This document shows, in pieces, positions 1-64,000 of a stretch of DNA of 64,000 bases. The stretch is from Auanema rhodensis. Taxonomy: Eukaryota > Animalia > Nematoda. The stretch is from NCBI GenBank assembly GCA_964057225.1, contig OZ059897.1:17112001-17176000 (forward strand), in the 5' to 3' direction. Position numbers and translations under genes: made by a program. The notes under the pieces were generated by a model. It made no database searches. It saw only the letters and a program-made list of their open reading frames with translations, and was not told where the DNA came from. How positions within the stretch are numbered: the first letter of the stretch is position 1; the number at the start of each line of letters is the position of its first letter.

Positions 1-161
1 CTTAATTGGAATAAAAAGGTTAATTTTACATGTTTATGTTTATGTTTAACATTCTTTTCATATATCGTGATATATAACTTTGAATTTGAATTTTCTTATC
101 ATATTATTAATTGAAGCTGAAAGTTTTTATTGGTATAGATTATAAAAATTGCTTTTAGAGT

Positions 162-3100
162 ATGAGGAAGGAAGAAAGCGCATTGCTCAGCCGACTAAGT
201 AGCTCAGCTACAACTATTCGATCTAGCAATTATTCTGTTCCCAGATCGTATGGTCCAAGGTAAATAATACTATCTTGAATTCTTAGTCTTCTTAGTTAAC
301 ACTTGTAAATGATTTTTTTCAGTTTGAGCTCATATCGGCTATCAAATTATACGCCATCTCGTTCATCAGGCTTATCAGAAAAACCATCCAGTGATTCACC
401 ATGTACGTTTTATTATAAAAGAAAATTTTTTTAACATTCAATCTAAACTATAACATTTTAAATTTATATTTAAGATTCTTCTGGTAATAATACTCTCAGA
501 CGGTCTAGTTCTTCAACTTCATATTCTCGAACTCTTTATCAAAGGTTAATAGATAATTTCAAACTTAATTTATCATTTTTTAAAAATTTTTATTACACAA
601 GACGCTGTTTAACATTGACAAATAATGATTTCAGTCCAGCAGCCGCCAAACTGAGTTCAAGTCAAAACTCTGCCTATTCTATATCCAGCAGCTCATATAA
701 ACCGTTAACTGTTGCATCATCTAGTCATGATTCGAAAACTTCACATAACAATAACTTGAATTCCAATACTGTTGGATATAGCAGTATTAACTCTTATTCT
801 AATTATAGCAATAGTATTAATAATAATAATAATAACAGTAATAGTCCATCAGCTAGTCGAGTACGTTCTTCATCCATGGCTCCAAGCTACAGGTTCGTAT
901 GGTCTTCAATCTTTTTTTTTAAATTGGCATGAAACGTTTTTGATTTTTTATTTTTATTAGCGAGTTTAAATTCTTACTTCTCTCATTACTTGTTCTAATG
1001 TATGCAATTTATAGAACAGTGAATGTTGCCCAATTGAATAAACAAGCTAGGGAACGAGCTGATCGTGAAGAGAAGTTGAAAAATTATTCCGAATGGTTAG
1101 AGCGCGAGAAACAGAAGGAAGTAGATATAACTGAAGATACTATATCTAAAGACTTCAGAAAAACATTGTGTAAGCAACAACTTTAAAATTAAAACTAAAC
1201 AAATTACATTTCAAGAAGCTTTATTATCAAATATCTAAATAATTTAGTTTTTGAAATAACTCTTTTGTTGAAGAATTTCATTAGGTATGATTTAGCTGTA
1301 AGCCATGCCAGCCCTGGGTATTCACAATTTGTTCGTTCCGTTAATACAAAATCTGAATTGGGTAATAGTAATAATCTCATTGGAAAATATTCTGTCCCTC
1401 ATTCCAATAGTAAGGAAACCGCCAGCAGAGTGAGTATTTCAAATAAATTCTTCGAAAGGTTCTGTTTTTAGACTGTCATGGAATATGCTGAAGACAGTCG
1501 AATGGCTAATTCTATATCGCCGGGTGTGTCGTCAGTCTGCCAAATTGGTTATACGGGCCTCAGAAATATTGGAAATACTTGTTTCTTAAATGCTACGGTT
1601 CAAATATTGGCTAATATAATCGAATTGAAAACATATTTTCTTAATGATATGTATACGACTGATATCAATAGGACCAACGATTTAGGCTGTCAGGTAAATA
1701 TTAAAAAATTAACAGTTATAAAATTTAGAAAAAAATTTAAAGATAATCATAATTTTAGGGTAGAATTGCTGAGTCGTTTGCTGAAATCATGAAAATGTTG
1801 TGGAATGGCAAACATCGAGCAATTGAACCAGTCAAGCTAAAAGTTTGTCTCTCAGTACTTAGGCTTTTTTCAACTATGTTTTTTCAGGAATTAGTTGCAT
1901 TGAAAGCTCCGCAGTTCTCTAACTGTGGTCAACATGATGCTCATGAATTTTTATCTTTTTTGTTGGATTTGCTACATGAAGATTTAAATCGTGTGCAAGT
2001 AAAACCTTTAACAAGCCAAATAGAATGCGATAATAATAAGGATACACAAGTAATAATATTAGTTAAATCAAAAATAAATTTTTTTTTCAGGTATCATTAG
2101 ACGCCTGGAATAATCATCTATTGAGAAATGATTCCATTTTTGTAGATCTTTTTCATGGACAATTGAAATCAAAACTGCAGTGTCCCAAGTGTGAACGAGT
2201 GAGTAAAATTGATTTTTCATCAGAAAGTACAGAAAATATATATTTTACTATCATTAGTTGTTCGTCAAAACGAATTAAAAACATTTTCCTAATATATTGA
2301 ATATTAAAATGTTTTTGTTTTTGTATCTGTTGAGCATATTCATTAATTCACATCCTCATGCAAATTTCCAAAAACATTATGAAAACAAATTTCACTGTTC
2401 AAAATGACAATAAGCAACATTAGTTCTTCAATATGTGTAATATAAATGCAATTTTTCTTGTTTCAGGTTTCAATTACGTTTGATCCATTTGTTTACTTGC
2501 CAGTTCCATTTCCGAAGCCAAAAAAAACTGTGCTGATAACTTATTGGCCACTAGATAGTAACAAAAAACCGTTAACAGTAAATTTTAAGACTAAAGTTAA
2601 AAGTAACATTCATTTTAGTTAACATTACGATATTGTGCAGATGCGTGCATAAAAGATTTAGCAACGTGCATAAGTGATTCTGTGAAAGTACCTAGTAAAC
2701 AGGTAAATTGTTTGTGCAACAGCTATTATTAAACAATAATAATTTCAGATTAAAATAATTGAAGTTTTTGGCCATCGTATTCAAAAAATTTATAATAGCA
2801 ATGAAAGAGCAAATGAAATTTGCGGAGGAGATATTTTATATGCGTTAGTCTGCACATACAATAGAAAAATAAAAGACAACTATATTCTTTAGATTTGAAA
2901 TTGAGAACCAAGAAGAAGAAGAAGTTGTGGAATTGTATATAATACAACGCCTTTTGTATGTACCCTCCTTAAGATATGCTTGTCATGAATGTGGAAATAG
3001 CAAAGGAAAATTGAAGGCTTGTGAAGCTTGCTATAATGCCTATTATTGCAATAAGTAAGATGTTTTTTCATTGTAAAAATGCCCTTTGAAATTGTTGTAA

Positions 3101-4909
3101 TTAGTTATGGTCTCTGGACATATTTTATTCAGTTTCACAAGTATTTTGAGAGTTTTTAATTACAGGGATTGCCAATTAGTTCATTGGAATAATGGAGGAC
3201 ATCGTGATGACTGCCGGCGAAGAAATCAAGCTGAAAGTGTTGGCCAACCTTTTCTACTCTCCATACCTCGTTCCCAGTTAACTTATTCAAATTTAATGAA
3301 AATGCTTGAGCGTAGATGCAAGTATGTACAATTTCAATAGATTTCGAAATTCTATACATTTTTTAGATACTCTATCAATGTTAATGTCATGCAGACCCTA
3401 GATGATGCTGACTATTTGAATCGCAGTGCTTCAGACAGTAGTTCCAATGAGAACAAACGTGGCCCTTCTCCAAGCCTATATCATATCAATGATGTAAGTA
3501 TTTCTATTAACTTTGTCACCCTGTTATTTCACTATATGCATTTCTTTAAAGAAAAATGCGAACCAGAGAAAACGCGAACATCGACAATTTTTAGCTCGGA
3601 TTATACCAAGCCAAGCTCATATATTAGGAGACACTATTACATATGATAAAACAAGTGAGTTTAAAGATAATAGTTTTTAAACCATAATAATACTTTAAGT
3701 GGAAGGGCAACCACTGCAGGTAAAGAATGGATCGTTTATTTCCGTAAATTGGTACAATTTCCGACACGGAAAACCTTTTTTGAACATTGAAACTAAGAAA
3801 CAGATTGTAAGTTATTCATATATTTTATGATTGCTTCTTTTCTTCTACTTAATTATATTGAAATTTTTAAAATATTTGTTCAAATTTCGTTAATGTTTAG
3901 GATATAGACAAGGAGCTTTCGAAGAAATTTACTTCGTCATCAACTTATTCTTCTTCTTCTGATAACACAACACTTGAAGATATGATGGTATGTTAAACAA
4001 TTTTAGAAAAAAAAATATCCTACGTGATACCAGGAAATGTTTTCTGAAACTGAGCGCCTAAAACCTGAAGAATCGTGGTATTGCAATAAATGCAAGGATC
4101 ATGTAGAGGCTACAAAGAAACTGGAACTGTTCCGGTTGCCACCAATTTTAATAGTTCAACTCAAACGTTTTGTATATACTAGTAAGATAATATTTTTGTT
4201 TGCAAACTGTTATTTGTTTTTTATTTAAGCGAGCTATCAGGCTATGCACAGACGTAGTAAAGATGAGCGTAAGGTTACCTATCCATTAGAAGGCTTAGAT
4301 ATGAGTTCGTATCTCTCAGATACAGCTTCAGCTCAGTTGTCTACTGTAACTATGAGAATTAGTTAAGCATTGTTCAATTTTTTTTCAGATATACGATTTA
4401 GTTGGAGTAGTTTGTCATAGTGGAAGTAGTTTCTTTGGACATTATGTTAGCATTGGGCGTTTAGCTTCATTCGATTCTACAAAAACAGATATTGGTTAGT
4501 ACATAGTTACCATTGATAAAAAAATATCTTAACACACAATTCATTTGAGAATGGAGATCGTTTGATGATTCTATCGTCACTGGCCAATCGACTCAGTCAG
4601 TTCAGTCGGATGATGCTTATCTCTTATTCTATAAACAAAGAGGGAACGCTACCAGACCAATTTTCAGGTTAGTATATCCAATATGAAGACAAACTAGTAT
4701 ATGTAAACTATATACAATTAACTTCTTTTTGGCTTCTTTTCAAGACAAAAATCATGTACCTTATTTGAAAGTATACATGGAGTATGGAGTTTCTCATTTA
4801 AACAAATTCAAGTTTTCCAATTTAACAGCATCGTTTCAGGAAGCATTATGGCTGCGATCCTACTGAAAAATCTAAGCTCTGTCCAGAGGATAACCAATTC
4901 ACAAACTAG
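162..4909 (+). CDS. Ubiquitin-specific protease, USP19-like (C19 peptidase with inserted MYND zinc finger), multi-exon, with a Ser/Asn-rich N-terminal extension
   Basis: Cys box [13 protein letters not shown] (1556-1594), [38 protein letters not shown], His box [18 protein letters not shown] and WRSFDDS. Spliced MYND finger [44 protein letters not shown] at 162 follows TTTTAG; TAG at 4907-4909. Confidence 0.9.
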
Positions 4910-5589
4910 TGTTTCTTGCAATTGTCTAGGTTAATATATTGATGAAAAACTTCACATAGCATCCCTGCAATTGCTCAAACATGGAATGAAAACTAAAATA
5001 ATAAAAAAAGGATGAAGTGTATACTTTTTCATCTTCATTTTATATGTACATCATATAGCAAATAAAATTATAGTATAACAATTAAAAGCAAATTTGACAA
5101 TTTTTGTCTTAGAGCTTTTCAAAACCAATTACGTTCTCTTTCTTAATATAATGTACTTGATATGGGTATTATTGTTAGTATCATACAGATGTATTCAATA
5201 TAAAAAATAAAGAATTATATACTAAGTTTTTTTGATTCAAGAAATTATAAAAACATTTTGTTACCAGAAAGAGCAAGCTGTAAGCGAATTCTTTTTATAT
5301 TACTCTACAAATTTTTGAGTGTATGCCGTTTTAGAAAACGAATCTTATGTGAATCTAGTCAAAGTTTTAACTTCTCTGGTCCTCATCAAGGACTTGAATT
5401 GGAGGAAGATCCGACAACACGATAAAGAAATTTAACGGTCAGATAGTAGTCAGAAAATCTTCTTTCATATCCCAACTGACCTATTCCTACCCTTTCATAG
5501 CAAAGTTTTTATTCATTTTCTTCTTTTATATAACTATTAAAATATGCAGAATAATTTACAAATCTATTTTAGGGCTATTAGTTTGCAAA

Positions 5590-7131
5590 ATGGTTGGCTT
5601 GACTGTTCAAGAAGCTGAAGCAGTTGTTCGTGTTATTGATACAGCGGAAGCTTTCGATAATGAATATTCTAACAACGTGTTCAATATTCATAGATGGATT
5701 ACAGCTTGGAATAGTGAACAAGACGCTGCAGATGTGAAATCTTCAAATTAAATTTTTTAAATTGTTTTGTTACAGAATCTTCGGCGACATTTAGTTATTC
5801 GAAATATAATGCCGATTCCTCCCAGCGCTGATGAGAGAAGTGAACTGATGGAAAAGTATGCTCCTATTACCATACTTGGAAGAAATCGTAAATCTGACAA
5901 CAAGGTTTCAATGAATATATAGCTATAATCATCATTTTACTAGATTTTATTGTTGGAACAAAGCGGAAAAATAGATATTGCTGGATTAGTAGATAATATC
6001 CAGGTAAAAGACCAAAAAACTAATTAAATTATGAAACGTTTTATACAGCTTTCAAGTTTCATGAAAAACAAATTCCGAATGATGGAAAAATTGCATAAAA
6101 AAGTTGAAGAAGAAGAACGGCGAACCAATTACCAAAGTGGAGGAGTATTAATAATGGACCTACAAGGGCTTGGGTTTTCAACAAATCTTCTAGCGGTACT
6201 AGCAGGTGTGCATAGTCTTCCTTCGCTAAACAACAGAAATCTGTTTAGGACCCTACAGGATTATGTGGGGAACTCTTTTTGAGCAGTACCCTCAACTAAT
6301 ACAACAGATCATTATTATTAACGCTCCGAAATTTGTGAACCTTCTTTACCAAACATGCATTCCGTTCATTCCTGCTGATTATAAGGTTTACTATATTTTA
6401 TAGCAGTAAACTCTTAGTAAAATAACTTTAACAGGAGAAAATACTGATTTCATCCGATACCTCAGCTCTTCATAAAACTGTTGATTTGGATTGCATTCCT
6501 AAAGAATATGGTGGAACCATGGATTCCAGTGGAGAATTCGAAATTCTGTACGAAATTCAGGTGCTCTTCAATTATTAGGAAATATTAATGTCTTTAAGTT
6601 TTAGGCACCAATAAATCCGATACCAGAAATGGATCCAATTTCCCAACAGCTCATATCTATTAACATTCCTGCAGGTAAGTAAAACATATTCGGTAATATC
6701 TTTTCATCAACTTAGGTGGTTACATGGTCGAAACCTATAAGTGGAAACAAGATATACAACTCGAATTCTATTTGCAAAACGAACAAGAATTTACATATTT
6801 CATTTTTTTCGCGGAAGACGACACGGTTTAAAGACTGTATTTCACATAAATAATATATCACAACTTCAGGATGATCAAGGGAAATGGAAAGAAGTATACG
6901 CAGGTTGTGAGCGCCCAGCATTGAAACAAGTTGACAATTGGGAATGGAAGACACCTCATAAAGGGTTAGAAATAATATGAATATGTTACTAAACCATGTT
7001 TTAGATATTATTACATTCGCTATGGAAATGAGAAAGCTTGGCTTTTCTCTGTTACGGTGAATAAGTTGATCAACTCTAAACATGGAGAAGTAGAAGAACC
7101 ACAAATACCAATTAAAGTATTTCAAATATAA
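5590..7131 (+). CDS. SEC14-like CRAL-TRIO + GOLD domain lipid-binding protein (ctg-1/ctg-2-like)
   Basis: Spliced translation gives FNIHRWITAW, GGVLIMDLQGLGF, EQYPQLIQQIIIINAPKFVNLLYQTCIPFIP, CIPKEYGGT, then a GOLD-like C-terminus (GYYYIRYGNEKAWLFS). ATG 5590, TAA 7129-7131. Confidence 0.88.
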
Positions 7132-8923
7132 ACTATATATGTATATATAAGATATCTTTGCAATTCCCGCATATAAACGTTCCATAAAATATCTCTTAAT
7201 TATTCTTTTTGAATTCTACTGTTTGTTCAGTGCAGCAAGAACTTTCACCTACTTTTTCTTTTTCTAAAAAAGAGACTGTTATCTTATTATTTTTAAAAAG
7301 TTATTCAACTTGCCTTCTGTTTCTTCATTCGTGGGGGGGAGTTGAATTGGACATGTTGGATATAAATAAGTATCCAAAAATTCAACCCATCGTTGTGGCA
7401 AAAGTCTAAACTATTGAATAACTCAAGCCAAGCTAAAAAGATTACCTATACACAATTGGTTGTATAAACTTCAAATAAATAGCTAAGGCTAGAGGTAGCA
7501 ATATACATGGAAGGCAAACCATTATACCGATATTTGGTTGAATAATGGATTACTGAAGAATATAAAAATGTAACACTACGCTGCTTAAAAAAATTGTATA
7601 ACATATCGGTCCAGGGAGAATGCGTCAATGTTATTATCGTTGGAAACAAATAATGACACTGGAAAATCCAATTTATTTCAAAAGGTAAAAATATGAATAA
7701 TTTTGGAGAGTTATATATTAAAGTGCAAAGATGTTCTAAAGCTCGGTTAGTTGAACGGGATTGTTGTTTGAAAATTACTAAAGTTATGTAATATTCATAA
7801 TAAATGTTCAATTAATTTAAACCAATACAGTATTACATAGGGCTAAGTATGCTACTGCAAATTCTACATCCACCTTGGTCCTATACGTTGGCCATACTGC
7901 AATTTCCTCAAATGTATTACAACCATATGCAAATGTTGTAACATGTTAGCCTTTTGTTCTCTATTCACCAATTTTCTGGTTTCATATTTAATATCATTCA
8001 ATTTTTTCTCTAGTTCACCTAATTAACTTTTAAAAAATTCGTAGGTGTTAACTTGTTTAAGGTAAAACAATAGGGCTCCAAAAACTTAAAATTTAAGTTA
8101 TGACCTAATCGTGCGTATAATTGGGTCAGGTCTTATAATCGATCTAAACGTATCTTCTATTCATTGGTAGCTATAGGCATAATACAAAATCTGTTTCTTA
8201 ATTATTTTTATAAAAGAACATTGGATGTGTTCCCATTGTATTTTAATATTTATGTTCCTGTTCTGTATGATTTGTCGTAGGTGGCTTTTTATGCTGATTG
8301 TCTCATGCTCTCTTTAATCTATTTGTTCATATTTATTCACTAACTGGTTCTAATAGACTATTATTATTCTGTTACGATGTTTGAATATCCTTAAAATGTA
8401 TACAAAAAACCATTGTTTTTAATCGTTCTTAAATTAAGAAATAAGCGTTAGGCTTTACTGATAACATTTGGCTCAAATTCGCATCTCGACTTTTTCAAAT
8501 ATTTTGTAATAGTGGATAGAACAGATACGCAGAGAAGATATGGAACCAATAAGATATTTGAAAGAAATGCTTGAGGCAAAGCGAGTGTTTGGAACAAAAA
8601 GATATGAAGAGAAGAGGAAATTGTTCTCGTTTGTCTGTGTATAACTAAGATAATTCAGAATAGTGTATTAAGAGAGAGAGAGAGATATAGAAGTTGAAAA
8701 GTTGGGAAAAAGCAAGGACTCAACCATATTTTCTTGTGTAATAAAATAAAAGATAGGATACTATGAGTGAAGAATGAGCAAGAGTAGGAGGATACGGAGA
8801 AGAAGGAGAAGACGATAGGTTGCTGGAAGAAAGACAGGAAAGAGAACACTAAATATCATCATTCCACTTCTTCCTACCTCAGTGTAGGTTTTGAAGACAA
8901 GCTCAACCGGGGCATACCGAGCA

Positions 8924-10682
8924 ATGAGCTACCTGTCCCCTCTACCGCATTACTGTTCTCCCAGGTAACTTTTCAATGTTTTCTGAATTTGACAACATAT
9001 GTATATACATGTTAGAAATAATTGGATGTTTTCTTGTTGCTTTGGGATATGTATATATATCTTCATGTTCAGTCTTTTGGATTGATCTAACCGTTAAGAT
9101 TGTGTGACAGATTATATATGAGTGCAGAATACCTCGTTTCTTCTAAAGTCCTCATTCTTCTACGTGTTTAACATTTATCTTATTTTCTTGGTCTATTAGC
9201 AACAATCAGCTACTGTCATCATATCTCGATTCAACCACGCATTTATTATTAATTTCTGCCTCTATTATCCATTTGACCTTTGAAGTTGGGGTATATACAT
9301 GTATATGCACATATAATCTAAACATATACTTAGAAAATAGGAGAGAATTAGACGAAAAGTCGGAGATGATAGATAATCCTTAGTAAATGAACTAAACTGA
9401 CCGGTTTTTGCAAGTTGCTCTCTCTGTCTTTCTTATTACCTTCCCTTTTCCTTCTCTCCTCTTTATCTTTTTCTTATCCTTTTATCTTATCTATAATTTT
9501 TATAATAATTTTGTTGCTTTATTAAAAAGTTATATATCAATCAGCTAAATAGTTCAACTAATAGGTTCATGCATGTTGCAAATATGTGGTTAAATCATAC
9601 TCCAGGCTTTGAGTATGGTTTTTTTATTTTTTTATTATTTTTGTATTCTGGTCTGCCTAGTTATATTTCTAACAATAACCATTCAAGAAAGCCATATGGG
9701 CATAGCTTTAAGAATGCAAATCCCATAATTAATTATTTTGTTTAATCGACAACGAATGAATTATTATCATTTCAGCCTCCGACGCTCTCGTTCGTGGTCT
9801 TCCTTAAGCTCTGCAACAGATCTTGAATTATGGGACCCCCGCCTCCCCCTCCTCCACCCCCTATACTCAAGCCCGTAAGTAAAGAATATTACTATACAAA
9901 TTAGTTTTATCCTATTTCATTTTTACATAATTCAAATGTAAATGTTCTAGACAGCGTCATTACCATTTAGCGGGAGGAAGACAACGAATGCACCAAGACG
10001 TGACAACAATTCCATATCTGGTAGATCATTGTCATTATACTCTTTTACTTTTAACCTTTCAGCGTCGTCCCAGCCGTCCCGTCCCCGTGTGGACAGTCAG
10101 GCATTACAGGTATTTCGAAGACTTCACGTTGAGAATGCTTAAGTTTATAATAATTATTTAGCACGCAGCGGCTCGCCTGCGTAAGACCGGCTACCACGAA
10201 CAGATTCGAGGTATAGATATACACAATTATTTTTGTAATTTATAATAAACCACAGTATAAATTTATTTAAGAAATCATTAAAAACAATGTTTCCATTCAA
10301 GTAAAAACCTCAAGCATCTCTTTTGCGAAATCAATCAATATTTTTCTCTTTCTTACATTCATAAAACATTTGATTTTTCAGGTGACATCAAGAATTTATC
10401 CGATGGAAGACTGGACAGATCGAATGAACAACTGTCTGGACAACATTGGCAGAATTGCAAGAAGCAGCACGAGCTGGACAGCCATCAAACCAGAGAACCG
10501 GTACGGACAAAAGGCTTAACCATTACCTTAAAAAACACATAGATCAAGCGGTTATGTGAAACAAAACCAAATATCTTACTCATCAAAAGTCATAAATCAA
10601 TTTTTTTAGCTATATGCTCCGTCCTTTGGTAGCAACGAACCTAGCTCGCACAGTCACGTTTACAGAAACTCCAATTCTGTAA
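8924..10682 (+). CDS. azyx-1: Upstream overlapping alternative-frame ORF of the zyxin locus (AZYX-1-like), 165 aa, 7 exons
   Basis: Exons 8924-8964, 9776-9874, 9951-10020, 10063-10109, 10162-10210, 10382-10500, 10610-10682 total 498 nt and are open throughout in a frame shifted from zyxin: MSYLSPLPHYCSPSLRRSRSWSSLSSATDLELWDPRLPLLHPLYSS...VTFTETPIL*. The arrangement matches the known C. elegans azyx-1/zyx-1 overlap. Confidence 0.8.
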
Positions 10683-12028
10683 ACTTGCCATTTTCCTCTC
10701 AAGTAAGAATGCCATATTGATTTTTTATATATACTGTTTTGCAGATATTACCTAATTCTTCAAACGCTTCTCATAATACTCTTCCACCCTCAGAAAATAG
10801 AACTACTGTCGAATATATAACAAATGCACGCTCTAAAATTCTCCAACCACCTTCTCCTGGCTTTTCTCCTATTAGTACAACAACAGCATCAAACATACAT
10901 AATAGTTTTGGAAATGACAATTCTTTACACCATGCAAGTAACTCATATTTCGTGCAAGCGCCAAATTCACTACACTATCACAAACCTATAAATGTTCCTA
11001 TAAAACGCGAATATACTTCTTCTTCTTCTTCGTCTTCGTTCAGTAATACGTAAGATTTTTTAAAATCTACATTTTTAATTTTGTTATTACAAGGTGTTTT
11101 CTTAACATTTTGGTATAATATTATATTTGAGTTAACTACAATATAATTATCTATGAGGTTTTCAGTCGTTCAAATGAAGCTATTCTCGATCCTCAAACAA
11201 GACTTCACACATTTGCTACTCAAACTTACGTAAACGATCAGCCAGGACACCATTCGAACCTCGGGCAAAGTAGATCTGGTATTGAACCTGCCTTCACACA
11301 CTCAACGAATCCGTTTGCTGTAGAACTTCGTGACAGAGGTTATTATATGTCATTTTTCGAAAACATTCATTTTCATATAGAATTTTAATATCTAGTAATC
11401 ATCAACATGATGTTTTAATTTCAGGTTTAACAGTTTCACAGCGGGAAGCAAACCAATTCCGACATTCTCAAAGACGTGCAGATAGTGAATTGCCATTCGA
11501 TGTCAATGAACTGTTGAAAGTTAGTTTAAATATCTTTAGAAAAAAACAATACATACTTATCAAAATCCGTGCTTTATTTCCAATTTGAGAAGTCTGTGTT
11601 TATTTTGTTTTGCCTATTATTCGTGAGTGACTAGAAAAAGAATTCATATTAAAGTAGCTTCAATGTCTAGAATTAGATTTTAATTTTCTTTTAAACAGCC
11701 GAAAAAGCGAATTTTACGTGAACTAAAAAATTTGGACTGTTATCTAATAACTATAACTTGTTTATGAATATCATGAGGGCATACAATCTGTTCATTCTAG
11801 TGACACGCTCACTTTCGGCTTAAGTTTATGACTTGTAGAAATTTACATTAAACCAATGAATTCGAGAAATGTTTCGGAGCTGAAGATCGTTGAGAACATT
11901 TTCATGTTATTTTCTCTCTTTCTAGCATTTAACTCTTTTTCAATCCCCCTAGGGCATGTGGTCATCGATTTTTAGCTTCTCTTTTTCTCTACCCTTTTCT
12001 ACTCTCTTACCATTCTTATTCTTGTCCT

Positions 12029-12064
<36 letters not shown>

Positions 12065-15000
12065 GATAGATATATATATATTCTTGTTATTCTTTATCCA
12101 TATTGTTTTCAACAAACATTTAAAAAGAATCGTTTGTGCATATGACCCGTTTTGTAGTATGCTTTAAAATATGTTTTAAAAACTTAAGAAAACAAAATTA
12201 TACACTTTTGTTTTTATCATTAGTCGCTCTGAATGCATATTCTTGTAAATATTTGTAAAAATACATTTTGAAGTCGGGATATAAGCAAAGCAATGTAATA
12301 AAATAATTTTAATCTAATCACTTTTTCTAGAACTCATTCCGTGGTGACGAAGTCGATCAACTCGTTATCCAAATGGCAAACCAACTTCGTGGAAATGAAC
12401 ATTCTCACCCTAGTCAGGGCACGTCTTTCAGCCCATCCATGACGAACAAGGCATCCTCTACAATGTCAACGACACGAACAAATGTCATGCAACGATCGAG
12501 TGAGTCTTTGTTTATTTTGGTAATAATAGCAAGATTTGAGCGCTTACACATATTGGAAAACAGTAAATTTTGCGAGAATGTTAGCTTCTTTCGTTCTTCC
12601 GTCTCTCTTATGTATAATGCTCTAAAATACACTTCCAAAAAATCATAGATTTTACACTTTCTTGTATTTAAATGTAGAAGCTCTTGAAAATGAATGTTGA
12701 ACATTGAAGAAAAACTTTAAAGCCTTCTTGCTTTCACCCCATTTAGCTGTCCATGCTCTTCATTTAGAATTCATTGTCAGACAACGACACAATCATCATC
12801 TTTTTGTTCGTTTCTTCAGTTTCAGCTTCATCATTTTAGCATCGACTACTAACATTCGCCACTGTCATTATTTCTTTCTTCGTTCTCGTCTCTCTTAATC
12901 ATTACTCTTTCTTCCTCTTTTTGACCCAGCTGCTCTTTTTCAATATCTAATCATGCCGTCTATTCAACATATAAAAAAAGGAGATATCGTTTCAAGATGT
13001 AAGCATCAACAGTAAACACTCGCAAAATTATGTATTAGCACTATGAGGAATTCAGATACATTTTTCAATAATGAATAGATATTTTCCATTTTAAGGAATT
13101 ATTTTAGTTCTGAAAAATCATTCTTTCGCAATCCTTTATACAAATGTTTCTTATTAGGTAAGAAAAAAATATCATGTATCAATAAAGTGAGGATGAAATG
13201 CTGAAAATTCCAACTGAAGTTTATAAAAAATTGGAAAAGTCAAATAATTTTATTTTCCAATTTTTAATTTTCTGGATATTTTGTAAATACCACTTTGCAC
13301 TAAAGTTGAAATTCTATTCGAAAATCAAATGAAAGCTGGCCTGTTTCGAAATGTCTAATTCTGGAAAACAAATGGTTCTAAAAGATATGTTGATATACTA
13401 AAATTTCGAATCAACAAAAAAAGAATTATCACGAAGCAGATAAATATAAGTACCGCCCATTCTGATTCTTCAAGTTTGCCTCCTTCCTCCCCCTCCCTCG
13501 TTCTTTTTCACGTCTGCTTAGTCTCCGCCCAACATTTGTGTTGTGTAGAGAAACGCGCTCTTGCTTCTTGCTCTGCTTCTAGAAGGTCAAGCTATTCAAG
13601 CTTTCAACAAACAGTTATTTAGTCTAAGTCATACTTATTGGACAAATAATTCAACTCGTTATATTTCTTTCTATCAACATAAATTGCAATGGCTGATAAA
13701 GAAGGTATCGCGTATGAGTCTTCTATCTCTTCAGTGTAAAAAACACATCTTTAAATGTTGACACAAGTTGATCTAGTTTGTTTCACTTTGCTTTTCTTAG
13801 TGTATACTTATTATCTTTTCTACTTTTTTTATTCAAGTGATGTTATACACTAAACGTAAAAAATTAGCTTAAAACACAAATTGGGATTAACAGTGTTTCT
13901 AATTACTGTTCGATATGCCTTTTTAAAACTTACTTTTTGATTTTACAGATATATGTGTGGCATGTAATAGTGCGATTACTTTCGAAAAGCCGGGATGTGT
14001 TGCCCTTGATCAGGTTTGAATTTCGAATTTTCATCTCAAGTACAGCTTTAAACTTGTAAACCAATACATAAGCAAAATAATATTTGAATATAGTTAAACT
14101 TTTTTGTTAAAAGTATATTGATTTCACTTTGTTGTTCTAGCTGCTTTTGCTTCTTCAACTATCGACAGTTGTTCAAAATTGTTCTCGTTGTGTCATTTTT
14201 TCTCTTCTCTCATTTCATGTGTTTTGCTGACTACTGTTTCAGTCCTTTTCTACTCAAGAAGATCAGAAAAGTTGGAAAATAGAAGGAAATTATTAATGAA
14301 AAACGCATTCCTTTCTTTTTCTGAACGTTTTAAAAACTTTACATTTTTCTCACATCTTTCAGGTATTTCATGTGAGCTGTTTCAACTGTAACAAATGTGG
14401 GCGTATTCTCGCTGGCAGTTCCTTTTACAATATTGAAAACAATCCAACTTGTGAAAGTTGTTATACGGTAAGAAAATTATAACTAATTCAAACTCGAATA
14501 TTATGTTATTTCATTATTCTGCAATATATATCACCCTAATCCAATCTCAACTGAAATTTGTTAGGAAACATACTTAATAACAAATGACAGTTCCCAATGG
14601 CCCTTTCTTGAACAAAATTTGCTTAGTTCTGGTCTTTTCAAAAAAATCATTCAATGAAAAAATGTAATGATATCAGAAAAATTGAATTATATATCTGACC
14701 CTTAAGCAAGAACAGCTGTTGTGATTGACTCGACAAAATAATCAGTCTAGTAGAACGACTGGAAAACACCACGCACACACATATATACAAACTTAATAGC
14801 TTCAAAATCATTATTATTCTGTCAGAAAATTGTTGATGGCATGCTTGCAGAAGTTTTAAATTTTCGATCTGTAAAAGAAAATCTTAGCCCCCTCATGAAA
14901 CGGCTTAAAATTTCACGATGGTGTCACTTCATAATATTTTGCTGCTGTTTTAGAACTTATTCGAAATAAAGAGCATAAAGGAAAGGTCCCTTGAGAAAAC

Positions 15001-15844
15001 ACATGAAATATCACAATAAAACAGGAGCAAAAATCTTTCCATGCTTTTTTCTAATATTTAGACACACAGCAATCAGTCTGCATAGAGATCTTTTGATGAT
15101 TAGGGAATGACGGCCTCTCCACTCTTTTGAGCATTCATATTAAATTGTTTCTACTTTTCATGCTGAGTGGTGTTTCTAACTTATCTGTTTACATTTCAGG
15201 AATCTTTGGACAAATGCATGAAATGTGAGAAACCTATCTCAGACAAGGTCTAACTCGGCCTAGAAACTCTTTAACAACATTTCATTCCAGTTATTGCGTG
15301 CTTGCGGTGGTACTTTTCATGTGGAATGCTTCACTTGTACAGTATGCAACACAGCTCTTGACGGTGTACCTTTCACAGTTGATTCTGATAATAATGTGCA
15401 TTGTGTTCCATGCTTTCATGAGTGAGTTCGGCAAAGCGGTTTTGAATATCTAAATTGCAAGCGATCTTGTTTGATTTATATTAATCTAAATATATTTCAT
15501 ATAAATGTAATACGTTTTAGGTAACAGTATATTTTTGTATGTTTAGAAAGTTTGCTCCTCGATGCGCAGTATGTCAACGTGGAATTATTCCGGTTGAAGG
15601 AGAAAAAGAAAGTGTTCGTGTTGTAGCTATGGACAAGTCTTTCCATGTTGACTGTTATCGCTGTGAAGATTGTGGGTTGCAACTATCCAGTAAGGTAAAT
15701 CCAGAATACAACATTTGCATCAGCAGAAAAAATTAAGTAATACTTCAATTTTAGATTGAGGGACAAGGATGTTATCCATTGGATTCACATCTTTACTGTA
15801 AAACCTGTAACTCAAATCGATTACGCGTTTTGGCAAATGCATGA
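9830..15844 (+). CDS. zyx-1: Zyxin, long isoform (Pro-rich N-terminus + 3 LIM domains)
   Basis: MGPPPPPPPPP start, ALQHAAARLRKTGY, GDIKNLSDGRLDR and GDEVDQLV match C. elegans ZYX-1 as I know it. LIM domains include ICVACNS...FHVSCFNCNKC and KFAPRCAVCQRGIIPVEGEKESVRVVAMDKSFHVDCYRCEDCG. TGA at 15842-15844. Confidence 0.95.
12029..12081. repeat. (TA)n microsatellite, imperfect
   Basis: TA dinucleotide run inside a zyxin intron. Confidence 0.9.
13689..15844 (+). CDS. zyx-1: Zyxin short LIM-only isoform from an internal alternative first exon (MADKE...)
   Basis: ATGGCTGATAAAGAAG|gtatcg at 13689-13704 splices in phase to the first LIM exon at 13949; equivalent to the C. elegans short isoform (zyx-1b). 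Confidence 0.7.
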
Positions 15845-16206
15845 AGTCTCAGTGATTATTACACTTCGCATTTCATTTTCAAATTATTACAAGTGTTTTA
15901 ATACAAATTAAACGTGGAAGAGTATCTTGTAGTATCTCAAACGCATTATAATAAAGTAATTCGCTTCGATCTTTGCTGTCTTATTTAAGCTTGCTCCCAA
16001 TGCTTCCCAGGAGAAATAAAATCAAAGAAACACGACAGCATGATTGAATGTTTAGAAAACTTCTAAAAAGGCATATAAGTAAAGTAGAATCATTACGCAA
16101 TACTTTGAAAATAAGAACTGATAAAAAATAGTATAATTTCATTCAAACTTAACAAAGTGTACGCACACAACATATATACAAATAATGCGAATCAGAAACA
16201 TTTCAT

Positions 16207-18296
16207 CTACGGAATTGTTTTTTCTTCTTCATTTTTCCAGCCTAAATTGTTCATGTACGTTAAAAACGACTGCACAGCTTCAACAGAAGTACTGGAGTGA
16301 CCAGATTGCTTAACTTCATTCAAGAAAACACTGCGAACAATCTTCTGAAATAAATTGAGTTCAAAAAATGAACAAAACGATTAAATACATCTCGAATACT
16401 GAGCTGCCATATACAGGATGAATACAAAGCTTCTGCTAATGTAATTATCGCAGAAAATGTCACTTGCTCATAGCCATGTGATAAGAAACTCAAAATTAAG
16501 AAAATAAATTAACACAAAAGTGGAGTTACCAAAATGAAAGACTGGCAAGCCGGGAAAGAATTGATTTTAAGTTGCTAGAATGAACGGTTGCGTTATTAAT
16601 TCTAAAATAATGATAAATTCGAAAAATTTAGAATATCTTAAATTACTCTTCTAAGGCCACTTCAACAGCCAATTTGAAAATGAACAAGAACTTTTCAGTT
16701 TCAGAAGGGAATATAAAAGGGTCTCGATGCAATTCAGACCGGCGCCGTTTCAAGTTAGTATTTGTTCTAAAATAACTGAGATAAGAAGTAATAAAAAATG
16801 AATATACTCTGGTTCTTGAACTTCTGTCACAATTGTCCTTAGAGTATTTGCATGATCCTTTTTTTTTATACATGAAAAATCCATCTTTTTGTGTATTTTC
16901 CCCGTTTCCATTTGACATTCCTGCAACACACAGTTATTATGATATAACGAACCAAATGGGGACGAAAAAGCTAAATAATAATTCGTTGAAAAGGAAACCG
17001 TTCGTTTTCTTGTTTTATAAGTAGCTTTTATCATATATTGTCACACTATATATTTATAAAACTATACCACCGAGAGTGATTTTGATTGTATTGTGCTACT
17101 TTTCGGAATAAATTCGATGAATTCCTGGAAAACTGTTCTGCTCATTAACAACTCTGTTTTATTTTTTACATCGGCTGACGCAGTATTCAGTGCATGGGCT
17201 AAACCTTTGGATTTCAAATTGCGATCTTCCGATATTAGAAAAACATTATCAGTTTCCCCGCCACTTTCTTCAACTAAAAAAATATATTTTAGTAGTTCTC
17301 GGATCATTATATTACCTTGCTTGTAAAGAGATAAAGCAGTTTTTAAAATTCGTTCGTCATTAACAGTAGCACAGAATTTGATTTTTTCTCCATTGTAGGC
17401 ATTTATAAATAAAGTTGCTTGAGCCTAACAGAAATAAATAGTATGATAAAAATTACATCAACACATACATCTATTGAATTCTCAAAAACTAAACTATGTG
17501 GAAACTGTGAAGCTAATTTGTTCAATTCTATATTGGCAAAAATTGCTCTCTGGAAAGTTAAAAAAAAATTTCAAATAACATTAGTTAGAACCTTTCTCAG
17601 ACTACCCTTAGATTTCGTTAAACCATCCAATTCCCTTAAAACTAGGTAAGGTATAATGACCGCTACAGAATCTAAAATAAGTTTTGAAAACACTTTTGAG
17701 CAGCGAACGGTAAAAGAAGAACTAACTTTGTAAACTTTTTACTACAACATCAAATGATTGAATTAGTGAGCTGGTGTCAAACACTGCTAATGCAACAAAC
17801 TGCACATTACTTATGTTTGATAAAGCATTCGACAACTCATTCAGAGCGATTATTGAAGTCTACAAAAATAATATTAATTAAATATGCATAGATTGAACCT
17901 TGTCGTCATCGCTCATCACAGTTTCCCGAAAATTTATCAACTCCCTACTGATATCAGATATATCCATAGGCTCATCATCACTGTATGGCTCGGCTGATGA
18001 TACTTCCAAATCAGCATTTTTAACACTGAATGTCTTTTAATCGAAGAAGTAATTCCGCTAAGAACAAACCAACTATTTTTAATAAAAGATAAACCAGCGT
18101 TCTCACCAACATAAATAGATCGATCAATTTGAGAAGCCCAACTATATTTGTTAAAAAAATCCTCAGCCCATAAAGATAGCCCGTTTTCACAGTTTAGAAA
18201 AAAAATACGATTTTTCCTTTTAGTGTGAACAAATGAACGCCATGGAGACCTCAGCCATAATAGGCTAATCTCATACTTAACATCATTTTGCGACAT
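16207..18296 (-). CDS. PIN-domain endoribonuclease, SWT1/SMG6-type PIN; architecture favours SWT1-like
   Basis: Spliced minus-strand exons give ALAVFDTSSLI, VAVIIPYLVLRELDGLTK, NDERILKTAL and VFLISEDRNLKSKG (all four acidic PIN positions), followed by a C-terminal region. TTTAG lies 4 nt before the ATG; stop at 16207-16209. 5' exon structure is uncertain. Confidence 0.8.
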
Positions 18297-18579
18297 ATGT
18301 CTAAAGCTTCAAAGTTTGCATAATCCAATAAGTGTCTAGAACCAATAGATCATAAAACATTACGAAGAAGCGTAATGCCCTACACTGTCGTATATATTCA
18401 TTGACGTCAAACAAGCTTCGGGTCATGATAAACTATTAGCGCATATAATAGATCATGTTGATTTCACAAATTATAATATTAGCTTTCATAGTGATTTGTA
18501 AGCCAGAAAAATATTTTAAGCTGACAATAATTTAATGAATATTACAGCTGCTTTAAATAGTTTTATTTACATTGATTAT

Positions 18580-21421
18580 TCAACAAATTCTACGAAGACC
18601 GGACCACCGAGCTTTCAGCCTATTAAAGAAATGCTCTAAACGATTCATCTTCTTCCGTGTTCCAAAGCTAAAAAAATAGTAACGTAAATACTACCGAAAC
18701 TAAAAAAAAAGGTGAATACGCACCTCAAAGGTATTTCAGTAATGCATAAGTCTCGTAATTCGTCCCAAGTAGAGTGCTGTAATACTTCTCCATTAATTTC
18801 TTCAACTCTTAAGCGGGCTGCGATGTTTGCATCGTTGGTGGCTTCATAAACCATTTCATACATATCATCAACCTAAAAACATATATATATATATCACATA
18901 TGATCGTAGTACCGATATTAGCCGTGGTCCTTTATCAGTTAATGGCAAATCTATCTCTTCAAATCTAAATTAACACTGACGTCTAATATACTGTTTTTGC
19001 TTATACCTGTTACAAATTTTCCATTCTTCACAAAGTTTCTCTAATGCCAATTCTATTCTCCGAGCAGTGCCAAACCTGAAATCAATTTTAAAACAAGTAA
19101 ACAATATCCTTATACTTCAGATTAAACGGAGCATCTCTTAAATCCTTCAGTGACAATGAAAGCAATAATAAGCAATCCACATCTTCAATCTGTAAACTGT
19201 TCGCCACATCGTTAGATCCTGTCACCTTAATGACCCATTGGCAAGTATCTGCTACCTTAAACCAAGGCGAAATTTTTTCACAATATAAACTTAATTCTAT
19301 ACCGTCCAGTTATATGGATGCACATTCTGCAAATGCTCGGGAGGCCGCTCAAGGTTGTCATTATCCTCATCTTTTTTCTCTTCCTCGAAATTTTGCCTAC
19401 ACTCCGAAGTACCAATCTTAATATATGAAGAAATTACTGAACTTGTTTTAAATTTTTTTTAGAACTTTATTCTTCGGATTAACGTCAGTTTGGTCATTCT
19501 TCAAGGGGCTAGATGTTTGTTCGGATTCTTCATGTTCGCTTTGCAAATTAGAGAGTTGTGAGCTACGCCTTTTGCTATCAGATAATATTCTTTCGCCAGA
19601 TTTGGGACCAAAATCCATACTGAGAAGCTGACTCAGCTCATTTCGTCGACTACGTCGTCTTTTCTCTTCATTTGGCTTAAAATATGACTATCTCATCAAT
19701 TTACATCATATATGTACTTGGTTAGTGGATGAATTCGGTTGAGAGTCAATTTGTTCAAAGCTTTTTTGGGTTGATAATATTTGTTCCACAGACATTTCAC
19801 GGAGTTGTGAAATATCCCATGATGAAGACGAGGATTCAGTGGAATTATACTCAAATTGTATAGAATTGATAAAAAATAAGCAAACTGAAAAACCTGAAGT
19901 GTATCATCTTGTATATCATTTTCTTTCTCATTCAGCAATCCAATAGGCGCTGGTGTAAAACTATGTCTACCTCGAGTCGAGAATTTAGTAACTAGTTCAA
20001 TTTTGGAAGTATCATTAAAAACACTCTACAGAATTTAAAACTTTAGAAAACTATCAAAACAAATAAAACTAACTGTATCAAGTTCTTTAGACTTTTTAGA
20101 TTCCGCTTCACCTTTAAGCGAAATTGTAGAACACCAAAGAGGTGCATTGTTTTGAGCGTCGATAAGACGACGAAGGTCAGACCAAGTCCCTTTAGATTTA
20201 TTGTTATCTGCCGGAAAAGGATCGGCACTTTCCTTAAATAATATACATAAATAATGAATATATGTTAGATCAATACTTCTATAACACAGCCATTGATATT
20301 ATGCACAAAGATTCCTCGTTCATCAACAATTTTCTTAAACTGTTCGGCTTCTTTTCGAAAAGCGTCTAATATATTGAAACCGATTGTAGTCTCTTTATTT
20401 TCATCTACTTCTTCCTCGTCAGCTACTTAATAAAAATGCATAGCAAATCACATTTATATGTAACCAACCTCTATCCAACGCTGGTGGAAGTTCTTGAGAA
20501 TCATCTACTATCTCCAACTTGTCTCTAGTCTCTTCATGGTCCTTGTTGTCACGCTTCACAGAGCGAGCAGAAGCCTACAAAGAAAATAAGAACAACTTTT
20601 AGAATAGAAAGCACAAACGAGAGAAGATTGTATTAATGTTGTTGAGGGAGCTTGAACATAAGACATTTGATTCCCTATGATATAAATGATAAAGTACATA
20701 CAGAATTAGCCGAACTACCTGGAATCATATAAGGATGGCCCTGAATTTGAATCAAATTCATCGGTGCATGACCTAAGCAATAACTATTATTCATAATAAG
20801 ATAAATATAATTTTTTGAAGGAAAGTATAAAAACCTTGGGGAACAGTTACGTAACTATTTCCTTGTAAAACGTAAGGCGTGTGAAGAGGTATTAAACTAG
20901 TAGAAGAAGCAATTTCTTAAAAATTAAAGAAAACTAATTGACAACATAAACAAGAAACCTCGAGAGTTCATTAGAAACTGCATATTATTTGGCTAAAAGA
21001 ACACTGATAATGTACAACGATGATAAAAACTAGAAACCTGCCGGATCATTGGAACTGCAACAACATTTCTAAGAGGAGGTTGAGATGCACCTAAACGTTT
21101 TTCTTGTACCAGCCCCATATAACGAAAAAATACCTGTATTTGCTCTCATAGGACTTGCTCGTACCTGCTGTCCAGAAACCATTGAACTAGGAAAATTACT
21201 AATAATTTGCTAAAACTTCTAAATTTTTTATAATATTAAAGCAAAATAACCTGTCCGCATAATTGAGGAAAATGAACTCCGGCAATTAAGCCTGTTACAT
21301 TGTCAATAACCTGGAACGTTTAAGATATCTCTTGAAGTTTGTTTTCAAATCAATTAACCTGAGCACTATCAGAGGCACTCTTACCAATGTCTTTTCTATT
21401 CACATCATCTTCTTCGCCCAT
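18580..21421 (-). CDS. Tandem-SAM-domain protein, paralog A (Gln/Pro-rich N-terminus, two C-terminal SAM domains)
   Basis: MGEEDDVNRKDI start. SAM1 PYNWTVADTCQWVIKVTGSNDVANSLQIEDVDCLLLLSLSLKDLRDAPFNLKFGTARRI; SAM2 EEINGEVLQHSTWDELRDLC...FGTRKKM. Stop TGA 18580-18582. Confidence 0.78.
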
Positions 21422-24400
21422 TACACAGAAAAAAGAACGCTGCCTGAACTAAATATATAACTTTTATTCACTTAGAAGCTTTAAAAATCATAGTTAAAAA
21501 CTAGTTGAAGAACCATATCACAAATTATTGTAATTAGTATATTAGGATATAAAAAATATAAGATTTTATTGACTCGGAAGCTATGGAAGTATTTAATATT
21601 TTTCAACTATTATTTTTATACTGATTCTTTACTCTTAATTATAATTATAAATAATAGCTACATTTTGGTTAAAAAGTGTTCAAGAATTTTGAAAAAAAAC
21701 TTTATTCTTAAATACTGGTTACTTTATAATATAAATTATATATGATTTCAATTATATTTTAAGATACAAAATCCCTTATTTCATTCTAAGGAAAGAGACT
21801 CTAACTTAGCAATATTTTCTGTTACATTTTAAAATGAAAAAAAAAATAAAGAAACATTGGCACAACTGATGTGCTATGTTGTTTGGCAAGCGCATTTATG
21901 GAACATTATAACCAACTATTGCCCCATAGCATTTTTATATTAAATAACTAAAAAAAGGTAAGCCCAGAATAAAAATTATTCAGTGAAACAAAAAATTACT
22001 TGAATCAAGAATTTTTAAAGTAGCGTTTATAAAGCCGGTGATCACTCATTCTTACTGCGAGTCACATACGGTACCCCTGCTCGTAACTTATTCAAATTTC
22101 GCGGGCGTCTTGACCTACAGTTTTACATAATATTTTACCTCGAACATTAAGTCTACCATCTGATAAACGGGTGTGATTTTTGAACATCTCGTCATTCGTG
22201 GTCATAAAAAGTTAAATTCCATTTGTAGCCCTTGTCCTACTAATTACAATAATTTGTGATATGGTTCTTAAACTAGTTGTTAACTATGATTTTTAAAGCT
22301 TCTAAGTGAATAAAAACTTATATATTTAGTTCAGGCAGCGTTCTTTTTTCTGTGTAATGGGCGAAGAAGATGATGTGAATAGAAAAGACATTGGTAAGAG
22401 TGCCTCTGATAGTGCTCAGGTTAATTGATTTGAAAACAAACTTCAAGAGAGATCCCAAACGTTCCAGGTTATTGAGAATGTAACAGGCTTAATTGCCGGA
22501 GTTCATTTTCCTCAATTATGCGGACAGGTTATTTTGCTTTAATATTATATAAAATTTAGAAGTTTTAGCAAATTATTAGTAATTTTCCTAGTTCAATGGT
22601 TTCTGGACAGCAGGTACGAGCAAGTCCTATGAGAGCAAATACAGGTATTTTTTCGTTATATGGGGCTGGTACAAGAAAAACGTTTAGGTGCATCTCAACC
22701 TCCTCTTAGAAATGTTGTTGCAGTTCCAATGATCCGGCAGGTTTCTAGTTTTTATCATCGTTGTACATTATCAGTGTTCTTTTAGCCAAATAATATGCAG
22801 TTTCTAATGAACTCTCGAGGTTTCTTGTTTATGTTGTCAATTAGTTTTCTTTAATTTTTAAGAAATTGCTTCTTCTACTAGTTTAATACCTCTTCACACG
22901 CCTTACGTTTTACAAGGAAATAGTTACGTAACTGTTCCCCAAGGTTTTTATACTTTCCTTCAAAAAATTATATTTATCTTATTATGAATAATAGTTATTG
23001 CTTAGGTCATGCACCGATGAATTTGATTCAAATTCAGGGCCATCCTTATATGATTCCAGGTAGTTCGGCTAATTCTGTATGTACTTTATCATTTATATCA
23101 TAGGGAATCAAATGTCTTATGTTCAAGCTCCCTCAACAACATTAATACAATCTTCTCTCGTTTGTGCTTTCTCAAAAGTTGTTCTTATTTTCTTTGTAGG
23201 CTTCTGCTCGCTCTGTGAAGCGTGACAACAAGGACCATGAAGAGACTAGAGATAAGTTGGAGATAGTAGATGATTCTCAAGAACTTCCACCAGCGTTGGA
23301 TAGAGGTTGGTTACATATAAATGTGATTTGCTATGCATTTTTATTAAGTAGCTGACGAGGAAGAAGTAGATGAAAATAAAGAGACTACAATCGGTTTCAA
23401 TATATTAGACGCTTTTCGAAAAGAAGCCGAACAGTTTAAGAAAATTGTTGATGAACGAGGAATCTTTGTGCATAATATCAATGGCTGTGTTATAGAAGTA
23501 TTGATCTAACATATATTCATTATTTATGTATATTATTTAAGGAAAGTGCCGATCCTTTCCCATCTGCAACTGGAGTTTCCGCAGCTGTTTTAAACCAGAA
23601 TACCGATGAACAACGCGTGAAAGAAAAAAGTACTGACTTTTAAAAAATATGAATATTCATAGTGCTTTAGGTATTTCTGTGACTGTTACAAGGAAAGAGA
23701 AAATAACCAAGCTTCATGAGGGAATCATCCATTCTCCAAGACAAGTAAATCTTAACCAAAAAGTTATGTCATGTGGTGTACTTACCATATTTAGACTGAT
23801 GATAAAAGACGACGGAGTAGACGCAATGAGTTAACCCAGTTATTAAGTATGGACTTTGGGCCAAAGTCGGGTGACAGAATATTATCGGATAGTAAGCGAC
23901 GTAGCTTCCCTGTAAGCGTTATTATGTTGTTCAAGTAGTGTTTAACATTTATAGGAAAAGGAAGAAGTTCAAGAAAATTCGCTCAGTAGAAGACGAAATC
24001 CCAGAAGATCTTCGGAATATAGTACTCATGGTGATCTAACATCGGAAGAATCTGAGATTAGTTTTTCTGAAATGTCTACTAGGCCTCGACGCAATGGACG
24101 AAGCTCTGATTTGCAAGTTGATATTACAACAAATAGCCATAGGAATTCATCTTTCACTGTTATTAAAGATAGACAAGAAGGTTTGTAATTGTTTTGTTTT
24201 TCTATAAAGACTGAATATCTGTAGTATTTCGCCAACCTTGGATTGATCCATCTACGAATTTGATTTCAACAATTCCTCGTAAAAGACTAGCACCGTGCTC
24301 ATGTCCAAGGAAGGAACCTATTCCGTTCAGCATAACCACATGCCTCATTTGTTCGTGTAAGGTTTGTTGACATTTTAATTTCACTTTATATTGTAAAATA

Positions 24401-25285
24401 TAGGAATGCTTAACAAGGCTAGCTCCACAATATTGCACGGAAGCCTGTCGTGCGAAATATATTCGTTTACATAATTATGAAATTAGTACGTTCTTATACC
24501 ATGTCTTATGTCGTTTTTTTTTACTTTCTAGCGGATTTGTTTGAAAAAGAGTTTTTACTTGCACATATGAACGCTGGTACTAGCTCAGAAAAAGTTGCGG
24601 ATGAGGTGAAGTTAAACCACAATTTTTTCATTTTCTTTTTATAGGATATAAAATTAGATAGTTCAAGTACGGATGATTCTAAAATATTTGAAATTTTTAC
24701 GGAGTGTTTACAAGATGTGCATCCATATAACTGGACGGTATAGAATTAAGTTTATATTGTGAAAAAATTTCGCCTTGGTTTAAGGTAGCAGATACTTGCC
24801 AATGGGTCATTAAGGTGACAGGATCTAACGATGTGGCGAACAGTTTACAGATTGAAGATGTGGATTGCTTATTATTGCTTTCATTGTCACTGAAGGATTT
24901 AAGAGATGCTCCGTTTAATCTGAAGTATAAGGATATTGTTTACTTGTTTTAAAATTGATTTCAGGTTTGGCACTGCTCGGAGAATAGAATTGGCATTAGA
25001 GAAACTTTGTGAAGAATGGAAAATTTGTAACAGGTATAAGCAAAAACAGTATATTAGACGTCAGTGTTAATTTAGATTTGAAGAGATAGATTTGCCATTA
25101 ACTGATAAAGGACCACGGCTAATATCGGTACTACGATCATATGTGATATATATATATATATATGTTTTTAGGTTGATGATATGTATGAAATGGTTTATGA
25201 AGCCACCAACGATGCAAACATCGCAGCCCGCTTAAGAGTTGAAGAAATTAATGGAGAAGTATTACAGCACTCTACTTGGGACGAA
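18759..25285. repeat. Large inverted duplication with a ~700-bp unique spacer
   Basis: ~20216-21539 is the near-exact reverse complement of ~22238-23558, and ~18759-19325 of ~24716-25285, introns included. The middle segments are diverged. Spacer is 21540-22237. Confidence 0.95.
22091..22112 (-). promoter_or_regulatory. Candidate E2F/CDE-CHR (DREAM-type) element in the bidirectional spacer
   Basis: Minus strand reads CAAGACGCCCGCGAAATTTGAA: a GC-rich CGCGAAA element directly followed by the CHR consensus TTTGAA. Confidence 0.4.
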
Positions 25286-25452
25286 GTTGAAGGTTTATGC
25301 TTGGGAGAACAGCCGCTAAAGTACCTATTTAAATCTATTTTTTTAATAATTAGATTTGTATAAGGTTTGGAGCTCAGAAAAAAATGGAACGGTTAGAACG
25401 TTTCTTCAATAGACTTAAGTCTAGGTGGTCTGGTACGATGACAAGGACCTGA
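22357..25452 (+). CDS. Tandem-SAM-domain protein, paralog B, with an additional FCS/TRASH-like zinc finger
   Basis: Same N-terminus and SAM domains as paralog A, plus spliced CLICSCKECLTRLAPQYCTEACR (24341-24451). Stop TGA 25450-25452. Confidence 0.78.
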
Positions 25453-25877
25453 GTATTTAATAATATTTGTATTTTGAAATGTGAATATTAAGTTATATAT
25501 GCATAAATGATTTATGAAAATTTATTAGCTAGAGTACAAATTAATATAAATACATGATATATAATTTCTTCGCGTGAAGGACAAGAAAAGAATTGCTTTG
25601 AGCTAAGCAGAAATTACAGAAGTACAAAAACGTTTACCTTAAAACGATCGGGCATGATACCAATAAAATCCCTCATAGGAAACGTGAGACAACATGCAAA
25701 CTAATGAAAGTGTAAATTTTTAGAGAGCGGACTAGTAATATTGACATCGAACCAAATCACAAGAGGGGAAAGAAGGAACCCAACGGTATCGATATACCAT
25801 GTACATATCGGACAAGCTTAGCAACTAGTTAGGAATGAGGCCGGCTCTCAAATTTTGTTAGATTCAAAATACGCTAT

Positions 25878-28145
25878 TTAACGAAGGCTGTTGAATAAAT
25901 TGAGCTTACTACGAGCACCACGTTGCTGACCCGTTTTACTAAATACGTGCCAAAACCTAAGAGTTTCGTCACCAGCTCCTGTGACTATAGCCTCTCCATC
26001 CGGTGACATAGCCTAGAACAAAATTAGCAAACACATTAAAAGAAAACACGTACTAAATATAAAACTCTGTATTGATGACCAGTTAATTTGGTTACAGGCT
26101 GAAGACTAGGATATTTCCAAATTATAACCTAAGCAAAATTTATAACAGGCCTACAACCTTTTGCATACCTGATTAAGTGAATATCCGTGAGTAGATACCA
26201 ATTCACTGCTATGCTTGGACCAAGCTACATTGCATACCTATTGAAATATAAAATTTATACACACTTTGAATAGATTACCTGGCTTCCTGTATCAATATAT
26301 TGCATTGGCTGAGAAGTTAGTGTATTCCAAAATCTTAGACATTTATCAGCTGTTCCTCCACCTGATACCAACAACCCATGATGATGAGGAGACCAAGCCA
26401 AGGCTTTAACAGCTGCATTGTGCTCAGTATAAATCTAAATACCGTGATGTCAAAAAAATTAAAACTAAATACGAAATACCTGCATAGGTAAATCTCTACG
26501 ATGACCCCATACTAATAATTGATTATCATTACCACCAGATGCTAGAAATTGTTTATCTGGAGACCACTTTAATCCACAGACCTAAGATATAAATATATAA
26601 AAATGCTAGAATCTCGTACATGATTGCTAAACCTCTTGTCTATGGTAAGCCAATTTTCTCTCATAACTGCTACCGTTTGATTGACGAATATCTCTTTGTA
26701 AAATAGTACGATCTCTGTTAATATTAAAATTACCAGAATATCATCATTATGCTATACCGGCTTCCTGAAGATATCTGATCTCCATTCCATGCAAGACAGC
26801 CTATTCTAGAAGTATGACCAGTAAAATCTAGTATTTTTTTTTGAGTACTAATATCCCAAATCTAAAAGCAACTATAAATATGCTTTCATAGTTATACAAG
26901 ACCTGAGTAGCTCCACGATTTGTTCCAACAGCAAGAAGGTCTCCTTTATCAGTCCACTGAACTGATGTGACAGTATCTTGCTCGGACGCCAAATCACACA
27001 ATTTGATAACCTAACAGCTCGTCATTACGGTCAAGTTACATATAAACTTACTTGACTATTACATGCACTCCATAAGTATACACAAGTACTTAAGCCAACT
27101 GAAAGCATATTTTGAGACGACCAATCGACCAAATTTAAATAAAAATCATCTTGAAGTTCCGGAGCATCCAGAACCTATACAAATATATAGTAATATATAA
27201 CATATGTTTGCACTTGGTAAAATATGTATAAGCCATTTAATACCTTGTAAGGGTTCTTAGGAACTTTTCGTTGAGGCTTTCTTGGACTTTTCAGTAATCT
27301 TTGGCTATCTTCACTCAAGGGTCCTCCAAATGGAGAAGAACTGAACGGAAGTTGATAAGTGAATAGTTTAACAGAAATAATACTTTAAAGATCTGCTTGT
27401 GCTAGGACTACCATATTTTGATGGCGTTGTTTGCCCGTAAGAAAATAAACCTCCTGCTGGGCTAGGCAAAACGCGTTCTCCCTCAATATCCTTACTAGAT
27501 TGCAAAGTCTAAATAGAGCGTTTCAAATAGTTTTAATGCGTGACATACTCTTATATCATCAACCCTGTCTTTCAATAGTTCATTTCGCAAAAGAGCACGA
27601 ACAACCAATTGGTCCTGCCTGTTATCTTCGGTATGTGGCTGAAAAAAAACCATGATTATTTCTGATGAAATAATAAAATAACTACATTAACAACGTTTGC
27701 TGTTGGACTTCCATTAGTTGAATATTGAGCACTACTGGATGGTGCAGTAGATCGATTAGGCACTTGCCGTTTCACAACAGGCTAAAAATTATTATATGAC
27801 AGGTCAAGATAAACAGGAAAAATTTTTCATAGCTTAACAAATAATTTTCAATAATGAGGTCAGCAAAAAATATAGCACCTCAACAAATGGACAAGCTAAT
27901 GCCTGAAATCTGTTTGACCATTCTTCACTTGGTTGCCGTAATGGAATAAAACGATCGCCATGATTCTTGGTTGGGGTGCCATGAGGAGAATAATTCTGAA
28001 AATAGCAGAATATACATAACACATATACAATAAATAAAATTTATATCATATTTGAAAGCTTTATACTTACCTTCACTGGAGAAGAATTTTGATTGTGCTG
28101 TCCAAATAAGCGACGTTCATAATCCCCACCAGTAGAAGGGATCAT
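25878..28145 (-). CDS. fzr-1: Fizzy-related / Cdh1 APC/C co-activator (WD40)
   Basis: C-box [80 protein letters not shown], C-terminal LNLFNSLR*. Confidence 0.96.
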
Positions 28146-28358
28146 AGCACTAATAAAAAGATAAATTCACTAATAAAACTAGCCAAGCAACCCTAACGTA
28201 ATTAAGAAGCAATCAACTGTTCCAATTAACATAATTAATAAATATTAAAAGTAAACGTATTAAGGTTCGCTAATCATAAATGTGAGACAGCGTCCATCTT
28301 GGCGTAGTATGTAGTGTGAAGTTATATTTATTGATCGAGGGAGATTGGGGACCATACA

Positions 28359-28407
28359 CAAGACGCCCGCGTGTGCGGACGCGTCGCGAATGCCGCGAAA
28401 CTCAAAT
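28359..28407. promoter_or_regulatory. CpG/GC-rich patch with E2F-like (CGCGAAA) sites upstream of fzr-1
   Basis: caagacgcccgcgtgtgcggacgcgtcgcgaatgccgcgaaactcaaa lies ~215-260 bp upstream of the fzr-1 ATG in otherwise AT-rich DNA. Confidence 0.45.
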
Positions 28408-28515
28408 AATACCGTTTAAACTACATATCAATTGATTTTCCTTGTTTCACTTACAGACTAATTCAAAGTATATGTCAAAAGCAAATATTTATTATATTAG
28501 ATTATTCTGATGTAC

Positions 28516-29262
28516 TTATGAAGATAAAGCGTTTTTTCTATCCATCTGTATTTCGATGTTTCCCTCTGATTCCTCTTGAAATCCATGAAAACAGCGACAT
28601 CTGTTTGTGGTATAGTTTTTGACAAGATTTTTTTTTTATACATACCTGTATATATGTTGCTCATTCCGAAGTGTAGCATCTAAGTGACGTATATATCTTA
28701 TCGCTAAACGGAGGGTGTCAACTTTGGAAATTCGCTTGTCACTAAATAAAATACTTAATTTATTAAAGTTAACAATAGTTTCAAATGCCTATCCGAAACA
28801 GGTAAATATCTTCTAAGCTTTTCGAAGCCCTCGTTGACACAACGAACGCGATATCGTTCTCTCTCATTTCTTTTCCAAACCGAGCTGCTTAAGTAGTTAA
28901 GCATTATAGCAACTGTAGAACAATGACTTACCCATACTGTTCATCCAGTTGAAAAGGCATAGGTACTGTAGCTTCAGGATCAAAGGGATCTATTGTATTT
29001 TTTGATGGTGATCGCATATTTTGCTCTGAAGAAACCTTGGATTCAGTAATAAAAATATTTTACCAATTTGCTGAGTAGTGTGGTTAGGAATTGATGGGCA
29101 GATTGTAAGAATTCCGGTCGTGTATAAGTTATTTGGAATTACGAGCGAATTAGTTGTCGGATGAAAAGCCATGAATGAACTTAGTGAGTAGTAGCAGTGA
29201 ACGCAAGTGTCTGATGTAATAACTATTGTCTGGTATTCATGATTGAAAGAAATATCCTTCAT
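28516..29262 (-). CDS. hlh-6: Achaete-scute family bHLH transcription factor (HLH-6-like); start codon uncertain
   Basis: Spliced SVWKRNERERYRVRCVNEGFEKLRRYLP...DKRISKVDTLRLAIRYIRHLD...CRCFHGFQEESEGNI matches the HLH-6 bHLH and its characteristic C-terminal tail. The bHLH itself is not visible in the ORF track. Confidence 0.88.
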
Positions 29263-29788
29263 TTTATGTGATAATGGTGACAGGTAAAGCTGAACAAATA
29301 TCTGCCTAAATTCTGCATTTCATCTATCAATCAAAGCGTCCGAAGTTGATCATATTACAGATTCCGTTGTTTGGCAGGTGCTATCAAATAGTACTCCAAA
29401 TATTAAATAAATATTTCAGTTATGACAGTCGGTATAAAGAATAAGAAATGTATTTTCTACCTGCTTATTGTGTAGCACGTATTCAATAGTAAACAGTAAA
29501 CAATACCTTTCTGCAGTATATGTTTTGCTATCTAAAGATAATTTCAAAATATTTCTAGTTATAAGCTTCTTTGAAATACTATGTGATATATTTATAATTT
29601 TCCATACTTATGCATTTTTTTGTCTTTAGAGTATAGTATACCAGCTTTATTCGCGAAACGTGTAGTTGTCTTGTTCGCCACGTCACCAATCTATAGTTGG
29701 TGCCCGATACTACTAACGCAATTTCTGCGGATTCTGAAATTTTATTGTGATAAATCATATTTATAAATGGAGTCAAGTTTTTTTTGAA

Positions 29789-31173
29789 ATGGTCAGTTTC
29801 AGTTATTTGTGTGATATTTTATTCAGTTCATTTATTAGCTTAAATGTAGCAGTAACAAAGGCTTGCGCCTTAAATGGAAGACTATTTCTTTATGTGTATT
29901 ATGGTATACTGTTAGTTCTATTGGTAGTATAGTTAACAAAGTGTTCTTGCAAGTATGGGTTTTCTGAGATATTAGTTGAGTATGCTATTTAGACTTACCC
30001 ACTGCCTCTGACTTTAGCTTTTTGTAATCTACTATGTGTTCCTTTTTTTGCCTACCCTTTTTTACAATATTGGAGAATCGAGACAGTGGTGCTGAAGAAT
30101 AGAGAATATAATCAGATGCTGGTTCCTCTTTCTATAGGTGTAGAATGTACAAATTATTTACTTAACATTTTTTAAGGAAAAGCTTTAGCAGTAGGTAGTG
30201 CATACTTTAGTCTATCTAAAGTACCGGTATCCTATTCCCAAGCAGGTTGGCTCAAATCAATCAATGACTACACTTTCATTTTTTTTCAGTGAAAGCCTCA
30301 ATGCCTTTGTTCGCAGTTGCTTTGAGCCGATTAATTTTAAGAGAAAAACAAAGCAATGCAGTAAAATTATTATTTATTAATAACATAATAAGGGGAAATT
30401 TAGGTTTATCTATCATTAGTACCAATTGTCGCCGGTGTTGTGATCGCATCTATCACTGAAGTTTCTTTCTCTGTAAGTGGCCTATTGTCAGCATTGTGTT
30501 CTACTTTCACATATTCCCTACTTAGCATAATCATCAAAAAGGTATGATAAATTGAGTAATCTTAAAACAAAGATTTTTTTAGCTCTTGAAAAACAGCGGC
30601 ATACATCCTTTGCGTTTATTAGCGCTAAATTCTCAAATGTCCGCTGTCTTCTTCCTTCCCTTCTGGTTCGTTAACGATGGCATATCTTTATTATTTAATT
30701 CGGAAGTTTTGGTAATCAGTTCATCTATTTGGCTTAGCTAATTTTCTTATTTCCCTTGTTGGTTTAGAGTTCAGATAGCTCTGTTGTTTCGATGTATATG
30801 TTATTACTGTGTTCTGCTACTTTGTCGTTTCTTCAGAATGTTTGCGCATTTGAATTGATTCATGAACTTACCGCTTTATCATATTCGGTGTGCAATGCTA
30901 CAAAGCGTGTATCAGTCATCATAGCATCTTTACTAACGATGCACAACCCAGTCACAGGTGAGCTGTTTAGGAATAACATCAGTAATTTGTAAAATTAAGG
31001 TATGAACATATTTGGTATTTTTCTTTCCGTCATTGGGGTATTTTGTTACAATAGAGTAAGCAGCGTTAAAACATTGTTTGTATTATATTTTGCTTTAGGC
31101 TAAACATCTAGAGCATGCATCTCATCTTCCTCATATAAATCAGGAGAAAAATTATAACTCTCTGGGACATTAA
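29789..31173 (+). CDS. SLC35E1-like (triose-phosphate translocator family) solute carrier
   Basis: LCVLWYTVSSIGSIVNKVFLQ/TYPLPLTL, VKASMPLFAVALSRLIL, VYLSLVPIVAGVVIASITEVSFS, SFLQNVCAF, LTALSYSVCNATKRVSVII, GVFCYN. Stop 31171-31173. Confidence 0.88.
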
Positions 31174-31290
31174 GTGCGTGCATGAAATTATAATATAAAT
31201 TTCTATAACATTCGAAAAAACCAAATAAATTTTAAACAGTTTATGACAAAACGAATAAATACAGTATCACAGTAGTAAATAGACCTAAGC

Positions 31291-34200
31291 TTAATTATTT
31301 TTACCAGAAGATCCCATCCTTCTTCGACATTTCTCTTGTTCGTTTAACTGGATGAAATAAAGTAAAGTAATGAATAAATGCTAAACTGCTCACCAAAGGA
31401 ATGTCTGCCCAACTTGTTATTGAAGAAAACGAGGAAGCATACTGAGGAGTTGATAGTTCCGTTTTCGCTTGAGAACATATGGAATACTAAAAAATAAATA
31501 ATTAATATTCTTACATCCAATAAAAAAATACTTCTGACTGTTTAGATGAAGCATCTGATATGTTTCGAACTCTTGAAGTTTGAAAACTAGTAGAACTCGA
31601 TGGGGCATTAGTTGTACTATCTGAACCTTTCAGCAATTCGTGGGTATCACCATTTCTGGAAAAATTAAAAGGTAAAGCATTATATCAAAAACATACGACG
31701 AGGTTATTCGTTTCTTTTTCAAAAGCTCTAGCTCAGTATTTAGGCCTTCAATCATCCCAACCTTTTCTGAAAGATCCCTGAAGATATTATTTTTTTTTGA
31801 CCCACTTGTATTTGAATAAACTTACTGTTTGAGTTTCTCATTACTAGCTCGTAAAGTATTCATACTATTTTCTGAGCGTAACAATCGAGATCTATATTCT
31901 TCGACATCACTGAAATAAATCAGCTTAGACGTCTTAATTATACTTAATACTAATCTAAATCTGTAATTTGTAAAATTGAAAACCTTTTCATTTGCTCAAT
32001 TTTGTCTTTGTAACATTGAGTTTCCACCTCGGCTTCTGATAGCTTCTCGATTCTCCTATAATCAAACAAATTATCAAGATATATGAATTTAGGAGTATAC
32101 TTGGTAAAGTCGTCCACTATATTAAGAAGTTTCATTTCGCTATCTTGTAGAAGTTCATTCTGGAGTTCTAATTTTGAGATGTGAGCAGCGGTATTTGAGG
32201 ATTCATTTTCACATTGCAAAAGTTTCCTTTTTAATTCTTGTATTTCCTCCGCTATAGTATTTTCCTGCAAAGTATAATTTATTCTATATATTCATTTATT
32301 GCGAACTTTGACTTTCATAACACCAATGGCATTTTTATATTCCGTGTTAGAGTTTTCGAGCTTTTCGATTTTTGCACGAATGGTTGTATTTTCTTCGGAA
32401 GATATCTTCAATATATATTTAAAACTTAGAAATTAAACCAACTTTAGTTACTTTAAGCTTGTCGGTAAGAGATTGATATTCTCTTGAGAGGCAATTATTT
32501 TCTGAAGCAAATTTGCTCATGCTGTTTGAACAAGTATCAATGAACCGTTTGATTTCAACACCTAATTGTTCTACTTCGCATTCACTGTTGTTGTCAGAAA
32601 TACTTTAAAGATACAAAACAAATTTAAGCGAGAAATAACATTATACATACTCCAAAGTAACCTCGTTTTTTCCAAAATTAAGAATTAAAGCGTTATGTGC
32701 ATCACGGACAGCTTTACATACTGTCTGAATCTTGAAGATTGGTAATACGGTTATTATCTGTTACTTTCCCATTTTCCCACCTTATCATAAGAAAGATCAT
32801 GTCCTGGAGTAGTGTTAGGCATATTCCAATCTCCTACCCAATCATTTTTATCGCCTATATATCGTAACACAATTTGTATTCTAAACGTTTCATACCTTCA
32901 ATTAAAGGGTTCTGGTTTTGTGCGCAATTTTCTATCTTATTCTGCAACCTAATTTTCTCACAGAATTTCAACAGCTTTGATACGTCTGAAAACAAATTTA
33001 AAAGAAACAATGACAAGCTTAATAATACTCAATTCAAGCAAATCCATACTGTCAACTAAATGATCCTCATTATTCTATAAACAGTATTATTGATAATTAA
33101 AAAAGTAGCTTACCTCATAGTCTTCACTCTCACCAAAAAACTCTCGAATGCTATGAATTATATTAACAATTTCACTTTCAGCAATGTGTTTCTAAAATAT
33201 TTGGATACTATGAAAGAAAATAGAAAGTTACTTCTTTTCTCAACTCCTCCGCTTGAATATCTAGTTCCATATTTTTATACGCCATTTCCGAATTGGCGCG
33301 GAACAACGCATCCACATCAGCCTGTTTGGTTGTTAATTTGGCTGCTAAAATTTCCATCTCTAGCTGTTGACGATGAATGGCCATAGCTGCAATTGGCAGG
33401 TAATAAACTTTAGAATTGTTTTACAATAGTTGTAAGAGAAAAAAAAGACTCCAACAATTCGGATAATCAGCAAATTTAAATTTCTACCCTGCCAATTACA
33501 ACTAATGTTTTGAAAGATTGGGATAAAATACACTTACAATTTTCTTCGGCACTTTGACGTTGCTCCAGCATCTAAGAAAATATTAATGCTACATAAAATA
33601 GCTCAAGATACCTTCTTATTTTCCTTAGAAATAACTAAAATTTCATCTTTAAGAGTTGATATAGTATCGTCCGATTTTTCTTGTTCTTGACACATATTAT
33701 TTTGTTCCTCCTCATATCCAACCAATCTCTCAGACAAGGCATTATTTATTTTTTTTTGTTCTTCAAATGCTTCTTGGAAAAGCGTAACCAGAAATTCAAA
33801 AAATATAATAATATTTATATATATTGCAAACCTGTGAACTAATATGAGAAATAGCCATTATTAATTTCTTTTTTTTTTCAACATCGGAAATTTCATCAAC
33901 TTCTATATTTAATAGTTCACAAAAATTGTTCAATTCAGCATTAGCCAATGGACCAGTGTTCGCATTGTTTTGCAGCTGTAGATTAGGTTTTATTATATAG
34001 AAAGTAAATGATATATAATTACTTGTTCAGTAGACGAGTCGGGAATAAGAGAATTAGCATACAAATCATTATACGCCGTTTGAAGTTCTTCATAATACTT
34101 GTTGAGTTGATTATAAGCAGATTCCAATTGTAGTCTACATGAATTTTATAAGAGTCATTAATAATTTGTCATTCGTACCGATTTAAAACATCTTCTTCAG

Positions 34201-37200
34201 CTTGTTGTCTCAAATTATCAATTTCAAGTTTTTGGGAAGATAATTTCAATTTCGACCTTTCATATATCTTCGTCTTTAATAGAAACCTACAAATTTGTCA
34301 AATAAAAATCGATTTACCTCATCTAAAAAGCGAAGCTTCAATTCATCAAACTCATTAGTTTTAGATACTAAACTAGCCTCTAGTTTCAATGATCTATCTT
34401 CCAAATTAGAACAATTTTTAAAAGCCTGTAATGGTTAACATTAAAGATTTTGCGCTATTATAACTAACGGTTTTCAACTGAGAATTAAGACACCAGATTT
34501 CTCCTTTCAGAGCTTCCACGGTTGTTTCGAGTTCACTCTTCAATTCACAAAGTTTTTCTAAGTCCTACATAGCATCATTGATGTTAATCTCTCATTTTGA
34601 ACAGTATATACCTGATAAATGTCGTCTTGCGTTTTGACTGAATCATTGACACATTGTCGAAGGATAATATTTTCGGAAACCAAACGACCTACTTGTGTTT
34701 CATCTACGGCATAATTATAAAAAAACAAAATATGTAAAAAAAAAACCATTTTCAGCCTTCAAGTCTTCATATTTTAGAAGGTTATTAACATTCGAGTTAT
34801 TTTTCGAAATATCTATACCTTCAACGTTTGAGCATAGTATAGTCTGAAAATAATTTCTTTGCAAAATAATTATTTGAAGACCTACGGTATTCAAAATAGA
34901 GGTAGTAGATTCTTCAAAAGTTTGAGTACCAGTTGTAACCTTAAAATAACAATTCATTTCAATATTCAATCATTTTTCAACCTTTTCAATAATATTGGAT
35001 TGAACATGTTCACGTTTTAAAGCGAAGTCCTCGAGCGTCTGTAAACAACTTTTAGGAATATCAACTCTCAAATATTCAAATCTTCAAGTAATTTATTAAA
35101 AACTTGAACAAACCTTAGTATCTTCAAACAGTTCGCATTTGTTAGAAAGCGCAACATTTTCAACTTTCATTGCTAAAGTTGGTGGTTCTGGAGCCTCCAT
35201 AACATCTAATTCCCCATGATTAGAATTATGTTTTGGTCTTCGCTTAAAAATATTAATAAAAACTTAAAAAAGCGTATATTTGTTACTTGTTCATATGCTT
35301 CAATAATCTCATGCAACTCATGAATTTCCTGCTCAAGTAATGCAATTTTTTCGATATATGGTGTAGTACAGAGTTCGTTTATCTGTAATAAATATCAACA
35401 ATTATCGATATATTTCTTGCCTACTTCTATCGAGTTTTTCCGACTATTTTGTCTGTGTAATTCTTCTTCTTCCCATTTTTTTCTTAACTCTTCCCATTTA
35501 GCTTGGTCACTCAAACGCTCATAATCTAACTGAATTGTCACACAAATTAGTTAAAAAATTAGTATAAATTACCTCAGAACGTATTTTCTCGAGTTCAAGC
35601 TTCACAGCGTTAGTTTCAATGAGATTAATGCGTGCATGCCCCAATTCTATACTTACGGAATCCAATTCTTTTTCAAGCACACTGTTTCTCTCTTTAATAT
35701 TGGCGGTTAGTTCCTTTTCTCCTTCTAAAGCTGTTGATAATTTCTTAATCTGAAAAAAGATATATGGGCAATTACTTTTTATTTTCCATAATACCTTTGA
35801 GAATAAAGATACATTATTGCTCTTCTCTGATTCTATTTCTTCCGAAAGATACTTAATTCTAAAACGAATTATTAAATACAAATTCAAGTTTAAGTGCATA
35901 CTGTGCTCTCAGATCATATTCATCAGTTCGCATACTATCAATGTTTTCTATTGACTGCTTAAGATCGAAGTTCATACACTTCAACTCGTTGACTTCGTTG
36001 GATAGGGTTTCAATTGTATTTGATTTTGTTAACATTTCTAGATACAAAATAAATTACACTCGATTATTGTTTTTTTACCAACCAGACTCTAAACTTGTCA
36101 GATAATCGATCTGTGAGATTAATTTTTCTTTTTCCACCGCAAACTTTTCCTGCTCCTAGAGTATTGTACTGCTATAGTTGAAATAACAGCAGATTTATAC
36201 CTGAGCTACTAAAACGTTAACTTGTTTCCGCATATTCTCGATTTCATTTTGATCTTGTAGTAGCATTTCTGCTTCACACAACTTTTCCACAAGCTTCTCA
36301 TTTTCTTCTTCTAGTGTTTTAACTTTCAGGGCCAAACTTTTGGAACGGAGTTTATCTTCTGTAATCAAGCAAATATAATTTTGTTCTATGATTATTGAAA
36401 TCAGATTCGTAAGCTACCTTATTATTGTAAATTAAATCGTAATAAAACCGGTTTTCAACAATCAATAAAATATTGAATGAGCGTCATACATAGCCAGTTA
36501 TTCATTTTTGATTAAATGTTTAAACTAGACAACTTCCGTATCTACTTAATACACCTTTATAGAAATACTGAAAACTAATGGTGAAACAAAAATGCCCAGG
36601 ATGTAACTCATTCGGACTGCAACACTCTTATAGCATACGGGGCTTAGTAGCGGCGATATTTTGTTTCCCATTCGGCCTATATTGCTGCTTAAGATGGAGA
36701 TATAACTTTTGTGAAATGTGTAAATGCGAGGTAAGAAGTACATATTTTTCAAAAGAAAATGAAATAAAGGTTTTCATCATGGAAAAAAACAGCAGCGAAC
36801 TAGCTTCATACGGGTATCATTTTAAAGCGTCACAGGTCAGTCAAAAACTTTCTCTCCTCTTTCTTCACATCTACAATTCTTTTATTTCAGCCGAAGAAAG
36901 ATATTATGAAAAATGAAAGATATAGATGAAATCACACAATTACAATTAAACGCTCTCAAATAAAATAATAATTGTTCCTTATGATAAATATGTTAAACAC
37001 TAATCTCAGGCTTACCTGTAGATTTTCTATTTATCTGCTCTTTTTCTAATTCCAAAGCTTTTAGTTTAGTTTCAAATGCTCTTGAACGAATAATCGAGCG
37101 ATGATCAACCTAATTATGCAAACTGAACTGATATAGAAAATAATACACATACCTTCGAAGCTCCCAATGATTCTCTCAAAATACCTATATGCTGCTCATA

Positions 37201-39035
37201 AATTACAATATCAGCCTCTAGAACTTCTATCAGATTGTCTTGAGCACACAAAGCATCTGTTATTATGGTGGAAAATAAGATGAAAATAAAAATAAATAAA
37301 CCTTTCAGGCGATCTACATCATCAAGAATGCTATGCTTTTGATCTTCCATAAGCAATACGATAGACTCAGCATCAGTTAATTCTTGTATCAATGTATCTT
37401 CCAAATTCAAACTAGCTTGTAACTGGAAATGAATAAAAGGATTGAGAAAAAATTCAACAAGCTACTTTTTCGTTTAAGCTGCGATTACTTCTCGCACTTT
37501 CATCAAGTTCGTTTGTTATTCTTATTATTTTATTTCTATAAAAAAAAGTCAAGATATTAAAAAGACACTACGTAACCTGAGCTCGACAACTTCTTCTCGT
37601 AAATGGCCATTCTGTTTGACTTCCCAATCACGGGAATTTCGAAGCGTATCTATTTCATATTGCATACATTCGATCTATTCAAAAGTATTTAATTAGACAA
37701 CTTATGACAATCCCACTTTTTGTGAAAGGTTTGCGCTGATATCTGCCATTTTCTCCTCCAGCTCTCGAATTCGACTCTGAGTTACGGCTTTATTTTTTAA
37801 ATTAGCTTGTTTGGCATCTTTAAGCGCGGCTTCTTTTTCAGACAAAGTCTAAATATTGACGAAAGTGAATTATTTTAAACGTTCGACAAATTAATAACAA
37901 TGAAACTATTACTTCAATCAAATACACCTTCTCTCTGTTTGCGGTATCTCGAAGAATTTCTATTTCATTTCGAAAAGCATCATTTTCTTGCATAATATGC
38001 GACAAACGAAGCTGATATTCCTCTTCCAAAGCACTATGAAACTTTGAATTTGCTCAATTGACAAGATGTTAAAATCTACCTATCCCTATTACATGAAGAG
38101 GGGGGTAAATCGAAGGTTACTCTTTTTTTCTGCCTTTTCCGCAATGTTATCTCCTTATCCAAATTAGGGCCCTGAAACAGATAAGTAGAATGACGCTGGA
38201 TAGGGTTCATTATACAGAGAAGCAATTTCTGTTGGCAATATCATCTTCATCAACTTCACTGGGATCCAAAGGTGGGGGAGATCCTCCGGAATTGTCTGCA
38301 GAGTTGTATTAAACAATTATATTTAAGGAATATTACCTCTCACTACAGCATGTCCTGGGCTACGGTATATTGGCGCTAAAGTTTTACGAGAGTCAATTCC
38401 GTGGTACGATTCAGTCTCTGTACTCACTTCCTTGGTTTCCTTACATTCTATTTCCTGTAGCATATTGAACAACTGAGAAACAAATATGTATCAAGCTGAA
38501 CCTCAAATTTTTTTTGGACCAATCGCATAGCTTGACTTTTCACGTTCGCGACCTCTCCCTGTTCTCGGCATTGCTCCTAAAACCATTAATGTAAGAGGAA
38601 AGTCTTCAGTTGCACCTGTAGATCTAGGATATGCCTCTCTTTCTCAAGTATAACCGTATTCAGTTCAACTATTCGCTGATCCTGAAAATGTGTAGTTAAG
38701 AATTTCAGACTAAAAAAATAAACTTTATATTTCAACTGGCTTTGTAGATTTTCAAAATCAACTTCAGAAAGTTGGCTAGTTGTTGAAATCTGCTCTTCTA
38801 ACGCCTATAAAACGAAATTAAACAGGATATTTGATTGTAGCATACCTTCAATTTAATAATTTGCTCTTTCACAATAAGATTTTTCTTTTCTAGTTCTTCA
38901 ACAAGCATATCATTTTTTTTTAATGATTGTGTTAACAGATTTTCCAATTCTCCATTGCAACCCTAAGTGTGTATTTAATAGGAGTTGGGCTTTTCAACAA
39001 CATACTACTATATTGGAAGAGGCTGTAGATGACAT
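31291..39035 (-). CDS. Large uncharacterised coiled-coil protein (many short exons)
   Basis: Continuous E/K/L/Q-rich heptad-like exons on the minus strand (e.g. EELKRKLLQCENESSNTAAHISKLELQNELL, DNLIEVLEADIVIYEQHIGILRESL). ATG at 39035 lies downstream of TTACAG. Could be more than one gene; family not recognised. Confidence 0.65.
36578..36929 (+). CDS. Small BRI3 (brain protein I3)-like Cys-rich membrane protein, nested antisense in an intron
   Basis: CPGC-x-hydrophobic GLVAAIFCFPFGLYCCL-x-CEMC pattern. Exons 36578-36730, ~36770-36835 and 36891-36929 lie inside the ~660-nt intron 36359-37015 of the coiled-coil gene. Confidence 0.72.
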
Positions 39036-39278
39036 AGTAAACAAAAATCACTTCAGAGCATAACTGTAATTGAAATAATTAGTAAGTTATATATTTCTAT
39101 TTTTACATGATACAGATTCCATGTGGAACTAGCATAAGTTACGCACAGGTTGACGCACTTGAGGTGTTTACAACAATTAATCCGCATATACTTAGTTGAA
39201 TTTTTTGTTCGTCGTGTTCAACTATTTTGGTCTAACAATTGATGTTTTGAGAAAATTTACAAATTTCCAATAGATGCA

Positions 39279-40520
39279 ATGTCGTTCTGTTATGATGATG
39301 AAGAAATCATGGATATTACACTAGGAGAAGAGGTAAGATTGAATGAGAGGTTTCTTCTCAATAATTTGTAGGGTACTACCATCTATGAAAAAGATGAACA
39401 GATGAATGAGGAGACTGAGGTTCAGCCTTTTATTCGATCAAACTTTGAATTTTCGCATATTCAAAGAGTTGATTCATTTAAAAAATCACAATCGAAATGC
39501 CGTATGATTTTATGTAGGTCTTCGCAGCAAAAAAAAGGTTTTCAGAAATTTCTAGAAAAATATGTTCTTACAAAGGTATTTCCAAGTACGGATGTAGTAT
39601 TTTTTATTGTATAATTGAGGCCCTACCAAATCCATTTTTTCTCGATATACTTGTAACCCATGAGTTGGCTAAGAAAATTAAACGTTATGTGAAGACAATA
39701 GTTTATGCTACTTGTTCGAATGAATCAGTACCCAAAGGTAGTGTTGCTTAGTGCAGTCTTATAAATATGATATTAGGCGATAAAAATGCTCTATATATAC
39801 ATGAGCTGAATCAAAAAGTAACACTGGCGTTAGTAAAAGTTGGCTCTTTACCTTCTAATATATTGAAGGAAGTTCAGAAATATCATCGAAAGGTACTTTG
39901 AAACAAAAGGTGATTAATTGAAGTATTTAAAGTATGTGACTGATGTAAACATAAAAGCAGAATCGCAGGATTTAAAAAATGATATAGCTTGTGAAGTATG
40001 GATACAAGTTATTTTTTAAAGCAAAAATATAGTTTAGGCAATAGATTGTCTTAGTCATCATATGATTCACAATATTTATTTATCAAATTTAAACGAGGAT
40101 GATTGCAAGGTAATTCATTTTCAACGGCAATTATCTAAATTTTAAAAATTTCAGGTTTACTATTTTTGTGGAGTTCACCTAAGATTTTTCGAACTGCTTT
40201 TCACGTTTTTACAAATGGAATGGAATATTTTTGAAAACTGTAAGCATTGGGTTTGTTTTTACGTTTAATTTCAAGTAAACTTTGAAATAATTTCAGAGAA
40301 ATGAACTTATATTAAAATACAAAAATGATATGAAAATAGTTTTGAATAACTTTCCTTCCGATGTTATTGAGGTTAGATTGTAAAATTTTCGACGAACAAT
40401 TTAAGGCTTTAGAACTTGTACCTTTTCTATCTAAACAGGTATGCCATATTGTGGATACATGGTGACTATGATGTATGGTTTTCGAAAGGCTTAGATATAT
40501 TTTCTACCGCCAGTCTTTGA
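39279..40520 (+). CDS. Hypothetical protein (~290 aa, about 9 exons), no recognised domain
   Basis: MSFCYDDEEIMDITLGEE start; phase-consistent GT-AG exon chain to ...GLDIFSTASL* (TGA 40518-40520). Divergent from the coiled-coil gene across ~240 bp. Confidence 0.65.
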
Positions 40521-40683
40521 TAAAATGTTTTTTTGCAAAGTCTTTAAACATTATTCACATTACTAAATTAATTTACTTTATATTCTAGAAAGTTCTGCAT
40601 ATTTAGTTAAGCAACATTGACATGGGGTCTGGGGAGGGGTTAACTTTATACTATTTTTCACATTAGAAATTGACTTTTTCTTA

Positions 40684-42977
40684 TCATAGGAAAACTTGAA
40701 TGAGTAGGAAGATCAGCATACAGGTAGCAATGTAAATGTTGATTTTAAGGCGAATTGTGGCGTTCTGTGGCTCCATGTAGTAGCTAAATCCTGTTTCTTC
40801 GTTTTGTATCAAATTATTGTCATTGCTTCCGATTCGTATCTGATCATCAGTATAGTTTGTTCCACTTAGTATCTTCCGTAAATTATTTCCTTTTGTGGAA
40901 GATTTTGATTTTGTGGACAATCGACAAGATCCTAAAAAATATAGCATAATTTAAATATAAAGCTTATTCTGTCACCATATTCTTGCAAAACTATTGTTTT
41001 TGAAGAATTGGAGTTAAAGTGTAGGTTCCGTGAACAATGTGCTCCCGTAGACGATAAATATAGCCGTCCATCGACTACTTTAGAAATCTATATGTCCGAA
41101 AATAAATAAATAATACTTTCAATTTACAAAGCATGACTGTATGTCCGGAGAGCGAGTTGTATAAGTAAAAATTGTTTGATTTTCTTTCCATGATCCTATA
41201 CAGTTGTAGAGGCGATCTAATAGTAGGTATATTCATACTTAATTGAACAAATATACTTACTGTCATAAATGGTTCCACTGTGACAGTCATAAGCGGAAAT
41301 TTTGAGAAGATTAGTACGACTACAATCGACTGTCACTTCATAGCAATCATCTGCTACGATGTCTGATGGAGTACGGTATTTCCCCGTTATTCCACAAGAT
41401 GATGGCACAGGGGTTTCTATTACAGCTGCAATCCAAGGTAGTTTGGAAAAACCACCTTCTGGTCTATAATATTATTTATTTCATTAGCTTGATTAATTCG
41501 TATTACTCGCAAAGTGATAAGTTAGTTTGTTCCGTGGGTACTGTTGAGGTAAACTCTAGCATAGAATTGCTTCTAGGTTTGAACCAAAAACAATGATATC
41601 CAACAGGTTCGCCACTAAACTCATTAATACTACAAGCTCCAGTAAAATTAATTGTAAAACCATTTAGTCTCTGAGTAAACGAGAATTCGATCGTTTTCGA
41701 TACTAAGACAATAAGAAAAAACGGGAACATTTCCGTTTTGATTGTATTCAAGTAAATTATCTGTTACAACAAGGTTACGGTAGTTACCCTGGAGCCATTC
41801 AGGAAATTTGCACTGTTGCACAGCGACACTACCACTTTCTACAAAGTAAAATTTTTTTAAATACATAGTTACTAAGAAATACTTGGAAGAAAAGTATATT
41901 GCTCAAAGTAATAAGATGAACGTAATTGAGTGCACGATGAATTTTTTGAAAAATTAACTGTCACTCCCATATCATTCTTCAGAATAATCTTAAAAAGAAA
42001 AAATGCTTAATTGTCAATTCTGAACATACTCCACAGCGCGTTTCATCGGTGTCCAAATTTTCAACCATTATGTAATGGTTTCCATTGCCGTCTCTCCATC
42101 TTCCTAAACATTCGAAAGATGTGCTGAAATCAGGAAAAGTACAGTTTACAAAATTAATGCTTATAATAGAAGAGGATTGACAGTTTTCTCCCTGGAAATA
42201 CATTGTTATTTTGTATACAAAAGGAAAAACTCAACAAAACTGCTATTCAAGCCTTCGCAAAATATTGTATTGTCATTATTTTTATATGTGATGAAAAAGT
42301 TGCTCTCCAAATCGCAATTTGCTGGTTTTCGGTGCTCGCCCCCTGAATTAACTATTGTAAGTCTGTTTTCAATAATTAAAAACTTAGTAATATAAATCCA
42401 TCTTCCATATTTACTTGGTGAATGGCAAAACAAGATTGCTTGGCTTCTTCTATTGAGTCAAAGCAATTATTTTCTAGAAATATTGAACGAGTATAAGATA
42501 CAATTGTGATCTTGGTGGTTTACCTTGCTGATGGGCAATTTGAACAATATTTAAAGATAATGATAATAATGTAATACATTTAAAGCAAATTTCCCTTCCC
42601 ATTCGACTATAATCAGAATTCATTAATGAGAAAAAAACTACGAATACCGTTGACCCATAATGTATGAACTAGCAAAGGTCTCATAACATTCACCAAACGT
42701 GGTGATGGAAGATGATGTTACAATAATCTGTACCATTTGATTACATATAAAAAACTTAATTAACTTTCACAACCTTATTGGTTGAAGAATTATAGCTGTC
42801 AACGGCGAGATTATCAGACACAAATACTCCGTGAAATGCACTATCAATGAAACACCGGGGTAGAGCGAATGCTGTACAGAAGTCAGATAAAAACGTATAA
42901 CAGAAAAAATTTATCAAACCTGAACATGAATATAATAAAACTAAACACCAGGAAATCATTGGTAAAAGTGAGAACAT
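40684..42977 (-). CDS. Cys-rich cell-surface protein with signal peptide and C-terminal hydrophobic anchor
   Basis: N-terminal MFSLLPMISWCLVLLYSC; repeated modules such as CKFPEWLQGNY, FECLGRW...ETRCG and SCGITGKY; ends INIYIATCMLIFLLIQVFL*. TTTTCCAG lies directly before the ATG. Confidence 0.75.
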
Positions 42978-43154
42978 CTGGAAAAATTGATTATATACGT
43001 GGTTTATGAGGAAGTAATATGTAGTATCTCTTCAGTTTCCACTTATGGTGAATCGCACACATGTATATATATATATATATAAAGTGAAGAGCAAACGTAT
43101 ATATCATGAAAATATTTGATTAATACTCAACATTATATATAAGTATAATATAAG

Positions 43155-43181
43155 TTTTGCTAAGGCTGAGCCAAAGCAAAA
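43155..43181. other. 27-bp degenerate palindrome, candidate Sequence For Elimination (programmed DNA break / telomere addition site)
   Basis: TTTTGCT-AA-GGCT-G-AGCC-AA-AGCAAAA: 11 of 13 symmetric pairs around 43168, with a GGC-N3-GCC core, between the last gene and the satellite. Confidence 0.55.
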
Positions 43182-43659
43182 AAAAATATGTTGTTCATAG
43201 ATATATAACCCTAGGAGTATAAAGTATAGGCTCAACTATATGCATTTATATTGTACTGTTTAGGTTTGACATTTTCTCTTGAGTTCCCATGAACACTCAA
43301 AATTGCTTCCCGAAACTTTTTGACAAAAATTTTCCCGAAAAATTTCAAAATAATTTCATGATGAGTATATGTTTTTAGATTAATTATTTCAAAGCAAAGA
43401 CGATGAACAATGTTATTTAACGAAAATATAAATCTTTAGGGTGAAAATCGAGGATATAAGTGTGAACCTATATCAGTTGATATCTCGGTGCATTTTTAAG
43501 CTAGCGCAAATCTGATAACACAGATCGACGCAGCTTAGAAATCCGCATCGAATGCACTATACTACATTGAGAAACGCTTAATACAAAAATTAGTTATGAT
43601 CGTTTGAAAAATGATGCATTAGTGCTCGAAAATAGGCATCAAATGTCATCATCAAAAAT

Positions 43660-46600
43660 GCATAAATTAAAGTTCACGTAAATTTCAAAGTCATGGTTAC
43701 CATGCACCAATATCAATAAAAATTTGTTTTTAGACTAAGATGGACATGGGGAATCTAATTTTGAAAACCGCATCTCTTTATCTTTCACGGGAAGCGAGTT
43801 ACATACCAAGGGCACATCACGTGTACATTTAATTAGCATAAATTGAAGTTCACGTAAATTTCAAAGTCATGGTTACCATGCATCAATATCAATAAAAATT
43901 TGTATTCAGACTAATATGGACATGGGGAATCTAATTTTGAAAACCGCATCTCTTTATCTTTCATGGGAAGCGAGATACATACCGAGTGCACATCGCGTGT
44001 ACATTTAATTAGCATAAATTGAAGTTCACGTAAATTTCAAAATCATGGTTACCATGCACTAATATCAATGAAAATTTGGTTTTAGACTAATATGGACATG
44101 GGGAATCTAATTTTGAAAACCGCATCTCTTCATCTTTCACGGGAAGCGAGTTACATACCAAGTACACATCACGTGTACATTTAATTAGCATAAATTAAAG
44201 TTCACGTAAATTTCAAAGTCATGGTTACCATGCACCAATATCAATAAAAAATTGTTTTTAGACTAATATGGACATGGGGAATCTAATTTTGAAAATCGCA
44301 TCTCTTTATCTTTCACGGGAAGCGAGTTTCATACAAGTGCACATCACGTGTACATTTAATTAGCATAAATTGAAGTTCACGTGAATTTCAAAGTCATGGT
44401 TACCATGCACCAATATGAATAAGAATTTGTTTTTAGACTAATGTGGACATGGGGAATCTAATTTTGAAAACCGCATCTCTTTATCTTTCACGGGAAGCGA
44501 GATACATACCGAGTGCACATCGCGTGTACATTTAATTAGCATAAATTAAAGTTCATGTAAATTTCAAAGTCATGGTTGCCATGCACCAATATCAATAAAA
44601 ATTTGGTTTTAGACTAATATGGATATGGGGAATCTAATTTTGAAAACCGCATCTCTTTATCTTTCACGGGAAGCGAGTTTCATACCAAGTGCACATCACG
44701 TGTACATTTAATTAGCATAAATTAAAGTTCACGTAAATTTCAAAGTCATGGTTACCATGCATCAATATCAATAAAAATTTGTTTTCAGACTAATATGGAC
44801 ATGGGGAATCTAATTTTGAAAACCGCATCTTTTCATCTTTCACGGGAAGCGAGTTACATACCAAGTACACATCACGTGTACATTTAATTAGCATAAATTA
44901 AAGTTCACGTAAATTTCAAAGTCATGGTTACCATGCACCAATATCAATAAAATATTGTTTTTAGACTAATATGGACTTGGGGAATCTAATTTTGAAAACC
45001 GCATCTTTTCATCTTTCACGGGAAGCGAGTTACATACCAAGTACACATCACGTGTACATTTAATTAGCATAAATTAAAGTTCACGTAAATTTCGAAGTCA
45101 TGGTTACCATGCACTAATATCAATGAAAATTTGGTTTTAGACTAATATGGATATGGGGAATCTAATTTTGAAAACCGCATCTTTTCATCTTTCACGGGAA
45201 GCGAGTTACATACCAAGTACACATCACGTGTACATTTAATTAGCATAAATTAAAGTTCACGTAAATTTCGAAGTCATGGTTACCATGCACTAATATCAAT
45301 GAAAATTTGGTTTTAGACTAATATGGATATGGGGAATCTAATTTTGAAAACCGCATCTTTTCATCTTTCACGGGAAGCGAGTTACATACCAAGTACACAT
45401 CACGTGTACATTTAATTAGCATAAATTAAAGTTCACGTAAATTTCAAAGTCATGGTTACCATGCACCAATATCAATGAAAATTTGTTTTTAGACTAATAT
45501 GGACATGGGGAATCTAATTTTAAAAACCGCATCTCTTTATCTTTCACGGGAAGCGAGTTTCATACAAGTGCACATCACGTGTACATTTAATTAGCATAAA
45601 TTGAAGTTCACGTAAATTTCAAAGTCATGGTTACCATGCACCAATATGAATAAGAATTTGTTTTTAGACTAATATGGACATGGGGAATCTAATTTTGAAA
45701 ACCGCATCTCTTTATCTTTCACGGGAAGCGAGTTACATACCGAGTGCACATCACGTGTACATTTAATTAGCATAAATTAAAGTTCACGTAAATTTCGAAG
45801 TCATGGTTACCATGCACCAATATCAATAAAAATTTCTTTTTAGACTAATATGGACTTGGGGAATCTAATTTTGAAAACCGCATCTCTTTATCTTTCACGG
45901 GGAGCGAGTTTCATACCAAGTGCACATCACGTGTACATTTAATTAGCATAAATTAAAGTTCACGTAAATTTCAAAGTCATGGTTACCATGCACCAATATC
46001 AATGAAAATTTGTTTTTAGACTAATATGAACATGGTGAATCTAATTTTGAAAACCGCATCTCTTTATCTTTCACGGGAAGCGAGTTACATACCAAGTACA
46101 CATCACGTGTACATTTAATTAGCATAAATGAAAGTTCACGTAAATTTGAAAGTCATGGTTACCATGCACCAATATCAATAAAAATTTGTATTCAGACTAA
46201 TATGGACATGGGGAATCTAATTTTGAAAACCGCATCTCTTTATCTTTCACGGGAAGCGAGTTTCATACAAGTGCACATCACGTGTACATTTAATTAGCAT
46301 AAATTGAAGTTCACGTAAATTTCAAAGTCATGGTTACCATGCACCAATATGAATAAGAATTTGTTTTTAGACTAATATGGACATGGGGAATCTAATTTTG
46401 AAAACCGCATCTCTTTATCTTTCACGGGAAGCGAGTTACATACCGAGTGCACATCACGTGTACATTTAATTAGCATAAATTAAAGTTCACGTAAATTTCA
46501 AAGTCATGGTTACCATGCATCAATATCAATAAAATATTGTTTTTAGACTAATATGGACTTGGGGAATCTAATTTTGAAAACCGCATCTCTTCATCTATCA

Positions 46601-49600
46601 CGGGAAGCGAGTTACATACCAAGTACACATCGCGTGTACATTTAATTAGCATAAATTGAAGTTCACGTGAATTTCAAAGTCATGGTTACCATGCACCAAT
46701 ATGAATAAGAATTTGTTTTTAGACTAATGTGGACATGGGGAATCTAATTTTGAAAACCGCATCTCTTTATCTTTCACGGGAAGCGAGTTACATACCAAGT
46801 GCACATCACGTGTACATTTAATTAGCATAAATTAAAGTTCACGTAAATTTCAAAGTCATGGTTGCCATGCACCAATATGAATAAGAATTTGTTTTTAGAC
46901 TAATATGGACATGGGGAATCTAATTTTGAAAACCGCATCTCCTTATCTTTCACGGGAAGCGAGTTACATACCGAGTGCACATCACGTGTACATTTAATTA
47001 GCATAAATTAAAGTTCACGTAAATTTCAAAGTCATGGTTACCATGCATCAATATCAATAAAATATTGTTTTTAGACTAATATGGACTTGGGGAATCTAAT
47101 TTTGAAAACCGCATCTCTTTATCTTTCACGGGAAGCGAGTTTCATACCAAGTGCACATCGCGTGTACATTTAATTAGCATAAATTGAAGTTCACGTAAAT
47201 TTCAAAGTCATGGTTACCATGCATCAATATCAATAAAATATTGTTTTTAGACTAATATGGACTTGGGGAATCTAATTTTGAAAACCGCATCTCTTTATCT
47301 TTCACGGGAAGCGAGTTACATACCGAGTGCACATCACGTGTACATTTAATTAGCATAAATTGAAGTTCACGTGAATTTCAAAGTCATGGTTACCATGCAC
47401 CAATATGAATAAGAATTTGTTTTTAGACTAATGTGGACATGGGGAATCTAATTTTGAAAACCGCATCTCTTTATCTTTCATGGGAAGCGAGATACATACC
47501 GAGTGCACATCGCGTGTACATTTAATTAGCATAAATTAAAGTTCACGTGAATTTCAAAGTCATGGTTGCCATGCACCAATATCAATAAAAATTTGGTTTT
47601 AGACTAATATGGATATGGGGAATCTAATTTTGAAAACCGCATCTCTTTATCTTTCACGGGAAGCGAGTTTCATACCAAGTGCACATCACGTGTACATTTA
47701 ATTAGCATAAATTAAAGTTCACGTAAATTTCAAAATCATGGTTACCATGCACCAATATCAATAAAAATTTGGTTTTAGACTAATATGGATATGGGGAATC
47801 TAATTTTGAAAACCGCATCTCTTTATCTTTCACGGGAAGCGAGTTTCATACCAAGTGCACATCACGTGTACATTTAATTAGCATAAATTAAAGTTCACGT
47901 AATTTTCAAAATCATGGTTACCATGCACCAATATCAATAAAAATTTGTTTTCAGACTAATATGGACATGGGGAATCTAATTTTGAAAACCGCATCTCTTC
48001 ATCTTTAAAGTGAAGCGAGTTACATACCAAGTACACATCACGTGTACATTTAATTAGCATAAATTGAAGTTCACGTGAATTTCAAAGTCATGGTTACCAT
48101 GCACCAATATGAATAAGAATTTGTTTTTAGACTAATGTGGACATGGGGAATCTAATTTTGAAAACCGCATCTCTTCATCTTTCACGGGAAGCGAGTTACA
48201 TACCAAGTACACATCACGTGTACATTTAATTAGCATAAATTGAAGTTCACGTGAATTTCAAAGTCATGGTTACCATGCACCAATATGAATAAGAATTTGT
48301 TTTTAGACTAATGTGGACATGGGGAATCTAATTTTGAAAACCGCATCTCTTCATCTTTCAAGGGAAGCGAGTTACATACCAAGTACACATCACGTGTACA
48401 TTTAATTAGCATAAATTGAAGTTCACGTGAATTTCAAAGTCATGGTTACCATGCACCAATATGAATAAGAATTTGTTTTTAGACTAATGTGGACTTGGGG
48501 AATCTAATTTTGAAAACCGCATCTCTTTATCTTTCACGGGAAGCGAGATACATACCAAGTGCACACCGCGTGTACATTTAATTAGCATAAATTAAAGTTC
48601 ACGTAAATTTAAAATCATGGTTACCATGCACTAATATCAATGAAAATTTGGTTTTAGACTAATATGGATATGGGGAATCTAATTTTGAAAACCGCATCTC
48701 TTTATCTTTCACGTGAAGCGAGTTACATACCAAGTGCACATCACGTGTACATTTAATTAGCATAAATTGAAGTTCACGTAAATATCAAAGTCATGGTTAC
48801 CATGCACCAATATCGATAAAAATTTGTTTTTAGACTAATATGGATATGGGGAATCTAATTTTGAAAACCGCATCTTTTGATCTTTCACGGGAAGCGAGTT
48901 ACATACCGAGTGCACATCGCGTGTACATTTAATTAGCATAAATTAAAGTTCACGTAAATTTCAAAGTCATGGTTACCATGCATCAATATCAATAAAATAT
49001 TGTTTTTAGACTAATATGGACTCGGGGAATCTAATTTTGAAAACCGCATCTCTTTATCTTTCACGGGAAGCGAGTTTCATACCAAGTGCACATCACGTGT
49101 ACATTTTATTAGCATAAATTGAAGTTCACGTAAATATCAAAGTCATGGTTACCATGCACCAATATCAATAAAAATTTGGTTTTAGACTAATATGGATATG
49201 GGGAATCTAATTTTGAAAACCGCATCTCTTTATCTTTCACGGGAAGCGAGTTTCATACCAAGTGCACATCACGTGTACATTTAATTAGCATAAATTAAAG
49301 TTCACGTAATTTTCAAAATCATGGTTACCATGCACCAATATCAATAAAAATTTGGTTTTAGACTAATATGGATATGGGGAATCTAATTTTGAAAACCGCA
49401 TCTCTTTATCTTTCACGGGAAGCGAGTTTCATACCAAGTGCACATCACGTGTACATTTAATTAGCATAAATTAAAGTTCACGTAATTTTCAAAATCATGG
49501 TTACCATGCACCAATATCAATAAAAATTTGTTTTCAGACTAATATGGACATGGGGAATCTAATTTTGAAAACCGCATCTCTTCATCTTTCACGGGAAGCG

Positions 49601-52600
49601 AGTTACATACCAAGTACACATCACGTGTACATTTAATTAGCATAAATTGAAGTTCACGTGAATTTCAAAGTCATGGTTACCATGCACCAATATGAATAAG
49701 AATTTGTTTTTAGACTAATGTGGACATGGGGAATCTAATTTTGAAAACCGCATCTCTTCATCTTTCACGGGAAGCGAGTTACATACCAAGTACACATCAC
49801 GTGTACATTTAATTAGCATAAATGAAAGTTCACGTAAATTTGAAAGTCATGGTTACCATGCACCAATATGAATAAGAATTTGTTTTTAGACTAATGTGGA
49901 CATGGGGAATCTAATTTTGAAAACCGCATCTCTTTATCTTTCACGGGAAGCGAGATACATACCAAGTGCACATCGCGTGTACATTTAATTAGCATAAATT
50001 AAAGTTCACGTAAATTTCAAAGTCATGGTTGCCATGCACCAATATGAATAAGAATTTGTTTTTAGACTAATATGGACATGGGGAATCTAATTTTGAAAAC
50101 CGCATCTCTTTATCTTTCACGGGAAGCGAGTTACATACCGAGTGCACATCACGTGTACATTTAATTAGCATAAATTAAAGTTCACGTAAATTTCAAAGTC
50201 ATGGTTACCATGCATCAATATCAATAAAATATTGTTTTTAGACTAATATGGACTTGGGGAATCTAATTTTGAAAACCGCATCTCTTTATCTTTCACGGGA
50301 AGCGAGTTTCATACCAAGTGCACATCGCGTGTACATTTAATTAGCATAAATTGAAGTTCACGTAAATTTCAAAGTCATGGTTACCATGCATCAATATCAA
50401 TAAAATATTGTTTTTAGACTAATATGGACTTGGGGAATCTAATTTTGAAAACCGCATCTCTTTATCTTTCACGGGAAGCGAGTTACATACCGAGTGCACA
50501 TCACGTGTACATTTAATTAGCATAAATTGAAGTTCACGTGAATTTCAAAGTCATGGTTACCATGCACCAATATGAATAAGAATTTGTTTTTAGACTAATG
50601 TGGACATGGGGAATCTAATTTTGAAAACCGCATCTCTTTATCTTTCACGGGAAGCGAGTTTCATACCAAGTGCACATCACGTGTACATTTAATTAGCATA
50701 AATTAAAGTTCACGTAAATTTCAAAATCATGGTTACCATGCACCAATATCAATAAAAATTTGGTTTTAGACTAATATGGATATGGGGAATCTAATTTTGA
50801 AAACCGCATCTCTTTATCTTTCACGGGAAGCGAGTTTCATACCAAGTGCACATCACGTGTACATTTAATTAGCATAAATTAAAGTTCACGTAAATTTCAA
50901 AATCATGGTTACCATGCACCAATATCAATAAAAATTTGGTTTTAGACTAATATGGATATGGGGAATCTAATTTTGAAAACCGCATCTCTTTATCTTTCAC
51001 GGGAAGCGAGTTTCATACCAAGTGCACATCACGTGTACATTTAATTAGCATAAATTAAAGTTCACGTAATTTTCAAAATCATGGTTACCATGCACCAATA
51101 TCAATAAAAATTTGTTTTCAGACTAATATGGACATGGGGAATCTAATTTTGAAAACCGCATCTCTTCATCTTTCACGGGAAGCGAGTTACATACCAAGTA
51201 CACATCACGTGTACATTTAATTAGCATAAATTGAAGTTCACGTGAATTTCAAAGTCATGGTTACCATGCACCAATATGAATAAGAATTTGTTTTTAGACT
51301 AATGTGGACATGGGGAATCTAATTTTGAAAACCGCATCTCTTCATCTTTCACGGGAAGCGAGTTACATACCAAGTACACATCACGTGTACATTTAATTAG
51401 CATAAATTGAAGTTCACGTGAATTTCAAAGTCATGGTTACCATGCACCAATATGAATAAGAATTTGTTTTTAGACTAATGTGGACATGGGGAATCTAATT
51501 TTGAAAACCGCATCTCTTCATCTTTCAAGGGAAGCGAGTTACATACCAAGTACACATCACGTGTACATTTAATTAGCATAAATTGAAGTTCACGTGAATT
51601 TCAAAGTCATGGTTACCATGCACCAATATGAATAAGAATTTGTTTTTAGACTAATGTGGACTTGGGGAATCTAATTTTGAAAACCGCATCTCTTTATCTT
51701 TCACGGGAAGCGAGATACATACCAAGTGCACACCGCGTGTACATTTAATTAGCATAAATTAAAGTTCACGTAAATTTAAAATCATGGTTACCATGCACTA
51801 ATATCAATGAAAATTTGGTTTTAGACTAATATGGATATGGGGAATCTAATTTTGAAAACCCCATCTCTTTATCTTTCACGTGAAGCGAGTTACATACCAA
51901 GTGCACATCACGTGTACATTTAATTAGCATAAATTGAAGTTCACGTAAATATCAAAGTCATGGTTACCATGCACCAATATCGATAAAAATTTGTTTTTAG
52001 ACTAATATGGATATGGGGAATCTAATTTTGAAAACCGCATCTTTTCATCTTTCACGGGAAGCGAGTTACATACCGAGTGCACATCGCGTGTACATTTAAT
52101 TAGCATAAATTAAAGTTCACGTAAATTTCAAAGTCATGGTTACCATGCATCAATATCAATAAAATATTGTTTTTAGACTAATATGGACTCGGGGAATCTA
52201 ATTTTGAAAACCGCATCTCTTTATCTTTCACGGGAAGCGAGTTTCATACCAAGTGCACATCACGTGTACATTTTATTAGCATAAATTGAAGTTCACGTAA
52301 ATATCAAAGTCATGGTTACCATGCACCAATATCAATAAAAATTTGGTTTTAGCCTAATATGGATATGGGGAATCTAATTTTGAAAACCGCATCTCTTTAT
52401 CTTTCACGGGAAGCGAGTTTCATACCAAGTGCACATCACGTGTACATTTAATTAGCATAAATTAAAGTTCACGTAATTTTCAAAATCATGGTTACCATGC
52501 ACCAATATCAATAAAAATTTGTTTTCAGACTAATATGGACATGGGGAATCTAATTTTGAAAACCGCATCTCTTCATCTTTCACGGGAAGCGAGTTACATA

Positions 52601-55600
52601 CCAAGTACACATCACGTGTACATTTAATTAGCATAAATTGAAGTTCACGTGAATTTCAAAGTCATGGTTACCATGCACCAATATGAATAAGAATTTGTTT
52701 TTAGACTAATGTGGACATGGGGAATCTAATTTTGAAAACCGCATCTCTTCATCTTTCACGGGAAGTGAGTTACATACCAAGTACACATCACGTGTACATT
52801 TAATTAGCATAAATTGAAGTTCACGTGAATTTCAAAGTCATGGTTACCATGCACCAATATGAATAAGAATTTGTTTTTAGACTAATGTGGACATGGGGAA
52901 TCTAATTTTGAAAACCGCATCTCTTCATCTTTCAAGGGAAGCGAGTTACATACCAAGTACACATCACGTGTACATTTAATTAGCATAAATTGAAGTTCAC
53001 GTGAATTTCAAAGTCATGGTTACCATGCACCAATATGAATAAGAATTTGTTTTTAGACTAATGTGGACATGGGGAATCTAATTTTGAAAACCGCATCTCT
53101 TCATCTTTCACGGGAAGCGAGTTACATACCAAGTACACATCACGTGTACATTTAATTAGCATAAATTGAAGTTCACGTGAATTTCAAAGTCATGGTTACC
53201 ATGCACCAATATGAATAAGAATTTGTTTTTAGACTAATGTGGATATGGGGAATCTAATTTTGAAAACCGCATCTCTTCATCTTTCAAGGGAAGCGAGTTA
53301 CATACCAAGTACACATCACGTGTACATTTAATTAGCATAAATTGAAGTTCACGTGAATTTCAAAGTCATGGTTACCATGCACCAATATCGATAAAAATTT
53401 GTTTTTAGACTAATATGGATATGGGGAATCTAATTTTGAAAACCGCATCTTTTCATCTTTCACGGGAAGCGAGATACATACCAAGTGCACACCGCGTGTA
53501 CATTTAATTAGCATAAATTAAAGTTCACGTAAATTTAAAATCATGGTTACCATGCACTAATATCAATGAAAATTTGGTTTTAGACTAATATGGATATGGG
53601 GAATCTAATTTTGAAAACCGCATCTCTTTATCTTTCACGTGAAGCGAGTTACATACCAAGTGCACATCACGTGTACATTTAATTAGCATAAATTGAAGTT
53701 CACGTAAATATCAAAGTCATGGTTACCATGCACCAATATCGATAAAAATTTGTTTTTAGACTAATATGGATATGGGGAATCTAATTTTGAAAACCGCATC
53801 TTTTCATCTTTCACGGGAAGCGAGTTACATACCGAGTGCACATCGCGTGTACATTTAATTAGCATAAATTAAAGTTCACGTAAAATTCAAAGTCATGGTT
53901 ACCATGCATCAATATCAATAAAATATTGTTTTTAGACTAATATGGACTCGGGGAATCTAATTTTGAAAACCGCATCTCTTTATCTTTCACGGGAAGCGAG
54001 TTTCATACCAAGTGCACATCACGTGTACATTTTATTAGCATAAATTGAAGTTCACGTAAATATCAAAGTCATGGTTACCATGCATCAATATCAATAAAAT
54101 ATTGTTTTTAGACTAATATGGATATGGGGAATCTAATTTTGAGAACCGCATCTTTTCATCTTTCACGGGAAGCGAGTTACATACCGAGTGCACATCGCGT
54201 GTACATTTAATTAGCATAAATTAAAGTTCACGTAAATTTCAAAGTCATGGTTACCATGCATCAATATCAATAAAATATTGTTTTTAGACTAATATGGACT
54301 CGGGGAATCTAAGTTTGAAAACCGCATCTCTTTATCTTTCACGGGAAGCGAGTTTCATACCAAGTGCACATCACGTGTACATTTTATTAGCATAAATTGA
54401 AGTTCACGTAAATATCAAAGTCATGGTTACCATGCATCAATATCAATAAAATATTGTTTTTAGACTAATATGGACTTGAGGAATCTAATTTTGAAAACCG
54501 CATCTTTTCATCTTTCACGGGAAGCGAGTTACATACCGAGTGCACATCGCGTGTACATTTAATTAGCATAAATTAAAGTTCACGTAAATTTCAAAGTCAT
54601 GGTTACCATGCATCAATATCAATAAAATATTGTTTTTAGACTAATATGGACTTGAGGAATCTAATTTTGAAAACCGCATCTTTTCATCTTTCACGGGAAG
54701 CGAGTTACATACCAAGTACACATCACGTGTACATTTAATTAGCATAAATTAAAGTTCACGTAAATTTCGAAGTCATGGTTACCATGCACTAATATCAATG
54801 AAAATTTGGTTTTAGACTAATATGGATATGGGGAATCTAATTTTGAAAACCGCATCTTTTCATCTTTCACGGGAAGCGAGTTACATACCAAGTACACATC
54901 ACGTGTACATTTAATTAGCATAAATTAAAGTTCACGTAAATTTCAAAGTCATGGTTACCATGCACCAATATCAATGAAAATTTGTTTTTAGACTAATATG
55001 GACATGGGGAATCTAATTTTAAAAACCGCATCTCTTTATCTTTCACGGGAAGCGAGTTTCATACAAGTGCACATCACGTGTACATTTAATTAGCATAAAT
55101 TGAAGTTCACGTAAATTTCAAAGTCATGGTTACCATGCACCAATATGAATAAGAATTTGTTTTTAGACTAATATGGACATGGGGAATCTAATTTTGAAAA
55201 CCGCATCTCTTTATCTTTCACGGGAAGCGAGTTACATACCGAGTGCACATCACGTGTACATTTAATTAGCATAAATTAAAGTTCACGTAAATTTCAAAGT
55301 CATGGTTACCATGCACCAATATCAATAAAAATTTGTCTTCAGACTAATATAGACATGGGGAATCTAATTTTGAAAACCGCATCTCTTTATCTTTCACGGG
55401 AAGCGAGTTTCATACCAAGTGCACATCACGTGTACATTTAATTAGCATAAATTAAAGTTCACGTAAATTTCGAAGTCATGGTTACCATGCACCAATATCA
55501 ATAAAAATTTCTTTTTAGACTAATATGGACTTGGGGAATCTAATTTTGAAAACCGCATCTCTTTATCTTTCACGGGAAGCGAGTTTCATACCAAGTGCAC

Positions 55601-58600
55601 ATCACGTGTACATTTAATTAGCATAAATTAAAGTTCACGTAAATTTCGAAGTCATGGTTACCATGCACCAATATCAATAAAAATTTGTTATTAGACTAAT
55701 ATGAACATGGTGAATCTAATTTTGAAAACCGCATCTCTTTATCTTTCACGGGGAGCGAGTTTCATACCAAGTGCACATCACGTGTACATTTAATTAGCAT
55801 AAATTAAAGTTCACGTAAATTTCAAAGTCATGGTTACCATGCACCAATATCAATGAAAATTTGTTTTTAGACTAATATGAACATGGTGAATCTAATTTTG
55901 AAAACCGTATCTCTTTATCTTTCACGGGAAGCGAGTTACATACCAAGTACACAACACGTGTACATTTAATTAGCATAAATGAAAGTTCACGTAAATTTGA
56001 AAGTCATGGTTACCATGCACCAATATCAATAAAAATTTGTATTCAGACTAATATGGACATGGGGAATCTAATTTTCAAAACCGCATCTCTTTATCTTTCA
56101 CGGGAAGCGAGTTTCATACAAGTGCACATCACGTGTACATTTAATTAGCATAAATTGAAGTTCACGTAAATTTCAAAGTCATGGTTACCATGCACCAATA
56201 TGAATAAGAATTTGTTTTTAGACTAATATGGACATGGGGAATCTAATTTTGAAAACCGCATCTCTTCATCTTTCACGGGAAGCGAGTTACATACCGAGTG
56301 CACATCACGTGTACATTTAATTAGCATAAATTAAAGTTCACGTAAATTTCAAAGTCATGGTTACCATGCATCAATATCAATAAAAATTTGTTTTCAGACT
56401 AATATGGACATGGGGAATCTAATTTTGAAAACCGCATCTCTTTATCTTTCACGGGAAGCGAGTTACATACCGAGTGCACATCACGTGTACATTTAATTAG
56501 CATAAATTAAAGTTCACGTAAATTTCAAAGTCATGGTTACCATGCATCAATATCAATGAAAATTTGTTTTTAGACTAATATGGACTTGGGGAATCTAATT
56601 TTGAAAACCGCCTCTCTTTATCTTTCACGGGAAGCGAGTTTCATACCAAGTGCACATCACGTGTACATTTAATTAGCATAAATTAAAGTTCACGTAAATT
56701 TCAAAATCATGGTTACCATGCATCAATATCAATAAAAATTTGTTTTCAGACTAATATGGACATGGGGAATCTAATTCTGAAAACCGCATCTCTTCATCTT
56801 TCACGGGAAGCGAGTTACATACCAAGTACACATCGCGTGTACATTTAATTAGCATAAATTGAAGTTCACGTGAATTTCAAAGTCATGGTTACCATGCACC
56901 AATATGAATAAGAATTTGTTTTTAGACTAATGTGGGCATGGGGAATCTAATTTTGAAAACCGCATCTCTTTATCTTTCACGGGAAGCGAGATACATACCA
57001 AGTGCACATCGCGTGTACATTTAATTAGCATAAATTGAAGTTCACGTAAATTTCAAAGTCATGGTTGCCATGCACCAATATGAATAAGAATTTGTTTTTA
57101 GACTAATATGGACATGGGGAATCTAATTTTGAAAACCGCATCTCTTTATCTTTCACGGGAAGCGAGTTACATACCGAGTGCACATCACGTGTACATTTAA
57201 TTAGCATAAATTAAAGTTCACGTAAATTTCAAAGTCATGGTTACCATGCATCAATATCAATAAAATATTGTTTTTAGACTAATATGGACTTGGGGAATCT
57301 AATTTTGGAAACCGCATCTCTTCATCTTTCACGGGAAGCGAGTTACATACCAAGTACACATCGCGTGTACATTTAATTAGCATAAATTGAAGTTCACGTG
57401 AATTTCAAAGTCATGGTTACCATGCACCAATATGAATAAGAATTTGTTTTTAGACTAATGTGGACATGGGGAATCTAATTTTGAAAACCGCATCTCTTTA
57501 TCTTTCACGGGAAGCGAGATACATACCAAGTGCACATCGCGTGTACATTTAATTAGCATAAATTAAAGTTCACGTAAATTTCAAAGTCATGGTTACCATG
57601 CACCAATACGAATAAGAATTTGTTTTTAGACTAATGTGGACATGGGGAATCTAATTTTGAAAACGGCATCTCTTTATCTTTCACGGGAAGCGAGATACAT
57701 ACCAAGTGCACATCGCGTGTACATTTAATTAGCATAAATTAAAGTTCACGTAAATTTCAAAGTCATGGTTACCATGCACCAATACGAATAAGAATTTGTT
57801 TTTAGACTAATGTGGACATGGGGAATCTAATTTTGAAAACCGCATCTCTTTATCTTTCACGGGAAGCGAGTTACATACCGAGTGCACATCACGTGTACAT
57901 TTAATTAGCATAAATTAAAGTTCACGTAAATTTCAAAGTCATGGTTACCATGCATCAATATCAATAAAATATTGTTTTTAGACTAATATGGACTTGGGGA
58001 ATCTAATTTTGAAAACCGCATCTCTTTATCTTTCACGGGAAGCGAGTTTCATACCAAGTGCACATCGCGTGTACATTTAATTAGCATAAATTGAAGTTCA
58101 CGTGAATTTCAAAGTCATGGTTACCATGCACCAATATGAATAAGAATTTGTTTTTAGACTAATGTGGACATGGGGAATCTAATTTTGAAAACCGCATCTC
58201 TTTATCTTTCATGGGAAGCGAGATACATACCGAGTGCACATCGCGTGTACATTTAATTAGCATAAATTGAAGTTCACGTGAATTTCAAAGTCATGGTTAC
58301 CATGCACCAATATGAATAAGAATTTGTTTTTAGACTAATGTGGACATGGGGAATCTAATTTTGAAAACCGCATCTCTTTATCTTTCACGGGAAGCGAGAT
58401 ACATACCAAGTGCACACCGCGTGTACATTTAATTAGCATAAATTAAAGTTCACGTAAATTTCAAAGTCATGGTTGCCATGCACCAATATCAATAAAAATT
58501 TGGTTTTAGACTAATATGGATATGGGGAATCTAATTTTGAAAACCGCATCTCTTTATCTTTCACGGGAAGCGAGTTTCATACCAAGTGCACATCACGTGT

Positions 58601-61600
58601 ACATTTAATTAGCATAAATTAAAGTTCACGTAAATTTCAAAGTCATGGTTACCATGCACCAATATCAATAAAATATTGTTTTTAGACTAATATGGACTTG
58701 GGGAATCTAATTTTGAAAACCGCATCTCTTTATCTTTCACGGGAAGCGAGTTTCATACCAAGTGCACATCACATGTACATTTAATTAGCATAAATTAAAG
58801 TTCACGTAAATTTCGAAGTCATGGTTACCATGCACTAATATCAATGAAAATTTGGTTTTAGACTAATATGGATATGGGGAATCTAATTTTGAAAACCGCA
58901 TCTCTTTATCTTTCACGTGAAGCGAGTTACATACCAAGTGCACATCACGTGTACATTTAATTAGCATAAATTGAAGTTCACGTAAATATCAAAGTCATGG
59001 TTACCATGCACCAATATCAATAAAAATTTGTTTTTAGACTAATATGGACATGGGGAATCTAATTTTGAAAACCGCATCTTTTCATCTTTCACGGGAAGCG
59101 AGTTACATACCGAGTGCACATCGCGTGTACATTTAATTAGCATAAATTAAAGTTCACGTAAATTTCAAAGTCATGGTTACCATGCATCAATATCAATAAA
59201 ATATTGTTTTTAGACTAATATGGACTTGGGGAATCTAATTTTGAAAACCGCATCTTTTCATCTTTCACGGGAAGCGAGTTACATACCAAGTACACATCAC
59301 GTGTACATTTAATTAGCATAAATTAAAGTTCACGTAAATTTCGAAGTCATGGTTGCCATGCACCAATATGAATAAGAATTTGTTTTTAGACTAATATGGA
59401 CATGGGGAATCTAATTTTGAAAACCGCATCTCTTTATCTTTCACGGGAAGCGAGATACATACCAAGTGCACATCGCGTGTACATTTAATTAGCATAAATT
59501 AAAGTTCACGTAAATTTCAAAGTCATGGTTGCCATGCACCAATATGAATAAGAATTTGTTTTTAGACTAATATGGACATGGGGAATCTAATTTTCAAAAC
59601 CGCATCTCTTTATCTTTCACGGGAAGCGAGTTTCATACAAGTGCACATCACGTGTACATTTAATTAGCATAAATTGAAGTTCACGTAAATTTCAAAGTCA
59701 TGGTTACCATGCACCAATATGAATAAGAATTTGTTTTTAGACTAATATGGACATGGGGAATCTAATTTTGAAAACCGCATCTCTTCATCTTTCACGGGAA
59801 GCGAGTTACATACCGAGTGCACATCACGTGTACATTTAATTAGCATAAATTAAAGTTCACGTAAATTTCAAAGTCATGGTTACCATGCATCAATATCAAT
59901 AAAAATTTGTTTTCAGACTAATATGGACATGGGGAATCTAATTTTGAAAACCGCATCTCTTCATCTTTCACGGGAAGCGAGTTACATACCAAGTACACAT
60001 CGCGTGTACATTTAATTAGCATAAATTGAAGTTCACGTGAATTTCGAAGTCATGGTTACCATGCACCAATATCAATAAAAATTTCTTTTTAGACTAATAT
60101 GGACTTGGGGAATCTAATTTTGAAAACCGCATCTCTTTATCTTTCACGGGAAGCGAGTTTCATACCAAATGCACATCACGTGTACATTTAATTAGCATAA
60201 ATCAAAGTTCACGTAAATTTCGAAGTCATGGTTACCATGCACCAATATCAATAAAAATTTGTTTTTAGACTAATATGAACATGGTGAATCTAATTTTGAA
60301 AACCGCATCTCTTTATCCTTCACGGGGAGCGAGTTTCATACCAAGTGCACATCACGTGTACATTTAATTAGCATAAATTGAAGTTCACGTAAATTTAAAA
60401 TCATGGTTACCATGCACCAATATCAATAAAAATTTGTTTTTAGACTAATATGGACTTGGGGAATCTAATTTTGAAAACCGCATCTCTTTATCTTTCACGG
60501 GAAGCGAGTTTCATACCAAGTGCACATCACATGTACATTTAATTAGCATAAATTAAAGTTCACGTAAATTTCGAAGTCATGGTTACCATGCACTAATATC
60601 AATGAAAATTTGGTTTTAGACTAATATGGATATGGGGAATCTAATTTTGAAAACCGCATCTCTTTATCTTTCACGTGAAGCGAGTTACATACCAAGTGCA
60701 CATCACGTGTACATTTAATTAGCATAAATTGAAGTTCACGTAAATATCAAAGTCATGGTTACCATGCACCAATATCAATAAAAATTTGTTTTTAGACTAA
60801 TATGGACATGGGGAATCTAATTTTGAAAACCGCATCTTTTCATCTTTCACGGGAAGCGAGTTACATACCGAGTGCACATCGCGTGTACATTTAATTAGCA
60901 TAAATTAAAGTTCACGTAAATTTCAAAGTCATGGTTACCATGCATCAATATCAATAAAATATTGTTTTTAGACTAATATGGACTTGGGGAATCTAATTTT
61001 GAAAACCGCATCTTTTCATCTTTCACGGGAAGCGAGTTACATACCAAGTACACATCACGTGTACATTTAATTAGCATAAATTAAAGTTCACGTAAATTTC
61101 GAAGTCATGGTTGCCATGCACCAATATGAATAAGAATTTGTTTTTAGACTAATATGGACATGGGGAATCTAATTTTGAAAACCGCATCTCTTTATCTTTC
61201 ACGGGAAGCGAGATACATACCAAGTGCACATCGCGTGTACATTTAATTAGCATAAATTAAAGTTCACGTAAATTTCAAAGTCATGGTTGCCATGCACCAA
61301 TATGAATAAGAATTTGTTTTTAGACTAATATGGACATGGGGAATCTAATTTTCAAAACCGCATCTCTTTATCTTTCACGGGAAGCGAGTTTCATACAAGT
61401 GCACATCACGTGTACATTTAATTAGCATAAATTGAAGTTCACGTAAATTTCAAAGTCATGGTTACCATGCACCAATATGAATAAGAATTTGTTTTTAGAC
61501 TAATATGGACATGGGGAATCTAATTTTGAAAACCGCATCTCTTCATCTTTCACGGGAAGCGAGTTACATACCGAGTGCACATCACGTGTACATTTAATTA

Positions 61601-64000
61601 GCATAAATTAAAGTTCACGTAAATTTCAAAGTCATGGTTACCATGCATCAATATCAATAAAAATTTGTTTTCAGACTAATATGGACATGGGGAATCTAAT
61701 TTTGAAAACCGCATCTCTTCATCTTTCACGGGAAGCGAGTTACATACCAAGTACACATCGCGTGTACATTTAATTAGCATAAATTGAAGTTCACGTGAAT
61801 TTCGAAGTCATGGTTACCATGCACCAATATCAATAAAAATTTCTTTTTAGACTAATATGGACTTGGGGAATCTAATTTTGAAAACCGCATCTCTTTATCT
61901 TTCACGGGAAGCGAGTTTCATACCAAGTGCACATCACGTGTACATTTAATTAGCATAAATTAAAGTTCACGTAAATTTCGAAGTCATGGTTACCATGCAC
62001 CAATATCAATAAAAATTTGTTTTTAGACTAATATGAACATGGTGAATCTAATTTTGAAAACCGCATCTCTTTATCCTTCACGGGGAGCGAGTTTCATACC
62101 AAGTGCACATCACGTGTACATTTAATTAGCATAAATTAAAGTTCACGTAAATTTCAAAGTCATGGTTACCATGCACCAATATCAATGAAAATTTGTTTTT
62201 AGACTAATATGAACATGGTGAATCTAATTTTGAAAACCGTATCTCTTTATCTTTCACGGGAAGCGAGTTACATACCAAGTACACATCACGTGTACATTTA
62301 ATTAGCATAAATGAAAGTTCACGTAAATTTGAAAGTCATGGTTACCATGCACCAATATCAATAAAAATTTGTATTCAGACTAATATGGACATGGGGAATC
62401 TAATTTTCAAAACCGCATCTCTTTATCTTTCACGGGAAGCGAGTTTCATACAAGTGCACATCACGTGTACATTTAATTAGCATAAATTGAAGTTCACGTA
62501 AATTTCAAAGTCATGGTTACCATGCACCAATATGAATAAGAATTTGTTTTTAGACTAATATGGACATGGGGAATCTAATTTTGAAAACCGCATCTTTTCA
62601 TCTTTCACGGGAAGCGAGTTACATACCGAGTGCACATCACGTGTACATTTAATTAGCATAAATTAAAGTTCACGTAAATTTCAAAGTCATGGTTACCATG
62701 CATCAATATCAATAAAAATTTGTTTTCAGACTAATATGGACATGGGGAATCTAATTTTGAAAACCGCATCTCTTTATCTTTCACGGGAAGCGAGTTACAT
62801 ACCGAGTGCACATCACGTGTACATTTAATTAGCATAAATTAAAGTTCACGTAAATTTCAAAGTCATGGTTACCATGCATCAATATCAATGAAAATTTGTT
62901 TTTAGACTAATATGGACTTGGGGAATCTAATTTTGAAAACCGCCTCTCTTTATCTTTCACGGGAAGCGAGTTTCATACCAAGTGCACATCACGTGTACAT
63001 TTAATTAGCATAAATTAAAGTTCACGTAAATTTCAAAATCATGGTTACCATGCATCAATATCAATAAAAATTTGTTTTCAGACTAATATGGACATGGGGA
63101 ATCTAATTTTGAAAACCGCATCTCTTCATCTTTCACGGGAAGCGAGTTACATACCAAGTACACATCGCGTGTACATTTAATTAGCATAAATTGAAGTTCA
63201 CGTGAATTTCAAAGTCATGGTTACCATGCACCAATATGAATAAGAATTTGTTTTTAGACTAATGTGGGCATGGGGAATCTAATTTTGAAAACCGCATCTC
63301 TTTATCTTTCACGGGAAGCGAGATACATACCAAGTGCACATCGCGTGTACATTTAATTAGCATAAATTGAAGTTCACGTAAATTTCAAAGTCATGGTTGC
63401 CATGCACCAATATGAATAAGAATTTGTTTTTAGACTAATATGGACATGGGGAATCTAATTTTGAAAACCGCATCTCTTTATCTTTCACGGGAAGCGAGTT
63501 ACATACCGAGTGCACATCACGTGTACATTTAATTAGCATAAATTAAAGTTCACGTAAATTTCGAAGTCATGGTTACCATGCATCAATATCAATAAAATAT
63601 TGTTTTTAGACTAATATGGACTTGGGGAATCTAATTTTGAAAACCGCATCTCTTCATCTTTCACGGGAAGCGAGTTACATACCAAGTACACATCGCGTGT
63701 ACATTTAATTAGCATAAATTGAAGTTCACGTGAATTTCAAAGTCATGGTTACCATGCACCAATATGAATAAGAATTTGTTTTTAGACTAATGTGGACATG
63801 GGGAATCTAATTTTGAAAACCGCATCTCTTTATCTTTCACGGGAAGCGAGATACATACCAAGTGCACATCGCGTGTACATTTAATTAGCATAAATTAAAG
63901 TTCACGTAAATTTCAAAGTCATGGTTACCATGCACCAATACGAATAAGAATTTGTTTTTAGACTAATGTGGACATGGGGAATCTAATTTTGAAAACGGCA
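43660..64000 (+). repeat. 176-bp tandem satellite DNA array, ~115 monomers, running off the window end
   Basis: CATAAATT recurs at 43661, 43837 and 44013 (period 176, with occasional 175-bp variants). Monomers differ at a limited set of recurring positions; no ORFs of 60 aa or more in the track. Confidence 0.99.

What the first reader, a model, noticed from the sequence alone, without database searches (positions are those of the whole stretch)
8924..10682. Dual-coding zyxin locus: intact 165-aa overlapping gene (azyx-1-like) across seven exons
Seen: an ATG in an upstream exon (8924) opens a frame that runs stop-free through six exons shared with zyxin, about 133 codons read in two frames, ending at TAA 10680-10682. 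These exons are conspicuously GC-rich. Known: C. elegans azyx-1 is an upstream overlapping ORF of similar length (about 166 aa as I recall) that modulates zyx-1 translation. Inference: the dual-coding system is conserved in this species and would be missed by standard annotation and by the ORF track.
Basis: partly seen in the sequence, partly recalled or inferred. Interest (0 to 1): 0.75.

Follow-up and report, generated by a model that had tools for sequence, protein, structure and literature searches.

The report
Conserved azyx-1 gene overlapping worm zyxin
This worm's zyxin gene carries a second, 165-residue protein written in a shifted reading frame over its first exons; it is the counterpart of C. 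elegans azyx-1, and comparison with other worms shows the hidden protein is kept more strictly than the zyxin stretch it overlaps.

Summary
Seven exons with AG/GT borders (8924-8964 ... 10610-10682) join into 498 nt: a 165-aa ORF ending at TAA 10680-10682. It runs +1 to zyxin for 403 nt from the zyxin ATG (9830).

The product is the ortholog of C. elegans AZYX-1a (166 aa, PMC10575671). By eye, 98 of 133 overlap residues are identical. The first ten residues, the internal Met of AZYX-1b and the stop position are the same.

What goes beyond the paper: at least 12 public nematode gene models (Caenorhabditis, Haemonchus, Cooperia, Heligmosomoides, Steinernema) are chimeras that carry stretches of this frame. 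Against H. contortus, the azyx frame is 79% identical and the zyxin frame 59% over the same nucleotides. H. contortus DNA rebuilt from its two protein frames differs from the window mostly at azyx third codon positions (39/103 against 16/111 and 16/110, p = 5e-6). Both frames are therefore under selection, and azyx dominates in exons 2 and 5.

Verdict: a real, conserved overlapping gene and a new member of a known kind. The scan has no earlier azyx or zyxin note in this genome.

The parts
8924..8964 (+). azyx-1 exon 0. It holds start codon 8924-8926 and encodes residues 1-13 plus two bases of codon 14. It lies upstream of the zyxin coding sequence, so no zyxin frame constrains it.
   Evidence: donor cag|gtaac. 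(in-frame stop 14 codons upstream; context cgagcaATGA). The first ten residues, MSYLSPLPHY, are identical in C. elegans and in the models that include the start, from 9 other species.
9776..9874 (+). Shared exon 1. Bases 9776-9829 code for azyx only (5' UTR of zyxin). The zyxin ATG is at 9830-9832, and both frames are read from there on.
   Evidence: acceptor tttcag|C, donor CCC|gtaag. Zyxin starts MGPPPPPPPPP, as in P0167, P0173 and P0178.
9951..10020 (+). Shared exon 2. It contains the conserved internal Met (9988-9990, residue 60) that corresponds to the AZYX-1b start of C. elegans. The azyx frame is much better conserved here than the zyxin frame.
   Evidence: Against H. contortus, azyx is 20/23 identical and zyxin 11/23.
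10063..10109 (+). Shared exon 3.
   Evidence: Azyx 12/15, zyxin 10/15 against H. contortus.
10162..10210 (+). Shared exon 4. Both frames are highly conserved; the zyxin frame reads HAAARLRKTGY.
   Evidence: Azyx 14/16, zyxin 15/16.
10382..10500 (+). Shared exon 5, the longest. The azyx frame is far better conserved than the zyxin frame.
   Evidence: Azyx 29/39, zyxin 14/39 against H. contortus.
10610..10682 (+). Shared exon 6 up to the azyx stop, TAA 10680-10682. The exon runs on to 10702 for zyxin.
   Evidence: The stop falls at the same distance (133 codons after the Trp that overlaps the zyxin ATG) as in C. elegans AZYX-1a (counted by eye).
10745..15844 (+). The rest of the zyxin (zyx-1) gene. 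Mid-region exons lie at about 10745-11049, 11166-11340, about 11425-11520, about 12331-12500 and about 13945-14016. LIM-domain exons lie at 14363-14467, 15201-15247, 15291-15421, 15547-15694 and 15755-15844 (stop TGA).
   Evidence: Pfam LIM hits on three exons. tblastn of the Auanema sp. JU1783 zyxin P0173. Translations.

Best explanation
This is the zyx-1 (zyxin) locus of an Auanema-like rhabditid nematode. It carries the ortholog of C. elegans azyx-1, a 165-aa protein of 19 kDa and pI 10.4 that is probably disordered. Translation starts at an AUG in a 5' exon, 95 nt upstream of the zyxin AUG in the spliced mRNA. The frame is +1 to zyxin, runs through six exons and stops 403 nt after the zyxin AUG.

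Shown here: the ORF and its splice signals, its orthology to AZYX-1a, and purifying selection on the AZYX protein itself across rhabditine nematodes. That selection acts on top of, and in exons 2 and 5 more strongly than, selection on the zyxin N-terminus.

Inferred from the C. elegans work (PMC10575671): scanning ribosomes meet the azyx AUG first (G at -3). Those that start there read through the zyxin AUG (A at -3, G at +4) and cannot reinitiate at it, so azyx translation lowers long-isoform zyxin output in cis. The AZYX peptide also acts in trans on zyxin levels. The depth of protein-level conservation argues that the peptide, and not only the act of translating it, is functional.
For: Anatomy.

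Host gene: it is zyxin, with three LIM exons. The nearest public protein is the Auanema sp. JU1783 zyxin. The locus is single-copy in its own genome.

Orthology: the C. elegans AZYX-1a sequence in S4 Table matches 98/133 overlap residues by eye, the first 10 residues are identical, the stop is at the same place, and the AZYX-1b Met is conserved.

Other species: local alignments of the window product to azyx-frame stretches inside public models. H. contortus P0183 gives 72% over 146 columns, E 7e-76. C. angaria P0175 gives 75% over 77. C. auriculariae P0172, C. brenneri P0165, C. sp. 36 P0170, C. nigoni P0152/P0154, Cooperia P0181, H. polygyrus P0158 and Steinernema P0003 also match.

Selection: over the same 111 codons against Haemonchus, azyx is 79% identical and zyxin 59%. 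If only zyxin were constrained, azyx identity would be 28 +/- 4% (maximum 42% in 5000 trials). With no synonymous change allowed at all it would be 67 +/- 2%. Observed is 80%. The reverse null gives zyxin 30% against 59% observed, so both frames are selected.

Reconstruction: the H. contortus zyxin (P0176) and azyx (P0183) proteins are mutually compatible as +1 frames of one DNA over 110/110 codons. Swapped-species controls fail at codon 11. This fixes 324 of 333 bases. Differences from the window fall at azyx codon position 3 in 39/103 sites, against 16/111 and 16/110 at positions 1 and 2 (Fisher p = 5e-6).

Upstream part: the 32 azyx-only codons upstream of the zyxin ATG keep 17-22 identities across genera.

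Mechanism: in C. elegans, ATG-to-TAC and deletion mutants raise long ZYX-1 2-3 fold, and peptides cover more than 60% of AZYX-1.
Against: There is no RNA or protein evidence for this species, so exon 0, the 811-nt intron and translation are inferred. Synonymous change was inferred from paired protein frames in one species pair over 110 codons, and in two short Caenorhabditis stretches where no position bias is visible.

The C. elegans comparison was counted by eye, because the printed sequence has no reference. The cross-species azyx sequences come from gene models that are themselves wrong as models. The last exon and the stop are compared with C. elegans only.

AlphaFold2 gives no confident structure for the azyx part (pLDDT under 50, shallow alignment). 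No family or look-alike was found, so the trans mechanism stays unknown. The Steinernema similarity fades after about 60 residues.
Confidence: 0.88

Rival explanations
1. The open +1 frame is an untranslated by-product. A Pro/Ser/Arg-rich zyxin N-terminus offers few chances for +1 stops, and the resemblance to C. elegans AZYX-1 only mirrors zyxin conservation.
For: With the zyxin protein held fixed, 3-5% of random codon choices leave the frame open. Only about 6 zyxin codons are at direct risk. The control zyxin exons also have few +1 stops (8 in 323 codons).
Against: Azyx-frame identity (79-80%) exceeds zyxin-frame identity (59%). It also exceeds the upper bound for a by-product (67 +/- 2%). 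Substitutions pile up at azyx third positions. The 32 codons upstream of the zyxin ATG, with no zyxin frame over them, are conserved, with an invariant ten-residue start. The stop position is shared with C. elegans. Peptides were detected in C. elegans.
Confidence: 0.02
2. The uoORF matters only in cis. Its start codon and length are kept because translating it throttles zyxin, and the peptide has no function of its own.
For: The cis effect is the best-documented one in C. elegans. AlphaFold2 sees no fold. No related family is known.
Against: A purely cis role needs only an AUG and an open frame. It does not predict 74-80% amino-acid identity across genera, change concentrated at azyx third positions, or conservation exceeding that of the overlapped zyxin frame in exons 2 and 5. 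Overexpression in trans changes ZYX-1 levels and muscle phenotypes in C. elegans (abstract).
Confidence: 0.05
3. Exon 0 is chiefly an alternative first coding exon of zyxin. The MSYLSPLPHY start is spliced so that it enters the zyxin frame, giving N-terminally distinct zyxin isoforms as many public models draw it, and the stand-alone 165-aa product is minor or absent here.
For: A JGI contig ORF (P0013, 400 aa, not a spliced model) starts MSYLSPLPHQ and runs uninterrupted into three LIM domains. The Steinernema model P0003 does the same. In the window, exon 0 (phase 2) joined to exon 11166 (phase 2) stays in the zyxin frame.
Against: The junction from azyx frame to zyxin frame differs in almost every model: after about 49, 62, 64, 76, 110 or 145 residues, some through invented filler sequence. 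That is typical of predictors forcing one ORF. The azyx frame downstream of those junctions is conserved anyway (exon 5: 29/39). C. elegans peptides map to the azyx C-terminus, and the matching stretches are conserved here. This rival could be true in addition to the best explanation rather than in its place.
Confidence: 0.05

Closest known systems
C. elegans azyx-1 / AZYX-1a (uoORF on transcript F42G4.3a.1; Parmar et al., PLoS Biol 2023, PMC10575671)
   Same: It has the same host gene (zyx-1) and the same +1 frame. The start lies in a 5' exon upstream of the zyxin AUG. Length is 165 against 166 aa. The first ten residues are identical, the stop position is the same, and the internal Met gives a 106-aa AZYX-1b. 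Both are basic (pI 10.4 against 11.1). Overlap identity is 98/133 by eye.
   Different: The species and genus differ. The upstream-only part is one residue shorter and about half identical beyond residue 10. The first intron is 811 nt here. In C. elegans, the printed distance of 184 bp against about 98 nt of coding sequence implies a short intron; that is my inference. No expression, proteomic or genetic data exist for this species.
Alternative ORFs over vertebrate and fly zyxin-family genes (zyx, lpp, trip6) listed from OpenProt in S4 Table of the same paper
   Same: They are upstream or overlapping ORFs at the 5' end of zyxin-family genes.
   Different: They show no visible sequence similarity to AZYX-1 (by eye). 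They are 35-156 aa long, and the paper calls the conservation only 'putative syntenic'. The nematode orthologs found here share real sequence similarity.
Classic long dual-coding loci of animals, such as GNAS XLalphas/ALEX and CDKN2A INK4a/ARF (from my own knowledge, not tested here)
   Same: Two proteins are read from the same exons in different frames, with both frames under selection.
   Different: The genes are unrelated. The ARF and INK4a frames come from alternative first exons rather than from leaky scanning on one mRNA. No homology is claimed.

Membership tests
AZYX-1 (azyx-1 orthologs) | The ORF starts at an AUG in the 5' UTR of the long zyx-1 transcript, upstream of the zyxin AUG. 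| tested here: met
   ATG 8924 lies 95 nt upstream of zyxin ATG 9830 in the inferred spliced mRNA. The transcript itself is inferred.
AZYX-1 (azyx-1 orthologs) | It is read in a different frame from zyxin across the proline-rich N-terminal exons and is about 166 aa long. | tested here: met
   +1 frame, 403-nt overlap, 165 aa. The stop falls at the same codon count as in C. elegans (by eye).
AZYX-1 (azyx-1 orthologs) | Sequence similarity to C. elegans AZYX-1a. | tested here: met
   98/133 identical in the overlap and 10/10 at the start, counted by eye against S4 Table. Computed alignments to azyx-frame stretches of other Caenorhabditis models give 70-75%. No computed alignment to the C. elegans protein itself was made, because that sequence has no reference.
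AZYX-1 (azyx-1 orthologs) | An internal Met gives the shorter AZYX-1b (the 106 C-terminal residues). | tested here: met
   Met 60 (9988-9990) leaves 106 residues. It aligns with the C. elegans Met 61.
AZYX-1 (azyx-1 orthologs) | The product is translated (peptides seen by mass spectrometry). | not testable with these tools
   Shown only for C. elegans.
AZYX-1 (azyx-1 orthologs) | Loss of the azyx AUG raises long-isoform zyxin (cis repression), and overexpression changes ZYX-1 in trans. | not testable with these tools
   C. elegans genetics only.
Zyxin / ZYX-1 (host gene) | Three consecutive C-terminal LIM domains after a proline-rich N-terminus. | tested here: met
   Pfam LIM (PF00412) hits on exons 14300-14479, 15264-15422 and 15521-15733. 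The gene starts with a poly-Pro run. The best full-length relatives are nematode ZYX-1 proteins.

The most novel reading that the evidence does not exclude
azyx-1 is not a C. elegans oddity but an old nematode gene, present at least across Caenorhabditis, Auanema and Strongylida, with its N-terminal third recognisable in Steinernema. Its protein is under stronger purifying selection than the zyxin N-terminus written over the same bases, so in exons 2 and 5 zyxin is effectively the passenger frame. A further possibility is that the invariant MSYLSPLPHY start is shared, through alternative splicing, with a zyxin isoform. One AUG would then feed either AZYX or an N-terminally distinct zyxin.
Probability: 0.75. 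Interest if true: 0.65.

Novelty: new member of a known kind. Interest (0 to 1): 0.55.

Why it matters
The 2023 paper describes azyx-1 in C. elegans only. It reports just 'putative syntenic' conservation and remarks that such small genes escape BLAST.

Here the ortholog is found in a distant rhabditid. Public data, read correctly, show amino-acid-level conservation across several nematode orders, with the substitution pattern following the hidden frame. That supports a function for the peptide itself, not only for its translation. It also marks conserved stretches to mutate: the ten-residue N-terminus and the exon 4-5 block.

It exposes a recurrent annotation error as well, namely azyx-zyxin chimeras in at least 12 public models, including parasites of livestock. 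The locus is a clean test case for how two frames share constraint exon by exon.

Tried and rejected
No DNA of relatives was obtained, so no direct dN/dS or synonymous-rate test could be run.

2. Metagenome scan. The 82-aa open segment around it gave one locus, L002, which matched intron-derived letters and has no azyx or zyxin similarity.

3. The search for homologous proteins with the exon-5 open segment: no candidate. Given the length window of 45-143 aa, this says little.

4. ESM Atlas look-alikes of the H. contortus azyx part: best score 0.84, which is chance level.

5. AlphaFold2 on P0183 with a 12-row alignment: mean pLDDT 44 and no secondary structure in the azyx part. I read this as probably disordered, but the alignment is shallow.

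6. The joined 165-aa product was not sent to any database tool, because a spliced model has no reference. It was built only inside scripts from window.fa. Identities to it were counted by eye.

7. I considered and rejected the idea that the zyxin poly-Pro start is a recent overprint on an older azyx-fused zyxin. Poly-Pro plus the LRKT.Y block also occur in Panagrolaimus and in other non-rhabditine models, so both N-termini are old.

Full report
**1. Observation**

The region was read and the seven proposed segments were joined in a script. They are 8924-8964, 9776-9874, 9951-10020, 10063-10109, 10162-10210, 10382-10500 and 10610-10682. All internal borders carry nematode-type acceptors (mostly tttcag or ttttag) and GT donors.

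The joined sequence is 498 nt, which gives 165 codons and TAA at 10680-10682 with no internal stop. ATG 8924 follows an in-frame stop 14 codons upstream. The zyxin ATG is at 9830, and the alternative frame is +1 to it. The overlap is 403 nt, and the third frame has 7 stops.

The exons are 45-66% GC, their introns 20-30%, and other zyxin exons 35-45%. Zyxin-frame GC3 is 0.53 in the overlap and 0.26 elsewhere in the gene.

With the zyxin protein fixed, random codon choice leaves the +1 frame open in 3-5% of trials. Shuffling the region's own synonymous codons leaves it open in 0.08%. On its own it is only moderately improbable.

**2. The host gene and the organism**

Three downstream exons hit Pfam LIM. 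The last coding exons match C. elegans ZYX-1 peptides listed in the paper's S2 Table.

A HMMER search with the LIM3 exon, followed by cluster look-ups and a word search, returned nematode zyxins. The closest is from Auanema sp. JU1783 (P0173). It is 72% identical over the first 111 residues and nearly identical in the LIM exons. My data fit the genus but do not test the species.

The locus is single-copy in its 181-Mb assembly.

**3. Orthology to azyx-1**

PMC10575671 describes C. elegans azyx-1. The ORF starts upstream of the zyx-1 AUG and reads in another frame. It is 166 aa long, peptides cover more than 60% of it, and a 106-aa AZYX-1b starts at an internal Met. S4 Table prints the sequence.

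By eye, the window product aligns to it without gaps over the whole 133-residue overlap, with 98 identities. The first ten residues are identical, the AZYX-1b Met is conserved (residue 60 here), and the stop falls at the same codon. I did not type that sequence into any tool, so this count is manual. The joined product was not searched in any database for the same reason: it has no reference.

**4. Evidence from other species**

This part came unexpectedly. Many public zyxin gene models are chimeras that begin in, or pass through, the azyx frame and then jump into the zyxin frame:

| Model | Species | Azyx-frame content |
|---|---|---|
| P0175 | C. angaria | 76 residues |
| P0172 | C. auriculariae | about 110 residues |
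| P0165 | C. brenneri | residues 1-64 |
| P0170 | C. sp. 36 | residues 1-62 |
| P0152, P0154 | C. nigoni | residues 1-49 and 1-62 |
| P0183 | H. contortus | 145 residues, through exon 5 |
| P0176, P0177 | apparently H. contortus (exon-5 azyx stretch identical to P0183) | exon 5 |
| P0181 | Cooperia oncophora | residues 1-50 |
| P0158 | Heligmosomoides polygyrus | residues 6-35 (overlap part only) |
| P0003 | Steinernema hermaphroditum | residues 1-82 |

The switch point differs from model to model. Some models insert filler sequence at the switch. Both features mark these junctions as predictor artefacts. The translated DNA is real, however.

MSYLSPLPHY is invariant in every model that includes the start. 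The 32 azyx-only codons keep 17-22 identities to the window. The colinear alignment across residue 14 supports the 8964/9776 junction.

**5. Is the azyx frame itself selected?**

- **Identity over the same 111 codons.** Window against Haemonchus gives azyx 79% and zyxin 59%. Against C. elegans it gives azyx 74% (by eye) and zyxin 51%.
- **Null models.** I back-translated the Haemonchus zyxin protein with random codons. That predicts azyx identity of 28 +/- 4%, with a maximum of 42% in 5000 trials. If the window's own codon is kept at every conserved zyxin residue, the prediction is 67 +/- 2%. Observed is 80%. The reverse null predicts zyxin identity of 30%, against 59% observed. Both frames are therefore constrained.
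- **Reconstruction from two frames.** The H. contortus zyxin (P0176) and azyx (P0183) proteins are mutually compatible as +1 frames of one DNA over 110/110 codons. Swapped-species controls fail at codon 11. This determines 324 of 333 bases.
- **Where the differences fall.** Against the window, differences occur at azyx codon position 3 (zyxin position 1) in 39/103 sites. At the other two positions they occur in 16/111 and 16/110 sites. Fisher p = 5e-6. The substitution periodicity follows the hidden frame.
- **By exon.**

| Exon | Azyx identity | Zyxin identity |
|---|---|---|
| 1 (from the zyxin ATG) | 10/14 | 13/15 |
| 2 | 20/23 | 11/23 |
| 3 | 12/15 | 10/15 |
| 4 | 14/16 | 15/16 |
| 5 | 29/39 | 14/39 |

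The limits are these. Only one long species pair was available. The two short Caenorhabditis stretches show no bias. No real DNA of relatives was read.

**6. Mechanism**

Shown here:
- the gene's anatomy;
- orthology to AZYX-1a;
- protein-level constraint on the azyx frame.

Inferred from C. elegans genetics and from the two AUG contexts:
- Ribosomes that start at 8924 read past 9830 and end 403 nt downstream, so they cannot make long zyxin. This is cis repression by competition for scanning ribosomes.
- The peptide also has a trans role, which its conservation supports.

The product is basic (pI 10.4) and rich in Arg, Ser, Pro and Thr. AlphaFold2 predicts no structure for it. It probably works through short linear motifs. 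I note an LPxY-type motif at residues 7-10 and an RRPS site at 71-74. These are leads only.

**7. Comparison and novelty**

The gene kind is known (azyx-1, published 2023), and this is a new member of it. The paper looked at 9 animals through OpenProt and claimed only syntenic conservation. Full-text searches found no other paper that mentions azyx-1. The nematode-wide sequence conservation, the dominance of the hidden frame in two exons and the recurrent chimeric annotations therefore appear to be unreported.

**8. What failed**

- The metagenome scan gave one spurious locus.
- One protein search found no candidate.
- The Atlas gave chance-level scores.

Noticed in passing
window 8924-8964 with 11166-11340; protein P0013: Exon 0 ends in phase 2 and zyxin exon 11166 begins in phase 2, so a direct splice would give an in-frame zyxin isoform that starts with the azyx N-terminus. 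A JGI contig ORF, P0013, is 400 aa and uninterrupted. Its LIM region is closest to Steinernema and other nematode zyxins. It starts MSYLSPLPHQ and runs straight into three LIM domains. The azyx start codon may also serve a zyxin isoform in some nematodes.
   Followed up: partly
proteins P0152, P0154, P0165, P0170, P0172, P0175, P0181, P0158, P0183, P0176, P0177, P0003: Public gene models of zyxin in at least ten nematode species are azyx-zyxin chimeras. The frame switch falls at a different place in each, and some contain invented filler. P0176 and P0177 (apparently H. contortus) contain exon 5 twice, once in each frame.
   Followed up: partly
window 10021-10062: The intron between shared exons 2 and 3 is only 42 nt, a multiple of three, and has no stop in either the azyx or the zyxin frame (open segments 9931-10158 and 9951-10139). 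Retaining it would add 14 residues to both proteins without breaking either.
   Followed up: no
window 9756-9775: An ATG at 9756, inside the acceptor region of the first intron, is in frame with azyx (MNYYHFS, then exon 1). A transcript that starts within the intron could still make an N-terminally different AZYX.
   Followed up: no
window 8774-8815: A short upstream ORF lies in the same frame as azyx. ATG 8774 encodes an Arg-rich 14-residue peptide and then a stop. It sits next to a (GA)n run at about 8670-8690. Whether it lies inside the transcript is unknown.
   Followed up: no

Follow-up and report, generated by a model that had tools for sequence, protein, structure and literature searches.

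A palindromic SFE as the probable DNA elimination break site between a gene-rich arm and the AT-1 satellite block of Auanema rhodensis

The system closest to the locus described here is the one reported for A. rhodense, whose germline assembly comprises 180.9 Mb, of which ~61% is lost from the soma (10.64898/2026.08.27.747507, August 2026). Most of the eliminated DNA lies in tandem-repeat blocks, multi-megabase in size and built of 167-504-nt units, which occupy the two ends and the centre of every autosome (10.64898/2026.08.27.747507). The chromosomes are cut precisely at 28 internal sites, 24 of them autosomal (four on each autosome), where gene-rich DNA gives way to repeat-rich DNA, with a fall in read depth from ~236x to ~29x; 28/28 of these breaks are overlapped by a palindromic SFE of 29 bases, and the telomere is added between its positions 14 and 15 (10.64898/2026.08.27.747507). 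The repeat found at all autosome ends is targeted by the FISH probe AT-1_Cy3, named "A-elim", which gives a signal in every nucleus up to the 8-cell stage; from the 12-cell stage the signal is lost in somatic cells, and it stays in the two primordial germ cells (10.64898/2026.08.27.747507).

A second well-described system is that of Oscheius tipulae. In this species the SFE is degenerate and palindromic, spans 29 bp and carries GGC (positions 11-13) and GCC (positions 17-19) on either side of a 3-bp spacer; >98% of telomere additions take place at the GGC/GCC (PMC13060919; 10.1101/2022.08.19.504554). CRISPR experiments demonstrated that the consensus SFE is necessary for the breaks and is sufficient for them when inserted elsewhere. 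The published consensus pairs at 11/14 positions, and functional sites tolerate up to 8 mismatches (PMC13060919; 10.1101/2022.08.19.504554). Priming by GGC, resection of the ends, the requirement for the SFE and healing on both sides of the break have been established by experiment in O. tipulae only (PMC13060919; 10.1101/2022.08.19.504554).

The palindrome and its rarity

The window, that is, the whole stretch of 64,000 nucleotides that was analysed, has a G+C content of ~32-34% throughout. The sequence TTTTGCTAAGGCTGAGCCAAAGCAAAA was read at 43155-43181, where the arms TTTTGCTAAGGCT and AGCCAAAGCAAAA surround a lone central G (43168). The arms pair at 11/13 positions, both mismatches being AA/AA (43162-63 versus 43173-74), and the core is formed by GGC (43164-66), TGA (43167-69) and GCC (43170-72). 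When 43154 is taken as position 1 of the published numbering, GGC falls at 11-13, GCC at 17-19 and the 14/15 junction between 43167 and 43168. In this longer form, 43154-43182, 11/14 arm positions pair, which makes the stretch a palindrome in the sense used for the rhabditine SFE, and the other attributes of that element are present as well: the GGC-N3-GCC centre, the AT-rich flanks and the location at a boundary between retained and germline-restricted DNA. The GC fraction is 0.41 in the motif, 0.15 in the 60 bp on its left and 0.28 in the 60 bp on its right. The features of the site are the following, X2 and X6 being two public sequencing runs that are described in the next section.

43154..43182, no strand assigned: SFE, 29 bp, a degenerate palindrome with two 14-nt arms and the central G at 43168, in the published numbering
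43164..43166, plus strand: GGC of the retained side, SFE positions 11-13, putative primer for TTAGGC addition
43170..43172, minus strand: GCC of the eliminated side, SFE positions 17-19, which reads GGC on the minus strand and may prime transient healing
43167..43168, no strand assigned: probable break and neo-telomere junction, SFE positions 14/15; the fit of the X2 and X6 contigs ends at 43167

Motifs of this kind turned out to be scarce. GGC-N3-GCC has a single occurrence in the whole 64-kb window, at 43164-43172, and palindromes of the form 13+1+13 with at least 11 pairs are found twice in the 64 kb (n=2), the second one, at 25331, being A/T-rich and devoid of a GGC/GCC core. To estimate the chance expectation, the 43 kb outside the satellite were simulated 2000 times with a first-order Markov model. 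The core together with at least 11/14 palindromic pairs appeared 0.002 times per simulated 43-kb sequence, and the core by itself 0.96 times. As single-stranded DNA, the stretch 43155-43181 folds at -7.6 kcal/mol (z = -2.66). A second SFE-like site was sought in the window at an identity of at least 19/29 to the 29-mer 43154-43182 and none was found, and the same was true of near-core variants (GGC-N2/N4-GCC close to the site and half-core patterns). Telomere repeats, sought in the window as TTAGGCTTAGGC with at most 1 mismatch, gave 0 matches, an expected and uninformative outcome because the window comes from a germline assembly. The Rfam search of the window returned 0 families above threshold.

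An earlier note on this DNA, made from its letters and their open reading frames, had described a near-perfect palindrome with a GGC-TGA-GCC core, and this description was confirmed at 43155-43181 with 11/13 pairs. The same note had called the architecture SFE-like, in agreement with the published arrangement (a degenerate palindrome of 29 bp, in which GGC at 11-13 is separated by 3 bp from GCC at 17-19, between flanks rich in A and T). Its two distances also proved accurate: the motif, placed ~180 bp past the ATG of the last gene, begins 178 bp from it (ATG 42977, minus strand), and the satellite, placed ~480 bp beyond the motif, starts 479 bp away, at 43660.

The likeness to the A. rhodense SFE (Gonzalez de la Rosa et al., bioRxiv 2026) extends from the 29-base palindrome with two 14-base arms and AT-rich flanks to the central base between two four-letter blocks, here GGCT and AGCC, and to the position at a transition from gene-rich to tandem-repeat DNA; no difference was found in these features. 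Sites described on A. rhodense chromosomes 1, 2 and 3 are accompanied by a second high-scoring motif, whereas the window lacks one within 1.1 kb downstream. With the O. tipulae SFE (Dockendorff et al. 2022), the locus shares the length of 29 bp, the GGC/GCC spacing and the T-rich outer positions, and also the match of GGC/GCC to the telomere repeat TTAGGC, whose synthesis they prime there. The two differ in the outer half-site: positions 1-4 read TTTA in O. tipulae but GTTT in 43154-43182, and positions 4-7 read AGGT in the former but TTGC in the latter. They also differ in genomic setting, since O. tipulae cuts at chromosome ends only and loses 0.6% of its genome, whereas the present site adjoins a satellite block of several megabases and the species concerned discards ~61%.

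Among rhabditine nematodes, the SFEs of C. auriculariae, C. monodelphis as well as C. parvicauda (PMC13370393) and the bipartite motif of Mesorhabditis belari have in common with this locus the precise, motif-associated addition of telomeres, and the DNA eliminated in these Caenorhabditis species (PMC13370393) and in M. belari also includes satellites. In contrast, their motifs are non-palindromic, do not span the addition site but lie upstream of it, and show no similarity in sequence to the O. tipulae type. In Ascaris, too, breaks are healed by de novo TTAGGC telomeres and satellite-rich germline DNA is lost in early embryos. However, the Ascaris breaks are scattered over several kilobases and are motif-less, whereas the position indicated here is one base inside a motif.

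Contigs that end at the palindrome

The unique DNA to the left of the satellite is present in 15 public runs, which belong to DNA studies of 2019, 2023 and 2024 and to an RNA study of 2019. All runs were used in the form of Logan contigs, and the contigs of four runs were placed on 41700-43899. In run X2 (2023), a contig of 1590 nt with a depth of 285.6 fits 41700-43167 with its letters 103-1570, and its final 20 letters do not fit. Towards the left, this contig reaches at least 41700, or ~41598 as judged from its length, and it is unbroken at 286x. In run X6 (2019), which comes from a different study, the fit of a contig of 114 nt with a depth of 291.7 also ends at 43167 and is also followed by 20 unfitting letters. 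The depth in the bin 43180-43253 is 0 in both X2 and X6, compared with 285.6 (X2) and 105-244 (X6) leftward; Logan contigs prove presence and not absence, and summed contig depth is not to be read as copy number. Taken alone, the zero depth on the right side in X2 and X6 is weak evidence. In contrast to these two runs, X1 (2024) holds a contig of 2354 nt, with a depth of 16.9, that bridges the site across 41700-43255. This bridging contig represents the germline state, in which the site is uncut. The assembly may have been built from the X1 sample, and for this reason X1 is not an independent source.

Two (TA)n microsatellites were noticed in the window, at 43064-43083 and 12029-12081. The one at 43064-43083, ~85 bp ahead of the break site, splits the Logan contigs of X6.

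The base at which the two contigs cease to fit is the one that telomere addition to the retained GGC predicts. In the neo-telomere model GGC+TTAGGC, the fit to the window ends exactly at 43167. The model fits through this base, with a retained end of the form ...GCTAAGGC + TTAGGC, because the first telomeric T coincides with a T of the window, and AGGC(T) at 43163-43167 matches the telomere register over 4 letters before any addition. The mirror model for the eliminated side, which starts from GCC on the minus strand, reaches down to 43169. No contig with a healed end of the eliminated side was seen among the contigs placed on 41700-43899, which are presence-only data. We infer that the 20 unfitted letters past 43167 are telomere repeat. 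The simplest k=31 argument would give 25 loose letters versus the 20 that were observed. The shorter overhang may come from 31-mers that are shared from 43158 on, as would occur if other break sites also carry TGCTAAGGC + telomere.

Genes and repeats on either side

The DNA around the palindrome can be divided into a retained gene on the left and three successive stretches of germline-type DNA on the right.

40684..42977, minus strand: last retained gene, several exons, exon 1 with its ATG at 42977, 3' limit approximate
43183..43253, no strand assigned: unique germline-limited stretch, covered solely by the X1 contig
43254..43659, no strand assigned: one isolated fragment of a different very high-copy repeat, non-AT-1, between break site and satellite
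43660..64000, plus strand: AT-1 satellite with a 176-bp unit, 115.6 copies and 94% matches (tandem repeat finder), which runs off the window

The last retained gene contains the domains DUF7042, DUF7043 and DUF7045 (Pfam E-values 1.3e-12, 7.9e-10 and 6.9e-12, respectively), and its exon 1 opens with a signal-peptide-like sequence; the product is predicted to be a secreted-type protein. The gene is transcribed, since the RNA runs X11-X14 hold a fraction of ~0.4 of the words sampled from 40700-43650. Its ATG at 42977 lies 190 bp from the future somatic chromosome end. Further to the left, a BRI3-like gene (Brain protein I3, PF10164) of two exons was recognised at 36578-36929 on the plus strand, with a product of ~63 aa, a donor GAG|GTAAGA at 36730/36731 and an acceptor TTTCAG ending at 36890. 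A multi-exon gene at 33200-38030 on the minus strand encodes a coiled-coil-type protein, visible as many ORF fragments in which E, K and L abound in a heptad-like sequence, and it gave no Pfam family above threshold. Homologues of the DUF7042 exon and of exon 1 of the BRI3-like gene were sought in a collection of 5.8 billion proteins, and the searches returned no candidates; three ORFs situated on the X2 contig likewise had no recorded contig match. The proteins and contig ORFs of this species thus seem to be absent from that collection. The BRI3-like protein had no relative in the same 5.8-billion-protein collection at that length range.

On the right, unique DNA beyond the site amounts to ~85 bp only. 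From 43254, the summed contig depth jumps by three to five orders of magnitude, to 3e4-2.5e7. Within the repeat fragment that starts at this position, recurrent loose ends are found at two places, 43357/43358 and 43624, and the contigs of all four runs continue from there into identical foreign sequence. Because these loose ends show other copies that continue differently, 43254-43659 is a part, rearranged, of a different repeat family, which is possibly the AT-2 of 10.64898/2026.08.27.747507.

The identity of the large array was established with the published FISH probe. The 28-nt AT-1_Cy3 ("A-elim") matches the array 107 times at no more than 2 mismatches, 7 times exactly, with one match per 176-bp unit on the plus strand, where 0 matches are expected by chance. 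By this match, the window belongs to the germline genome of A. rhodense, or to one that the repeat does not tell apart from it, and 43660-64000 is read as germline-restricted, autosome-terminal repeat DNA. The probe site occurs in variants (ACATACCGAG..., TCATACCAAG..., ...GTACACATC...) that recur in ordered runs along the array, and some units measure 175 bp, not 176 bp. The gapless autocorrelation of the array displays secondary peaks near 1231-1407 and 7036 bp, which are blurred by 1-bp indels. This organisation suggests that the array may hold multi-unit higher-order duplications.

Several predictions of the earlier note are borne out by these data. It had read the window as germline DNA, a view with which the bridging contig of X1, as the uncut form, and the presence of AT-1, as an eliminated repeat, both agree. 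It had assigned the genes on the left to the retained DNA, where contigs of retained-type depth and an RNA-supported gene are indeed found up to the site, and the satellite on the right to the eliminated DNA, where the array matches the AT-1 probe whose target is lost from the soma in the published FISH. Of its layout, the satellite start at 43660 held; the high-copy repeat DNA, however, already begins at ~43254 according to the depth table. It had also predicted ends of the form ...GCTAAGGC followed by telomere, and the contigs of two runs cease to fit at 43167. A loss of depth to the right of the site was expected as well, and 0 contig depth was obtained at 43180-43253 in X2 and X6, in data that prove presence and not absence.

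Explanations and biological meaning

The window is very probably a germline border between a gene-rich arm that is kept in the soma and an AT-1 block that is discarded, with 43154-43182 as the SFE of this border. It is almost certain that the palindrome belongs to the break sites already reported for A. rhodense. The feature is an instance of the already described A. rhodense SFE and does not represent a new kind of element.

The course of events at this border would be as follows. In presomatic blastomeres, once the embryo has about 12 cells, a sequence-specific factor would recognise the palindrome; from the symmetry of the site we infer that this factor is a dimer. A double-strand break would then be made at the centre of the palindrome, either by the factor itself or by a nuclease that it recruits. 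After resection of the ends, the 3' end ...TAAGGC(T) would pair with the telomerase template and prime the addition of (TTAGGC)n. The DNA on the left, with its genes, would thus acquire a new somatic chromosome end 190 bp past the ATG of the last gene, and the DNA on the right (85 bp of unique sequence, the repeat fragment and AT-1) would be lost in micronucleus-like bodies and degraded. The timing, the loss of AT-1 and the addition of telomeres at 14/15 in A. rhodense are taken from 10.64898/2026.08.27.747507.

Other explanations of the same observations have to be weighed. The X2 and X6 contigs could diverge at 43167 through a non-telomeric junction between strains, caused by structural polymorphism or by an assembly difference. 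Satellite blocks rearrange readily at their edges, the identity of the loose letters has been deduced from the model, and the overhang of 20 letters departs from the 25 of the simplest k-mer argument. However, a junction of this type would have to coincide with the exact centre of a palindrome that is expected 0.002 times by chance and with the single base predicted by GGC+TTAGGC, and it would have to do so identically in runs from two studies separated by four years, in a species for which breaks at such motifs are documented (10.64898/2026.08.27.747507). A strain junction is for these reasons very improbable. It is very unlikely that the palindrome arose by chance, or that it is an ordinary promoter element of the last gene to which a protein binds, and that it plays no part in elimination, with the true break elsewhere nearby. 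Imperfect palindromes are plentiful in AT-rich intergenic DNA, as the other 11/13 palindrome at 25331 illustrates, and O. tipulae has high-scoring SFE-like sites that remain uncut (PMC13060919; 10.1101/2022.08.19.504554). However, the palindrome at 25331 is without the GGC/GCC core, the sole GGC-N3-GCC in 64 kb lies here, and the X2 contig continues unbroken at 286x until 43167, which places the end of the retained DNA at this motif and at no other point.

The motif might also be an alternative, fail-safe SFE within eliminated DNA, and not the one that sets the end of the somatic chromosome. Extra SFEs are present in the eliminated DNA of O. tipulae as well as of A. rhodense, some of them no more than 1.1 kb from the main site. 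At this locus, however, retained-type depth and expressed genes extend on the left right up to the site, and the window has no other SFE-like motif on either the left or the right of it, so that a fail-safe role is extremely unlikely. The preferred reading is therefore that of a main break site at which the somatic chromosome ends.

This reading has a possible consequence for the gene at the border. In the germline, the upstream region of this gene would extend into megabases of H3K9me3-type satellite, whereas in the soma it would consist of ~190 bp and a telomere, and elimination could thereby switch its expression. This switch is a rather unlikely proposal. If it were true, it would represent a regulatory use of programmed DNA elimination that is independent of gene deletion and acts on a retained gene at the border.

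Similar GGC-N3-GCC palindromes at gene/satellite borders of this genome are to be regarded as known biology. For the present site, two public runs give support at the level of the single base, and the window is tied to the named repeat AT-1; a reading made from sequence only had located a true break site. If several break sites share TGCTAAGGC, the A. rhodense motif would be much less degenerate than that of O. tipulae, and it would be a good bait for the binding factor. In this nematode, a short DNA motif directs the cutting of the chromosomes in the embryo, their healing by telomeres and the discard of ~61% of the germline genome.
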